DNA of 56,216 bases from Candidatus Zhuqueibacterota bacterium (GCA_015491485.1 WFVT01000025.1:1-56216); one strand, 5' to 3'; positions 1 through 56,216 are shown, counted from the first letter of the stretch. Numbers and translations are program-made. The notes: generated from the sequence alone by a model not told the origin.

Positions 1-265
1 ATGTGCCGGCGTTCGGATGAGTAGGCAGGTGAATGCTGATCACGCTGAATCGCACGACCCCCAAACGTCCTGTCACGGATGCGACGCCGACGGCACGGGA
101 AAGACCGTGCGGGATTCACTATGCAACAATACCGTCACCTCAATAAAACCGGCCACCGCCGTCATTTCTCGCGACGGCATTTGCAAAAACAATTGATAGG
201 CATCATGTAAAACGCTTTATAAACATACTATCGGCCATACAACTTAAACGACCCAAAATTCAACC

Positions 266-1888
266 ATGAAGACTTTTTTTAAACAAGGCAATGTATTTAT
301 TTGGCTGACCGGGCTTGCGCTGTCGGTAGGCCTGTTGATGATCGGTGGTCTGCTGACGCTGATCCTGGTGAATGGGCTGGGTATTTTCTGGCCCGATGAA
401 CTGATTGAATTTCATCTCAAAAACGGTGAAGTCTATCTGGGTGAAGTCTGGCAAAAAGAAACTTACCGTCGAACACCCAATGAACCCGAACGTGAACGCA
501 TCCGCTTGAAGATTGGTAATCGCGATTTCTATGGATTGGATTTTCGCTGGATCAATCTGCAAGATATTGAGCAACAACAAAAACCAAAGGATGCATTCAT
601 TATAGAGCGCCGTTCCTGGGGAAATTTCTACGGTTTTATTGATCAATTGATGATTGGTGATCACATTCTTATCGATCACCCGGAACAGATTCGCCGCATG
701 CTGCCACAATATCTCCGTGAAGCCCAGCACCTTTATCAACAGATCCGCCATATTCAAAAAAATCAAATCGGCGACATCAATTACGAGATGGAAAAACTTC
801 GTCGCTCCATACGGCGGACGGAATTGCGGGAGAAGGATCCTGACCGACGGCAGGCACGATTGCAGGAACTGAATCAACGTATGACCGAGCTGGAAAACCG
901 TTATCGCGAATTTGAGGCGAAATTGGTCCAGCTGGAGGAACAAAGCCGACGCTACGTTGCCGAGCTGCGCACCGTAGATGGGCAGACCAAAACCCTGCCG
1001 CTGATGCAGATCGTGCGCGCGTTTCAGCCCAACCGGCTCTCCTCATTGAGCAAGGCGCAGATTTACGCCTCACGGCTGTGGGAATTTCTCTCGGACGAGC
1101 CGCGGGAATCCAATACCGAGGGCGGGGTGCTGCCGGCGATTTTCGGCACCGTGCTCATGGTCATTTTGATGAGCATCGCCGTGGTGCCCTTGGGCGTGGT
1201 CGCCGCCATTTACATGCGCGAATACGCCAAACCCGGCCCCATTCTGAACGCGGTGCGCATTGCGGTGAACAATCTTGCCGGCGTGCCCTCCATCGTGTTC
1301 GGCATTTTCGGGCTTGGCCTGTTCATCTACACCATCGGCGGCACCATCGACCGGCTGTTTTTTCCGGAAGCCCTGCCCACGCCGACCTTCGGCACCGGCG
1401 GCATCCTGTGGGCGTCGCTGACCCTGGCGTTGCTCACTTTACCGGTGGTGATCGTCACCACCGAAGAAGGACTGGCCGCCATCCCGCGCTCGGTGCGCGA
1501 GGCGTCGCTGGCGTTGGGCGCCACGAAGTTTGAAACCCTTTGGCGGGTTGTTCTGCCGAGCGCCTCACCGTCGATTTTTACCGGCATGATTCTGGCTGTG
1601 GCGCGGGCTGCGGGTGAGGTTGCTCCGCTCATGGTGACCGGTGTGGTCAAGCTGGCGCCGTCGCTGCCCATCGATGGCCATTTCCCCTACCTGCATCTGG
1701 ACCGCAAGTTCATGCATCTGGGCTTTCATATTTACGACGTGGGCTTTCAATCGCCCAATGTGGAGGCGGCGCTGCCCATGGTGTACACCACCACCCTTCT
1801 GCTGGTGTTGATTGTCCTGGTTCTGAATCTGGCAGCGATTTTCATGAGAAACCGTTTGCGTCAACGCTATTCCATCAGTAAACTATAG
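266..1888 (+). CDS. pstA: Phosphate ABC transporter permease PstA with long N-terminal periplasmic/coiled-coil extension
   Basis: C-terminal half has PstA motifs ([26 protein letters not shown] loop); directly upstream of pstB and phoU. Confidence 0.95.
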
Positions 1889-1905
1889 AAACAGGAGCTT
1901 CTGAC

Positions 1906-2763
1906 ATGATCTCGCTGACTACCCAAAGTTTTTCTCATTCATCAAAACATACCGGTGATGGAATTGACGTCCTTTCCGATACGGCAAAGATTGAACCGAA
2001 TACAGGGCACGACCCTGTTGTCTCTATACGAAACCTCAATTTTTACTACGGCGACAAACAGGCGCTGTTCGACATCTCCCTCGACATCCCACGCAATCAA
2101 ATCACCGCATTCATCGGCCCATCCGGTTGCGGCAAATCCACGCTGTTGCGCTGTTTGAACCGGTTGAACGACCTGATCGAAGGGACGCGGCTCGAGGGAG
2201 AAATTTTGATCGACGGCCGGAATATTTACGATCCGGATATCGACATCACGCAATTGCGCAAAAACACCGGCATGGTGTTTCAAAAATCGACGCCCTTCCC
2301 GAAATCGATTTATGACAATGTGGCTTACGGCCTGCGCATCGCCGGAATGAAAAACAAGAAAAAGCTCGATGAGATTGTGGAGAAGAGTTTGCGCGGGGCT
2401 GCGCTGTGGGACGAAGTGAAGGACCGGCTGAACGAAAGCGCGCTGGGGCTCTCCGGCGGGCAGCAGCAACGGCTGTGCATCGCGCGCGCCATTGCGGTGG
2501 AGCCGGAGATCATTTTGATGGATGAACCGTGCTCGGCGCTGGACCCCATCGCAACGGCCAAAATCGAAGAACTGATGCTGGAGCTGAAAAAACAATATAC
2601 CATCATCATCGTGACGCACAACATGCAGCAAGCCGCGCGGGTATCGGACCGGACAGCGTTTTTGTGGATGGGCAAACTGATCGAATACGACGACACTTCG
2701 GTGATCTTCACCAATCCAAAAGAAAAATTGACCGAGGAATACATTACCGGCCGGTTTGGTTGA
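1906..2763 (+). CDS. pstB: Phosphate ABC transporter ATP-binding protein PstB
   Basis: Walker [34 protein letters not shown]-terminal YITGRFG; AGGAG RBS. Confidence 0.97.
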
Positions 2764-2837
2764 TCCGGAGTGTTCGTCCATCTCCAGGTACCAGCCAACC
2801 AAAGGAATTAAGCAGCAACAATCCTATAGGAGCACCC

Positions 2838-3512
2838 ATGCATCGACATTTTGAACTGGAAATTGAGGCTTTGCGGGACGACCTGCTGTATATGGCCTCG
2901 TTGGCGGAAAAAGCCATTGCAAACGCCATCGAGGCGTTAAAAACCCGCGACGAAGCAATGGCTCGGGAGGTGCTGAGCCAGGATCAGGTCATCAACGAAA
3001 TGGAACTTAAAATCCACGATGCCTGCATCCAACTGTTTGCGCGGCACCAAGTGGTGGCCAGAGATTTGCGCTTCATCGCCTCGGCCATGAAAATCAACAA
3101 CGATCTCGAGCGCATCGGCGACCATGCGGTCAATATCGCCGAAAAGACTCTGGAATTGCTCAAAGAACCGCAACTCAAACCGCTGATCGACATCCCGCGC
3201 ATGGCTGAACTGGCCATGGGGATGCTCAAAGATGCACTGGACGCTTTTATCCATAAAGACACTGAGCTGGCGCTCAACGTTTGCAAACGGGATGATGAAG
3301 TGGATTCCCTGGAAGATCAGGTCATCCGCGAGCTGATCACGTACATGGCCGGCGACCCACACACCATCACGCGCGCTTTGAACTTGATTATGGTGGCGAA
3401 AAATCTGGAGCGGGTAGCGGATTATTCCACCAATATCGCCGAAGAGGTGGTGTTCATTGTGGAGGCAAAGACCATCAAGCATCACATGGCCGACCGGCAT
3501 CAGGAACATTGA
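2838..3512 (+). CDS. phoU: Phosphate signalling complex protein PhoU
   Basis: Two PhoU repeats (DLERIGDHAVNIA, NLERVADYSTNIAE); start moved from 2529 to in-frame ATG 2838 preceded by TAGGAG. Confidence 0.95.
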   Translation: MHRHFELEIEALRDDLLYMASLAEKAIANAIEALKTRDEAMAREVLSQDQVINEMELKIHDACIQLFARHQVVARDLRFIASAMKINNDLERIGDHAVNIAEKTLELLKEPQLKPLIDIPRMAELAMGMLKDALDAFIHKDTELALNVCKRDDEVDSLEDQVIRELITYMAGDPHTITRALNLIMVAKNLERVADYSTNIAEEVVFIVEAKTIKHHMADRHQEH

Positions 3513-3541
3513 TGCCGTTCCACAGCCGCAAGCTTTCACGC

Positions 3542-3583
3542 ACCGTTTCTGGCATCGTTAAGATGCCGGAAACGGTTTCTTTC
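3542..3583 (+). terminator. Intrinsic terminator of the pst-phoU operon
   Basis: 15-bp stem ACCGTTTCTGGCATC/GATGCCGGAAACGGT (one G-U), 5-nt loop, then TTCTTTC; lies between convergent genes. Confidence 0.75.
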
Positions 3584-3615
3584 AGGCTCGCTTTCATGGA
3601 ATGGGACTGCGCGTT

Positions 3616-4089
3616 TCAGAAATTCAGAGCATCCAGAGGCAGTAAAATACCGACATTCGGTATCCCGGGTAAACTGATGATATCCTCATCCACCCCCGGG
3701 ACGAAAATCAAGCCCACTTCGATAAAAATCCGATCCAACACATTCACGCGAAATCCCGGTTCGAATCCGGGGATATAAGCACTCCCTCCCAGGGGGGAAA
3801 TGCCGTAAATAAGATGGGCACGGGTGTACAAACTGAGCGAGCGGTTCAGGCTGATCCCGGGGCCTGCGGAAAAATCCAACAGCAATACAAACCACCCGGC
3901 GGAGAAATGGAGATATGATTTTTTCGAGAGCGCCATATCACGGGCAAAGCCGATGCCGCCAGGAATCTTTGCCTGCACCAATGTCCGATCTTTATGATAA
4001 GATGAGTCATCCACGGCGGTTTGAGAAATTGCCGGGTTGACATCTGCCAGCAGCCAGCCCAGACAGAGCAGACCTAAAAAGATTCTCAC
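3616..4089 (-). CDS. Hypothetical exported protein, probably a small outer-membrane beta-barrel
   Basis: GTG start with GAGGAGG RBS; signal peptide ending ...PAIS-Q; alternating hydrophobic segments; C-terminal Phe. Confidence 0.7.
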   Translation of the reverse strand: MRIFLGLLCLGWLLADVNPAISQTAVDDSSYHKDRTLVQAKIPGGIGFARDMALSKKSYLHFSAGWFVLLLDFSAGPGISLNRSLSLYTRAHLIYGISPLGGSAYIPGFEPGFRVNVLDRIFIEVGLIFVPGVDEDIISLPGIPNVGILLPLDALNF

Positions 4090-4118
4090 GGCTTGACCTC
4101 CTCAATGATAGAGCGGTT

Positions 4119-5069
4119 TCAGGAATGGGTTTGAAAATATGCCAGCGCCATGCCATAACGTAATCCGCGATCACTTACCACAATGCTCTCCCGCTCCAGA
4201 TGCCGCATCACCGCCTGCAAAATGAGGGCGCCGGCGAGGATCACATCGGCTCGTTTGGGAGAGAGCCCGATCATCCGTCGGCGCTCAGCGATGGTCCGCC
4301 GGGCGATGGCATCGATAAGCTCATCCACAGCAGCAAGCGGCAGTAGGCTGCCGTCGATGCGTTCCGGATCGTATGGTTCCACCTGCTGATGCATGGCGGC
4401 AAGGGTGGTCACCGTGCCGGCGACTCCCAGAAAAGTACCTCCGTTGTTTCCCTTTTGCTTAAATATTTTCCCGCCGGCTACACGCTGTCCCAGCGCTTCG
4501 GCAATCTCGCGGCGAGCCATTTGCACCTCTTCCGGCAGAACCGGATCGTGGTTCAGAAATCGCTCGGTGAGCCGCACCGAACCGATATCCAGACTCAGCC
4601 GGCCCTGCATCCGTTCCCGGTCGCCCCAGCACAATTCGGTACTGCCGCCGCCGATATCCAGCATCAGGAACGGCTCTGGCAGGTGGCGTTTGTTCGACAG
4701 AGCGCCCAGGTAGGAATATTCCGCTTCCTGTTCGCCGGAAATGACCTGAATGTCGATGCCCAGCTTATCACGCACGCGCCGGATGAAATCCTCGCGGTTG
4801 CGGGCGTCTCGGAAGGCGCTGGTACCACAGGCGAGAACGGTTTGTGCGCCGTATTCATGCGCCAGATCGGCGAACTGTTTCAGGCATTCCATCGCCCGCT
4901 GCATAGGCGCTTCTGCAAACCGGCCGCTCCGGTCCACTCCTTCGCCAATGCGAACGATTTTCGCCGTTTGATACACCGTATGAATTTCGCCGTTACGCCA
5001 TTCGGAAATCAACAACAGGAATGTGTTGGTGCCGAGATCAATGGTTGCCAATCGGCTGTTTTCAGACAT
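4119..5069 (-). CDS. ppx: Ppx/GppA-family exopolyphosphatase (short form)
   Basis: IDLGTNT, TSAFRDARN, ISGEQEA, DIGGGSTE, GSVRLTERF, GLRYG motifs. Confidence 0.93.
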   Translation of the reverse strand: MSENSRLATIDLGTNTFLLLISEWRNGEIHTVYQTAKIVRIGEGVDRSGRFAEAPMQRAMECLKQFADLAHEYGAQTVLACGTSAFRDARNREDFIRRVRDKLGIDIQVISGEQEAEYSYLGALSNKRHLPEPFLMLDIGGGSTELCWGDRERMQGRLSLDIGSVRLTERFLNHDPVLPEEVQMARREIAEALGQRVAGGKIFKQKGNNGGTFLGVAGTVTTLAAMHQQVEPYDPERIDGSLLPLAAVDELIDAIARRTIAERRRMIGLSPKRADVILAGALILQAVMRHLERESIVVSDRGLRYGMALAYFQTHS

Positions 5070-5943
5070 GAGGTTTCTCCGTTTCCATGAGCAGCCAATC
5101 GTCTTGCTGCCGCACGCGGGTCACCCTCAAACCGTGCTGAACAAGCAGCTTTTCCAGCTCAGCCCGTTCCCGCGCCAGGATGCCGCTGAACAGGATTTCG
5201 CCCGCCGGTTGCAGCCGCTGAAGCAGCGCTTCCATCAATCGGCTAATGATATTTTTTTCGAGATTGGCATAGATCAGCCGGTAGGTCCGCTCGTCGGCGG
5301 CTTCGATGCTGCCTACCCGAAAGTCACATGCGGCCGCCACCCCATTCAGACGGGCATTTTCGCGGGCGTTTTCCACGGCGACGGGATCGATATCGATGCC
5401 GACGACATGGCTCCCGGGACGCAGTTTGGCATGGGCGATGGCCAGGATGCCGCTGCCCGTACCCACATCCAGCGCTTGCTCGGGCAGGCGATCGCGGCGC
5501 TCCACCATGGCCTGCAACACGAGCTGCGTCGTCGCATGCGTTCCGGTGCCAAACGCCTGTTTCGGTTCAATCATAATGTCCAGCATTGGCGGGCTGGCGG
5601 CGCGGTGCCACGGCGGCCGGATACAGAGGACGTCTCCGATGCGCACCGGCCGGAAATAGCGTTTCCAGTTCTCCATCCAGTTTTCTTCCGGGAACCGGTG
5701 CAAATCGATGGACTGCGGATCCACGGGCAATCCGCTTTCCCGGATACGATGCACCCCCCGAATCACCGCCTGATGAAGCGCGTGCTCATCCTGATCTTCA
5801 AAATAGGCGATGATCCGGTTTTCTACTTCTTCACAGCCGAGGGCGCCGAGCGAAAACAGCCAGTAACTCAATGCCTCACGGCTTTCCGGAAGACAGGTGA
5901 CGGTGACCGCCCAAAAATACCGTTTTGATTTGGATGCTTTCAT
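5062..5943 (-). CDS. prmA: 50S ribosomal protein L11 methyltransferase PrmA
   Basis: IEPKQAFGTGTHATT, LDVGTGSGIL, DIDPVAV, SGIL; start set at ATG 5943 just after the M28 stop. Confidence 0.92.
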   Translation of the reverse strand: MKASKSKRYFWAVTVTCLPESREALSYWLFSLGALGCEEVENRIIAYFEDQDEHALHQAVIRGVHRIRESGLPVDPQSIDLHRFPEENWMENWKRYFRPVRIGDVLCIRPPWHRAASPPMLDIMIEPKQAFGTGTHATTQLVLQAMVERRDRLPEQALDVGTGSGILAIAHAKLRPGSHVVGIDIDPVAVENARENARLNGVAAACDFRVGSIEAADERTYRLIYANLEKNIISRLMEALLQRLQPAGEILFSGILARERAELEKLLVQHGLRVTRVRQQDDWLLMETEKPHV

Positions 5944-5944
5944 C

Positions 5945-6886
5945 TCATAACGCGGGAGGATTATAAATGACAGCCAGCACGACCCGGCCCACTTCAGCCA
6001 GACTTTCGGCGCTGCATTTATCCGGAGTATCCTGCAACGTATGCCAGTAAGGATAATCAAAGTCTATAATGTTAATGCAGGGAATACCGACCCGCAGCAG
6101 CGGCACGTGATCATCCATAACTTCATGACGGGATTCGGGATAGAAGCTTGAAATCCCCAGACGGGCGGCATAGTTCCACACCAGATCGACCACGGCCGGA
6201 GCATAACGTACGGAATTGACTTCCCGGTAAATCTGTAAATCCCGATCGCCGATCATATCGAGCAAAATGCCGAGAAATGGGGAATAATGCACACTTTTAT
6301 TTTTGGCGAAATATTGTGCGCCCGCGGCGTACGTATCGGGGTAGCCTTCGCTGCCGAGGTCTTCACCATCGAAAAACACAATATCCACCCCAACAGGCGG
6401 CGGATGGTTTTTGAGAACCCGGGCGATCTCCAGCAACACGGCGACCCCGGAAGCGCCGTCGTTGGCGCCGGGAATGGGCTTGTTGTGATTGGCGGTATCG
6501 GGGTCCTGATCCGCCCACGGCCGCGAGTCCCAGTGCGCCGCCAATAAAATGCGCGGTCCCGGTTCCGTGCCGAAACTGCTGATCAAATTGGTCAAACGGA
6601 CGGTCTCTCCGGTTTTGTGAATGGTATAATCGAAGGACTGCCGCTTGACCACGTCGGCGAAAGCTTTGAGAGAATCTTCCAAAAACTGCAGACATTGTTC
6701 ATGTGCGGGCGTGCCGGGCACCCGGGGGCCAAATTCCACCTGCTTTTGCAACAACCGATATGCGCGCTGCGCATCGAAATCCGGCACCATCAGCTCACGC
6801 TCCTGGGGGCGATCCTGGCAGGCGGTTAAACCGATGCCCACAGCCAGCAAGAGCACACTTCCATACCACCGATTCAGTACTCGCAA
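5945..6886 (-). CDS. M28-family lipoprotein, likely Bacteroidota-type glutaminyl cyclase
   Basis: Lipobox LTAC; AHWDSRP, GANDGASG, FFDGED, LLDMIG, DDH, YWHT motifs; TTG start coupled to the sprA stop. Confidence 0.85.
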   Translation of the reverse strand: MRVLNRWYGSVLLLAVGIGLTACQDRPQERELMVPDFDAQRAYRLLQKQVEFGPRVPGTPAHEQCLQFLEDSLKAFADVVKRQSFDYTIHKTGETVRLTNLISSFGTEPGPRILLAAHWDSRPWADQDPDTANHNKPIPGANDGASGVAVLLEIARVLKNHPPPVGVDIVFFDGEDLGSEGYPDTYAAGAQYFAKNKSVHYSPFLGILLDMIGDRDLQIYREVNSVRYAPAVVDLVWNYAARLGISSFYPESRHEVMDDHVPLLRVGIPCINIIDFDYPYWHTLQDTPDKCSAESLAEVGRVVLAVIYNPPAL

Positions 6887-6887
6887 A

Positions 6888-9800
6888 TCAGTTTCCTCGA
6901 ATTGAAATGTTCACATCGATTCCGAATTCGCGGATAAAGGTTTCGCCGGCGCGGGTGGATTTCGTTCTTCCGACAATGAATTTGGCTGAGCCGCGCACCC
7001 GCGAACTGAATTCATACGTTACCCGCGGTTCAAAGGTCCAGCTTGTGCGTTCATTGGAAAGAACCCACTCGTTGCTGCCGCCGCGAATTTGCTCGGTTCG
7101 GTTCATCGACCGGGTAAAACTTAGCGAAAAATCGACGCTGTTTTTAAGTTCTTTCTTGCTCAAGAAGGGGATGCGGAAACCGGACCGCTTACTGTACGTT
7201 GTCGTGAAACGGATTTCCAGGCGGGTATTCCGCTGTCCGCCGACTTTCTGCAAAAGTTCGGTAACCGTGTTGATGTTAAATGATTCATTAATGCTGCGCG
7301 TGCGGGTGATGTCCAGATTCGTCACCATTCCGTTTTTCCAATTGATGGACAGCTTGAGCAACGGCGTAAAATTGAAGGAAAAATCCTCTTTGGTTTTACC
7401 GCTGCGTTTGTCTTTCCAAAAGACGGACCGTTTTCCCGAAACGTTGTGGCTGATATTGATACTATTGGCGAATTTACGAAACAGCTTAAACCGCTCAATG
7501 TTCGACCAGGTGAAGGTCCATTCGGGGAACGGCATATTCAAGTTGCCAATCTGCATCCAGCTGTTGCTGTAGCTGCCGGTAATTTGATTGCCATAATTCG
7601 CCTGACTGGAATGATTGAACCGAAGTTTCAAGCTCAAACTGCGTCCCAGGCGCAGGCCGGTGCTTACATTAAAGCTCTGGTTCTCGTTGTTGGTAAACGT
7701 GACCGTGGTAATTTCCGGCACGGTTCCCAGGCCCGGATTGGTGGAAAAGCCCAGCGTGTACCGCAAACTGGGATCACCGGGTTTCAGTCCCACATTCCGA
7801 TAATTCCGACGCCTGGAATAACTGACATTAATATCATCCAGCGTGCGCAGAACGCCAAGCATGCCTTTGAGCAGAGACACTGGATTGCGCTTTTTCTTGT
7901 CCTCCTGCTTTTCTTCCTTTTTCTTTTCTCCTTCCTTCTGGCCTCGTGCTCCGGGGGGACGACGCCGCGCTCCCGGAGGGGTGCGCCGCCGCCGACCGTA
8001 ATTGCCGGCACTGGACGATTTTCGAAATAATTGCGAAAGCCGCAGGGTGAGCTGTGCACTTACATTTGCCGAAACGGTCGCACTTTTGCCGGTGGTTTTT
8101 TGCTGGATATTGTTGACATAACGGTAAGTCGCGTTGTAAGAGAAGCGCTGATTAAGCCAGGAAACGAGCGTGGGAGAGTAATCCACCCGGAAATTCTGGG
8201 ATTTACTCAGGTCTTCAAACTCACCGCTAAACAACCCCTGCCAGCCCCGCTTGCGGAAGTCTCCCTGCATATTTCGCGAGAAGGTCGTGGTCAAATTGTC
8301 AAAAATCTTATAAGTGGTATTGTAACTTCGGACAATGTCATAAGTAAAGACATCGCTTTTGACCCCGGAACGGGTCTCGGAATTGGAGCGCGAATTGTTG
8401 CCGCTGATCTTCGCACTAATGTTTCGGGGCAGATAATACAGGCGGGTATCGGCCAGCTTGCTCAACAGCGGTAATTTTTTAGCCCATCCGAGTGGGCGGA
8501 TAAACGTATTCTGACCGAATTGCAAACTGTAATCCAGGGCGCCTTTCCAGACCACCCGGTTTTGGAACCGGATGGTCGCGCTGGACATGTTGGTCCGGGT
8601 ATGACTGAGATTGGCCGATAACCGATCAATAGTATATCGCAACAAAAAGTTTTTGGAGCTTTTGCTTTTTCGAAAAGACACACTCACTCCCTGCTGCCGA
8701 TTGAAGGATTGGATTTCAGCGAGTTTATCCGCTGGAACCTCCTTGGGGATAACCTCGATATCCCTGCCTGGAAAATATTTGGGTGTGGCGCGGCTTTCAT
8801 TATAGGTCAGATTCAGCGGCAAAGAAATCCCCCAACTCTGTGGGAAAAAGCGGTCCAGTTTCACACTGCTATTCAGCCGCATCGAAAGCCGGTTGTCTCC
8901 AGACCCAAATCGCGTTGCCACATTGTGAAAATCGGCGTCCTGCCGGTTGATTTCGCCGTTCACCGACATGAAATCCGAGAGCCGCAAATCCATCCGCGCG
9001 CGCATGGCGATGCCACGATTTTTCTGTACTTCTGACAGCCGGAGTTCGTTGAGCCAGATTTGTCCGTAAAACGGTGCCGAAAGCCTGGAGAGATTCTTCA
9101 CGCCGACGATCAGGGTCCGGACATTGGTAATGGATGGATTCCCCTTGATGCGATACAATTTGCCATCGATTTCCTTTTCAAAAGCGCCGATGTCGGGATT
9201 GTACAGCGAAGAGTCCAATTTCATGCTGGTCAATTTGATAAATTCAATATCGATATGGTTGCGCTCGTCCCACCCGCCCAGCATGGGACTGGGGCCAGCA
9301 TACACGCGCTCACGAATCTCGTAATAATTGTTGATATCCGATCCGAATCGGAAAAAGACCTCGATGGTGCTGCTATCCGGAGTGATATGCAAACCGCCCT
9401 CATCCCGGGCGTAGATAAACATTCGCAACCGGTTGTAATAGATGTAGTTCTGCGGCTGAAAAAATGTTTTTTGCGCAATGCCGTTTTGCCCGGGCTTCAA
9501 TCCGTTGACGTCCAGGACGAGCGCCTGCTCTTTTTCCCGAATGCGGTACAGCCGGTCAAATTTCCCTTCGACTCCGGGCGGCGGCTGGTACTTCGGATTA
9601 TCGTGAGTGTTCACCACCGTCACCGCTACCGTGGTGTCATTTTCGGCGTTGTAACTATTTGGCTCTTCGCTATCGGAAACGCCCAGTTCTTTCCATTCGT
9701 TGCCGACCAGGTTGATTTCGGCAATGCGAATCACCGTTTCTTCCGTCACTCCATTGATCCAGATGCGCGCATATTGAATCTGCGAAAGGTCCGGGTTCCC

Positions 9801-12800
9801 CACACGCTTGCGGTTACGGTCTTCATAGCCCGGCGGGATACGGAGCGGGATGCGATAAAGCGTCCACCCACCGCCCTGTTTATTATCGCTGGCAATGAAT
9901 ACGGTATCCGGGCTGAGCTTGTCGAGGTTGATGGTGTATGAAAAATAATTGTTGGCGCGGTCCACGGTCCCGTTGCCGTTCAGGTCTTCGGTATTCGGGA
10001 TGCGCGTACCATCATTCTTATTGTTCTCTGTACCGTTGATAAAATCGTACTGGTTACTCCCCTCGGAATAAGCCCAGTCGTCCCAACTGATCGGCTCCCA
10101 GGGCTCGCGTACGCCGTTGCCGTTGATATCCCACCAGTCTTCCGGGTCCTTTCCCGGCATACCGTCGAGGCCCACATCTTCGTCATCTTCGAGCGTGTTG
10201 TTGCGGATGCCGCCGCGCAGTTTATCCTCGGTATCCAGGCGGCGATTGGGAATGACGTCTTCCGATATTTGTCCGAGATCGATGTGCAGGATGCCTTTAT
10301 CGCCGCGCACCATGATTTCTAAAAATTTACTTTCGGTCTGATCATAAAATCCCGGTGACAGCGCACGCATAATCCCACCCCAGGATTCCTGTACCGGGAA
10401 GCTACCGGAATCATGGGGCATAAAAACCAGGGTCAAAATATCGGTGGTCTGTCCGGTTTGAACTGTCACTTCCCGCTTGGGCCAGATATCTTTGATCGGC
10501 CATCCGCCGAACGGATTGTACCATATAAGCCGACCGCGTTTTTCCGAGCTTCGCATGTAAGCTTCGATGGAATTGTTTTCGATGTAGTCCTGGGGGGCGG
10601 AAGAAAGCGTCCAGGCGCGGCGCTGCACTCCCAGCGGCGTCACACGTTTGGCGCTTTCAAAATCGTCAATATACGCCACCCCTTGATCATCGCCGGTGGC
10701 CCTGTTGTTCAGCGTATTGGGATTGGGAATCACCTGCGCAATCTCGCCCTCGAATTTGAGGCTGGACGGCTGCTGAGCCGTGATAAGCGGCAAGGCATCC
10801 AGAGCTCTGGTGAGAAAATTGGGTTTGAAATTCAGTGACGTATTCAAATCCCAGACCACATTGCGCATGGGCCCCTGGCCAACCCGCACTTTCGTATCCA
10901 GGGTGCGTTCGTTCAGGTAGAGAATCGTGCCGCCCAGAAAATTATTTTCGCCAAAGCGATATTCGGCGCGTGTGCCGAGGATGGTTTTCTTTTCGAGCTG
11001 AAACAACTGATTGCGCTCATAAGTGATGTCAATTTGTGCGTTGGGATCGGTGGCGCGCTCATCCAGAATGGTCAGCGTACCGGACAGATAATCAATCGTA
11101 TAATCCCGTCCGCGCTGCAACCGCTGGCCGTTTAAGATTACCTCCTCTGAATTTTCGATAACATTGAATCCCAGTGAGTAATTGGCGCTGCGGTTTTTGG
11201 AAACCACTTCGATGTAAAAACGGCTGTTTTGAGTAATAAAGCTCTGGCTGGTGGTGTCGTAAATCATGGGTTCGCGCTTCGCCGGATCGAGCTTGGTGAT
11301 TTCGAATTCGTCCGGCTCAATGATACCGTTTTTGTTGAAATCGATGAATACCGTATCCGGATCGAACGGCCGCAGGTTTGGAAAAATCAGCTCACCGCGC
11401 GCCCGGTTGATGAGATTATCATCGATATCGATGTTGTAATCTGGATTGAGATTACCGTCCTTATCGCGGACATCCAGGCCAAAGATGTGCAAATAGGAAT
11501 CTTCACCCTGACTTTCCTCGTCGGATCCCGAAGGCGGCTGATAGAAAATTTTGACCTTAAAGCTCTCTTCATCGACCTCGATATTGCGCGCACCCAGCGA
11601 ATAGACGTTTTTCCATTCCAGGTTCCAGGTTTTGAAACTCGGGGTCGGACTCTGGGCTTTAATCAGCTTCAGAATGATGGTGCTGTCGGATTGCGCATCG
11701 AAATCGATATCGCCGATTTTCCTGCCGGAACTGTCTTCAAATGCCACCGCAAGAACGTCTTCCGGTCCCAGGGGCTGGTTCATGATGATATAACCGAGGC
11801 TGTTTTCCACCACATAGTCCTGCTCCGGCTCCAGCCGGATGAAATGCCCGAGATAGACTTCTTTGTCGCTGATATTCAGTGTATCTTGCGGGCTGTTCGG
11901 ATCAAGAATGGCCCAACCACGAATCGAATTGGGATCGAACTCATACCCGGCTTTGGATTTATACACCTCGATGCGTTTAATGGCGCGGGCGGGATCGTAC
12001 ATGTGAACCCACTTTTCGCTGTAGTTGCGGTACTGACGCCGGAAAAAGTCATCGAGAAAGAAGTATGTGAAACGTTTATAGCGGTAATCTTCGATACGCT
12101 GTTTGCCTTCTGTGGCGCCGCCGCCGATTTTGAGTCGCTGGCTTTCCCCTTTTTCCTGGCTGGCGATGGTGGTCACATGCAGATCTCCAAGCTGCATTTT
12201 CATTTTGACGCCGAACAGGCCGGTATTTTTACCGCTAAACGTGACAAAACGGGTGGCCGGCAGGGACAGTGAAATGTTTCCGGCTTCAATGCTCTGGATG
12301 ATTTCATCCTCGAAGCCACGGTAATTCAACTTGATGTTGTTATCGAAATCGAACGCGCGCTCGGAATCCTGATCCACGTTCACTGTGACTTTCTCGCCGA
12401 TCCGGCCGGTCACGGTAAAACGCTGAGTCTGGGTCATTTTAAAATTGGTGTTTGATCCCTGCGCGATGGAGGTGCGCACCTCACTGCGTTTTTCGTTACG
12501 AAACCCACCTTCAATGCGGATATCCCCCTGCACGTTCAGTCCAACGCTGCTGCCGCCGAAAATTTTCTGAAAAGTCTGGCTTTTAATGGGAACAGGGATA
12601 TCAATGTTGACGCCGCCGGGGCCCCGTCGGTGTTGGGTCAAAGAAGCAAATAGATGCTTAACAGAACTTTCTCGCCATACTTGTTCCTGGACATGCTCGC
12701 TTTGTGCCAATTTATACCGGGTGAATGGAACAAAGCGGGGGACGCGTAAATGATGTCCACTCAACGTCTCGCTGGCGATCACGTATTTTCCGGTGGAGTC

Positions 12801-13073
12801 CAATTTGACGGTGTGACGGTAGGATCGGGGGCGCACAAAGCTATAGCCCCGGGGCAATCCGGCCATGGATAGACCGGGCCATTGCTGGTCTTTATACAAG
12901 TTGGCGAGGGGAGCCGCCGGAAGCGGCGGTTTCAACCCAATGCCCGAAACCGAACTGGTCTTATGATTTCCCTGAGAATAGACCTGTACTGCCAGGCCAA
13001 TCAAAAACAGCAGAGTCAAATAGGTCCGGGAAATCCAAAGGCCGGAAATGTTTGGAAAAAATCTGGAGACCAT
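6888..13073 (-). CDS. sprA: Type IX secretion translocon / cell-surface protein SprA (Sov)
   Basis: 2061 aa with signal peptide; SprA-like motifs (YIDDFESA, RGRLIWYN, LHIDLGQISED, NTEDLNGNG, GQIWLNELRL) and long amphipathic beta-strand C-terminus. Confidence 0.92.
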   Translation of the reverse strand: MVSRFFPNISGLWISRTYLTLLFLIGLAVQVYSQGNHKTSSVSGIGLKPPLPAAPLANLYKDQQWPGLSMAGLPRGYSFVRPRSYRHTVKLDSTGKYVIASETLSGHHLRVPRFVPFTRYKLAQSEHVQEQVWRESSVKHLFASLTQHRRGPGGVNIDIPVPIKSQTFQKIFGGSSVGLNVQGDIRIEGGFRNEKRSEVRTSIAQGSNTNFKMTQTQRFTVTGRIGEKVTVNVDQDSERAFDFDNNIKLNYRGFEDEIIQSIEAGNISLSLPATRFVTFSGKNTGLFGVKMKMQLGDLHVTTIASQEKGESQRLKIGGGATEGKQRIEDYRYKRFTYFFLDDFFRRQYRNYSEKWVHMYDPARAIKRIEVYKSKAGYEFDPNSIRGWAILDPNSPQDTLNISDKEVYLGHFIRLEPEQDYVVENSLGYIIMNQPLGPEDVLAVAFEDSSGRKIGDIDFDAQSDSTIILKLIKAQSPTPSFKTWNLEWKNVYSLGARNIEVDEESFKVKIFYQPPSGSDEESQGEDSYLHIFGLDVRDKDGNLNPDYNIDIDDNLINRARGELIFPNLRPFDPDTVFIDFNKNGIIEPDEFEITKLDPAKREPMIYDTTSQSFITQNSRFYIEVVSKNRSANYSLGFNVIENSEEVILNGQRLQRGRDYTIDYLSGTLTILDERATDPNAQIDITYERNQLFQLEKKTILGTRAEYRFGENNFLGGTILYLNERTLDTKVRVGQGPMRNVVWDLNTSLNFKPNFLTRALDALPLITAQQPSSLKFEGEIAQVIPNPNTLNNRATGDDQGVAYIDDFESAKRVTPLGVQRRAWTLSSAPQDYIENNSIEAYMRSSEKRGRLIWYNPFGGWPIKDIWPKREVTVQTGQTTDILTLVFMPHDSGSFPVQESWGGIMRALSPGFYDQTESKFLEIMVRGDKGILHIDLGQISEDVIPNRRLDTEDKLRGGIRNNTLEDDEDVGLDGMPGKDPEDWWDINGNGVREPWEPISWDDWAYSEGSNQYDFINGTENNKNDGTRIPNTEDLNGNGTVDRANNYFSYTINLDKLSPDTVFIASDNKQGGGWTLYRIPLRIPPGYEDRNRKRVGNPDLSQIQYARIWINGVTEETVIRIAEINLVGNEWKELGVSDSEEPNSYNAENDTTVAVTVVNTHDNPKYQPPPGVEGKFDRLYRIREKEQALVLDVNGLKPGQNGIAQKTFFQPQNYIYYNRLRMFIYARDEGGLHITPDSSTIEVFFRFGSDINNYYEIRERVYAGPSPMLGGWDERNHIDIEFIKLTSMKLDSSLYNPDIGAFEKEIDGKLYRIKGNPSITNVRTLIVGVKNLSRLSAPFYGQIWLNELRLSEVQKNRGIAMRARMDLRLSDFMSVNGEINRQDADFHNVATRFGSGDNRLSMRLNSSVKLDRFFPQSWGISLPLNLTYNESRATPKYFPGRDIEVIPKEVPADKLAEIQSFNRQQGVSVSFRKSKSSKNFLLRYTIDRLSANLSHTRTNMSSATIRFQNRVVWKGALDYSLQFGQNTFIRPLGWAKKLPLLSKLADTRLYYLPRNISAKISGNNSRSNSETRSGVKSDVFTYDIVRSYNTTYKIFDNLTTTFSRNMQGDFRKRGWQGLFSGEFEDLSKSQNFRVDYSPTLVSWLNQRFSYNATYRYVNNIQQKTTGKSATVSANVSAQLTLRLSQLFRKSSSAGNYGRRRRTPPGARRRPPGARGQKEGEKKKEEKQEDKKKRNPVSLLKGMLGVLRTLDDINVSYSRRRNYRNVGLKPGDPSLRYTLGFSTNPGLGTVPEITTVTFTNNENQSFNVSTGLRLGRSLSLKLRFNHSSQANYGNQITGSYSNSWMQIGNLNMPFPEWTFTWSNIERFKLFRKFANSINISHNVSGKRSVFWKDKRSGKTKEDFSFNFTPLLKLSINWKNGMVTNLDITRTRSINESFNINTVTELLQKVGGQRNTRLEIRFTTTYSKRSGFRIPFLSKKELKNSVDFSLSFTRSMNRTEQIRGGSNEWVLSNERTSWTFEPRVTYEFSSRVRGSAKFIVGRTKSTRAGETFIREFGIDVNISIRGN

Positions 13074-13271
13074 TTACTACCGCTTATGTCTTACGTCCCA
13101 TCATCGAGTGCAAAACCCCGTTCCGTCATCGCCCAAAACGGATAGGGGAACCTCCGCCCCTGAGGATTTTGCTTTACGCTAACGTCGCTTCCGTAACAAA
13201 CGTCTCGATATGGTTCTCCAGATTTTTTTGTGGGTTGTTCTTTGTTTTTGCAGCGGTTTAGGTGGACTTTA

Positions 13272-13300
13272 ATATTAGCAATTAATCCTTAAAAAGGCAA
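13272..13300 (-). promoter_or_regulatory. Putative sigma70 promoter of the sprA operon
   Basis: TTGCCT-17-TAATAT on the minus strand, ~200 nt upstream of sprA. Confidence 0.6.
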
Positions 13301-13484
13301 GAGAAAATTCATGAGTCTTGCACACAGTACATTCCAAAACTAAAAGCCGGCTTGTTTTTATGACCACTTTATACATACTTTCCAGCTGGCTTCCAGTTCC
13401 GCATTGATCGATATCCGCCTATTTTATTTTCGGCGTTATGCGCCATCTCTTGATGGATGAAAAAGCCATCTATCCATTCTTTTA

Positions 13485-13513
13485 TTGTAAGCTGGAGCTG
13501 CAATTCGTATATT
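13485..13513 (+). promoter_or_regulatory. Putative sigma70 promoter of lptFG
   Basis: TTGTAA-17-TATATT, ~85 nt upstream of lptF. Confidence 0.6.
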
Positions 13514-13596
13514 TCACGATGGAAACATGCACATTCCCGACAAAGTCCACCCCAAACAAGCATTTTACCGGGCGTTTTTGAAAAAACAAGGCACTT

Positions 13597-15123
13597 ATGT
13601 CCATTTTATCACGCTACATCCTTCGTCAGCATGTTGGGCCCTTTTTCTTTGGTTTTTCGATCATCGCGCTCATTTTCATTTTGAATTTGCTGTTCCGGGA
13701 ACTCAACCGCATTCTCAGCAAAGGCCTCCCGCTGCAGGTCGTCGGTGAATTTTTCCTGCTCAATATGGGATGGATTGTCGCCCTGGCAGTTCCCATGGCG
13801 ATGCTTACCGCCAGCCTCATGGCTTTTGGCCGGATGAGTGCGGATAACGAAATTACCGCCATCAAAGCCTGCGGGATCAGCATGTACCGCCTCATTTTGC
13901 CGGTGACCGTCGCCGCTACGTTACTCGCGATTTTTCTCATCTGGTATAACAATGCGGTGCTCCCGGAAAGCAACCACCGGCTGGCGCTCCTCATCCGGGA
14001 TATATCCCGCAAAAAGCCCACCATCAACATCGAACCCGGCGTGTGGTATGATGACCTCAACAATTATGGTTTGCTGGTGAGTGAGATCGAAGACAGCGGG
14101 CGGGTTTCCATTGTTCGAAATGTGCTCATCAATGACTACAGCCGTTTCGACGTCACCACCACCATCACCGCCAGCCATGGTTATATCCAGGTCAATGAAA
14201 AAGAAGGACTGCTGGAGTTTCTTTTGTTTGATGGTGAAATGCAGGAAATCAACATCAAAAGGCCGGAAGAATTTCGGCGGCTACGCTTTCCACGGCACAT
14301 TGTGCGCATCGACATCACCGATCGCTTTCTCAAACGCAGCGAATCGTCCGCCCGGGGCGACCGCGAAAAAAGCGCCGCCATGATGCGAAAGGAAATTGCA
14401 GAAGCGCGGACAGAACTGGCGAAAAAACAGGCAACCATCGATGCGCTGATGGGATGGTATTTCACGTATTATCTCGGCGATTCATTTGGCCTGCCAAAAC
14501 CCAATGCGGCCGATTCCAGCAGCTTGCTCCGCCAATTTCTCAATGTCGCCCCGGAATCGCCGGGCGTCCCTGCAGCCGGTAATCCATCGACCGACAACCA
14601 CTCGATGCAGCCAAAGAAGCGAGCCGAGGAAGCCCGGCGGATGTTACAGTTGCGCGCTTTGCAGCGGCACCGTACTCTAAAGGCGCAAATTCGCGCTCAA
14701 ATTGGGATGATCCGATCGTACAAGCGCCGTATCAACAGCCTTTCGGTGGAAATTCATAAAAAGTATTCCATTCCGATTGCCTGTGTGGTGTTTGTCCTGA
14801 TCGGAGCGCCCCTTGGCGTTATGGCACGCTCCGGCGGGCTGGGAGTCGGCGGCGGCATCAGCCTGGGATTCTTCTTGCTTTATTGGGCATCACTCATCGG
14901 AGGGGAAGACCTCGCCGACCGCGGCATCATCTCGCCGTTCTGGGCCATGTGGTCGGCGAATCTAATCGTTGGTATCGCCGGTGTGTACCTGCTCATACAA
15001 TCCGTACGGGAAACCCGTTTTATCCAATTTCATCAAATAGGGCCTTATTTGCGCGAAAACTGGCTGAAATTTTTGCTAATTGGTTTTCTCTTGAAACGAA
15101 AATCCGATGACGCCGCATCATGA
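13597..15123 (+). CDS. lptF: LPS export ABC permease, LptF/LptG family (LptF-like, with periplasmic insertion)
   Basis: ILSRYILR start, GRMSADNEITAIKACGIS, EIHKKYSIPIAC; 3+3 TM layout. Confidence 0.88.
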   Translation: MSILSRYILRQHVGPFFFGFSIIALIFILNLLFRELNRILSKGLPLQVVGEFFLLNMGWIVALAVPMAMLTASLMAFGRMSADNEITAIKACGISMYRLILPVTVAATLLAIFLIWYNNAVLPESNHRLALLIRDISRKKPTINIEPGVWYDDLNNYGLLVSEIEDSGRVSIVRNVLINDYSRFDVTTTITASHGYIQVNEKEGLLEFLLFDGEMQEINIKRPEEFRRLRFPRHIVRIDITDRFLKRSESSARGDREKSAAMMRKEIAEARTELAKKQATIDALMGWYFTYYLGDSFGLPKPNAADSSSLLRQFLNVAPESPGVPAAGNPSTDNHSMQPKKRAEEARRMLQLRALQRHRTLKAQIRAQIGMIRSYKRRINSLSVEIHKKYSIPIACVVFVLIGAPLGVMARSGGLGVGGGISLGFFLLYWASLIGGEDLADRGIISPFWAMWSANLIVGIAGVYLLIQSVRETRFIQFHQIGPYLRENWLKFLLIGFLLKRKSDDAAS

Positions 15124-16196
15124 CGATTCTTGACCGTTACATTGCCCGTAAATTCTTAAGCAATCTGCTGTTTGCCGTCATCGCATTTGTCAGTATTTAC
15201 ATTATTATCGATGCGGTTGAACGGCTTTCTGATTACATTGACAAAGGTGCCCCCACCAAAGTCATCGTGATGTACTACATCTATTATATTCCTTTCATTG
15301 TCATTCTGATCATGCCCATTTCCACTTTATTGGCTTCCATGTTCAGCATCGGGCATCTGTCAAAGTATAACGAAATCCTCGCGATGAAAGCCTCAGGGAT
15401 TTCCCTCTACCGGATTCTATCGCCGCTGTTTGTGCTTGGCGTGCTCATCAGCATTTTCATGATTTTCTTTGCGGAGGTGATCATGCCCCGCGCCAATACG
15501 GAAAAAGCGCTGATCAAACGTCGCTACATCGATCGCATGCCCCGCAGCGTGCCATCCCAGATTGCCAATCTGTTCTTCCAGATCGATGAAAACCGGCGGA
15601 TGTTCATCGGATATTACAATCCGTATGAAAAAGTGGCTCGCAAGGTCAATATTCTTGAGTTTGACGGGGTTTACATTCGCCATCGCATCGATGCCGAAAT
15701 GATGCATCTGGGCGATGAGGGCTGGGTATTGACGAATGGGTATGAACGGTTTTTCAAAAATGGGGAGGAGATTGCCAGACCTTTTGAAGAAAAGGCCATC
15801 CCCGATATTTCATTACAGCCTGAAGAATTAAGCGCGGTTCAAAAAGCACCGGAAGAAATGTCGTTTCAGGAGTTACAGCGGTTTATCGAAGAAGTGAAGC
15901 GCAACGGCGGCGATCCCGACCGTTGGCTGGTGGATCTGTATTTAAAAATCAGTTTTCCGTTTGCAAATTTCATCATCATTTTGTTCGGAGCGCCGCTGGC
16001 TGCCGGCCGCATCCGCTCGACCGGGGCATTTGGTGTGGCCGTCAGCATAATGGCGGCGTTTCTCTATTTTGGTATGGTTAAGATGGGACAGACCTTCGGC
16101 CAGATCGGCCTGCTTCCCCCTCTGCTTGCCGCCTGGCTGGGGAACTTGCTTTTTGCGGCTGCCGGTATTTTGATTCTGATCAAGACCCCCAAATAA
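15120..16196 (+). CDS. lptG: LPS export ABC permease LptG
   Basis: ILDRYIAR, NEILAMKASGISL, KISFPFANFII, LLAAWLGN; ATGA overlap with lptF. Confidence 0.88.
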   Translation: MTILDRYIARKFLSNLLFAVIAFVSIYIIIDAVERLSDYIDKGAPTKVIVMYYIYYIPFIVILIMPISTLLASMFSIGHLSKYNEILAMKASGISLYRILSPLFVLGVLISIFMIFFAEVIMPRANTEKALIKRRYIDRMPRSVPSQIANLFFQIDENRRMFIGYYNPYEKVARKVNILEFDGVYIRHRIDAEMMHLGDEGWVLTNGYERFFKNGEEIARPFEEKAIPDISLQPEELSAVQKAPEEMSFQELQRFIEEVKRNGGDPDRWLVDLYLKISFPFANFIIILFGAPLAAGRIRSTGAFGVAVSIMAAFLYFGMVKMGQTFGQIGLLPPLLAAWLGNLLFAAAGILILIKTPK

Positions 16197-16216
16197 ATCA
16201 CCCGCTTGCAGATAGA

Positions 16217-16477
16217 TCAGCCTTCAATTTCCACGATCAATTGAATTTCACGTAAAATTCCCATCACTTTGAAACATTTCTCAAAAGGGCCGGAATAAGC
16301 AACTGCTTTGCCTTTGGTATGCGCCTCCAATGCGATGCGTTCAGCCTCCGCATCACTGCAACCGGTAGCCTTGCGCAATTGCAGAATCACTTCATCGAAC
16401 GTGTGAATATCATCATTGTACAAAATCACTTTCCATGGATCGTTGATTTTGGTATCCGTCGTGTCTTCAACATCCAC
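16217..16477 (-). CDS. clpS: ATP-dependent Clp protease adaptor ClpS
   Basis: WKVILYNDDIHTFDEVI...AHTKGKA signature; start uncertain, placed at in-frame GTG 16477 just after the mutY stop. Confidence 0.85.
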   Translation of the reverse strand: MDVEDTTDTKINDPWKVILYNDDIHTFDEVILQLRKATGCSDAEAERIALEAHTKGKAVAYSGPFEKCFKVMGILREIQLIVEIEG

Positions 16478-16481
16478 GTCC

Positions 16482-17609
16482 TCATCTGCGTCCGGCGGCG
16501 GGTCGGCGCTCAGGTGGCTTGCAAAATTCAGATTCCAGCCGGCGGATGACTTTTTGAGTTGCAGCCGCGAAGGGATAAAACCGCAATTCTTCCGGTTTGA
16601 CCCAGCGCCAATCTCTGGCTGCTGTAAGCCGGGGCTCTCCGCCTTTGTAGAGGCAGTGGTAAACGTACATGGTGATTTTAAAATGACTGTAGGCATGCCT
16701 GACCTCCATATAAAAATCACCCACTTCGATGTCCAAATCCAGTTCTTCTTTAATTTCACGGCGAACGGCTTCTTGCGCGGTCTCGCCGTTCTCGATTTTG
16801 CCGCCAGGAAATTCCCACAATCCGCCAAGCATTCCATTTTCATCGCGCCGGTCAATAAAAATATAGCCTTCATCCCAGATAATGCCGACGGCGACGCGGT
16901 AATGCGGAACGGCTCTGGTTTGCCGCTTTAACGGCAGCATCGCCGGATCATCCAGCTCGAGCCGGGCACGGCAAAACCGGGACACCGGACAGAGCAGACA
17001 TTTGGGCTTTCGGGGCGTACAAAGCGTTGCCCCAAGTTCCATCATGGCCTGATTGAAATCGCCCGGACGATCGGGAGAAAGCAGCCGGTCGGCATATGCC
17101 TGAAGTGCATCCCGGGCTTTTTGTGAATGCACATCTTCCTCAAAGCGGAAAATCCGGCACAACACGCGGCGGACATTCCCATCCACCGCTGCACGCGGCT
17201 CTCCAAATGCAATGCTCGCGACTGCCGCCGCAGTGTATTCCCCGATTCCAGGAATACGCCGCAGTTCATCATAGGTGGACGGGATGCGAGCCCCCATATG
17301 CTCGACCATGTACTTTGCGGCTTTGTGCAGATTACGGGCACGGGCGTAATATCCCAGCCCTTCCCAGATTTTGAGCACTTGCTGCTGTGAAGCATGGGCC
17401 AGAGTTTCCACATCGGGAAAGGCTTGCAAAAAACGCGAATAATATTTGAGTACGGTCTTCACCTGAGTTTGCTGCAGCATCACCTCCGATATCCAGATCG
17501 AATACGGATCCCGGGTTTTCCGCCACGGTAAATCCCGTTGAGCGCCGGTAAACCATTGCAGCAACCGTTCCCGAAATTCAGCCAGCCATTTTTCGTCGTC
17601 CAGTTTCAC
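16482..17609 (-). CDS. mutY: A/G-specific adenine glycosylase MutY with C-terminal NUDIX (MutT-like) domain
   Basis: SEVMLQQT, WEGLGYYARARNLH, HhH PGIGEYTA, VDGNVRRV, Fe-S motif CTPRKPKCLLCPVSRFC, Nudix box. Confidence 0.96.
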   Translation of the reverse strand: MKLDDEKWLAEFRERLLQWFTGAQRDLPWRKTRDPYSIWISEVMLQQTQVKTVLKYYSRFLQAFPDVETLAHASQQQVLKIWEGLGYYARARNLHKAAKYMVEHMGARIPSTYDELRRIPGIGEYTAAAVASIAFGEPRAAVDGNVRRVLCRIFRFEEDVHSQKARDALQAYADRLLSPDRPGDFNQAMMELGATLCTPRKPKCLLCPVSRFCRARLELDDPAMLPLKRQTRAVPHYRVAVGIIWDEGYIFIDRRDENGMLGGLWEFPGGKIENGETAQEAVRREIKEELDLDIEVGDFYMEVRHAYSHFKITMYVYHCLYKGGEPRLTAARDWRWVKPEELRFYPFAAATQKVIRRLESEFCKPPERRPAAGRR

Positions 17610-17895
17610 CCTACCTCGCCCAGGTCGATAGATTCAAAAAGACGGCTCTGTAATTTTCGGCACCATGTTGAAGTATGCGGATTGCTGGTTTGTTTTTCGG
17701 ACGGTGCCGACACTTGAGTTATAAGCCTTACTGCCGCTTCTTGCAGATAACAAGGGTCTGGAACCGCCGGGAGTATGGTTTCTCCCCCCTTTTGCCGCTC
17801 TGGATTCGTCGCGGCTATGGCACCGCCCAAATTCAAAATGAAAAAGACCGATTGACGCCTTAAAAATCACCTGATGCCGCAAGAATTAGCATTGA

Positions 17896-17923
17896 AATAT
17901 AAAAAAGATTTTTAAACTTTCAA
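17896..17923 (-). promoter_or_regulatory. Putative sigma70 promoter for mutY-clpS
   Basis: TTGAAA-16-TATATT in an AT-rich patch. Confidence 0.45.
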
Positions 17924-18001
17924 TCGTTTTCGCGCCGGCAGCCGATATCCCATTGTGCGTGCCCATCAACAGCACGAAAATGAACATAATGAGAAAAAAT
18001 A

Positions 18002-18030
18002 TTGAATTCTTAATATAGCTTTTTTATATT
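18002..18030 (+). promoter_or_regulatory. Putative sigma70 promoter of greA
   Basis: TTGAAT-17-TATATT. Confidence 0.65.
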
Positions 18031-18075
18031 CATAGCACATTTGCTCTTGCAGGCTCAATTCAGAGCACGAATCAC

Positions 18076-18111
18076 GCGCGTTATCTTTGTGACAACGCGC
18101 ATTTTTTATTT
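18076..18111 (+). terminator. Intrinsic terminator in the greA 5' leader
   Basis: GCGCGTT...AACGCGC stem followed by ATTTTTTATTT, between promoter and greA ATG. Confidence 0.7.
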
Positions 18112-18177
18112 CAGACTGATCGAAATTCGAAATCAAAAAGAATGACGGCAATAGAATGATCCGAAGGGAGGTCCAAT

Positions 18178-18657
18178 ATGCAAACTTATTATTTCACTGA
18201 AAAGGGCTATGAAAAATTGCGCAAGGAAATTGAAGAGCTGGAAAGATATCTGAAAAACGACATTGCTTCGGAGATTGCCACCGCCCGCGATCACGGTGAC
18301 CTGCGTGAAAATGCAGAATATGAATCGGCGAAAATGAAACAGGCCAATTATATGGCCAAGCTGAATGCTCTCAAAGAAAAATTGATGAACGCCCAGGTGA
18401 TTCGAAAAGAGGATCTGCCTCCGGATATCGTCACTCTCGGCAAGACGGTGAAGATTCAAGATGTCGCCACCGGCGAAACGGTGCAATATACCATTCTCGG
18501 AGACGGCGAGACCGATATCGATAACGGCATTATCAGCTATCAATCTCCGTTGGCGAGGGCGCTGATGAAACATTCCGTGGGTGATGAAGTCGAAGTGCAG
18601 CTTCCCCGCGGAACCAAAACGTATAAGATTCTGGAAATTGAATACTACGAAGGTTAG
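18178..18657 (+). CDS. greA: Transcription elongation factor GreA
   Basis: ARDHGDLRENAEY, ISYQSPLARAL; GGGAGG RBS. Confidence 0.97.
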   Translation: MQTYYFTEKGYEKLRKEIEELERYLKNDIASEIATARDHGDLRENAEYESAKMKQANYMAKLNALKEKLMNAQVIRKEDLPPDIVTLGKTVKIQDVATGETVQYTILGDGETDIDNGIISYQSPLARALMKHSVGDEVEVQLPRGTKTYKILEIEYYEG

Positions 18658-18676
18658 CCGTCGAGCGATCGGATCA

Positions 18677-18865
18677 TTATTCTTCGTATTCGGCTTCGAG
18701 GTGGGGCGTCAGGGTTTCTTCATCAAAATACACTTTAATTTTGTTAGGCCGACAGCATACCTGACAGTCTTCGATATACTCCTGATACATGCCGGCCGAA
18801 ATATCCACCTCGATGACGTTTTCTTCGCTGCAAAACGCACAAATGAATTTAGCCACGGTTTCCAT
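18677..18865 (-). CDS. CPXCG-motif cysteine-rich small protein (putative Zn ribbon)
   Basis: CAFC...EYIEDCQVCCRPN family signature; AGGAGG RBS before ATG 18865. Confidence 0.85.
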   Translation of the reverse strand: METVAKFICAFCSEENVIEVDISAGMYQEYIEDCQVCCRPNKIKVYFDEETLTPHLEAEYEE

Positions 18866-19018
18866 GTTCCGACCTCCTGGAACCATTCAGGCGGTGCATT
18901 TCATCAAAAAATGGCATCGTGTTGAAATTCCGGCATTCAATAGCCCCCTGGTGCTTGCATAAAACCTTTCGTTTTTCGATTTAAACCATACCTCCTTCCG
19001 GCAAAATGAAATCCATCA

Positions 19019-19060
19019 GGGCTTTGACCGGTGCGCGATAATGAACCACCGGCAAAGCCC
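19019..19060. other. Stem-loop downstream of the TolB-like gene
   Basis: GGGCTTTG(A)CCGGT...ACCGGCAAAGCCC 13-bp stem with one bulge; no clean U-tract. Confidence 0.5.
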
Positions 19061-19082
19061 GATTGCTTTTGATGCCTACCGT

Positions 19083-20159
19083 TTAATCCTGCCACTCGGC
19101 AATGAACAAATTCGTCTGCCGGGGATTTTTCCCGTTCCGGTTTGAAGCAAAGATCAGCTTTTTCCCATCCCTGGAGAACATGGGGAAGCCGTCAAAACTT
19201 TCAAAATGGGTAATTTGCTCCAGGCCGGTGCCATCGAGATTGATCATCCAGAGTTCGAAATTGCGGCCGTTTTCACTGCCATAGTTGGAGGAGAAGATAA
19301 TCCGCTTGCCGTCGGGATGGAAAAAAGGAGCAAAATTGGCGGCGCCGTTATTGGTAATTTGCCGTTTATTGCTGCCATCGGCATCCATCACCCAAATTTC
19401 CAGCCGGTTTGGCCGAATCAAATTTTTTGCCAAAAGCGATTTGTAATCTTCAATTTCTTCCGGCGTTTTGGGATGATATGCCCGGTACACAATTTTTTTG
19501 CTGTCAAAAGAAAAAAACGGGCCGCCGTCATAGCCAAGTTCGTGGGTCAACTGTTTGACATTGCTGCCATCGATGTCCATAACGTAAATATCCAAATCGC
19601 CGTTGCGGGTGGAGGTAAAAACAATTTTTTTGCCGTCCGGGGAAACCGTGGCTTCTGCATCGTATCCGGGGGTATCGGTCAGTTGTTTTAAGTTTTTGCC
19701 ATCGGCATCGGCGATGAACAGGTCATAACTGGGATACAGCGCCCAAACATAGCCCTGGCTCCAGTCCGGCGGAGGGGGACATTTCTCGTCATAATGATGG
19801 GTGGATGCATAGAGAATGTGCTGATCTCCGGGCATGAAATAGGCGCAGGTCGTTCGGCCTTTGCCGGTACTCACCAGCCGCTTATTCTTGCCATCCACAT
19901 CCATGACATAAATCTGATCGCATTCGAAAGAATCTCGTGTCGATTGAAAAATGATTTTCGATTCATCAAAACTAAAATACCCCTCTGCGGAATTTTCCCC
20001 TTCAAAAGTCAATTGACGGATACTTTTGAAATGTTTTTCACCCGGAAAAATTAAATCGGCGTTCGAACCTGCAGACGTTTCGCTTTGCTCCTTTTTCTGA
20101 CATCCCAGGCCCAGAACTGCAATCAGCAGGCCGATTCCAATTCGTTGCATTACATCCAT
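19083..20159 (-). CDS. TolB-like (PD40 repeat) beta-propeller lipoprotein
   Basis: Lipobox LGLGC; repeated FSxDGKKIxFxS units; start at ATG 20159 or 20150 after AGGAGAGAGG. Confidence 0.88.
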   Translation of the reverse strand: MDVMQRIGIGLLIAVLGLGCQKKEQSETSAGSNADLIFPGEKHFKSIRQLTFEGENSAEGYFSFDESKIIFQSTRDSFECDQIYVMDVDGKNKRLVSTGKGRTTCAYFMPGDQHILYASTHHYDEKCPPPPDWSQGYVWALYPSYDLFIADADGKNLKQLTDTPGYDAEATVSPDGKKIVFTSTRNGDLDIYVMDIDGSNVKQLTHELGYDGGPFFSFDSKKIVYRAYHPKTPEEIEDYKSLLAKNLIRPNRLEIWVMDADGSNKRQITNNGAANFAPFFHPDGKRIIFSSNYGSENGRNFELWMINLDGTGLEQITHFESFDGFPMFSRDGKKLIFASNRNGKNPRQTNLFIAEWQD

Positions 20160-20253
20160 TTCCTCTCTCCTTTGCTTTGCGCCACTGATTTGCTTTCCAA
20201 TCAATCCATCCGGTCTGCATTTCACCACAGACGGGACTATACCGCAACGCTTT

Positions 20254-20973
20254 TCAACCAGATTCGAATTCCTCCCGGAAAGGCCGCCAGGGCAGAGGTT
20301 TCCGCAACCAAACGCCCCTTTCGTTGACCGTGGTATCATAGACGAGAAGTTCCACCCCGTTTTCTATGGCTTCCAGCAGAGTCCGGCCATAGGTTTTATC
20401 GATATGATGTGCCGGTGCAAACCCGCTTGCATCTTCGCGGTGCACCAGGAAGAAAATAACCCCCCGATGTCCCTCCTCCACAACCTGCATCAACTCGCGC
20501 AGGTGCTTGGTGCCGCGTGCGGTAACGGCATCCGGAAAGAGTGCGATCCCATTTTCAACCAGCGTCACATTTTTGACCTCAATAAAAATGCGTTTACCAC
20601 CGTCTTCCAGCAAAAAATCGGCGCGGCTGTTGGTACCATAGCGGACTTCCCGGCTCAGGGCATCATAATGGTTCAAGGTGTCGATCTTGCGCTCCAGTAA
20701 CGCCTCTTCCACGATTCGGTTCGTCCGCATGGTATTGATGCCCACCCAGGTTTTGCCTACATGGATCAGTTCCCAGGTAAAAGCCAATTTGCGCTTCGGA
20801 TTATTGGCCCGCGAAACCCGTACCGGCGCTCCGGGGATATTACAGCCGAGCATGCTGCCGGAATTCGGACAGTGAGCGGTAATGACCTCCCCGCTATCCA
20901 GCCGGATATCCGCTAAAAACCGTTTATATCGTTGGATGAGTGTTCCAGAGAGCAAAGGATTCGGAAAGTCCAA
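20254..20973 (-). CDS. sfsA: DNA/RNA nuclease SfsA
   Basis: RYKRFLAD, AHCPNSGSM, IEVKNVTL, FPDAVTARGTKHLREL. Confidence 0.95.
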   Translation of the reverse strand: MDFPNPLLSGTLIQRYKRFLADIRLDSGEVITAHCPNSGSMLGCNIPGAPVRVSRANNPKRKLAFTWELIHVGKTWVGINTMRTNRIVEEALLERKIDTLNHYDALSREVRYGTNSRADFLLEDGGKRIFIEVKNVTLVENGIALFPDAVTARGTKHLRELMQVVEEGHRGVIFFLVHREDASGFAPAHHIDKTYGRTLLEAIENGVELLVYDTTVNERGVWLRKPLPWRPFREEFESG

Positions 20974-21001
20974 GGTTCGTTGTCCTCAACAGGCTTCTTA
21001 T

Positions 21002-22057
21002 TCACTGGTCGGAGTTGCTTTCGTCCCGCCATGTTCCAAGGCGCAAGATAGCGGCTGCATCTTCGGGAGGAACCGGATTGACCTGAAAACCGGAGCTTGC
21101 CTCAAAGCTGTGGAAGGCTAAGACCTTTGGCGTCAGTTCGATATGCCAGTGGAAATCTTTTTCCAGGGTTTTCCAATAGCCTCGCTGCTTTCCGGCAATG
21201 ATGTTGGGACCGGAATGGATCACCATAATGTAATCAAAATTGTTTAAAACGGCACGCATTTTCTGGAAAATTTCTTGCAAACATACGGCCAGGTCGTACA
21301 ATTCACTGTTCCACTCGAAAAACGTTTCATGCCGTTTCGGTAAAATCATAAGCTGAAACGCCGCCCGGGCGGCGAATGGCGCGATGACGATAAAACCTTT
21401 GTGCTCCAGCACCACACGCACACGGGCTTCCTGTTCCTGCCGGATAATATCACAAAATAGACAGCGTTCCTTATATTCATAGTGCGCCCGTGCATTTGCC
21501 AACTCTTCTTTAACCAGCAAGGGAGTAATGGGGGTGGCGATAATGTGTGAATGAGAATGATCCAAAAATCCAGGTTCTCCATCGGATGTGGCTTTGTGCA
21601 TCAGCACATAACGGAACCGGTTATCGCGCTTCAAATCCAGAAAGCGCTCTTTATAAACCGTTAACACCTTTTCCAACTGCGGCGCCTCGAATTCACTGAG
21701 ATCAACACCATGTTTTGGCGTTTCAATGACCAGTTCATGGGCGCCAATGCCGTCCAGAACATCGTAAATGCCGATGCCGCGACTGTTCAAATGGCCGTGA
21801 ATTTGGAGAACAGGATATTTTTCCGGAATGACCCTCACCTGCCATCCGGGCTCATTGGCCTGACGGGGCACCTCGGAAATCGCAAATATTTCTGGTGTGG
21901 TTTCGTGCTCATGCCGTTCGCAATAGGAGCACACCTCCGTACTGACTTCCGGGCGCTGCTGAACCTTTTGAATGATCCTTTCGATATGATTTTGATTTTT
22001 TAAAATAATCGTCCAGTTTCCAGATATCGGGTCGCGGCGCAGTTCGTTTTTGTGCAT
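21002..22057 (-). CDS. GalT-fold nucleotidyltransferase/HIT-superfamily protein with atypical HSHSH active site
   Basis: ELRRDPISGNW, GAHELVIETP, RCLFCDII, FHWHIELTP, GFQVNPVPPE. Confidence 0.85.
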   Translation of the reverse strand: MHKNELRRDPISGNWTIILKNQNHIERIIQKVQQRPEVSTEVCSYCERHEHETTPEIFAISEVPRQANEPGWQVRVIPEKYPVLQIHGHLNSRGIGIYDVLDGIGAHELVIETPKHGVDLSEFEAPQLEKVLTVYKERFLDLKRDNRFRYVLMHKATSDGEPGFLDHSHSHIIATPITPLLVKEELANARAHYEYKERCLFCDIIRQEQEARVRVVLEHKGFIVIAPFAARAAFQLMILPKRHETFFEWNSELYDLAVCLQEIFQKMRAVLNNFDYIMVIHSGPNIIAGKQRGYWKTLEKDFHWHIELTPKVLAFHSFEASSGFQVNPVPPEDAAAILRLGTWRDESNSDQ

Positions 22058-22059
22058 CT

Positions 22060-23370
22060 TTACTCGCTCTCTACTTCAATCGACTGCTTCTCTGACGTAT
22101 CGGAGAGTTTACGGATTTTCACCTGTAATATCCGGTTCCGTTCCACTTTCTCGATGACAAATTCATAATTTTTGTACCGGATGCTCTGCTTCTCCTCGGG
22201 GACCTTGCCAATCAAGTTGAAAATAAAGCCGCCCAGGCTTTCGTAATCTTCCTCCGTGGGCAAATCCATATCCAGTTCATCGTTTAAATCATGGAGATCA
22301 ATCTTGGCGTTGACGACATACGTCTGATCATTAATGCGCCGGAAAAGCGGGGTTTCCTGATCATATTCATCCTGAATTTCCCCGACGATTTCCTCCAGAA
22401 TATCCTCCAACGTCACCAGACCTGCGGTGCCGCCATATTCGTCCACAACAATGGCCATATGGATTTTTTCCCGCTGAAACTCACGCAGCAGCTCATCGAT
22501 GTGTTTGTACTCAGGGACAAACAGGGTTTTCCGCGCCAGATTGACCAGATCGATCTTCTTCTCTTTTTCGTTCAGATAGGGCAAGAGATCCTTCGCATGG
22601 ATGATGCCAAGAATTTTGTCCACACTGCCTTCGTAAAGCGGGATCCGGCTGTGTCCTTTTTGGTGGATCAGCGAAATGAGTTCATCGAGGCTGGCGTTTT
22701 TCTCGATGCAGACCATGTCAATGCGCGGCACCATCACTTCTTTAACCTGGGTTTTTCGGAATTCAAAGATGGAATGGAGCATCTCGCGTTCTTCTTCCTG
22801 AAGCGCTCCCTGTTCCTGCCCGACTTCAATCAGCGTGCGCAGCTCTTCTTCTTTAAAAAAATATCCGCGTTTGGCAATCTCAAGCCGCTCCGCCAATCCG
22901 GAAGTCAGGGCATTGAGTATCGCGGTCAACGGCTTGAATGCATAGAAAAAGAACAGCATCACCCCGCCAAAGGTTCGGGCAAAACGGCTCGCATGGCGCA
23001 GGGCAAGGGTTTTGGGGGTAATTTCGCTCAGCAGGAGAAGCAGCAGCGTTACGACCACCACTTCCACCATCACCGCCAGATCAATACTCACCTGCCACAG
23101 GATTGCAAGTCGGGTTGCGAAGAGTGCGGCAACGGTCGCAGCGGAAATATTGGCAAGTGTATTGCCGATCAGGATCGCGATGAGAAGTTCCTGAACCCGG
23201 GATTTGAGAATGTGAACCGATCTCGGGAAACGGACGGCTTTTTCACTGTTTTCGAGCTGGCCGTTCTGAAAAAGGGTCATGAAAGCTGTTTCCGCGCCCG
23301 AAAAGAAGGCTGAGAGGCCGATGAAAAAAATGAACGCGAGGATTTCGATTACACCGATTTCGGGATCCAA
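22060..23370 (-). CDS. Hemolysin-family CNNM(DUF21)-CBS-CorC transporter (GldE/TlyC-like)
   Basis: [63 protein letters not shown]. Confidence 0.92.
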
Positions 23371-23460
23371 ATTTGTCTGTGTCTCCCTCGTTGGTTCGCT
23401 TCTTTTTCAATTTCGGACGGCCTATTCTGACATACCGCCCATTCTCGACATCAAATATAT

Positions 23461-23883
23461 TCAATGATGCCAGTATTTTTCAAGATATTTGTTTTCCAGA
23501 TGCCGCATCGTCTCACGTTCTTCCCGGCTGGCGTCATCAAAACCAATCACATGCAATACCCCGTGAATGACCAGTCTGGCCAATTCCTCTTCAAAAGGGC
23601 ACCGATACTGCCTGGCATTTTCCTCGGCAACCTCAGGGCAAATATAGATGTCGCCAATAATTTTGCCTTCCGGATCCGGACCGAGATTAAAAGAAATGAC
23701 ATCGGTCCGGTAACTTCGCTGCAGGTAACGCTGATTCAGATCAACGATCATTTCTACCGGAACGAAGGTGATGGTCAGATCGCACCTGTCGTTGCGGTGC
23801 GCATTCCAGACCGCCGAGGCCAGTTTTCGCAAAGGCTGCTTACGCAGGCTTTTGAGTTTGCTCTGATTGAATATTCTCACCAT
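23461..23883 (-). CDS. ybeY: rRNA maturation RNase YbeY
   Basis: TDVISF, GDIYIC, HGVLHVIGFDD (third His of the usual H3xH5xH motif appears as Asp). Confidence 0.9.
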   Translation of the reverse strand: MVRIFNQSKLKSLRKQPLRKLASAVWNAHRNDRCDLTITFVPVEMIVDLNQRYLQRSYRTDVISFNLGPDPEGKIIGDIYICPEVAEENARQYRCPFEEELARLVIHGVLHVIGFDDASREERETMRHLENKYLEKYWHH

Positions 23884-26272
23884 GCGCGTCGGTTTCGGTT
23901 TTCGCGGGGGATTGCGTGTTTTCCGGCGACTCGGCTTCGCTTAACTTTTTCTCCTGATCGGGATACTCAACGCGACCGTGGAATACGCCGGTGAGGATTT
24001 TCACAAAGGCTTCTTGAATTTGATTCAGATCGCGCAACGTCAGCGGCGATTCATCCAATTCACAATTTTTAAACCGGTCATCAATAATGGCGTTCACAAC
24101 CGATCGAATCCGGCTGACCGATGGCTCTTTGAGAGAACGGCAAGCCGCCTCCACGGCATCCGCCAACATCACAATCCCGGTCTCTTTGGATTGCGGCTTG
24201 GGCCCGGGATACCGGAAATCGTCTTCGTTAATCTCTTTATCTTCACTGACTTCCTTGGCTTTATTATAAAAATACGAAATCAACGTCGTGCCGTGATGCT
24301 CTGAGATAAAGGCGCGGATTTCTTTGGGCAGTCCGTATTCCTGGGCGATTTCCAGACCGCGTTTGACGTGGCTGACCAGAATCAAACAGCTCATGTGCGG
24401 CGAAAGCTTCTCATGAGGGTTTTTGCCGTCCACCTGATTTTCAACAAAATATTCCGGTTTATCCATCTTTCCGATGTCGTGATAGTATGCCCCGACCCTG
24501 GCAAGCAGTGAATTGGCGCCAATCGCCTCCGCCGCGGCTTCTGCCAGAGACCCCACCAGCAAACTGTGATGATAGGTTCCCGGCGCGCGAATCGCCAGTT
24601 GCTGCAGCAGCGGTTTATTTAAATCGGATAGTTCCAGCAGCGTTGCATCGGTGGTCATGTCAAAAGTATATTCGAAAATGACCATCAGACCATAAGTCAG
24701 GATCGGGCTGAGAAATCCATTGATCAGGCCGAATCCAATGTTATTCATAATATCATCGAATTCGGAGTAGCGCAAGAGTTCCAGAGTACCGATGCTGATG
24801 ATATATCCGGACGTCACCCACAGGAAGGATTTGAACAGCCAGGATCGTGAACGCACGCGCCTGACCGATAAAATACTGGTGATGCCCACCACAAGTGTAA
24901 TCAGGGTAATGGAGAACTCATTGCCGCGCATGCCGGCAAGCAGAATAGCCAAACTGACCGTGCCCATGAAAGCGACTTGCGGATCGAAGAAGATCGTCAG
25001 CAACATCGCAGCGATGGCTACCGGAATCAGATATTCCGAAAGGGAAAACCGGCTGATAAAATTGCCTATAAATAGAATAAGCAGAAGCGTGATTAAAATC
25101 ATCAGCACTTTCGACAGATCATCGAACACCTCACGCCTCAAATAAAATAAAAACAGAAGAATAAATCCGAGACCAACACTCGCCATCATAATCCGTCCCC
25201 AGAGCGGTAAAATCGAGGACCAGCCGCGAGTGGCTTTTTCCCGTTCCGCTTTGGCCTGAGCCAGCGATCGCAGCTTCTGAATATGCTCTTTGGTGATTTT
25301 CTCGTGACTGTCGATGATCTTTTCTTTTTCCAGAACCGTCCCTTTTGCCAGCGGCACCCGCGCTACCGCCTCGTCGATCCGCTTCTGGGTCTCATTCTCA
25401 TCATAAAAAATATTGGGACGGATGATTTGACTCAAAATTTCATAACCGGCTTTGACGGCGGGATCGTAAGTAAACGTCTCGCGCAGTTTCTGCAGAATCG
25501 TCGCATCAAGGTTGCCCACGTGATGGAAATAGTTGACATCCTCGATGGTTTCTTCATCGCCGGCGTTCAGCGATAGTTTTTCCGGTTGATTGGGGAGATC
25601 CTGAGGAGCGATGTTCAGGATACCGATGCTGTACGTATCGCGGGCGATTTTCGATAATTTATCCAGAAAATCGTCCAGAGGTATGGTAATGGTATCGGTA
25701 TCGGCGGGAGCCGGTTGAACCGGCGCTTTGGAGCTGGCGCCAGGCGTTTTTGATGATGCGGCTGCGGGAGCCGTTTTCACCGTTAAGTGATTGAGAAAAA
25801 AGGAAAGTAGAGCTTCCGTAGGATTGATCTTTAAGGCTTTCAGATTTTCGCTCAGCAGAGAAGCCTTGATGCTATCCGGTATTTCTTTTTTAAGAACGGT
25901 ATCGACTCCGGCAAAAAATTGCTGAAGAATACGCATCTTGTGTTGCGCCACCGTATCAATGCGAATAAACACGGGGGCGACACTCTTTTTGGCTGCCTCC
26001 ACGTCGCGGCTGTACTCCTCGGGCGTTTTATTAATCGAAAAGGTAAACGGGGCAACCACCTGTTCACCGATATAAATTTCGCCTTCCTTTAAATCGGCAA
26101 ATTCATAGGACTTTTCGCGCGGATACATCAACACGATCAGGAAGACGGTTAAGGCAAATGCCACCCAGTGGAAGGCGTATCCGCGGCGCGCTTCGGAGAT
26201 TTTGCCCAGCCAGGTTTTTGCAAAGTCCTGCCAGAGACGCACAAATTTTGGATTATTCTGTTTCATGTTCAT
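23840..26272 (-). CDS. 7TM-HD family phosphohydrolase (PgpH-like, putative c-di-AMP phosphodiesterase)
   Basis: N-terminal TM, large extracytoplasmic domain, ~7 TMs, APGTYHHS, YYHDIGK, EHHGT, FRYPGPKPQ, MLADAVEA; start moved to ATG 26272 or 26266. Confidence 0.92.
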   Translation of the reverse strand: MNMKQNNPKFVRLWQDFAKTWLGKISEARRGYAFHWVAFALTVFLIVLMYPREKSYEFADLKEGEIYIGEQVVAPFTFSINKTPEEYSRDVEAAKKSVAPVFIRIDTVAQHKMRILQQFFAGVDTVLKKEIPDSIKASLLSENLKALKINPTEALLSFFLNHLTVKTAPAAASSKTPGASSKAPVQPAPADTDTITIPLDDFLDKLSKIARDTYSIGILNIAPQDLPNQPEKLSLNAGDEETIEDVNYFHHVGNLDATILQKLRETFTYDPAVKAGYEILSQIIRPNIFYDENETQKRIDEAVARVPLAKGTVLEKEKIIDSHEKITKEHIQKLRSLAQAKAEREKATRGWSSILPLWGRIMMASVGLGFILLFLFYLRREVFDDLSKVLMILITLLLILFIGNFISRFSLSEYLIPVAIAAMLLTIFFDPQVAFMGTVSLAILLAGMRGNEFSITLITLVVGITSILSVRRVRSRSWLFKSFLWVTSGYIISIGTLELLRYSEFDDIMNNIGFGLINGFLSPILTYGLMVIFEYTFDMTTDATLLELSDLNKPLLQQLAIRAPGTYHHSLLVGSLAEAAAEAIGANSLLARVGAYYHDIGKMDKPEYFVENQVDGKNPHEKLSPHMSCLILVSHVKRGLEIAQEYGLPKEIRAFISEHHGTTLISYFYNKAKEVSEDKEINEDDFRYPGPKPQSKETGIVMLADAVEAACRSLKEPSVSRIRSVVNAIIDDRFKNCELDESPLTLRDLNQIQEAFVKILTGVFHGRVEYPDQEKKLSEAESPENTQSPAKTETDAHGENIQSEQTQKPA

Positions 26273-27260
26273 CCAGATCCGATGATTTCGAAGAGTGCTC
26301 ATAGAGGGTATATGCTCGTATGATTTCACGCACCAGCCGGTGCCGCACGACATCCGCCTCATCCAGATAGACAAAGGCGATTCCGGGGATATCATAAAGG
26401 ATTCGGGTCGCCTGTACCAGACCGGATTCGCTACCCGGCGGCAAATCAATTTGTGTGATATCGCCGGTAACAATCGCCTTGGAATGAAGCCCCAGTCGGG
26501 TCAGAAACATTTTCATTTGGCTCGGAGTGGTGTTCTGGGCTTCATCCAGAATTACAAACGCATTATTCAGCGTACGCCCGCGCATATAAGCCAGCGGCAC
26601 CACCTCGATGACCCGCGTTTCCAGATAACGCTGCAGCTTTTCCGGCGGCAACATGTCGCCAAGCGCGTCGTACAGGGGGCGCAAATAAGGGTCCACTTTT
26701 TCGAGCAAATCGCCGGGCAAATACCCTAAGCTTTCACCGGCTTCCACCGCCGGCCGCGCCAGGACGATCCGGGAGACTTGACGATCCCGCAGGTGTGCAA
26801 CCGCCATCGCCACAGCCAGATACGTTTTACCCGTTCCCGCAGGCCCGATGACAAAAGTCAGATCATTGTTTTTGACGGTTTCAAAGTACTTCGCCTGCCC
26901 CACGGTCCTGGGCTTTACCGCGGTATCTTTGGTAAATAAAATGGCGTCAAATTGATTGGGCTCTTCGGCAACTTTCTGCTTGTGATTTTTATTGCCGAGC
27001 ACCACAGCCATGATCGTATCGACATCGCTTTCGTGCACTTGCTGATTTCGGTGATAAAGCATCAGCAATTCTGTGAAAATGCGCTCCAGCTTGGCCACCT
27101 CTTCAGGGGCGCCCTTCAAAATAATTTGGGTGCCACGGGCAACCACATTGGCATTGAATTCCGCAGATATTTTTTTCAAGAGCTGATCGCCAAATCCCAG
27201 CAAAATGGTTTGATCAACTCCACCGATATCGATCTTTTTCTCCACCGTTCGTTTTGCCAA
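26253..27260 (-). CDS. phoH: PhoH-family ATPase
   Basis: GPAGTGKTYLA, RPAVEAGE, PLAYMRGRT, DEAQN, GDITQIDLP; TTG start at 27260 after GGGAG. Confidence 0.94.
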   Translation of the reverse strand: MAKRTVEKKIDIGGVDQTILLGFGDQLLKKISAEFNANVVARGTQIILKGAPEEVAKLERIFTELLMLYHRNQQVHESDVDTIMAVVLGNKNHKQKVAEEPNQFDAILFTKDTAVKPRTVGQAKYFETVKNNDLTFVIGPAGTGKTYLAVAMAVAHLRDRQVSRIVLARPAVEAGESLGYLPGDLLEKVDPYLRPLYDALGDMLPPEKLQRYLETRVIEVVPLAYMRGRTLNNAFVILDEAQNTTPSQMKMFLTRLGLHSKAIVTGDITQIDLPPGSESGLVQATRILYDIPGIAFVYLDEADVVRHRLVREIIRAYTLYEHSSKSSDLDEHETE

Positions 27261-27411
27261 TTGAAAAACTCCCAAACAAAAAAAGCCCTTATGGAATGCA
27301 CACCGCATTCACGATAAGAGCTAATTTAAACCATTTTCGCGCCAGAAGCAATTGCACAAACGCAATTTTCATTTCTTTGGGGTTTGAATATGGCCTTTCC
27401 GGGGCCCCGAT

Positions 27412-27450
27412 AAAAAATCAGGCTATGGGTTGAACTCACCCATAGCCTGA
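27412..27450 (-). terminator. Intrinsic terminator after the LysM gene
   Basis: Perfect 13-bp stem TCAGGCTATGGGT/ACCCATAGCCTGA followed by T6 on the minus strand. Confidence 0.88.
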
Positions 27451-27474
27451 AAAATGGTTTGCCAGGATTAGAAA

Positions 27475-28323
27475 TTAGCGGGGAATCCGCAACACCTGGA
27501 ACGGATAAATTAAACTCGGATCGCTGCCTACGATATCCTTATTAGCCTCATACAATTTGGTCCACAGAGTGGGATCACCCAGGACATCGGCTTTACCGGC
27601 GATCTTGTAAAGGAAATCTCCTTTTTCAACCAGGTATTCATCCGGCCCAACTTCACGCTGAATCTTGAAGATTTGATCCGGATAGATTAAATCGGGGTCT
27701 TTGATCTGATCACGATTGTAGGAGTAAATCCTCACCCACTGGTAGGGATCTCCATAAATATCGCTCTTCCCCGCAATTTTCCAGAGATAATCGCCGCGCA
27801 TCACGGTATATTCATCGTAAATAGCTTTCGGCATGCGCGTACGCAGCTGCGTAATTTTGCCTTCAATGGAAGCAACCAGATTTTGCATCTCGGTCAGAGC
27901 ATAAATTTTGCTCTCTTTCAGCTCATTGAGTTGGGCTTCGAGATCATCCAATTCTTTGCGGCGCTTAAAAAGCTCTTCAGGGCTCAAAGCCATCAGACCA
28001 TCGAGCTGATTATTCAATGCATTCAACTGATTGCGGTAAGCATCGACGCCGGCAGCATCGGTCCCCAACATGGCGTAAATTTCATTCCAGACGGAGGCCG
28101 TTTGCTGTTCGGTTTCCTGGATCTGTTGCTTGAGGTTCGCAATTTCTTGATCCAGTCTGGCGATCTCCGCTTTCGCATCGGCTTCCCGCTTCTGCCACTC
28201 CTGCAATTGCGCCTGATATTCTTCCATGGTCATTTTTTCTTCTTGAGCGAAGGAAGCCGTGGCAAGCGAAAAAGCAAAAGCCCCGCACGCGATCGCCAGG
28301 GTGAATTTTGCAAACATCTTCAT
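27475..28323 (-). CDS. Exported coiled-coil protein with two C-terminal LysM domains
   Basis: Signal peptide ...ASFA-Q; heptad-rich helices; YTVMRGDYLWKIA...LIYPDQ and YLVEKGDFLYKIA...LIYPFQ. Confidence 0.92.
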   Translation of the reverse strand: MKMFAKFTLAIACGAFAFSLATASFAQEEKMTMEEYQAQLQEWQKREADAKAEIARLDQEIANLKQQIQETEQQTASVWNEIYAMLGTDAAGVDAYRNQLNALNNQLDGLMALSPEELFKRRKELDDLEAQLNELKESKIYALTEMQNLVASIEGKITQLRTRMPKAIYDEYTVMRGDYLWKIAGKSDIYGDPYQWVRIYSYNRDQIKDPDLIYPDQIFKIQREVGPDEYLVEKGDFLYKIAGKADVLGDPTLWTKLYEANKDIVGSDPSLIYPFQVLRIPR

Positions 28324-28362
28324 CTTTCACTCCTCAGATTATTTTAGTTAGGTTCTCCCTCT

Positions 28363-28629
28363 CTAAAGTCCCAAACGCTGTTTTACCGCCTCTTTTTCGT
28401 CTTTGGCCTTTTGCAATTCGCGCTTCTTCTGCTCAAGCTGCCGTTCTAAATCGGCTTTTTCGCGGCGCTTCTGCTCCACCGTCTGCTCGGCAGACAGGGC
28501 CGCCTGCTTCGTTTCCTCCAGTACCCGGAGCTGCTCTTCATTGGGATGTTTGGTGCAACCCACGATTCCCAGAGAGGCGGAGAATCCCAGGAGCAACCCC
28601 CAGTGTACCATCGTTTTGGCGATTTTCAT
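28363..28629 (-). CDS. Small coiled-coil lipoprotein (88 aa)
   Basis: AAGGAGGT RBS before ATG 28629; lipobox IVGC; mature part is one E/K/Q-rich helix. Confidence 0.85.
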   Translation of the reverse strand: MKIAKTMVHWGLLLGFSASLGIVGCTKHPNEEQLRVLEETKQAALSAEQTVEQKRREKADLERQLEQKKRELQKAKDEKEAVKQRLGL

Positions 28630-28750
28630 AAACGTTACACCTCCTTCCGGTTTTCCTTCCCATTGACTGTGTATGGCTTTAAAAGGAATTTTGACAAAAC
28701 CCCGCAAAGATTTATGTTTTTTAAGGATTAACCGCAGTTTATGCCGAATT

Positions 28751-28779
28751 ATTATAAGAATTAAATCATACTTTGTCAA
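28751..28779 (-). promoter_or_regulatory. Perfect-consensus sigma70 promoter for the lipoprotein-LysM operon
   Basis: TTGACA-17-TATAAT exactly. Confidence 0.88.
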
Positions 28780-28790
28780 GCAAAAAAGTC

Positions 28791-30554
28791 TCAGGGATCA
28801 ATGATTTTGATCCCGAGCTCCTGGAGCTGCCGCTCATCCACCTCACTCGGAGCACCATCCATTAACGACAGCGCGCTGTTGGTTTTTGGAAAGGCAATCA
28901 CATCCCGGATGGATTGCCGGCCGGCAAGAATCATCGCCAGTCGGTCAAATCCAAAGGCGATGCCTCCATGCGGAGGTGCGCCATACTCAAAGGCTTCCAA
29001 AAGAAAACCAAATTTTCGTTCTGCCTCCTCGGGGGATATTTTGAGAAGGGAGAACATTTTATTTTGCAGCTCCCGTTTGTGAATTCGGATACTGCCGCCG
29101 GCGATTTCATACCCGTTCAACACCAGATCATAGGCTTTTGCCCGGACTTTCTCAGGGGCGCTATCCATGAGATGCACATCTTCTTCCATTGGTGATGTAA
29201 ACGGATGGTGGCGGGCAACGTAACGCTGTTCCTCTTCATCATACTCCAAAAGCGGAAAGTCCACCACCCACGAAAAATGATATTGACCTTCCGGAATCCA
29301 ATTTTCTTCTCTGGCAAGGCGATTGCGCAGATTGCCGAGGACGACATTGGTGCGCTCACGCTCATCGGCGATAATCAACAGCAAATCCCCTGCTTCTGCT
29401 CCAAACGCACTCGTGATTTTGCGGCGTAGTCCTTCATCAAAAAACTTGGCAAGGCCGCTGTCCCAATCGGCTTCACCAATTTTAATTGCCACAAGGCCTT
29501 TTGCGCCAAATTCTTTAACAAATTCCGTCAGCTCATCGATGCGTTTGCGGGAATATTTCGCGCCGCCCGGCACTCGCAGCCCCTTGACCGCGCCATGGTT
29601 TTCCAGCACCTCCCGAAATACCCGGAATTCCGATGCCCGGACGAAATCGGATATATCGACCAACTGCGCTCCGAAGCGGAGATCCGGCTTATCGCTGCCG
29701 TACTTCTCCATGGCTTCTTCGTATGACAAACGCGGAAACGGTGTATCGATGTCAACCGATTTGATGTCTTTCATCACACGCTGCATCAGCCCTTCAACCA
29801 TGCTCAAAACATCATCCGCATCCACAAAGCTCATTTCGACGTCAATTTGCGTGAATTCCGGTTGCCGGTCGGCGCGTAAGTCCTCATCACGAAAGCACTT
29901 CACGATTTGAAAATAGCGATCGAAACCGGCTACCATGAGAATTTGTTTGTAGGTTTGCGGCGACTGCGGCAAAGCATAAAATTTCCCTTTGTGCAGCCGG
30001 CTTGGCACCAGGTAATCTCGCGCGCCTTCCGGCGTGCTTTTCATCAGCATGGGGGTTTCCACTTCTACAAATCCGTTTTCATCAAAGTAGCGCCGGACCA
30101 CCTGATACAATCGGTGCCGGAGCAAAAGATTGCTCTGCATCGACGGCCGCCGCAAATCGAGGTACCGATATTTAAGACGGAGTTCTTCGGAGACCTCGAT
30201 ATTATCGATGATCTCGAACGGCGGGGTTTTTGCCGGGTTGAGTACTTCGCATTCGTCCGCGATAACCTCAATTTCTCCTGTGGCTAAAGCCTCGTTCGCC
30301 ATGCCTTCGGGCCGGATCGCCACCTGTCCTTTCACCGCGATCACAAACTCGCCGCGCAAGGTTTTGGCCGTCTGATAAACCGCTTCATTCTCCGGATTGA
30401 ATACGATCTGGGTTTTGCCGTAACGATCCCGTAAATCAATAAAAATGACGCCGCCATGATCCCGACGGCGATCCACCCAGCCCATCAAAACGACTGACTG
30501 GCCTGCATGCTCTTTCCGTAACGCTCCGCACGTATGGGTTCTTTTGCTTTTCAT
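28791..30554 (-). CDS. aspS: Aspartate--tRNA ligase
   Basis: RTHTCG, FIDLRDRYG, TPEGARDY, ALPQSPQ, CFRDEDLRADRQPEF, GAPPHGG. Confidence 0.98.
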   Translation of the reverse strand: MKSKRTHTCGALRKEHAGQSVVLMGWVDRRRDHGGVIFIDLRDRYGKTQIVFNPENEAVYQTAKTLRGEFVIAVKGQVAIRPEGMANEALATGEIEVIADECEVLNPAKTPPFEIIDNIEVSEELRLKYRYLDLRRPSMQSNLLLRHRLYQVVRRYFDENGFVEVETPMLMKSTPEGARDYLVPSRLHKGKFYALPQSPQTYKQILMVAGFDRYFQIVKCFRDEDLRADRQPEFTQIDVEMSFVDADDVLSMVEGLMQRVMKDIKSVDIDTPFPRLSYEEAMEKYGSDKPDLRFGAQLVDISDFVRASEFRVFREVLENHGAVKGLRVPGGAKYSRKRIDELTEFVKEFGAKGLVAIKIGEADWDSGLAKFFDEGLRRKITSAFGAEAGDLLLIIADERERTNVVLGNLRNRLAREENWIPEGQYHFSWVVDFPLLEYDEEEQRYVARHHPFTSPMEEDVHLMDSAPEKVRAKAYDLVLNGYEIAGGSIRIHKRELQNKMFSLLKISPEEAERKFGFLLEAFEYGAPPHGGIAFGFDRLAMILAGRQSIRDVIAFPKTNSALSLMDGAPSEVDERQLQELGIKIIDP

Positions 30555-30628
30555 GGAACTACTCGTGACATCCGATTTGAATCTTAATGAGTGAATTTTG
30601 CCTGTTAGAGCCCCATTGAAATTTGTCT

Positions 30629-30656
30629 AATATAATATGATATCCCTAAAAATCAA
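30629..30656 (-). promoter_or_regulatory. Putative promoter of aspS
   Basis: TTGATT-16-TATATT. Confidence 0.45.
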
Positions 30657-30689
30657 TACGTTGTTTACCAATTTGGTTGAGCACAAAAT

Positions 30690-30723
30690 AAAAAAAGAGC
30701 CACCCCATTCCGGCAGGCAGCTC
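30690..30723 (-). terminator. Intrinsic terminator ending the Agl-Glt-like operon
   Basis: GAGCTGCC/GGTGGCTC stem (G-U pairs valid on minus strand) followed by T7. Confidence 0.75.
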
Positions 30724-30754
30724 CTCGATAAATACGAATCTTGCGAAGAAGGGT

Positions 30755-31867
30755 TTAATATCCAAAAGTATAAACCTGTTTGAAGGCCGTATTGCCTTTG
30801 GATTTATCGATCGCGCCGAAATTCCATCGCTTGATGCGATTCACGATACAGCGTTCCACACGCCGATTCCGCAATGTGGAAGAAACAATCGTCACTTCCA
30901 CTACTTTCCCGGAAGGATCAATGATGAAGCGTACCACGACTTTGCCGCGAAGATTGGGGTTCCGCTTGAGTTCGCGCTGATAGCAATATTGGATAGCCGC
31001 ATTATGAGACTTCACAATGGCGGCCACGGCATCGATATCGCGGGCGCCGCGATTCACCGGCTCTTCCGTTTCTTCAAGCAGAGAACCTGACGCATCGGTA
31101 ATCATATCCGCGCTTCGGGAAACACCGGCGACTTCGGATTTCCCCAGCCCTTCCACCAGTTCATCGATACCACCGCCACCGGTTTCACGGGCAGCGCGCA
31201 CATTCTTTCCTTTGCCTCCTCTGCCGCCGCTACCGGCTTCCCCGCGCTTCAAACCGGAGATGTTTTCCAGCGCCTTATCGAGATTTTCGCCGACTTTACC
31301 CCGGCTCAGCACGTCTTCCACCTCTGAACCCGAGGCGGATTGACTCGTGCTGGTCAGCAAGCCCAGGATGCCCTGATTGCTCACCGCTTTTTGAATCTGC
31401 TCGCGGGTGCGCCGCCGGCTGGCCGCCGCCGATGCGCGTTCGGCTTTTCGTCCTTCTACGGTGGCGGATCGGCGGGTTTTTCCTGTCCGTTTCGGAGCCT
31501 TCTCGGAAGGGGCTTTTGCTTCGGGCTGTTTTTCTTTTGGCTGCGTCTTTGCCTTGCTTATATCCGCCGCTTCCGCGAATCTGACCGTTTCCTCGATTTT
31601 AGGCCTGTCAAGAACCAGACTGGCAAACCGCTTCTGAATTTGGGCGATTTCTTTCTCGGTGACTTCTCTGGTCGGCGGATGGGTGGCAAAGTAAGCCACC
31701 ACCGCCAGATGAATGATTAGCGAAACGATCAGAATGGCTGTATATCGCTTATCCAGACTATCGATGAGTCGCCGTTCGAATTCCTTTGGAAAAACACCCG
31801 TTGCTATCGGTTCCATATCCTGAGACCGGCCCTCCCTGGCAATTGAATGATTGGATTGCATCGCCAT
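30755..31867 (-). CDS. TonB/TolA-like energy transducer with AgmX/PglI (GltG/GltJ-type) C-terminal domain
   Basis: Single TM with SLIIH (TonB/TolA-like S..H), charged and Gly-rich linker, IQYCYQRELKRNPNLRGKVVVRFII...VERCIVNRIKRWNF; start likely ATG 31867. Confidence 0.88.
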   Translation of the reverse strand: MAMQSNHSIAREGRSQDMEPIATGVFPKEFERRLIDSLDKRYTAILIVSLIIHLAVVAYFATHPPTREVTEKEIAQIQKRFASLVLDRPKIEETVRFAEAADISKAKTQPKEKQPEAKAPSEKAPKRTGKTRRSATVEGRKAERASAAASRRRTREQIQKAVSNQGILGLLTSTSQSASGSEVEDVLSRGKVGENLDKALENISGLKRGEAGSGGRGGKGKNVRAARETGGGGIDELVEGLGKSEVAGVSRSADMITDASGSLLEETEEPVNRGARDIDAVAAIVKSHNAAIQYCYQRELKRNPNLRGKVVVRFIIDPSGKVVEVTIVSSTLRNRRVERCIVNRIKRWNFGAIDKSKGNTAFKQVYTFGY

Positions 31868-31931
31868 GTGGACACCTTTTCTTTGTCCTTGATGGGGGTG
31901 AGTCAACGTAACCCTGTGTTTGACATCGGCA

Positions 31932-32441
31932 CTATTCTTCTTTTCTATAGACGATCAGACGCATATTCGGATACTCGGAAAGGCCGCATGTCCGCATCAC
32001 CTTCACCAACTGAGCATACTGCAAATCCTTATCCCCCTGAATCGTTACTTTGCCGGAAAATTTCACACCGTATTCTTCTTCCATTTTTTTCGCATGTTTG
32101 GCAAAATACAGCAGCTTATCCTGCAAAGGTTTGATAACACCATTTTCCACCACGCCGGGCTTATTCTGTATCACATCCTGCAATCGCACCACGGGTTCAT
32201 CATTCACCATGATGCTCTGCTTCGACACGACCAGATCCAAAGCCACTTCCGGCGGATTTTCAATCGTGGACTTGGGCAGGGTTAAATGCTGTGAAGGGGA
32301 AATAAGCTGTCCATCGGTTGAATAGGTTTTTAGCAGAAACAGCAAAATAATGGTGAACATATCCATCATCGAGGTCAGGTTCAATTTTGCCTGCCCCGGA
32401 TCGGTTTTATGCTTTTTTATCCTGGATGGTATAAACGCCAT
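31932..32441 (-). CDS. ExbD/TolR-family stator subunit (AglS-like), Asp-containing
   Basis: TM LNLTSMMDMFTIILLFLL; IQGDKDLQYAQLVKVM periplasmic motif. Confidence 0.9.
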   Translation of the reverse strand: MAFIPSRIKKHKTDPGQAKLNLTSMMDMFTIILLFLLKTYSTDGQLISPSQHLTLPKSTIENPPEVALDLVVSKQSIMVNDEPVVRLQDVIQNKPGVVENGVIKPLQDKLLYFAKHAKKMEEEYGVKFSGKVTIQGDKDLQYAQLVKVMRTCGLSEYPNMRLIVYRKEE

Positions 32442-32491
32442 CGCTCATCCTCAACGGTTTCAACGTGTTCAATTCCCGTTTCACTCAACCA

Positions 32492-33034
32492 TCATTGCTC
32501 AATGATGCCGGCACTCAAAGATACCTGCGGGAACAGCACCACTTGCCGATGGTTAATCGTAATTGACCGGGAGGCATCCATGGTGCTGACCAGGGTCTGG
32601 TAGTCAATGCCCGGCTCCGCCTGGATAATAATGTTCTCCAGGTCGGGGAACTTGCCCTGAGCTTTTTGCTTGATTTCATACAGTTTTTCAGACAGGGCTT
32701 GAAAATCGAAAGACCCGTCGGGCTTTTTGGGGATCGAGGGGCCGCTCCCACTTTTGGGGCGCAGTACCGCCAGGGCGCTGGAGATATAAAATCCCTCGTC
32801 CGTGATCGATACCGTCAGGTCTAAATTCTTCACCTTTTCGGCGGGCTTTTCACTGACGGTTTGAACGGGGCCCGCCGCCGGTGGCAAATTCAATTCGATA
32901 CTGCCGATTTTAATAAACTCCGCTGATGTGAGTAACAGCGGAATCAATACCACCATCAAATTCATCACGGGAGTCAGGTTGGGTTCAACCTCCTCCCCTT
33001 CGATCGTCCTGCGAAAAGATGGTCTGTACGCCAT
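32492..33034 (-). CDS. ExbD/TolR-family stator subunit (AglQ position), Asn at the conserved Asp
   Basis: TM NLTPVMNLMVVLIPLLL; IIIQAEPGIDYQTLVSTMDASR. Confidence 0.9.
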   Translation of the reverse strand: MAYRPSFRRTIEGEEVEPNLTPVMNLMVVLIPLLLTSAEFIKIGSIELNLPPAAGPVQTVSEKPAEKVKNLDLTVSITDEGFYISSALAVLRPKSGSGPSIPKKPDGSFDFQALSEKLYEIKQKAQGKFPDLENIIIQAEPGIDYQTLVSTMDASRSITINHRQVVLFPQVSLSAGIIEQ

Positions 33035-33122
33035 AGTTCAATACACCCGGTTTATCGCATCCTGTTAATAATGCATTGCGAAATGTTTTCAGGGGAAAAG
33101 AAGTTCCCCAGGGCCATCTATC

Positions 33123-33773
33123 TCATTGATTCCCCGTAATCAGGTTAATCAATTTCACCGTATGTTCATCGATTTCATCGATAATTTTGATGGTTTTGTT
33201 GTGCAAAAAGGTGTAAACCAGAATAGACGGGATGGCAATCGCCAGGCCGAGCAAGGTCGTGTTCATGGCGGTACTGATGCCTGCCGCCAACATTCGCGAC
33301 TTTTCTGCCGCATCGATTCCCGCCACCGAAACAGAGCGGAAAGCCAGGATGAGACCCCAAATCGTGCCCATAAGACCAATCAGGGTTGCGACATTGGCCA
33401 GCATGGCAAGAAATCCCGTCCGCTCCTGGAGCTTGGGAATCACTTCCAGGGTGCCTTCGTCAACGGAATTTTGAATGGTTCGGAAGTCAATGCTTTCGCT
33501 TTCCGCTACTTTCCGCAAACCGGCGCCAACCACTTTGGGCAGGGCTTTATTGGGCGCCGCTTCACACAGGGCCAATGCGCGTTTGTACTCGCCCGCCCGC
33601 ACCAATTTGCGAATTTCAGCCATGAATTTCGGCGCATCAATGTTTGAACGCACCACGATGTAATACGTCCGCTCGATAGCAATGGCAATGGCGACTGCCG
33701 CAACGATGGCCAGAGCTACCATGAAGTAGAAACCACCGGAATCTGGTGAAAATCCAGCAATAATTTCACTCAT
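33123..33773 (-). CDS. MotA/TolQ/ExbB-family channel subunit (AglR-like)
   Basis: 3 TMs; ATLIGLMGTIWGLI, AGISTAMNTTLLGLAIAIP; start ATG 33773 after GGAGG. Confidence 0.93.
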   Translation of the reverse strand: MSEIIAGFSPDSGGFYFMVALAIVAAVAIAIAIERTYYIVVRSNIDAPKFMAEIRKLVRAGEYKRALALCEAAPNKALPKVVGAGLRKVAESESIDFRTIQNSVDEGTLEVIPKLQERTGFLAMLANVATLIGLMGTIWGLILAFRSVSVAGIDAAEKSRMLAAGISTAMNTTLLGLAIAIPSILVYTFLHNKTIKIIDEIDEHTVKLINLITGNQ

Positions 33774-33922
33774 CGAACAAACCTCCATTTTGAGTTTAAA
33801 GTCCTTTTTTCGCAGGTATCTTTCAATTCCCTTTCATAAAGATACCCACTCACTCAGGTGATTTCAGTTTTTTCGTATTGGATTGCAAATGGAACGAGAG
33901 AGATCGAACGACATCCTCGTCA

Positions 33923-34339
33923 TTACTTTTTCAGCTTTTTCTGCCGCTTTTTTAGAATGGCTCTGAGGCGAGTCAAACGTTTTGCGGAATCCAGCTCCTC
34001 ATCATAAAGCAGCAGATTTTTGGGGATTTCTTTGATTTCATGCTCAAAAGTCCGGTCGATAAAGGCAATTTCCTCCATATCCACTTTGATGCGCTTTGGA
34101 AAAATATCCACATTGGGCCTTTCCACCACAGCTTCGATAATGATTTCACCCAGCTCAAACTCCGGCACGACGATCTGTTTTGCCGGTTTCTTTTTTTCTC
34201 CTTTATCAGCAGGGTTCTGGGCTTTCGCTTTGATCGGCGGCGGGGATTTGGGTCGTTCTGTCTGTTGTCCCAACACCACTGCAGGCACGCCTGCCAGCAT
34301 CAACGCAAGCATCACACGGATTCCGCGCATATCCATCAC
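33923..34339 (-). CDS. Small exported protein, GltF/CglF-like
   Basis: Signal peptide ...VVLG-Q, Pro/Lys linker, FELGEIIIEAVVERP...IDRTFEHEI recalling the CglF pattern; position between TPR genes and stator genes. Confidence 0.6.
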   Translation of the reverse strand: MMDMRGIRVMLALMLAGVPAVVLGQQTERPKSPPPIKAKAQNPADKGEKKKPAKQIVVPEFELGEIIIEAVVERPNVDIFPKRIKVDMEEIAFIDRTFEHEIKEIPKNLLLYDEELDSAKRLTRLRAILKKRQKKLKK

Positions 34340-34341
34340 CT

Positions 34342-37300
34342 TTAATTCACTTTTGGTAAAATGCCTTTATCGAAAAGCAGATTTTCCTGCTCGCGTTTTT
34401 TCTGCACCCGGATTTCAGCCTCCCGCTTTGCCCAGCCGGGCAGGCTTTTCAGAAAAACCAGGGCTTCGATGCCGCCACCGGTGCGGTCATCATCATGCAC
34501 GAAAAGCGCGATCCGGTTTTTGCCCGATACGAGGAAATCTGTAAAATCGTGAACCTGTGGTGCAGTTTGGGCGCTATCGAACCTCGCTTCGCTGATAAAT
34601 TCGCCATTCACGTAAAGCTGATAGCCATCGTCCGCCACAATTTGAATTTGCGCCATCACCGGTAATCCAGGCACCTCGAATGGCTTGCTGAAATACACCT
34701 GATAAACCGGCGGCTGATCGGACGAATGCATCGCGGTTTCGATGTGAGTGGAATCGATTGCAACCTTCGTTTCGGGGCGGCTGCTATCCGCGAAAGTGGT
34801 TTCAGCGCTTAGCGCCGTACTATCCGCGACGAGGCTGTCCGCCTCCATGCGGAAGGCGCCGGAATCCACTGGAGCCGATATCGCCGGCCAGCGGAACCAG
34901 ATGCGCTTCACCGGATATCCCGAGAAAGCCCGGGATGAATCGACCACCACGGCGGCGGCCCAGCCGGAGTCATCAAACTCGGCATCGGTCCAATTGCTAT
35001 CGGGCTCGACCGATGCTTTCCAGGTTTCATCGGTCCCCAGGGTAAAATCATAAATATCCAATCCCAGAATTCCGGCATATTCTTCAGGATTGCTACGCAC
35101 CAGCGCTAAAACAATGTCCTCGGTATCTTCATTCTGCAGTTGATACTTTTGCACCGCGGCAAATCCCTGTTCCAGCACTTCCTTTTTCGCATCCAATAAA
35201 CTGAAATAATTGTCCTCGAAAGTGAACAGCCCATCCTCCAGATAATCTTCACCGGCTTGCCGCAATCGGGCCTCAAATGTTTTCCGGTGTCGATTGGTTT
35301 CTGCAGCCAGCGAATCCAGCTTTTGCGAGAAGCGGTTGACAAACCGGAAGAGTGCTTCCTCAGTATGCAGCAGATCGTAGTTTTGAATGCCCCGTTTTAG
35401 CGCCGTTTCCAATGTATTTTCATAGGCGAGGATGGTCGCCTTGGCGAAAGCATTGCTAAAGTCGATAAAGTTTGCCATTTCATCGGCAATGCCCAGAGCC
35501 ATCACATTATCTTCGGGAAGGGTGGATAGGTAGGCGGGCACCCGATCTTGATATCCCTGCAACGCTTCCCACGCCAGTTTGCTGTACTCTTCAGCAATGA
35601 GGCTGTTCGTGGAAATAATCTTACTGCGGGATGATTCGACCCACTGATTATCAAGCCCCAGCTCTTCGGCTTCGGCCAAATTCCGGGCATGCGCCTGCAC
35701 GATTTCATCCACCAACGGCCGGACGAATTTGCCGATCAACTGATTCCGGAATTCCAGTGATGTAATTTTATCCAGTCCGGGCGGCAAAGGCGCATTCAGC
35801 AATTGTTGTACCGAAGAGTAATTGATTTCAGCAATATCATAAATCACTTCGGAAATTTTTTCATTTGAGCGGTCGATCCAGCGCTGGGCGATTTGAAGCG
35901 TCGAATCCGCGAAACTGATCTTTTGGCCGGCCTGCGAGGTGGATAAGCTATCGCCGTTGCTCATGGTTTTCCGGTATTGCTCGGAAATGCGCGTCAACAC
36001 TTCGCGGCTGTTCTTATAAGCCTCTAAAGCGCGTTCATACAACTGCGCGGCGGTTTCGTTGATTTCTTTTTTAGCGACAATCCGCTTCTCGAGTTGCGCT
36101 TCGGGAATATCCTGATTCGCCCAAGTCTCCGCAAAATTTTCGTAAGCCAATCCTATTTTAAACGTGGATTCGTACAGCCGCAGGGTTCCATACGCGGCCA
36201 CACGGGCGTAATTATCCACGATTTCAAGAAGCATCTCCTTTTTGCGCTTCTTGGCTTCAGCCATCCGTTCGGGCGGCAGCTTAAATTCGATCTGGCTATA
36301 TTCATCAAATTGAAGTTCGGTCAGCCGAAACAGCGCTTCCGCAGCGAAAAAGTCATTGGCATCTTTCCCGGCCCGGGCAAACGCTTCGCTTTTTTGGATC
36401 GCCTGCTCATATTCCTGCCTGGCCTGATCAATCTGTCCACGACTTTCGAAATACTCGCCGCGCCGGAAGTGCGTCTCGACCACCCGAGGGGAGTCCGGGA
36501 AGCGGCGGGCATAATCGCCATAAATATCATTGGCTTTGTCCAGGTCACCGAGTTTCAAATAATACGTGGCAATGTCATAAAACAAATCATCCGCATCCTG
36601 AGAATTGGGATAGCGATCTACGAACTTTTTGTTCACCCGGATAGCGCGGCTCCAATCTTCGGCCTTGACATAAAACACGGATGCATTGTAAAGGTGGGTT
36701 TCCGCTTTGGCAGAATCAGGATCTTCTTCCGCCAGCCGCTCGAAAGTTAACGCTGCATTGGTATAATCTTTCAGCTCGCCGTAATCCAGCGCCATATTGT
36801 TCAGTGCGGAGATGTAGTATTGCGATTGCGGAAAACGCTGGGTTAAAGTGGCATACACTTCTACAGCAAGGCCGTATTCACGGGCACGATCATATTCGAG
36901 GCCGGCATTGAACAGCGCCAAATCGGCAAATTCGGCATCCGGAACTTCTTCCGCTACACGGCGGTACTCTTCGGCCGCCCGGAAATGTTTTTCCAGATCG
37001 GCCAGGTTTTCCGCCTGCAGAAAGATAGCTTCTGCCAGCCGCTGATTGGCTTTGGCGGCGTATTCCGGATTATTGGCTTTCTGACGAAGCCGCCGCGCCA
37101 CAATTTCCACGCTTTTGTAATCCAATTTGCCGAAATAGCTTTCCATCACCAAATACTCAGCATATTCGGCCAGCGGATGTTCCGGAAAATGCTTCAGTAA
37201 CGTTTTAAAATATTTGAGTGCATCGACAAAATGGTTTTTGTTGTAATAAATCGATCCGGCCTGACTTAACCGCTCCGGAGTGTCATCGTCGAATGGAAAC

Positions 37301-39006
37301 AGCTTAATAAAATTGTCAATTGCCTGCGTAAGCATGATTTCGCCTTCGGACAGCGGGATGGGCTCCAATTGCAACGACTGCCGGAGCTCGCTGCTATCCT
37401 GCATGGCCTTTTCTTTTATTTCGCTCAAGGCCAGCGGCATCACCTCTTCGCGTTCAACAGTATCTGCCGTCGCAAGGTCCTGTGCGATGGCGATGGCATT
37501 GGTGGCGGCATCTTTTTGGAATTTGGTATCCCAATACCGATTGCTGATTTGAATGTATTCATCAAACGCCGATTTCGGCATGTTCAGCCGGGTATCGAGA
37601 ATCAGTGCCATATTCCAGTGGATTTTCACGGCGTTGGTATCTTGTGGAAAATATTTCAGATATTCCCGGCTGTCTTCCACGGCTTGATAATACAGATTTT
37701 CGTCACCGGTCTCGTTGGCGGTCTGCACCAAAAGATTGATATTGGCACGCATGGCCAGTTCAGCCAGATCACGGGCGCGTTTGCGGGCCGCCTCATCATC
37801 AACACGCTGCCACCAATCCGACCCCTCCCGATAATTTTGAAACAGCGCTTTGCGGGCAAGATAGGTTTTTTGATCGTTGCCCATTTTGCGGTAAGCTTCC
37901 GCAATTTTCGCCTGGATCAATGGCGCGTCTTTCGCGTAAGGATACATCCGCAAAATGGTCTCATAAGCCTCGACGGCCATATCATATTCTTCTTTGACTT
38001 CCAGATAGGCATCGCCCATCTTTTTGAGAATATCAAAACCGTATTCTCTGCCGCCGATTTTTTCCAGATAATCGGCGACGCCATCCACCCCGCTGAAATC
38101 AAGAAAACTGATGCCGATATATTCCACCGATTCTTCTTTCAGCGCCGGGTTGGTGATGCGGTTGTAGGGATCGAACTTTCGCGCCTCTTCGATGTCATCG
38201 GCCAACATGGTGAAGTAGGAAATGGCTTTGGGGTAATCGTTTAACCGGTAATAGCTCCATCCCAGTCGATACAGCGCTTCATCATAGCGCGGGCTGTCGG
38301 TGAAAGCCAGAATCCGCTTGTAAATTTCGATGGCGCGCTCGATCTGGTTAACCGGTGGATTAAAATAATACTCCGCCTGCCGCATGAGGACTTCGGGCAT
38401 ATACCGGCTATCCGGGAACATTTCAGCAAATTTTTCATACAGCGCGAGGGCATCTTCTCGCTGCCCGGTCTCCTCTGTCAAATAGGCGATATTGTACATC
38501 GCATCGTCCAACAGCGGGCTATTGGGGAAATTGTCGATGATGTATTGATACAATGCAATGGATCGGGAATAATCTTTTTTCGGCTCTTCCGGAAGCTCGG
38601 CGATTTTGCCTTCATCATATAGCTCGAGCTGTTCTCCGTACCGTTCTTGCGCCAATTGGTAGTTTTCCTCGGCTTTTTCGAGATACAACTCAGCCAGGCG
38701 AAAAACCACTTTATCGAGTACGCGGCTGTCCGGATGATTGCGAATAAACGCTTCGAGGTCGCGTATGCCTTTATCGCGCAGCTTAATCCGTTCGGCTTCG
38801 AGGCGATCGCGTTCGGCTTCATAAAATTCTTTGTAGGACAGCAATTCATCCAGCGAATAAACGCGCAGCAATGAATCGCCCAGCGCGTCGATTTCTGTGA
38901 CCGATGCGATCGTCTGTCTGTCCTGCGCCCGGGAAACGACTGCGGCCGACAAAACCCAAATGCAGGCCAATATCCAAAGCGATGATTTTCTCATTGAAAA
39001 TACCAT
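34342..39006 (-). CDS. Very large periplasmic TPR protein (GltD/AgmU-like) with C-terminal jelly-roll/carbohydrate-binding-like domain
   Basis: Signal peptide ...VSRA-Q; many TPRs (FPNSPLLDDAMYNIA, YDEALYRLGWSYY, FADLALFNAG); C-terminal TDETWK...FDDSGW...ADDGYQLYVNGEF...GKNRIA. Confidence 0.85.
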   Translation of the reverse strand: MVFSMRKSSLWILACIWVLSAAVVSRAQDRQTIASVTEIDALGDSLLRVYSLDELLSYKEFYEAERDRLEAERIKLRDKGIRDLEAFIRNHPDSRVLDKVVFRLAELYLEKAEENYQLAQERYGEQLELYDEGKIAELPEEPKKDYSRSIALYQYIIDNFPNSPLLDDAMYNIAYLTEETGQREDALALYEKFAEMFPDSRYMPEVLMRQAEYYFNPPVNQIERAIEIYKRILAFTDSPRYDEALYRLGWSYYRLNDYPKAISYFTMLADDIEEARKFDPYNRITNPALKEESVEYIGISFLDFSGVDGVADYLEKIGGREYGFDILKKMGDAYLEVKEEYDMAVEAYETILRMYPYAKDAPLIQAKIAEAYRKMGNDQKTYLARKALFQNYREGSDWWQRVDDEAARKRARDLAELAMRANINLLVQTANETGDENLYYQAVEDSREYLKYFPQDTNAVKIHWNMALILDTRLNMPKSAFDEYIQISNRYWDTKFQKDAATNAIAIAQDLATADTVEREEVMPLALSEIKEKAMQDSSELRQSLQLEPIPLSEGEIMLTQAIDNFIKLFPFDDDTPERLSQAGSIYYNKNHFVDALKYFKTLLKHFPEHPLAEYAEYLVMESYFGKLDYKSVEIVARRLRQKANNPEYAAKANQRLAEAIFLQAENLADLEKHFRAAEEYRRVAEEVPDAEFADLALFNAGLEYDRAREYGLAVEVYATLTQRFPQSQYYISALNNMALDYGELKDYTNAALTFERLAEEDPDSAKAETHLYNASVFYVKAEDWSRAIRVNKKFVDRYPNSQDADDLFYDIATYYLKLGDLDKANDIYGDYARRFPDSPRVVETHFRRGEYFESRGQIDQARQEYEQAIQKSEAFARAGKDANDFFAAEALFRLTELQFDEYSQIEFKLPPERMAEAKKRKKEMLLEIVDNYARVAAYGTLRLYESTFKIGLAYENFAETWANQDIPEAQLEKRIVAKKEINETAAQLYERALEAYKNSREVLTRISEQYRKTMSNGDSLSTSQAGQKISFADSTLQIAQRWIDRSNEKISEVIYDIAEINYSSVQQLLNAPLPPGLDKITSLEFRNQLIGKFVRPLVDEIVQAHARNLAEAEELGLDNQWVESSRSKIISTNSLIAEEYSKLAWEALQGYQDRVPAYLSTLPEDNVMALGIADEMANFIDFSNAFAKATILAYENTLETALKRGIQNYDLLHTEEALFRFVNRFSQKLDSLAAETNRHRKTFEARLRQAGEDYLEDGLFTFEDNYFSLLDAKKEVLEQGFAAVQKYQLQNEDTEDIVLALVRSNPEEYAGILGLDIYDFTLGTDETWKASVEPDSNWTDAEFDDSGWAAAVVVDSSRAFSGYPVKRIWFRWPAISAPVDSGAFRMEADSLVADSTALSAETTFADSSRPETKVAIDSTHIETAMHSSDQPPVYQVYFSKPFEVPGLPVMAQIQIVADDGYQLYVNGEFISEARFDSAQTAPQVHDFTDFLVSGKNRIALFVHDDDRTGGGIEALVFLKSLPGWAKREAEIRVQKKREQENLLFDKGILPKVN

Positions 39007-39009
39007 GAT

Positions 39010-41919
39010 TTACAATATTTCACTCGACCCCTTGCTGCTCTGCTGTTGAACCGGCAGTTCCGTGGTGGTAGTATCAAAATAGAGTTTCTCAAATATCTTT
39101 TCATGCTCCAACTTTCTTAGCCGAAGCTGTTCCGCCTCCAGCTCTTCCCGGATGCGTTCCATTTCCGCGTCAAAACGGGCGAGTCGTTCTTCCAGTGCTT
39201 TCCGGCGGCGCCGCATCAGTTCTTCAATAAATATGACATTCTGGGTATATTGCGAAATTTTTTCATCGCGCTTCTGAATTTCCTGCATGGTAATATCGCT
39301 TAATCCGAAACCAGAAAAGTCGGCCCAATGATCGAAATCGGTCGAGATTTCCTCGACCTCGTGTTCACTGAGCCAGGTTTGAAACCGGTCCATTCGATCC
39401 CGCAACCGCTCCAGGTCTTCCTGAAGCGCTACCAGATCGATTTGGCTGGCCTTATCAGGATGCTTCCGAACCAGTTCGCGGGCCTTTTGCAGCGCTTTTT
39501 CAATTCGGGCTTTTTCCAGTTCCATATCACGCAACATGTCCTGCAGCACCCGCTTGCGGTATTTGCTGGCACTTTCCCGCGTCGCCAGGGGATAATCAAT
39601 AAAATAATTGACATGCTCGATTTCCCGATCCGCCTGATAGGTCATCAAGGCTTTGATCAACCGTTCTCTTTGGGCGACCGCGGTTTTCACCACTTCGGTT
39701 TTGCCGGCTTTGCGCGCTTCAGCAATGATTTGCTCCAGCTCCTGAATCTGCCGGTAAATCGCCTGCCGTTCGGAATCGAACTCCTGAATCAGAGTGCTGC
39801 CAATCCCGCCTTCATAGCCGAGATTCAAAATTTGCTTTTGCAATTCAAATTTAATTTGGGATATCACTTCGTAGAGCTGACGGTCCTGCCGATCCAGCAC
39901 CTTTTTTTCCATTTCTTCAAGCTCATCGAGCTGCTCCAGCAATCTGCGGCGCTCTTCATTATAACGATTGGCAATATCCAGCACACCGCGGGCATTGGCC
40001 ACATATCGCAAATCTTTTAGCGCATCATCCGGCTGATTCAGAAGCCGCTTGCAATGGGCGGCAAGCACCAGTGCTTCATAGGTATAATTGCTGGAAAGGT
40101 AGTTGCCAAACAGTTCATTCACCACCCGGATGGCTTCCTCGTATTCGCCGTTTTTCATATGGGCCCAGGCGAGGCCTACCAAAACCTTATCGCGTTCCTC
40201 CACGCCCCGGCTGATCCGGTTCAGGTATTGAAGCGCTTTTTCATATTCGCCGCGATCGTAATAAATGTAGCCCAATTTCAGGAGCGCATTGTTTTTCAGT
40301 TCCGCCAGCAACGGATCTGACCAGGGCAGCAAGTCAGAATCCACCAGCAGACTGAAAATGCGGGTGGCGCCCTCATAAGCCCCGCGGTTGGCCAGAGCCA
40401 ATCCGGTTAAATACAAGCCCGGAAAATAGTATTTGGAACCTTTTTCAATTTTGGTCAGTGCATCTTCCGCCGAACGCGTATCGCGATTTTGAAGGAAATA
40501 GTATCCGGCAAGATAATAGATGCGGTTACGGATTTTGGGATGCACCTCGTCGGCGAATGTCTTGAACTGCTCGAATAAACGGTAGAAATCATCTTTGTGT
40601 TTGAGGGTTTGCGCAATGGTCAGCATGCGCAGATAGGCTTCATCCCGGAAACGGGTATCCGGATAATCTGCGAGGAGCGTTTTATAGCCTTCGTAGGCTT
40701 GCTCATAAAACAACTGCGCATATTGCGCCTCGGCGCGGTAAAAATAAACCGCTTCCATTTTCGGAAAATACGGCCGATAATCTGCGATAATTTCATTAAA
40801 CTGGAGCTCGGCCAACCGGTAATCGCCGTCCGCATAATTGAGCAAAGCATCATTTATATCGCGTTCCAGCATGCGGGAACGTTCCCGGTCTTCGCCGCTC
40901 TCCAGCAGGAAAACCTTCATCACCTTGTATTCCGTAAACTTCGCCTCCCATTGGCTCAGCCGGGCTTTTCGCCATTCGTCGAACATTTGACTGACGGTCG
41001 GACCCTGAAGCGGCAGATAATCGGTATAGCCAAACAGTTTCAGCAGACGCCGGTCCATCCGTGACAGCAGTTCCCGGCGGAGCACTTCCACCTCGGTCAG
41101 GACTTCGGGATCCGTCTGTCCGGCTTCTTTTTGCAGCTCTTCCAATTCTTCCAGCACACGGATGGTCTTTTGCACTTCGTTAAAATATTCATCCGCCAGT
41201 TTTTGCTTCAGACTGTCGCTTTGTGTGCTGTCGCCGACCGCGATAATTTGTAAGATACGCCGTTTCTGCCGGTCGATTCGTTCCAAAAGATCATAGTCAT
41301 TTAACCGCCGGGCGGCTTTTTCCATTTCATTCAAGCGCTGATAAAACTGCTTAAAATAATCCAATTCAAAATCATATTCTTTCAGCAGTGAGCTGATGTA
41401 TCCATACGTAGCCGGTAATTTTTTAAACAGGTCACGGTTGTCAATCACCGCTTCCAGAGAGTCTTTCAGGGATGCGAACAGGTCCGCCATACCGTAACGC
41501 TGTTCGCGCACCATCAGCTCTTCCAGCTCGCTGATTTCAGCAATCAGGGTTTGAATGCGTTTAATTTCTTCGTTATAAGATTGGACCATAGCCTCAATGT
41601 CGCCATAGAGCCGGGTAAAACCGGGCTGATCCTCGAGGATCGCTTTGGCGCCGCGGCTTTTCATTTCCGCCGCAATGTTCTGGATCAACTGCAGGAGCAT
41701 CTTCTCTTTGACGACCATTTCCTGCAGAAAATCCTTACTCTGCTCGTCAAGATAAAACCGCAGACGATCCTCGAAATCCACCTGAATCAGTTCTTCCGTC
41801 TCTTGGGAATGTTGAGCCAGCAACGGAGATGCACTTCCCGCCAGGAGTACCAACATGAATAAGACCGTAAGGAAAAAAGGCGGAAGGCTATGCTGAACTC
41901 TCCCTAGTTCCTTGCGCAT
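39010..41919 (-). CDS. Large exported TPR / coiled-coil protein (possibly GltC-like)
   Basis: Signal peptide ...PLLA-Q; central TPRs (ALLKLGYIYYDRGEYEKAL, VLVGLAWAH) flanked by long coiled coils. Confidence 0.85.
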   Translation of the reverse strand: MRKELGRVQHSLPPFFLTVLFMLVLLAGSASPLLAQHSQETEELIQVDFEDRLRFYLDEQSKDFLQEMVVKEKMLLQLIQNIAAEMKSRGAKAILEDQPGFTRLYGDIEAMVQSYNEEIKRIQTLIAEISELEELMVREQRYGMADLFASLKDSLEAVIDNRDLFKKLPATYGYISSLLKEYDFELDYFKQFYQRLNEMEKAARRLNDYDLLERIDRQKRRILQIIAVGDSTQSDSLKQKLADEYFNEVQKTIRVLEELEELQKEAGQTDPEVLTEVEVLRRELLSRMDRRLLKLFGYTDYLPLQGPTVSQMFDEWRKARLSQWEAKFTEYKVMKVFLLESGEDRERSRMLERDINDALLNYADGDYRLAELQFNEIIADYRPYFPKMEAVYFYRAEAQYAQLFYEQAYEGYKTLLADYPDTRFRDEAYLRMLTIAQTLKHKDDFYRLFEQFKTFADEVHPKIRNRIYYLAGYYFLQNRDTRSAEDALTKIEKGSKYYFPGLYLTGLALANRGAYEGATRIFSLLVDSDLLPWSDPLLAELKNNALLKLGYIYYDRGEYEKALQYLNRISRGVEERDKVLVGLAWAHMKNGEYEEAIRVVNELFGNYLSSNYTYEALVLAAHCKRLLNQPDDALKDLRYVANARGVLDIANRYNEERRRLLEQLDELEEMEKKVLDRQDRQLYEVISQIKFELQKQILNLGYEGGIGSTLIQEFDSERQAIYRQIQELEQIIAEARKAGKTEVVKTAVAQRERLIKALMTYQADREIEHVNYFIDYPLATRESASKYRKRVLQDMLRDMELEKARIEKALQKARELVRKHPDKASQIDLVALQEDLERLRDRMDRFQTWLSEHEVEEISTDFDHWADFSGFGLSDITMQEIQKRDEKISQYTQNVIFIEELMRRRRKALEERLARFDAEMERIREELEAEQLRLRKLEHEKIFEKLYFDTTTTELPVQQQSSKGSSEIL

Positions 41920-42020
41920 TATAGCCCTCGTTGATTAGAGGTAGGCAATCCAGGAAAGACCCGCTTCCGCGTTACCCTGAACCCGTCCAACACTGCGATA
42001 GCCCTTGAACTCCAAATGTA

Positions 42021-42238
42021 AATCGTCCTCAACTCAAAAAAGTTTAGAGCCCTCAATCTTCTGTTCATCTCGCTGATCGGAAACCGGCTCACGATTTTCT
42101 GCAAGATGAACCCGAATTGATGAGCTGCGAGCACCAGGTCATGCGGGCTGCGCCTGAATTCGAAATCCAAAGTAGCATTGGGCGCAATTACCGCAAATTT
42201 ACAGAAACCCACATTCCTTATATACCCGCAGGACGATT
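42021..42238 (-). ncRNA. Candidate structured leader RNA of the Agl-Glt-like operon
   Basis: Nested helices AATCGTCCT/AGGACGATT, GCGGGT/GCCCGC, TGCGCC/GGCGCA, GTTCATCTTGC/GCGAGATGAAC; G-U pairs favour the minus strand. Confidence 0.45.
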
Positions 42239-42451
42239 CGAACACAGAAAGAAAATATCGATTAATTCAGGATAACGCCTGAGGTCGGGACAAAATCCTT
42301 TTTGCCACCGCCCGGGTATTTAAGGCGATTCCAGATGACGTTTTACCTTTTCAATTTGTGGGAAAGTGAATGATGACTGCATCATGCAGCCGGGCATCGA
42401 GCCAGATACAACTGCTTTTCAAAATTTCATCGGTTACAGTAACCGGTATCA

Positions 42452-42678
42452 CTACATATCCGCCCTTCCTATGACTTACACATCAAAAGAAAGGGGGCAT
42501 TGATTTCCGGTTAATATAGGCACAGGATCGAAGAAGGCAAAATTAAATTATTGTTACCTTTGGACGCGATGAAATGTCCAGCCGCTCGGCCATAGAATGC
42601 GCCGCCACGTCGGGTTTGCCATTGAAAAATTGAAAGACTACGCGATCGACAGGAGGCATAGGAAGGGCCCCCCTGTAG
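42452..42678. repeat. Imperfect 22-bp inverted repeats (perfect 12-bp core) bracketing a promoter-like sequence
   Basis: CTACA-N5-GCCCTTCCTATG at 42452-42473 and CATAGGAAGGGC-N5-TGTAG at 42657-42678. Confidence 0.7.
42513..42540 (-). promoter_or_regulatory. Putative sigma70 promoter facing the Agl-Glt-like operon
   Basis: TTGCCT-16-TATATT with AT-rich UP-like tract upstream; same -35 as the sprA promoter candidate. Confidence 0.5.
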
Positions 42679-43037
42679 AAAAGCATCCGTCCGGTAAACT
42701 GTATCTTTTTATGTTGGCCCGAGGCCTCTGGACGAGGGGGTGCGCGGCGGGGACGCCTTGCGTTCGTTTGCAATGTCGGCGGAGTCGCCCTCGCTTGTGA
42801 TGGTGCTTTTGGCGAGAACGCCTTTGCGCTATACGACCGCTGAGGATGTCTTCGTGACCTGAAAATCAACCTGTACTTCACCGCACGGATACCAGAGAAC
42901 AAGCAATCGAAATAAGCCTTCCGCGGGGAAACGACTATCTTGTTTTTGTGGAGGAGCGCTGATTTACCGGTAGAACCTCGCTTCGCCTCACTTTTTCTGA
43001 TTGCAAGGCACACAGCGACAGCGAATGCGATTGGACG

Positions 43038-43072
43038 AAAAAAGCCACAGCGGGTGGTTCCACTGTGGCTTT
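43038..43072 (-). terminator. Intrinsic terminator of the atp operon
   Basis: AGCCACAGTGG/CCGCTGTGGCT stem followed by a T-run, just after atpC. Confidence 0.88.
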
Positions 43073-43099
43073 GCTGTTCGAAATCGGACTCCAGACGGC

Positions 43100-43513
43100 T
43101 TAGGAACCGACTCGGCTTGCGACTTTCAGCCGGTTAAGCGCCCGAGCCAGCGCAGCCTGTGCTCGATCAACATCCCAGACCTTTTTGCCTTCAGCCAGAC
43201 GCTTCAGGGCGCGTTCTTTGGCGGCTTCTGCCCGCTGAACGTCGATCTCGTTGGCTGCTTCGGCGCTTTCAGCTAAAATGGTAACCCGGTCCGGTAAAAC
43301 TTCGGCAAAGCCACCGGAGGTGGCAAAATACAATTCCTCCGAGTCGGTCTTCACTTTAATCTCGCCGATCCGAATCGAAGCGACCATGGGAGCATGACGC
43401 GCCAGCACACCGAAATAACCTTCAAATCCAGGCGCGATCACGCTTGTGGCTTCGCCGCTATACACCTTCCGGAACGGTGTGGTGATTTCAAAAAGAAAAC
43501 GGTTTTCAGCCAT
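43100..43513 (-). CDS. atpC: ATP synthase F1 subunit epsilon
   Basis: EITTP, GYFGVLARHAP, SGGFAEV, EIDVQRAE. Confidence 0.97.
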   Translation of the reverse strand: MAENRFLFEITTPFRKVYSGEATSVIAPGFEGYFGVLARHAPMVASIRIGEIKVKTDSEELYFATSGGFAEVLPDRVTILAESAEAANEIDVQRAEAAKERALKRLAEGKKVWDVDRAQAALARALNRLKVASRVGS

Positions 43514-43539
43514 GGATTTTGTCTTTATGCTTTCGTGGT

Positions 43540-44955
<1,416 letters not shown>

Positions 44956-44967
44956 TCACCTTATGGT

Positions 44968-45843
44968 TTATTTCAATGCTTCTGCACCACCAACAATTTC
45001 GGTAATTTCCTTGGTAATGGTCGCCTGACGCACTTTATTGTAATACAGCGTCAGGTTGTAGATCATTTCCTGGGCATTGTCCGTGGCCGATTCCATCGCC
45101 ACCATTCGTGCCCCTTGCTCGGCATAATAGGACTCCAGCAATGCGCGCCAGATTTTAACATTCAAACTTTTCGGGCACAGCTCATGCAACAGAGTCTCCG
45201 GATCCGGCTCGAAAATATACTCAAAATGGTAAGCCGATCCGGTTTCCTCTTCCGGCTCATCCGGCACAATGGGAAGAAACTGCTCTACCACCACCTTCTG
45301 CTTAACCGGACTCAAAGCTTCCGCGCGAACGATATAAATCAGATCCAGCTCTTTCTCCAGAAACCGTTTGCCAAGTGAACCGGAAATATCGGTGGCGTAC
45401 CCGAATTGCAGTTGATTGAAAATATTTATGAGCTTATAATCGATTGTGTATCCTCTGCGGGAGAAAAAATCGAACACTTTCTTGCCGATCGCCGCGATTC
45501 GAACATCATATCCCTGTTCGATTTGAGCGTCGATCTCATTTTTCGCCCGCCGGAGAATATTGGCATTGAAACTCCCACAAAGCCCGCGATCCGCTGCTAC
45601 CACAATGTATCCGATCCTTTGGACCTCTTCGCGGGTTTCCAGATAGGGATTCAATTGATGATTAATTCGGGCGGCCACATGCCGGAGCATCTTATCCAGC
45701 CCCACGGCATAGGGACGCAACTGCTCCAACTGCTCCTGAGCCCGACGCAATTTCGCCGCGGCCACCATTTTCATGGCCTTGGTGATTTGCTGGGTGCTCT
45801 TAACGGAATTGATCCGTCTGCGAATATCCCTTAATGTCGCCAC
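44968..45843 (-). CDS. atpG: ATP synthase F1 subunit gamma
   Basis: ITKAMKMVAAAKL, DRGLCG, RQATITKEI. Confidence 0.98.
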   Translation of the reverse strand: MATLRDIRRRINSVKSTQQITKAMKMVAAAKLRRAQEQLEQLRPYAVGLDKMLRHVAARINHQLNPYLETREEVQRIGYIVVAADRGLCGSFNANILRRAKNEIDAQIEQGYDVRIAAIGKKVFDFFSRRGYTIDYKLINIFNQLQFGYATDISGSLGKRFLEKELDLIYIVRAEALSPVKQKVVVEQFLPIVPDEPEEETGSAYHFEYIFEPDPETLLHELCPKSLNVKIWRALLESYYAEQGARMVAMESATDNAQEMIYNLTLYYNKVRQATITKEITEIVGGAEALK

Positions 45844-45846
45844 GGT

Positions 45847-47929
<2,083 letters not shown>

Positions 47930-47933
<4 letters not shown>

Positions 47934-48424
47934 TTCGAATCTCCGATTTCTTTTAAGGCTTCCTGTACCAAGGCTTCATGGTCTTTCGGGGTCAAAGCCT
48001 TGCCAATCGCCTTTCTCGTCGCTAACAGCGAGAGATCAACCGCCAATTTCTTGATCTCATCGACCGCCTTCTCACGTTCCAGAGCGATTTCCTTTTTGGC
48101 TCGCTCCAGGAGCCGGTCCGCTTCTTTTTTCGCATTCTCAATGATCTCTTCCCGCATGGTCTCTGCGGTTTTCCGGCTCCGCTCAATAATCTCCTGGGAC
48201 TCGGCTCGCGCCTTCTCCAGCATCGCCTGGTATTCCGCGATGTTTTTCTCGGCCTGTCGTTGCGCTTCTTCCGCTTTTTCCAGCGATTCACGAATGCGTT
48301 TTTCGCGTTCGTTTAATGCCGAGACCAGCGGCTTCCAGGCGAGTTTTCCCAGGACAAAAAGCAAGAGCAAAAACGTCAGGGCGGTCCAAAACATGGTGCC
48401 CGCTTGTGGACTGAGAAGATCCAT
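47930..48424 (-). CDS. atpF: ATP synthase Fo subunit b
   Basis: N-terminal TM, AWKPLVSALNERE, long charged helix. Confidence 0.96.
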
Positions 48425-48442
48425 GGTTTAACCCGTGTTAGA

Positions 48443-48670
48443 TTATTTAATGGCCAACAAGAAGCAGATCACGAGTGCGAACAGCGCCACACCTTCGATC
48501 ATGGCTGCGGTCAGAATCATCAGACCACGAATATCACCCGCTGCTTCCGGCTGCCGTGCAATACTTTCCATTGCGGCACTTGCCAGCTTACCGATACCCA
48601 AAGCACCACCAATCGTCGAGCCCGCGGCTCCGATACCTGCTGCCAGGAAGGCCATTGCTACGTCAGTCAT
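48443..48670 (-). CDS. atpE: ATP synthase Fo subunit c (probably H+-type)
   Basis: ARQPE loop; MIEGVALF lacks the Q...E(S/T) Na+-binding signature. Confidence 0.97.
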   Translation of the reverse strand: MTDVAMAFLAAGIGAAGSTIGGALGIGKLASAAMESIARQPEAAGDIRGLMILTAAMIEGVALFALVICFLLAIK

Positions 48671-48790
48671 GTATCCTCCTCATTTCCTTTAAGAGTTCAT
48701 GAAAAAGGGTTTTCTATTGTGAGATGGATTTATAGAATGATGGACAGAACGCCGGTTTTCCGGCCATTCTGCCGGGTTTTCTCTCTCAAA

Positions 48791-49633
48791 TCAATGTTCC
48801 TGATGAACCGCCGCTCCAATAAACACTGCCGACAGCATGGTGAAAATATACGCCTGAATCATCGCGACCAGTACTTCCAAAAGGCCGATCCCCACCGCCC
48901 CGACCAGCGGCAACAGCGCAATCAAATAGCTTTTGAACAGGAAAATCAAACTGATCAGGGCCAGGATCACCACGTGTCCGGCGGTCATATTGGCAAAAAG
49001 TCGGATTGCCAGTGCAAAATGTTTGGTAATCAGCCCCATCACTTCCACGATAAAAAGCAGGGGAACCAGAACGACCGGCAACCCCGGGGGAATCAGTCCC
49101 TTGAAAAATCCGAAAATTCCGTGCTCCTTCATCCCGGCCAACAGGCCAATCACAAACGTCAAAATAGCCAGTGCGGCGGTCACGCTAATATCGCCGGTGG
49201 CCGAGGCGCCGCCCGGAATCAGTCCCATAAGGTTGTTGAACAGGACAAAGAAAAAGACAGTATAGAGATAAGGCTCAAACCGGGGCGCATCATGCCCCAA
49301 ATAGGGTTTGACCACATCTTCACGCAGAAAAACGATAATCGCCTCAAACATATTCGCCAGCCCGCGCGGCACCAGCTTCGCCTTGCCGAACAGCGTCGAA
49401 AACAGCAGAATCATAAAAACGGCCGAAATCCACATCATCAGCACGTGTTTGGTAATACTTAAATCGATGCCCCACACCGTGGGCAAATGAATCAGCGGCT
49501 GATCGGTAATGTGGTGCAGAATAAATTCACCGGTATTCTGCTCGGCCCCATGGGCTGCCGCCGCGGCTGCGGCTTCCTCTCCGTGCGTGGTTTGATGTTG
49601 TTGAATCCATGTTAGCGCAGCATTCAGCACCAT
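48791..49633 (-). CDS. atpB: ATP synthase Fo subunit a
   Basis: ALAIRLFANMTAGH, IQAYIF. Confidence 0.97.
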   Translation of the reverse strand: MVLNAALTWIQQHQTTHGEEAAAAAAAHGAEQNTGEFILHHITDQPLIHLPTVWGIDLSITKHVLMMWISAVFMILLFSTLFGKAKLVPRGLANMFEAIIVFLREDVVKPYLGHDAPRFEPYLYTVFFFVLFNNLMGLIPGGASATGDISVTAALAILTFVIGLLAGMKEHGIFGFFKGLIPPGLPVVLVPLLFIVEVMGLITKHFALAIRLFANMTAGHVVILALISLIFLFKSYLIALLPLVGAVGIGLLEVLVAMIQAYIFTMLSAVFIGAAVHQEH

Positions 49634-49645
49634 TTTTTACCTATC

Positions 49646-50032
49646 TCAACGGTTTTTCTTCAATAAATTCTTTTGAAAATAGCGAATTTCGATGGCCTGA
49701 AAGAGTACATAAAACGCCATCAATGAAATTAAAAAGGTGATCAGGTGCAATTGAGTGTACCGCCACACGCCAAACAAAACGATCCCAACGATCAGAAAGC
49801 GCAGAAACATCCCCCCCAGGACCACCCGGTAAAAACTTTTTCCACCAAACCGAAAGGCCCAGGAATTGACCGCAAAGGCAAAAGCCGTGATAAATAGACT
49901 GAAAAATGCGCCCCAAAGAAAGGCAAGAAGTTTGTTCAGGCCAAGGAGTTTATAAACGGGTAAGCTTACAATCAAAATAAATAAGCTTGCTCCTATCGCC
50001 AACCTGACAACAAATCCTATTATTGGTCCCAT
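49646..50032 (-). CDS. atpI: ATP synthase protein I-like membrane protein
   Basis: 4 TMs, GMFLRF motif, directly upstream of atpB. Confidence 0.75.
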   Translation of the reverse strand: MGPIIGFVVRLAIGASLFILIVSLPVYKLLGLNKLLAFLWGAFFSLFITAFAFAVNSWAFRFGGKSFYRVVLGGMFLRFLIVGIVLFGVWRYTQLHLITFLISLMAFYVLFQAIEIRYFQKNLLKKNR

Positions 50033-50075
50033 ACAGTCATATCACATTCTACGCTATTGGGAAACGCGATACACC

Positions 50076-50333
50076 CTATTCTTCAGAATTGGTTATCTGT
50101 TTATCAGGCGGTTTGGGAGGGAAAACCGTTTTATAAATCGTCCAGAATCCACTCACTCCGCCCAGGATCAACCCCAGAAATAAAAACAGCGGGGTCGTTG
50201 AATAACGCTGGTCCAGCCAGTGACCAAAATATACTCCCAGAAAAATTGAAAGGGCAAATCGCAAACCCAGATCCAGATAATAGATCGTGGTCTTTTTTTT
50301 CGAATTGGAGGCGGGACCTTTGGCCGGATTCAT
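50076..50333 (-). CDS. AtpZ/AtpI-family small membrane protein
   Basis: GVYFGHWLD...TTPLFLFLGLILG signature. Confidence 0.85.
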   Translation of the reverse strand: MNPAKGPASNSKKKTTIYYLDLGLRFALSIFLGVYFGHWLDQRYSTTPLFLFLGLILGGVSGFWTIYKTVFPPKPPDKQITNSEE

Positions 50334-50782
50334 TTTTTCTGCGTTACCGGCGTTTCTTCCTTGGGCGCGCCGATCAGCGATTTAGCGCCATCGGCCAACC
50401 GCTCGCCCACCGACGCCTTGCCGTCCTCCTGGCCCATCGAACATACGCCTTCGAAAATGGCGCCTTCATCGATCACCAGCTTCGCCGTCTTCAATTCGCC
50501 GTTAAACCGCGAGTTTGCCTCCAGCACCACCTTGCCGGTCGCATGCACTTTGCCGCGCACCTTCCCCCCGATGACCGCATTTTTTACGTGCACTTCGCCC
50601 TCGATTTCACCCTCCTTGCCCACGATCAAACTATCGCTCGTGGAAACACTTCCTTTCACGCGACCATCGACGCGCAGACTGCTTTGCACTTTAATGCTGC
50701 CTTCAAAAAACGTACCCTTACCGATGATGGTATTCAAGTCTCCGGGGCGATCAAAATCGGCCATATCCTTTTTCCCTAACAT
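50330..50782 (-). CDS. Bactofilin (polymer-forming cytoskeletal protein)
   Basis: TIIGKGTFFEGSI, LRVDGRVKG, LVIDEGAIFEG; alternative start 50764. Confidence 0.95.
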   Translation of the reverse strand: MLGKKDMADFDRPGDLNTIIGKGTFFEGSIKVQSSLRVDGRVKGSVSTSDSLIVGKEGEIEGEVHVKNAVIGGKVRGKVHATGKVVLEANSRFNGELKTAKLVIDEGAIFEGVCSMGQEDGKASVGERLADGAKSLIGAPKEETPVTQKK

Positions 50783-50819
50783 AATTTCACAGTTCCTCTG
50801 CTTGCAGTTTCAAAGCTGT

Positions 50820-51710
50820 CTATTCTTCGAACCCACTTTGGAAAGCCAGAATAAATTCACGGGGATTCACCGGCACACCGTCCTTCCAAATTTCAAAATG
50901 CAAATGCGGCCCCGTGGATGATGATCCTGTATCGCCCAACAGGGCAATCGGATCGCCTTTTTTCACAAACACCTTATCCTGCACCAGCAGCTTGCTGTTG
51001 TGTGCGTAATAGGAAAAAATATTGTCCCCGTGACTGATAATGACCATATTGCCGTATTTGGAGGTCCATCCTGCAAACACCACCATCCCGCCGCCGGCCG
51101 CGTAAATCACCTTACCGCGCCGGGCGGCAATATCGATGCCCGGATGGCGCCGCCCCGAAAGCCAGCTATACGGCTCAAAATCCGCCGTCAAATACCCCTC
51201 CACCGGCAGATAGGTGGGAAGATACGGCATATAATTGTGCATGCGAACCTTGCGCCGAGCAATGAAGCTGGATTTACCGGAAATCAGGCGTGCACTGGAC
51301 TGAGACACACCCTGACGCTCCAAATCCCGCCTCAGGGCAGGAATGGATTTTACTCCATCCACGCTGAGCTCTTTCAAAGAACCCGGGGACGTATTCAACC
51401 CTTCCACTCCCAGCGCTCGCAACACTTTTCGGTGTTGATATACCAGATCCTCAAAACGCGAGGCCAGAAGATAGATTCGCTTATTATCCTCCAGCAGCCT
51501 TTGGTTATCCTCCAAAAGCTGCAGATTTTCGCTATGGACTTGATACCAGCGCCAGTAAGCCACGCCACCCACGATCATGTGGATGACCAGCAAAATGCCT
51601 ACAAAAACCAGAAACCGTACCGTTTTGAGGTTCACCTGAAACGAGTACGGCTCGGCATTGTCCTCCGGTATTAAAAGAACAGAGATCCGCTTGGCTCGTC
51701 GTTTGCTCAT
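50820..51710 (-). CDS. Membrane-anchored M23 (LytM) peptidase with coiled coil
   Basis: TM, coiled coil, HPGIDI, YAH, STGPHLHFEI. Confidence 0.94.
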   Translation of the reverse strand: MSKRRAKRISVLLIPEDNAEPYSFQVNLKTVRFLVFVGILLVIHMIVGGVAYWRWYQVHSENLQLLEDNQRLLEDNKRIYLLASRFEDLVYQHRKVLRALGVEGLNTSPGSLKELSVDGVKSIPALRRDLERQGVSQSSARLISGKSSFIARRKVRMHNYMPYLPTYLPVEGYLTADFEPYSWLSGRRHPGIDIAARRGKVIYAAGGGMVVFAGWTSKYGNMVIISHGDNIFSYYAHNSKLLVQDKVFVKKGDPIALLGDTGSSSTGPHLHFEIWKDGVPVNPREFILAFQSGFEE

Positions 51711-51849
51711 ACCGCTTCCCGCATGGGTTGTGCCTGCGGTCTGAAAACAGACCGAAAATTATTGATAAAAAGATTAAAAGTCAACTTATTTTTCTGTTAT
51801 ATTGTTTCAAAAACCGTTGGAAATATGCAATTTGCCTTCTATCCAACGA

Positions 51850-52716
51850 CTACCACAACTTCATCATCATATCGACCAACCGCTCAAGATCGTTATCTGA
51901 ATAAAACTCCAACTCGATGCGGCCTCCCTTACCTTTGCCCTGAAGATGAATTCGCACTTGAGTACCAAAAATTTGCCGCAGCTTGTCTTCTGCTTCACGA
52001 ACTTCGTGGGGCAATTCAGCTTCACGGCTCTTCTTTTTCTTTTTCGATTTGCTCTCCTGCGCCGCCAGTTTTTCCACCTGGCGCACATTCAGCCCCTTTT
52101 TCAAAATCTGTTTCCAGAGCTCGATCTGCTTTTCCCGGCTTCCGGCCGCCAACAAAGCCCGGGCATGGCCGGCGGTAATCTCTCCCTGACGCAAACTATC
52201 CTGAATCTGTTCGGGCAGCTTCAACAGCCGCAAAAAATTCGCCACCGTAGCACGGTCTTTTCCGACTTTCTGGGCGACCTGTTCCTGAGTCAATTGGCAC
52301 TCGTCGATGAGCCGCTGATACCCCAACGCCTCTTCGATGGGATTCAGATTTTCCCGCTGGATATTCTCAACCAGCGACATCTCCAGCATTTGGGCGTCGG
52401 TCTTCACATCGAGGACAAATGCCGGAATGGTTCGCAGTCCGAGTTCCTGCACCGCACGCAAACGCCGCTCACCGGCAATCAACTGATAACCATCCTGGTG
52501 CGGCCTTACGGTAATGGGAGTGATAACGCCGTTTTCAGAGATGGACTGTTTGAGCTCTTCCAGAGCTTCCGGATCAAATTCCAGGCGGGGCTGAAATGGA
52601 TTGGGACTGATTTGTGAAACCGCAATTTCCGTGAGCTTATCCTTGCGGTCAACATCCTCTTCCGACAGGTCAGGAATGAGAGCCGATAATCCTTTCCCCA
52701 GCCTCTGGGTAGCCAT
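51850..52716 (-). CDS. parB: Chromosome partitioning protein ParB/Spo0J
   Basis: [38 protein letters not shown]. Confidence 0.97.
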
Positions 52717-53470
52717 TTTTCAACACCTCTTCTGCTAAGCTCATGTAATTTTCGCACCCGGTGGATACCGCATCATACAGGATAATGGGTTTGCCGTGAC
52801 TTGGGGCTTCGCTCAACCTGACATTTCGCAAAATGACGGTTTTATACACTTTATCGCCGAAATATTTTCGAACATCTTCAGCAACCTGACGGCTTAAGTT
52901 CAGGCGGCTGTCGTACATGGTCAGCAACACCCCTTCAATCTCCAGAGAAGGATTTAAATGTTTCTGAACCAGGCGAATGGTATTTAACAACTGACTCAGC
53001 CCCTCCAGGGCATAATATTCACACTGGATCGGGATCAAAACCGAGTGCGCCGCACTCAACGCATTTAACGTCAGCAGACCGAGTGAAGGGGGGCAATCAA
53101 TGAAAATAAATTTGTAGTCTTTTCGGATTTTTTTTAGTTGGCGATCCAGAATTTTCTCTCGAGAGATGGCGCCGACCAGTTCCACCTCAGCACCTACGAG
53201 GCGAACCGTGGAGGGGAGTAAATCCAGGTAGTTCAAATCGGTTGAAACGATGGCTTCATTGACATCCAACTCATCAACAAGCACTTCATAAACGCTTTTC
53301 TCAATTTCTTTTGGATTCAGGCCCAGTCCGCTGGTGGAGTTGGCCTGAGGATCAAAATCCACCAACAACACCGGATGCTCTGCCACGGCAATGCTCGCAG
53401 AGAGATTCACCGCTGTGGTGGTTTTGCCGACCCCTCCTTTCTGATTGGCTATCGCTATAATTTTCGCCAT
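52670..53470 (-). CDS. parA: Chromosome partitioning ATPase ParA/Soj
   Basis: [37 protein letters not shown]. Confidence 0.97.
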
Positions 53471-53577
53471 CGAAAATGCTTTCCTCCTGTACAGTTCAGT
53501 GCCGAAAGATAAATCACCTTGCGTTCAAAATCAAGCGATTTTCCCGCCCCATTTAACGAATTTTAATTTCGGTTTCT

Positions 53578-53586
53578 ATTTTATCA
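53578..53586 (-). promoter_or_regulatory. Possible extended -10 promoter of parAB
   Basis: TGATAAAAT ~110 nt upstream of parA. Confidence 0.35.
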
Positions 53587-53670
53587 TATTGTTTGCTTTG
53601 ATGAAAATCCGCTATGTCTTTCCATTGAAACTTTATATGCCTGTCAATGGAAATGCTGCTGAAGTCCGAA

Positions 53671-56216
53671 CTAATAAAGGTAACTTCCACCAAATATGCT
53701 TCTCCGGCCGCCATATTTTTCAAACTTAATGGCCTGCAACTGCGGCGCCTTGAGGTTGATGCGAAAGAAAAAGCCTTTGCCGATGCCGATGGGGGTCCAG
53801 TGGAGCGAGGCTTCCCAACAATGCAAGTCCCGGTAGATGCTCCAGTTCTGGCCGGTCAGTTGCTTTTTGATCAGATCAATTTGTCCTCGAAACTGAATTC
53901 GCCAATTTTTACTGATTTTGAATTCCGCCTGGGAAATATCGATGTAAGCCCTCCGGGTCGGCTTCAGCGGATTGAATTTGCTGACGGAATACCGGAAGGT
54001 GAATTGAATCCGCCAGGGGATTCGATAATCCATGGGGGATTCTTCAAAACGGCTTTCGAGCAGCGGTTCGCTCTCATCCTCGGCGGATGAAGCGTTTTCA
54101 CTTTTGCTTTGAAACCGAAAACTGGAGGACAGATTCAGGCTGGTGAGCCGCAGCCATTTGCCGCTGAAAATCCCGTTTTCCTGCCATAAATAGCGGTTTA
54201 TCTCCCGACCGGTGGTTTCGGAAACGAGTTCAAAAGCATAGGGACTGTGAGACATGCTCAAACTAACATTGATCTGCCGGCTCGGCTGAGCATTGAGAGA
54301 GGTACTGATATTTCGGAGTTTCTTCTCCTTTGCGGCAAAATTGTAGCCGGTGGAAATATTCAACCGAAACAGGTCGATCTTTTTCTCTTCTTTACCGCGC
54401 TGGAGTTTCATCTGAAACAGATTGCCGATGGACAGATTCATGCTGGCAAGCTTACCGCTGGGAGTGCCGCTAAATCGATCCTTTCGCACGACATTTCCCT
54501 GGGGATCCAGCACTTCCATATAATATCCCCACCGGGGATCAGAGAAATCGGGGCGGTAACTGAACGACAGACTGGGAGTCACCACGTGGCGAAATGCCCG
54601 AACGGCTCCGATTCGGGTATTGAACAAGCCGTAGAGGGTGGTATTGGCGGAGGCATTGTAGCTGAAGGTGCGTCGCTGGAAAAAGCCGCGTTCTTCTGTC
54701 CGGGCAAAACTGGAGTCTTCATACACCGCCGCGCGATCGAACCAATCTTCATCGATTGTGAGATTCTGACTCAACCGCAGCCAGCCGAACAATTTCGCCG
54801 GCCCGCTCATACGCAAACTAATGTCGTGATTGGCAAACGACCTTCGGTCGTCGATATAAATTCCGGAGTCGGCATTGACGGCGGTTCGGGTATAGCGGCT
54901 TTGCAGCGTTGCATTATACCGGAAATAGATATTTTCGTACCAGCGGTCCCCGCCGGTGCCCTGGCCGCGCTGCTTCTCTTTGTTGCCGCCAAACAGCTTT
55001 CGTTCATTGAAATAAAGCTGAAGGCTGGGCAATAAACGGGTGATGCTGCCGTCCTCGAGGTCTTTTTCTTCGGAAAGCGACAGGCTGAGACTGGCTCGTT
55101 TTTTCGGCCAGCGTTTGGAAAACGTGCCGCGCGAGATCAGCCGGCGCGTGAGCCGCTGGTTGGCGTTAAAGCTGAAGTCCTTATAATAACTGTTATCCGA
55201 AACAAACGTGCCGTTGACGCGAAACGAAGCGGTTTTGCCGAGGGTCTGGTTGTGCCGGATAGACAGATCCCACCGCCTCTCGACCTGGCCGCTGGCAAAA
55301 TTTTTGCGGGTCAACGAACCGCTGAGGCCGCCGGTAAAATTGTAACGTAAGGCATAGTTGATACCCAATTTGAAAAGCCATCCGGATTTCTCATAAAAAT
55401 CCACCGTGGCCCGGGCGTCAAAATAGTCGCTGGCGGCCCAGTAATAGCCCAGCTCGCGCAGATACCGTCCTTCACGGGCGCTGACTCCGTATCGCGGTAC
55501 GATCAAACCGCTCCGCCGGCCTTTTTGCGTGGGAAACATGCCGAAGGGTAAGGCAGCCACCGGAATTTTGCCCAGAAACATGACAATGGGTTTGGCAATC
55601 ACCCGTTCTCCGAGGATGATTTTCATCCGCCGCGCCCAGAAATGAAAGTGCGGCTTATCTTCATTTTCGCAGGTTGTATAAATCCCCCGTGAAACGTACA
55701 GCACCTTCGGGCTGGCGCGCTTGATTTGTTGCCCCAGATATTTGCCCCCTTCATAGTCCGCCCGGCCCCGAACCACCAGCCCTTTTTTGGTGATAAAGTT
55801 ATATTCCATGCGCTCACCGCGCATTTGCTCCTTCCCGTCGGAAAATACCGGATAGCCAACCATTTGAACCCGGACGGTATCGGCATGGCCGTTGCCGGCG
55901 AGACTGTCAGCGGCTACATGCAGCGTTTCGGCCAATGCCTCGGCGATGAGAATGCGCTTGTTCAGGTCCAGGGTAATCTTACCGGCTTCGATGGTCAGGT
56001 CCTGGTACTTCACCACTGCATCGCCGATGAGATAAGTAATGCGGTTGACCACATCATTATCGATGATCCGTGCGTCGTATTGGATTGGATCGGAGAGGTC
56101 GGTTTCCGAAGACGGTACGGTGATCAGGGTGTCGTCGGCGGCCGGCGGTGCGTGGGGCTGCTGCGCTTTCAGGCCGGCAGAGCCCCAGAGCAGAGCCAGC
56201 AGCATCAGGCCGAAGA
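53671..56216 (-). CDS. lptD: LPS-assembly outer-membrane protein LptD-like (5' end runs off the window)
   Basis: Partial signal peptide ...GLKA-Q; YTTC...PHF, RRSGLIVP, GYYWA, IYRDLHCWE motifs; frame open to the window edge. Confidence 0.85.
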   Translation of the reverse strand, partial: FGLMLLALLWGSAGLKAQQPHAPPAADDTLITVPSSETDLSDPIQYDARIIDNDVVNRITYLIGDAVVKYQDLTIEAGKITLDLNKRILIAEALAETLHVAADSLAGNGHADTVRVQMVGYPVFSDGKEQMRGERMEYNFITKKGLVVRGRADYEGGKYLGQQIKRASPKVLYVSRGIYTTCENEDKPHFHFWARRMKIILGERVIAKPIVMFLGKIPVAALPFGMFPTQKGRRSGLIVPRYGVSAREGRYLRELGYYWAASDYFDARATVDFYEKSGWLFKLGINYALRYNFTGGLSGSLTRKNFASGQVERRWDLSIRHNQTLGKTASFRVNGTFVSDNSYYKDFSFNANQRLTRRLISRGTFSKRWPKKRASLSLSLSEEKDLEDGSITRLLPSLQLYFNERKLFGGNKEKQRGQGTGGDRWYENIYFRYNATLQSRYTRTAVNADSGIYIDDRRSFANHDISLRMSGPAKLFGWLRLSQNLTIDEDWFDRAAVYEDSSFARTEERGFFQRRTFSYNASANTTLYGLFNTRIGAVRAFRHVVTPSLSFSYRPDFSDPRWGYYMEVLDPQGNVVRKDRFSGTPSGKLASMNLSIGNLFQMKLQRGKEEKKIDLFRLNISTGYNFAAKEKKLRNISTSLNAQPSRQINVSLSMSHSPYAFELVSETTGREINRYLWQENGIFSGKWLRLTSLNLSSSFRFQSKSENASSAEDESEPLLESRFEESPMDYRIPWRIQFTFRYSVSKFNPLKPTRRAYIDISQAEFKISKNWRIQFRGQIDLIKKQLTGQNWSIYRDLHCWEASLHWTPIGIGKGFFFRINLKAPQLQAIKFEKYGGRRSIFGGSYLY

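Follow-up and report, generated by a model that had tools for sequence, protein, structure and literature searches.

A variant Agl-Glt-type core operon in the KSB1 phylum and a candidate partner barrel encoded elsewhere

The Agl-Glt machine of Myxococcus xanthus was modelled with AlphaFold as an AglR5-Q-S motor, a TonB-like GltG, a GltD pillar, a GltF bridge and a GltC scaffold (Cambillau and Mignot, 2025; PMC11761067), and a review predicts that AglQ and AglS both retain the aspartate (PMC9389320). According to the accessible parts of Luciano et al. (2011; PMC3169522), a "core complex" consisting of gltC, D, E, G, aglR, Q, S and one extra gene occurs in non-gliding bacteria. The job of this core outside the myxobacteria has been an open question since 2011. 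The origin of the T9SS (Type 9 secretion system) was inferred to lie within Bacteroidota gliding (Liu et al., 2025; PMC12635249), and SprA-PorV without the remaining T9SS was reported in Ignavibacterium and Melioribacter, with no energy source named in the available text (PMC11705866). Here, an operon from a Candidatus Zhuqueibacterota (KSB1) bacterium is compared with these systems. It is located in a stretch of 56,216 nucleotides (GCA_015491485.1 WFVT01000025.1:1-56216), referred to as the window throughout this paper.

The operon (30755..41919) is composed of seven minus-strand ORFs encoding, in operon order, proteins of 969, 1554, 138, 221, 180, 169 and 383 aa, separated by 3, 2, 134, 88, 50 and 25 bp. 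Their families in the same order are TPR, TPR, none, MotA/ExbB, ExbD, ExbD and the AgmX/PglI C-terminal domain. The operon is flanked by atpC 1180 bp upstream and aspS 200 bp downstream, and it ends at an intrinsic terminator-like hairpin with a U-tract (30690..30726, minus strand; 12-bp hairpin at 30726-30694, -16.4 kcal/mol, z -2.4), a stability equalled by 4 of 200 shuffles. With parA/parB and the atp operon, the window covers a housekeeping region, and it also encodes lptF/G and lptD. No gene for GltE, a barrel, a TonB-dependent receptor or Pal was found within the operon, TolB is likewise missing from the locus, and none of the 43 window proteins scanned is a TonB-dependent receptor. The same gene order was repeated in all 40 further type I loci (defined below) from relatives, one of them truncated by a contig end, so the arrangement is not due to chance. 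The first-pass annotation had described seven co-oriented genes closed by a terminator and lacking an outer-membrane partner; the coordinates, families and hairpin were confirmed, and the partner is apparently encoded elsewhere, in trans.

The first gene (39010..41919, minus strand) encodes a GltC-like periplasmic TPR scaffold of 969 aa with a signal peptide and no lipoprotein cysteine. Its match to NF033756 (E 1.2e-8) is far below the equivalog cut-off; its profile retrieved myxobacterial GltC-position proteins at 87-99 bits, above other TPR matches, and the hhalign probability was 99.95. Residues 342-736 correspond to the entire GltC-like protein of type II, which is shorter by ~300 N-terminal and ~230 C-terminal residues. 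The second gene (34342..39006, minus strand) encodes a periplasmic TPR protein of 1554 aa, GltD-like over residues ~60-1000. Its profile matched the Myxococcus GltD-position protein with 529 bits over ~940 profile positions, and the matched gene sits between the GltC-like and GltE-like genes of its cluster. The C-terminal extension of 400-500 aa, present in 71 of 91 genomes, is the mark of type I and closes with a sugar-binding-type beta-sandwich (~1432-1524); matches below cut-off link the protein to PF02837 (E 0.002) and to NF041573 (E 1e-9). An Atlas search with this tail gave scores of 0.81 or less only, and a GltE fused into it was ruled out, the match being a 16-bit one at TPR level. Both large proteins had been recognized as TPR proteins in the first-pass annotation, and the assignment of the 969-aa protein as a GltC homologue refines that description.

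The third gene (33923..34339, minus strand) encodes a GltF/CglF-like small periplasmic adaptor of 138 aa with a signal peptide, a low-complexity linker, a conserved TonB-box-like strand and a C-terminal helix. Used alone as query, the window's protein matched no family; the profile of its family, which is found in 56 of 56 core loci, retrieved myxobacterial small genes at 31-45 bits, and those match CglF (NF033764) below cut-off. The AglR-like pentamer subunit of the MotA/TolQ/ExbB family (33123..33788, minus strand; 221 aa) has three membrane helices (PF01618, E 2.4e-24). It is followed by two ExbD/TolR-like axle chains, both matching PF02472. The first (32492..33034, minus strand; 180 aa) carries Asn25 at the usual position of the ion-binding Asp, where Asn occurs in 53 of the 56 loci and Asp in three, and the second (31932..32441, minus strand; 169 aa) retains Asp27, as in 56/56 loci. 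Natural fusions of AglR with an axle chain occur in other lineages. The last gene (30755..31906, minus strand) encodes a GltG-like TonB-type force transducer of 383 aa with one membrane helix (53-77) and a long linker. Its start is probably the ATG at 31867, which gives 370 aa, the length of its top match. The helix begins at residue 53, ~40 residues from the likely start, leaving no space for a cytoplasmic FHA domain. Its C-terminus is an AgmX/PglI domain with two cysteines (NF033768, 99.7 bits, cut-off 40), the protein matches NF033760 below cut-off (E 6.5e-36), and only three proteins with this domain were found in the genome.

An AglR-type ExbB, two ExbD-like genes, a GltG homologue with AgmX/PglI, and GltD and GltC homologues are thus present in a single cluster that includes the extra small gene, and the operon is a homologue of the Agl-Glt core complex with GltC-, GltD-, GltF-, AglR/Q/S- and GltG-like members and no GltE. 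In 56/56 KSB1 core loci the small gene comes next after the GltD-like gene, with nothing at the GltE place, and the best score to the GltE profile NF033758 was 77 bits (cut-off 225). It is therefore filed as a variant rather than a plain member of the core complexes. No GltA/B-type barrel was detected either: TIGR04565 gave 0 matches, and three myxobacterial barrels used as queries retrieved nothing at E<=0.01. In a tree that also held seven rows of ordinary ExbB, both KSB1 types separate from these and join the one myxobacterial AglR-like row included, which has a long branch (support 100/98). The claims of the first-pass annotation that the locus is an Agl-Glt core homologue and neither a standard Ton nor a standard Tol locus are supported by the myxobacterial profile matches and this tree.

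Two paralogous cores exist in KSB1. Type I, represented by the operon in the window, carries no outer-membrane gene, and type II is headed by a barrel gene in 15/15 operons; the 56 core loci comprise 41 of type I (window included) and 15 of type II. The GltG-like protein of type II has an N-terminal cytoplasmic region resembling that of myxobacterial GltG. Its GltC-like gene is split in 5/15 KSB1 loci and three metagenome loci, a recurrence by which an assembly error was ruled out. Among 91 KSB1 genomes, 51 hold both cores, 20 type I only and 20 type II only, so that type I occurs in 71 and no genome lacks a core. As perhaps a single loss of type II and about four of type I underlie this either/or pattern, its naive P (0.003) is an overstatement.

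A paralogue of the type II barrel is encoded in 87/91 genomes. In the genome of the window, it closes a porU-porV-lipoprotein run on another contig (C247). In 16/91 genomes it shares its strand with sprA and is found 9-25 kb downstream of that gene, the gene order being read in ten; it follows porU-porV in nine of the ten type-I-only genomes examined, the tenth being truncated by a contig end. In type-I-only families, porV and the barrel are separated by genes labelled by inspection as SLBB-like and sugar-nucleotidyltransferase-like. Of the C247-type barrels examined, six of 18 are not behind porU. These barrels and their relatives do not track the type I operon, because they are kept where it was lost (12/12 in family f7), and orphan barrels tracking type I were ruled out by their presence in 87/91 genomes, including type-II-only ones. 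The predicted model is a 12-stranded barrel (pLDDT 84.7) with a C-terminal helix of 70 residues. Its best fold matches, at E ~2e-8, were to 4rl8 (the COG4313 channel) and 5o67 (FapF, an amyloid transporter); they are generic, with 11-13% identity and a TM-score of ~0.4 over the query. The C247 and C249 barrels matched no Pfam or NCBIfam family, the barrel profile retrieved nothing meaningful from PDB sequences, and a metagenome scan with one distant barrel (of 20) as query found no match. An OmpA wall-binding domain is fused to 9/20 long barrel relatives; the KSB1 barrels end in the helix instead. The barrel of the porU-porV operon, rather than SprA itself, is the better candidate partner of the type I core.

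The SprA/Sov translocon of Type 9 secretion is encoded in the window (6888..13073, minus strand; 2061 aa; TIGR04189 937.5 bits, cut-off 200), 17.7 kb from the operon. It heads a sprA-M28 peptidase-prmA run, which is extended in other KSB1 families by porU-like, porV-like and barrel genes. Both SprA and the cargo signal were found in 91/91 KSB1 genomes. The genome of the window yielded 82 matches to the cargo signal, and 16 of its barrels score over cut-off for the PorV family. One porV-like gene is preceded by that of a PorU-like C25 peptidase (1618 aa), which reaches 371 bits against NF033707 (cut-off 420). GldM was found in 0/91 genomes and GldL over cut-off in 0/91, in searches for which no positive control rang and which a divergent motor could escape; two Parabacteroides records intended as Gld control carried no gld gene, and the one searched with GldM gave no match. 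Four weak GldL matches (E 4e-5 to 5e-3) were set aside, as the N-terminal membrane part was missing. DUF6089, which we take to be the PorG family, was found in none of the 91 KSB1 genomes, again with no control signal. GldK, GldN and SprE were searched in the window's own genome, where GldL, GldM and GldN had no match (with no positive control ringing) and GldK and SprE stayed below cut-off. As judged from these profiles, KSB1 has a T9SS without a detectable known energy chain, to that extent in line with the SprA-bearing lineage without GldKLMN considered in the first-pass annotation.

A special tie between the operon and SprA, also suggested in the first-pass annotation, was not upheld. Type I was not found in 20/91 SprA-positive genomes, including a closed one and assemblies of 1, 3 and 5 contigs. 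Cargo-signal candidates are denser in the genomes without it (medians per Mb of 39.1 without type I, 29.8 where both cores occur and 25.4 where type I stands alone; the first-look counts serve as a proxy, genome G049 being counted outside the type-I-lacking group), and a cargo load rising with type I was ruled out by this opposite trend. The distances between type I and sprA on shared contigs (19, about 25, 37, 90, 92 and 160 kb) are not conserved and the window is a housekeeping region; proximity was therefore rejected as evidence.

The operon is a variant form of the known Agl-Glt machine and most likely pulls a barrel encoded elsewhere. The leading reading is that this barrel is most likely the porU-porV one and that the machine may energise Type 9 secretion, since the phylum has the SprA channel and no detectable usual motor; on the basis of homology and gene order, together with distribution and patterns of residues, we hold this as tentative, its probability being below even. 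Judging from knowledge of the family, five AglR-like subunits and the asymmetric axle pair would use ion flow through the single remaining Asp. If the AlphaFold model published for the Myxococcus complex is taken as a guide, the GltG-like protein would span the wall and wrap on the GltD-like scaffold, its TonB-type domain would grip the small protein at the TonB-box-like strand, and the C-terminal helix of the small protein would be seated in the GltC-like protein. Gene order suggests that the GltC-like protein may hold the barrel via its periplasmic face or the conserved C-terminal helix. At SprA or during attachment by PorU, the pull might then release or move PorV-cargo complexes, a task assigned in Bacteroidota to the GldKLMN-PorG chain, and the type II paralogue would do the same where type I was lost. 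Consistent with this role, none of the 91 genomes lacks both cores. In Fibrobacter succinogenes, a TPR protein was reported in complex with cargo-signal cellulases (PMC6851124, as far as its accessible text goes); this protein would belong to the same core cluster. Counted against the role are the 20 SprA-positive genomes without type I and with higher cargo density, the three ordinary ExbBD(-TonB) sets of the genome, which could energise SprA instead, the six barrels away from porU together with the persistence of the barrel without type I, and the finding of SprA (E<=1e-70) in 0/20 mostly myxobacterial, non-KSB1 genomes bearing GltG-like genes.

The motor could instead substitute for Tol-Pal and remodel the links between outer membrane and wall, through barrel anchors or the Lpp-like coiled-coil lipoprotein and LysM protein encoded after aspS (27475..28779, minus strand), conserved neighbours outside the operon. 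This function, not specific to secretion, is unlikely yet has several observations on its side: no Pal match in the genome exceeded the cut-off (control ringing in 2/14), some barrel relatives carry the OmpA domain mentioned above, parAB-M23-bactofilin genes stand upstream of the operon in 7/41 type I loci, and aspS follows it in 27/41, where Lpp-like and LysM genes are usually next in line. These neighbours may, however, merely reflect an old gene order of the origin region; the terminator and aspS separate the pair from the operon, the KSB1 barrels have the helix and not the OmpA domain, and LysM is present in 91/91 genomes regardless of the operon, by which loss of the pair as cargo together with the operon was ruled out. 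Spreading or attachment of a polysaccharide or LPS layer, as by the Nfs system of Myxococcus, is improbable. The weakly matched beta-sandwich of the GltD-like protein, the SLBB-like and nucleotidyltransferase-like genes before the barrel and the lpt genes of the window point to glycans, whereas the sandwich is periplasmic with matches below cut-off, and no polysaccharide export gene was recognised beside the 41 type I loci, about nine of which have unlabelled, unannotated neighbours.

Gliding by a hybrid of a Myxococcus-type motor and Type 9-exported surface adhesins would accord with the numerous cargo proteins, with the myxobacterial character of the type II GltG-like N-terminus and with mglA and mglB on contig C156 (221 and 60 bits to Myxococcus sequences). 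Its probability is nevertheless very low: PilT, over cut-off, accounts for mglAB, the GltG-like protein of the window lacks a cytoplasmic domain to join a track, no GltA/B-type barrel was found, and the core was reported as not sufficient for gliding in the accessible text of Luciano et al. (2011; PMC3169522). There is an equally slim chance of a specialised Ton system: its detached TonB box would be the small protein, and the motor would use it to open plugged barrels, such as the FapF/COG4313-fold barrel itself, for import or export of small substrates. GltF was likened to a TonB box in a review (PMC9389320, accessible part), and the model of the barrel matches these channels best, but that match is generic, the genome has separate ExbBD-TonB sets at other sites, as well as a receptor-like gene, and unplugging a receptor needs no pair of very large TPR scaffolds.

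If the machine does serve Type 9 secretion, an older form of this secretion may be preserved in basal FCB bacteria such as KSB1, with force from an Agl-Glt-type TonB motor delivered via a FapF-fold barrel and not GldKLMN-PorG, a scenario that we regard as doubtful. If true, the translocon would be older than the Bacteroidota gliding track, the core of the Myxococcus gliding motor would gain a documented job as a secretion motor, and two unrelated gliding systems would be tied by a shared history of motor swapping. No title or abstract found by literature search, most subscription papers being outside its reach, proposes a link between Agl-Glt and Type 9 secretion. KSB1 presents the motorless state phylum-wide with heavy cargo loads, and it offers a named motor, adaptor and barrel as candidates. 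Even without the secretion link, a motorless T9SS phylum bears on, and sits badly with, a T9SS origin inside Bacteroidota gliding, and the one-Asp axle, together with the natural AglR-axle fusions, constrains the working of 5:2 motors.

Compared with the core described by Luciano et al. (2011), as far as its available text goes, the KSB1 operon is likewise a single cluster of GltC-, GltD-, GltG- and AglRQS-like genes with a small gene. It differs in the absence of GltE from type I, the large extensions of the GltC- and GltD-like proteins, the GltG-like protein without a cytoplasmic domain, the small gene that is detectably GltF-like and the partner barrel apparently in trans; unlike that patchy core, type I is present in 71/91 KSB1 genomes at a fixed housekeeping site. 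The M. xanthus machine, in the accessible account of its model, has KSB1 counterparts for AglR5-Q-S, GltG, GltD, GltF and GltC, whereas no GltA/B-type barrel or GltE was found in KSB1, FHA is missing from the GltG-like protein, and one axle chain has Asn in 53/56 loci, in contrast to the Asp predicted for both AglQ and AglS. The candidate barrel shares a predicted 12-stranded form with Pput2725 (COG4313) and FapF and differs in its long C-terminal helix, low identity and lack of Pfam or NCBIfam matches. The MotA/ExbB and ExbD families and the TonB-type C-terminal domain are shared with ExbBD-TonB and TolQRA-TolB-Pal, but the AglR-like branch is separate, the locus has no receptor, TolB or Pal, and it adds a pair of giant TPR proteins as well as a soluble adaptor resembling a TonB box. 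Like the GldL/M-GldK/N-PorG chain of Bacteroidota, in which an ion-driven inner-membrane motor, a periplasmic scaffold and an outer-membrane barrel lead to SprA and its carriers (PMC12635249, accessible text), the KSB1 machine would link the same three levels; it has no homology to that chain, and it would act by pulling in the manner of TonB, not through a GldKN track that moves.

Seven co-oriented genes lie on the minus strand of the window at 30755..41919, separated by gaps of 2-134 bp, flanked by atpC and aspS and ending in a terminator-like hairpin; the gene run and terminator claimed by the first-pass annotation are both in place. In operon order, Pfam and NCBIfam assigned the products to TPR, TPR, no family, ExbB, ExbD, ExbD and, over cut-off, the AgmX/PglI C-terminal domain. 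The nearest named homologues of the last, GltG-like gene are from candidate division KSB1, the host phylum (own assembly 91.9% complete, 397 contigs, 4.45 Mb). The 1180 bp between the operon and atpC (41920-43099) contain no convincing gene. At 27475-28779, the window also has genes for an Lpp-like coiled-coil lipoprotein and a coiled-coil protein with two LysM domains. The latter, a putative outer membrane-wall tether, was detected in 91/91 genomes, mostly at >50% identity.

Homology was examined with profiles built from KSB1 orthologues and searched against myxobacterial loci. The profile of the 1554-aa protein matched the myxobacterial GltD-position gene (529 bits, profile positions 60-998), that of the 969-aa protein matched GltC-position genes (87-99 bits, about 350-640), and that of the small protein matched genes directly before gltG (31-45 bits). 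The myxobacterial targets themselves match the GltC, GltE, CglF and GltG models, with scores short of the equivalog cut-offs. In an ExbB-like tree of 29 rows, including 12 type I and 9 type II samples (the window-like core and its paralogue, respectively), the window protein grouped with its type II paralogue and the AglR-like myxobacterial row, which is single and long-branched, separately from 7 ordinary ExbB rows (support 100/98). These profile matches and the separate AglR-like clade bear out the earlier claim that the operon is Agl-Glt-like and not an ordinary Ton or Tol system. The operon represents what Luciano et al. described in 2011 as the 'core complex' (PMC3169522), here without GltE, which was not found in the KSB1 core loci and whose family model gave no match over cut-off.

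The small protein contains a conserved strand resembling a TonB box. In a published model, a GltF strand packs on the TonB-type domain of GltG, the GltF helix lies in GltC, and GltC is placed beneath outer-membrane barrels (PMC11761067). At the ion-binding position, the first ExbD-like chain carries Asn in 53/56 loci and the second Asp in 56/56; such a pair also occurs in one myxobacterial locus. Loci from other lineages contain a fusion of a second AglR/ExbB gene with the first ExbD-like chain (430-440 aa; L212:10769-12061, L222:10777-12099, L267:10804-12114), next to a free AglR and an Asp-bearing ExbD, and second ExbB matches of similar size were seen in three further loci (L218, L223, L279). 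Where Asp normally stands, the residue in the fused chain is Gly or Asn. Such a fusion would tether a 4+1 ring to one axle chain, which bears on whether the motor can turn fully.

A survey of 60 fetched loci, the window and the type II contig of the own genome revealed three layouts. Type I (41 loci) comprises long GltC- and GltD-like genes, the small gene, AglR, two ExbD genes and a GltG without cytoplasmic domain, and no barrel of the type II family was found in these 41 loci. Type II (15 loci) starts with a gene for a barrel of ~345 aa, followed by shorter versions of the GltC- and GltD-like genes and by a GltG that has an N-terminal domain; residues 342-736 of the type I GltC-like protein correspond to the entire type II GltC-like protein (probability 99.95). 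A type II core, complete and including a barrel of its own, is encoded in the own genome (C110:15040-24561, equivalent to L001:6041-15562); its GltC-like gene is split in two, as it is in 5/15 KSB1 type II loci. The third layout consists of lone GltG-like genes outside any operon, in six loci (L148-L153; also C273:2-1033 of the own genome); judged by eye, the families that have them are those with a second orphan barrel, of the C249 kind described below. Upstream of type I (n = 41) are the F-type ATPase operon (15), genes labelled V/A-type ATPase by homology and size (9), parAB-M23-bactofilin (7), other unannotated genes (9) or a contig end (1), and aspS is downstream in 27/41. The core lies directly behind the V/A-type genes in L106, L109, L110, L111, L114, L116, L118, L124 and L126; its position there, where the F-type is replaced, hints at ion-gradient coupling, or merely at an old gene order. 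Type I-like operons next to atp genes or aspS, more divergent than the KSB1 set, were also present on metagenome contigs (only loci of at least 6 kb among 80 were mapped).

Among 91 KSB1 genomes, each at least 90% complete, type I was detected in 71 and type II in 71 (67 via its barrel and 4 more via AglR at 61-66% identity, 26 genomes being searched for AglR). Both cores occur in 51 genomes, type I only in 20, type II only in 20 and neither in 0; for this either/or distribution the naive P is 0.003, but few loss events underlie it. SprA and cargo signals belonging to a Type 9 secretion system (T9SS) occur in 91/91. The window operon is dispensable in 20 SprA-positive genomes of four families, including one single-contig genome. 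The tie to SprA that had been suggested is not supported by this profiling, nor is the nearness to sprA kept among relatives. The median number of cargo-signal candidates per Mb, a proxy count with up to 56 scored per genome, was 39.1 without type I vs 29.8 with both cores and 25.4 with type I only.

The T9SS of the own genome includes SprA, 82 cargo-signal matches, a PorU-like peptidase and 23 PorV-family matches, 16 of them over cut-off. Several of these 16 barrels adjoin cargo-signal genes, suggesting dedicated shuttles. GldL, GldM and GldN gave no match in this genome, and GldK and SprE none over cut-off; the best SprE/PorW score there (98.8 bits, cut-off 250) belongs to a sub-threshold TPR protein at C330:1535-3853, possibly a divergent SprE. 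The absence of the GldKLMN motor, posed earlier as a condition, thus holds in these searches, which had no positive control. Across the phylum, GldM, GldL over cut-off and DUF6089, which we take to be the PorG family, were each found in 0/91, in a search whose control genomes gave no match either. In the literature, Ignavibacterium and Melioribacter are described as having only SprA, PorV and Plug of this system (PMC11705866). For Bacteroidota, the proposal is that energy is spent on ejecting carrier-cargo complexes, and PorG has been put forward as the connecting element (PMC12635249).

Two orphan paralogues of the type II barrel are encoded in the own genome, on C247 (203 bits) and C249 (157 bits). 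The C247 gene is the last of a run of porU-like, porV-like, Ig-fold lipoprotein and barrel genes. The orphan-barrel profile matched 87/91 genomes, and 16/91 have the barrel on the sprA strand, 9-25 kb downstream of that gene. In the 10 of these 16 whose gene order was read, sprA comes first, then usually an M28 peptidase gene, prmA, in many cases DUF4390 plus a cargo protein gene, and after them porU-like, porV-like and barrel, with a lipoprotein gene before the barrel in five of the 10; within the stretch fetched, this order was not found in 10 other sprA loci or the window. The barrel follows porU-porV in 9/10 loci of type-I-only families, and among 18 C247-type barrels 11 come after porU and 6 do not, with 1 cut off. 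The model is 12-stranded (pLDDT 84.7), nearest in fold to COG4313 and FapF, and its helix 339-408 is the most conserved part; long relatives have an OmpA wall-binding domain instead of the helix in 9/20, and TPRs in one. One barrel family therefore stands both at the head of a Glt-type operon and at the end of a T9SS attachment operon. Given that published modelling casts GltC as a barrel-gripping scaffold, this gene order makes the C247 barrel the best candidate partner of the window GltC-like protein.

The window core is a known, functionally unexplained machine in a new variant, and probably an AglRQS/TonB-type puller acting on an outer-membrane protein encoded elsewhere. That its target is the T9SS-linked barrel and its job secretion is the leading reading, and a tentative one. 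Ordinary ExbBD-TonB sets in the own genome are other possible energisers and count against it; a separate TPR-linked Ton locus (C352:16827-23667, L002) encodes a 1029-aa TPR protein, a receptor-like 612-aa barrel, ExbB, ExbD and TonB. The orphan barrel does not track with type I, and together with the type I losses and the cargo trend this means that a secretion link, if true, runs via either core and not the window core alone.

Substitution for Tol-Pal, to which the lack of a Pal over cut-off and the OmpA fusions of barrel relatives point, is less likely than secretion, and the universal LysM neighbour speaks against it. A role in glycan handling seems improbable. Gliding is a distinctly poor prospect: mglB, mglA and a third, roadblock-like gene are present (C156:17728-19268), with a product strongly like Myxococcus MglA (221 bits), but so is PilT, and the window GltG has no cytoplasmic domain. 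Ton-like opening of a barrel is given equally little credence.

Outside KSB1, SprA was not found at E<=1e-70 in 20 genomes with GltG-like genes, which counts against the secretion reading. GltG, SprA and KSB1 go unmentioned in the main text of a study on how TonB/TolA-type transducers evolved (PMC12204202). The Fibrobacter core was described as Fisuc_1892-1897 (Luciano et al., PMC3169522). A proteomic study reports up-regulation, on cellulose, of FSU_2396-2398 and FSU_2400-2403, encoding OmpA, two TPR proteins, ExbB, two ExbD and TonB (PMC6851124); from gene order, we infer that the two numberings denote one cluster. Work cited in the same study places the TPR protein FSU_2397 in a vesicle complex with cellulases; among these, FSU_2914 and FSU_1685 have a T9SS signal (PMC6851124).
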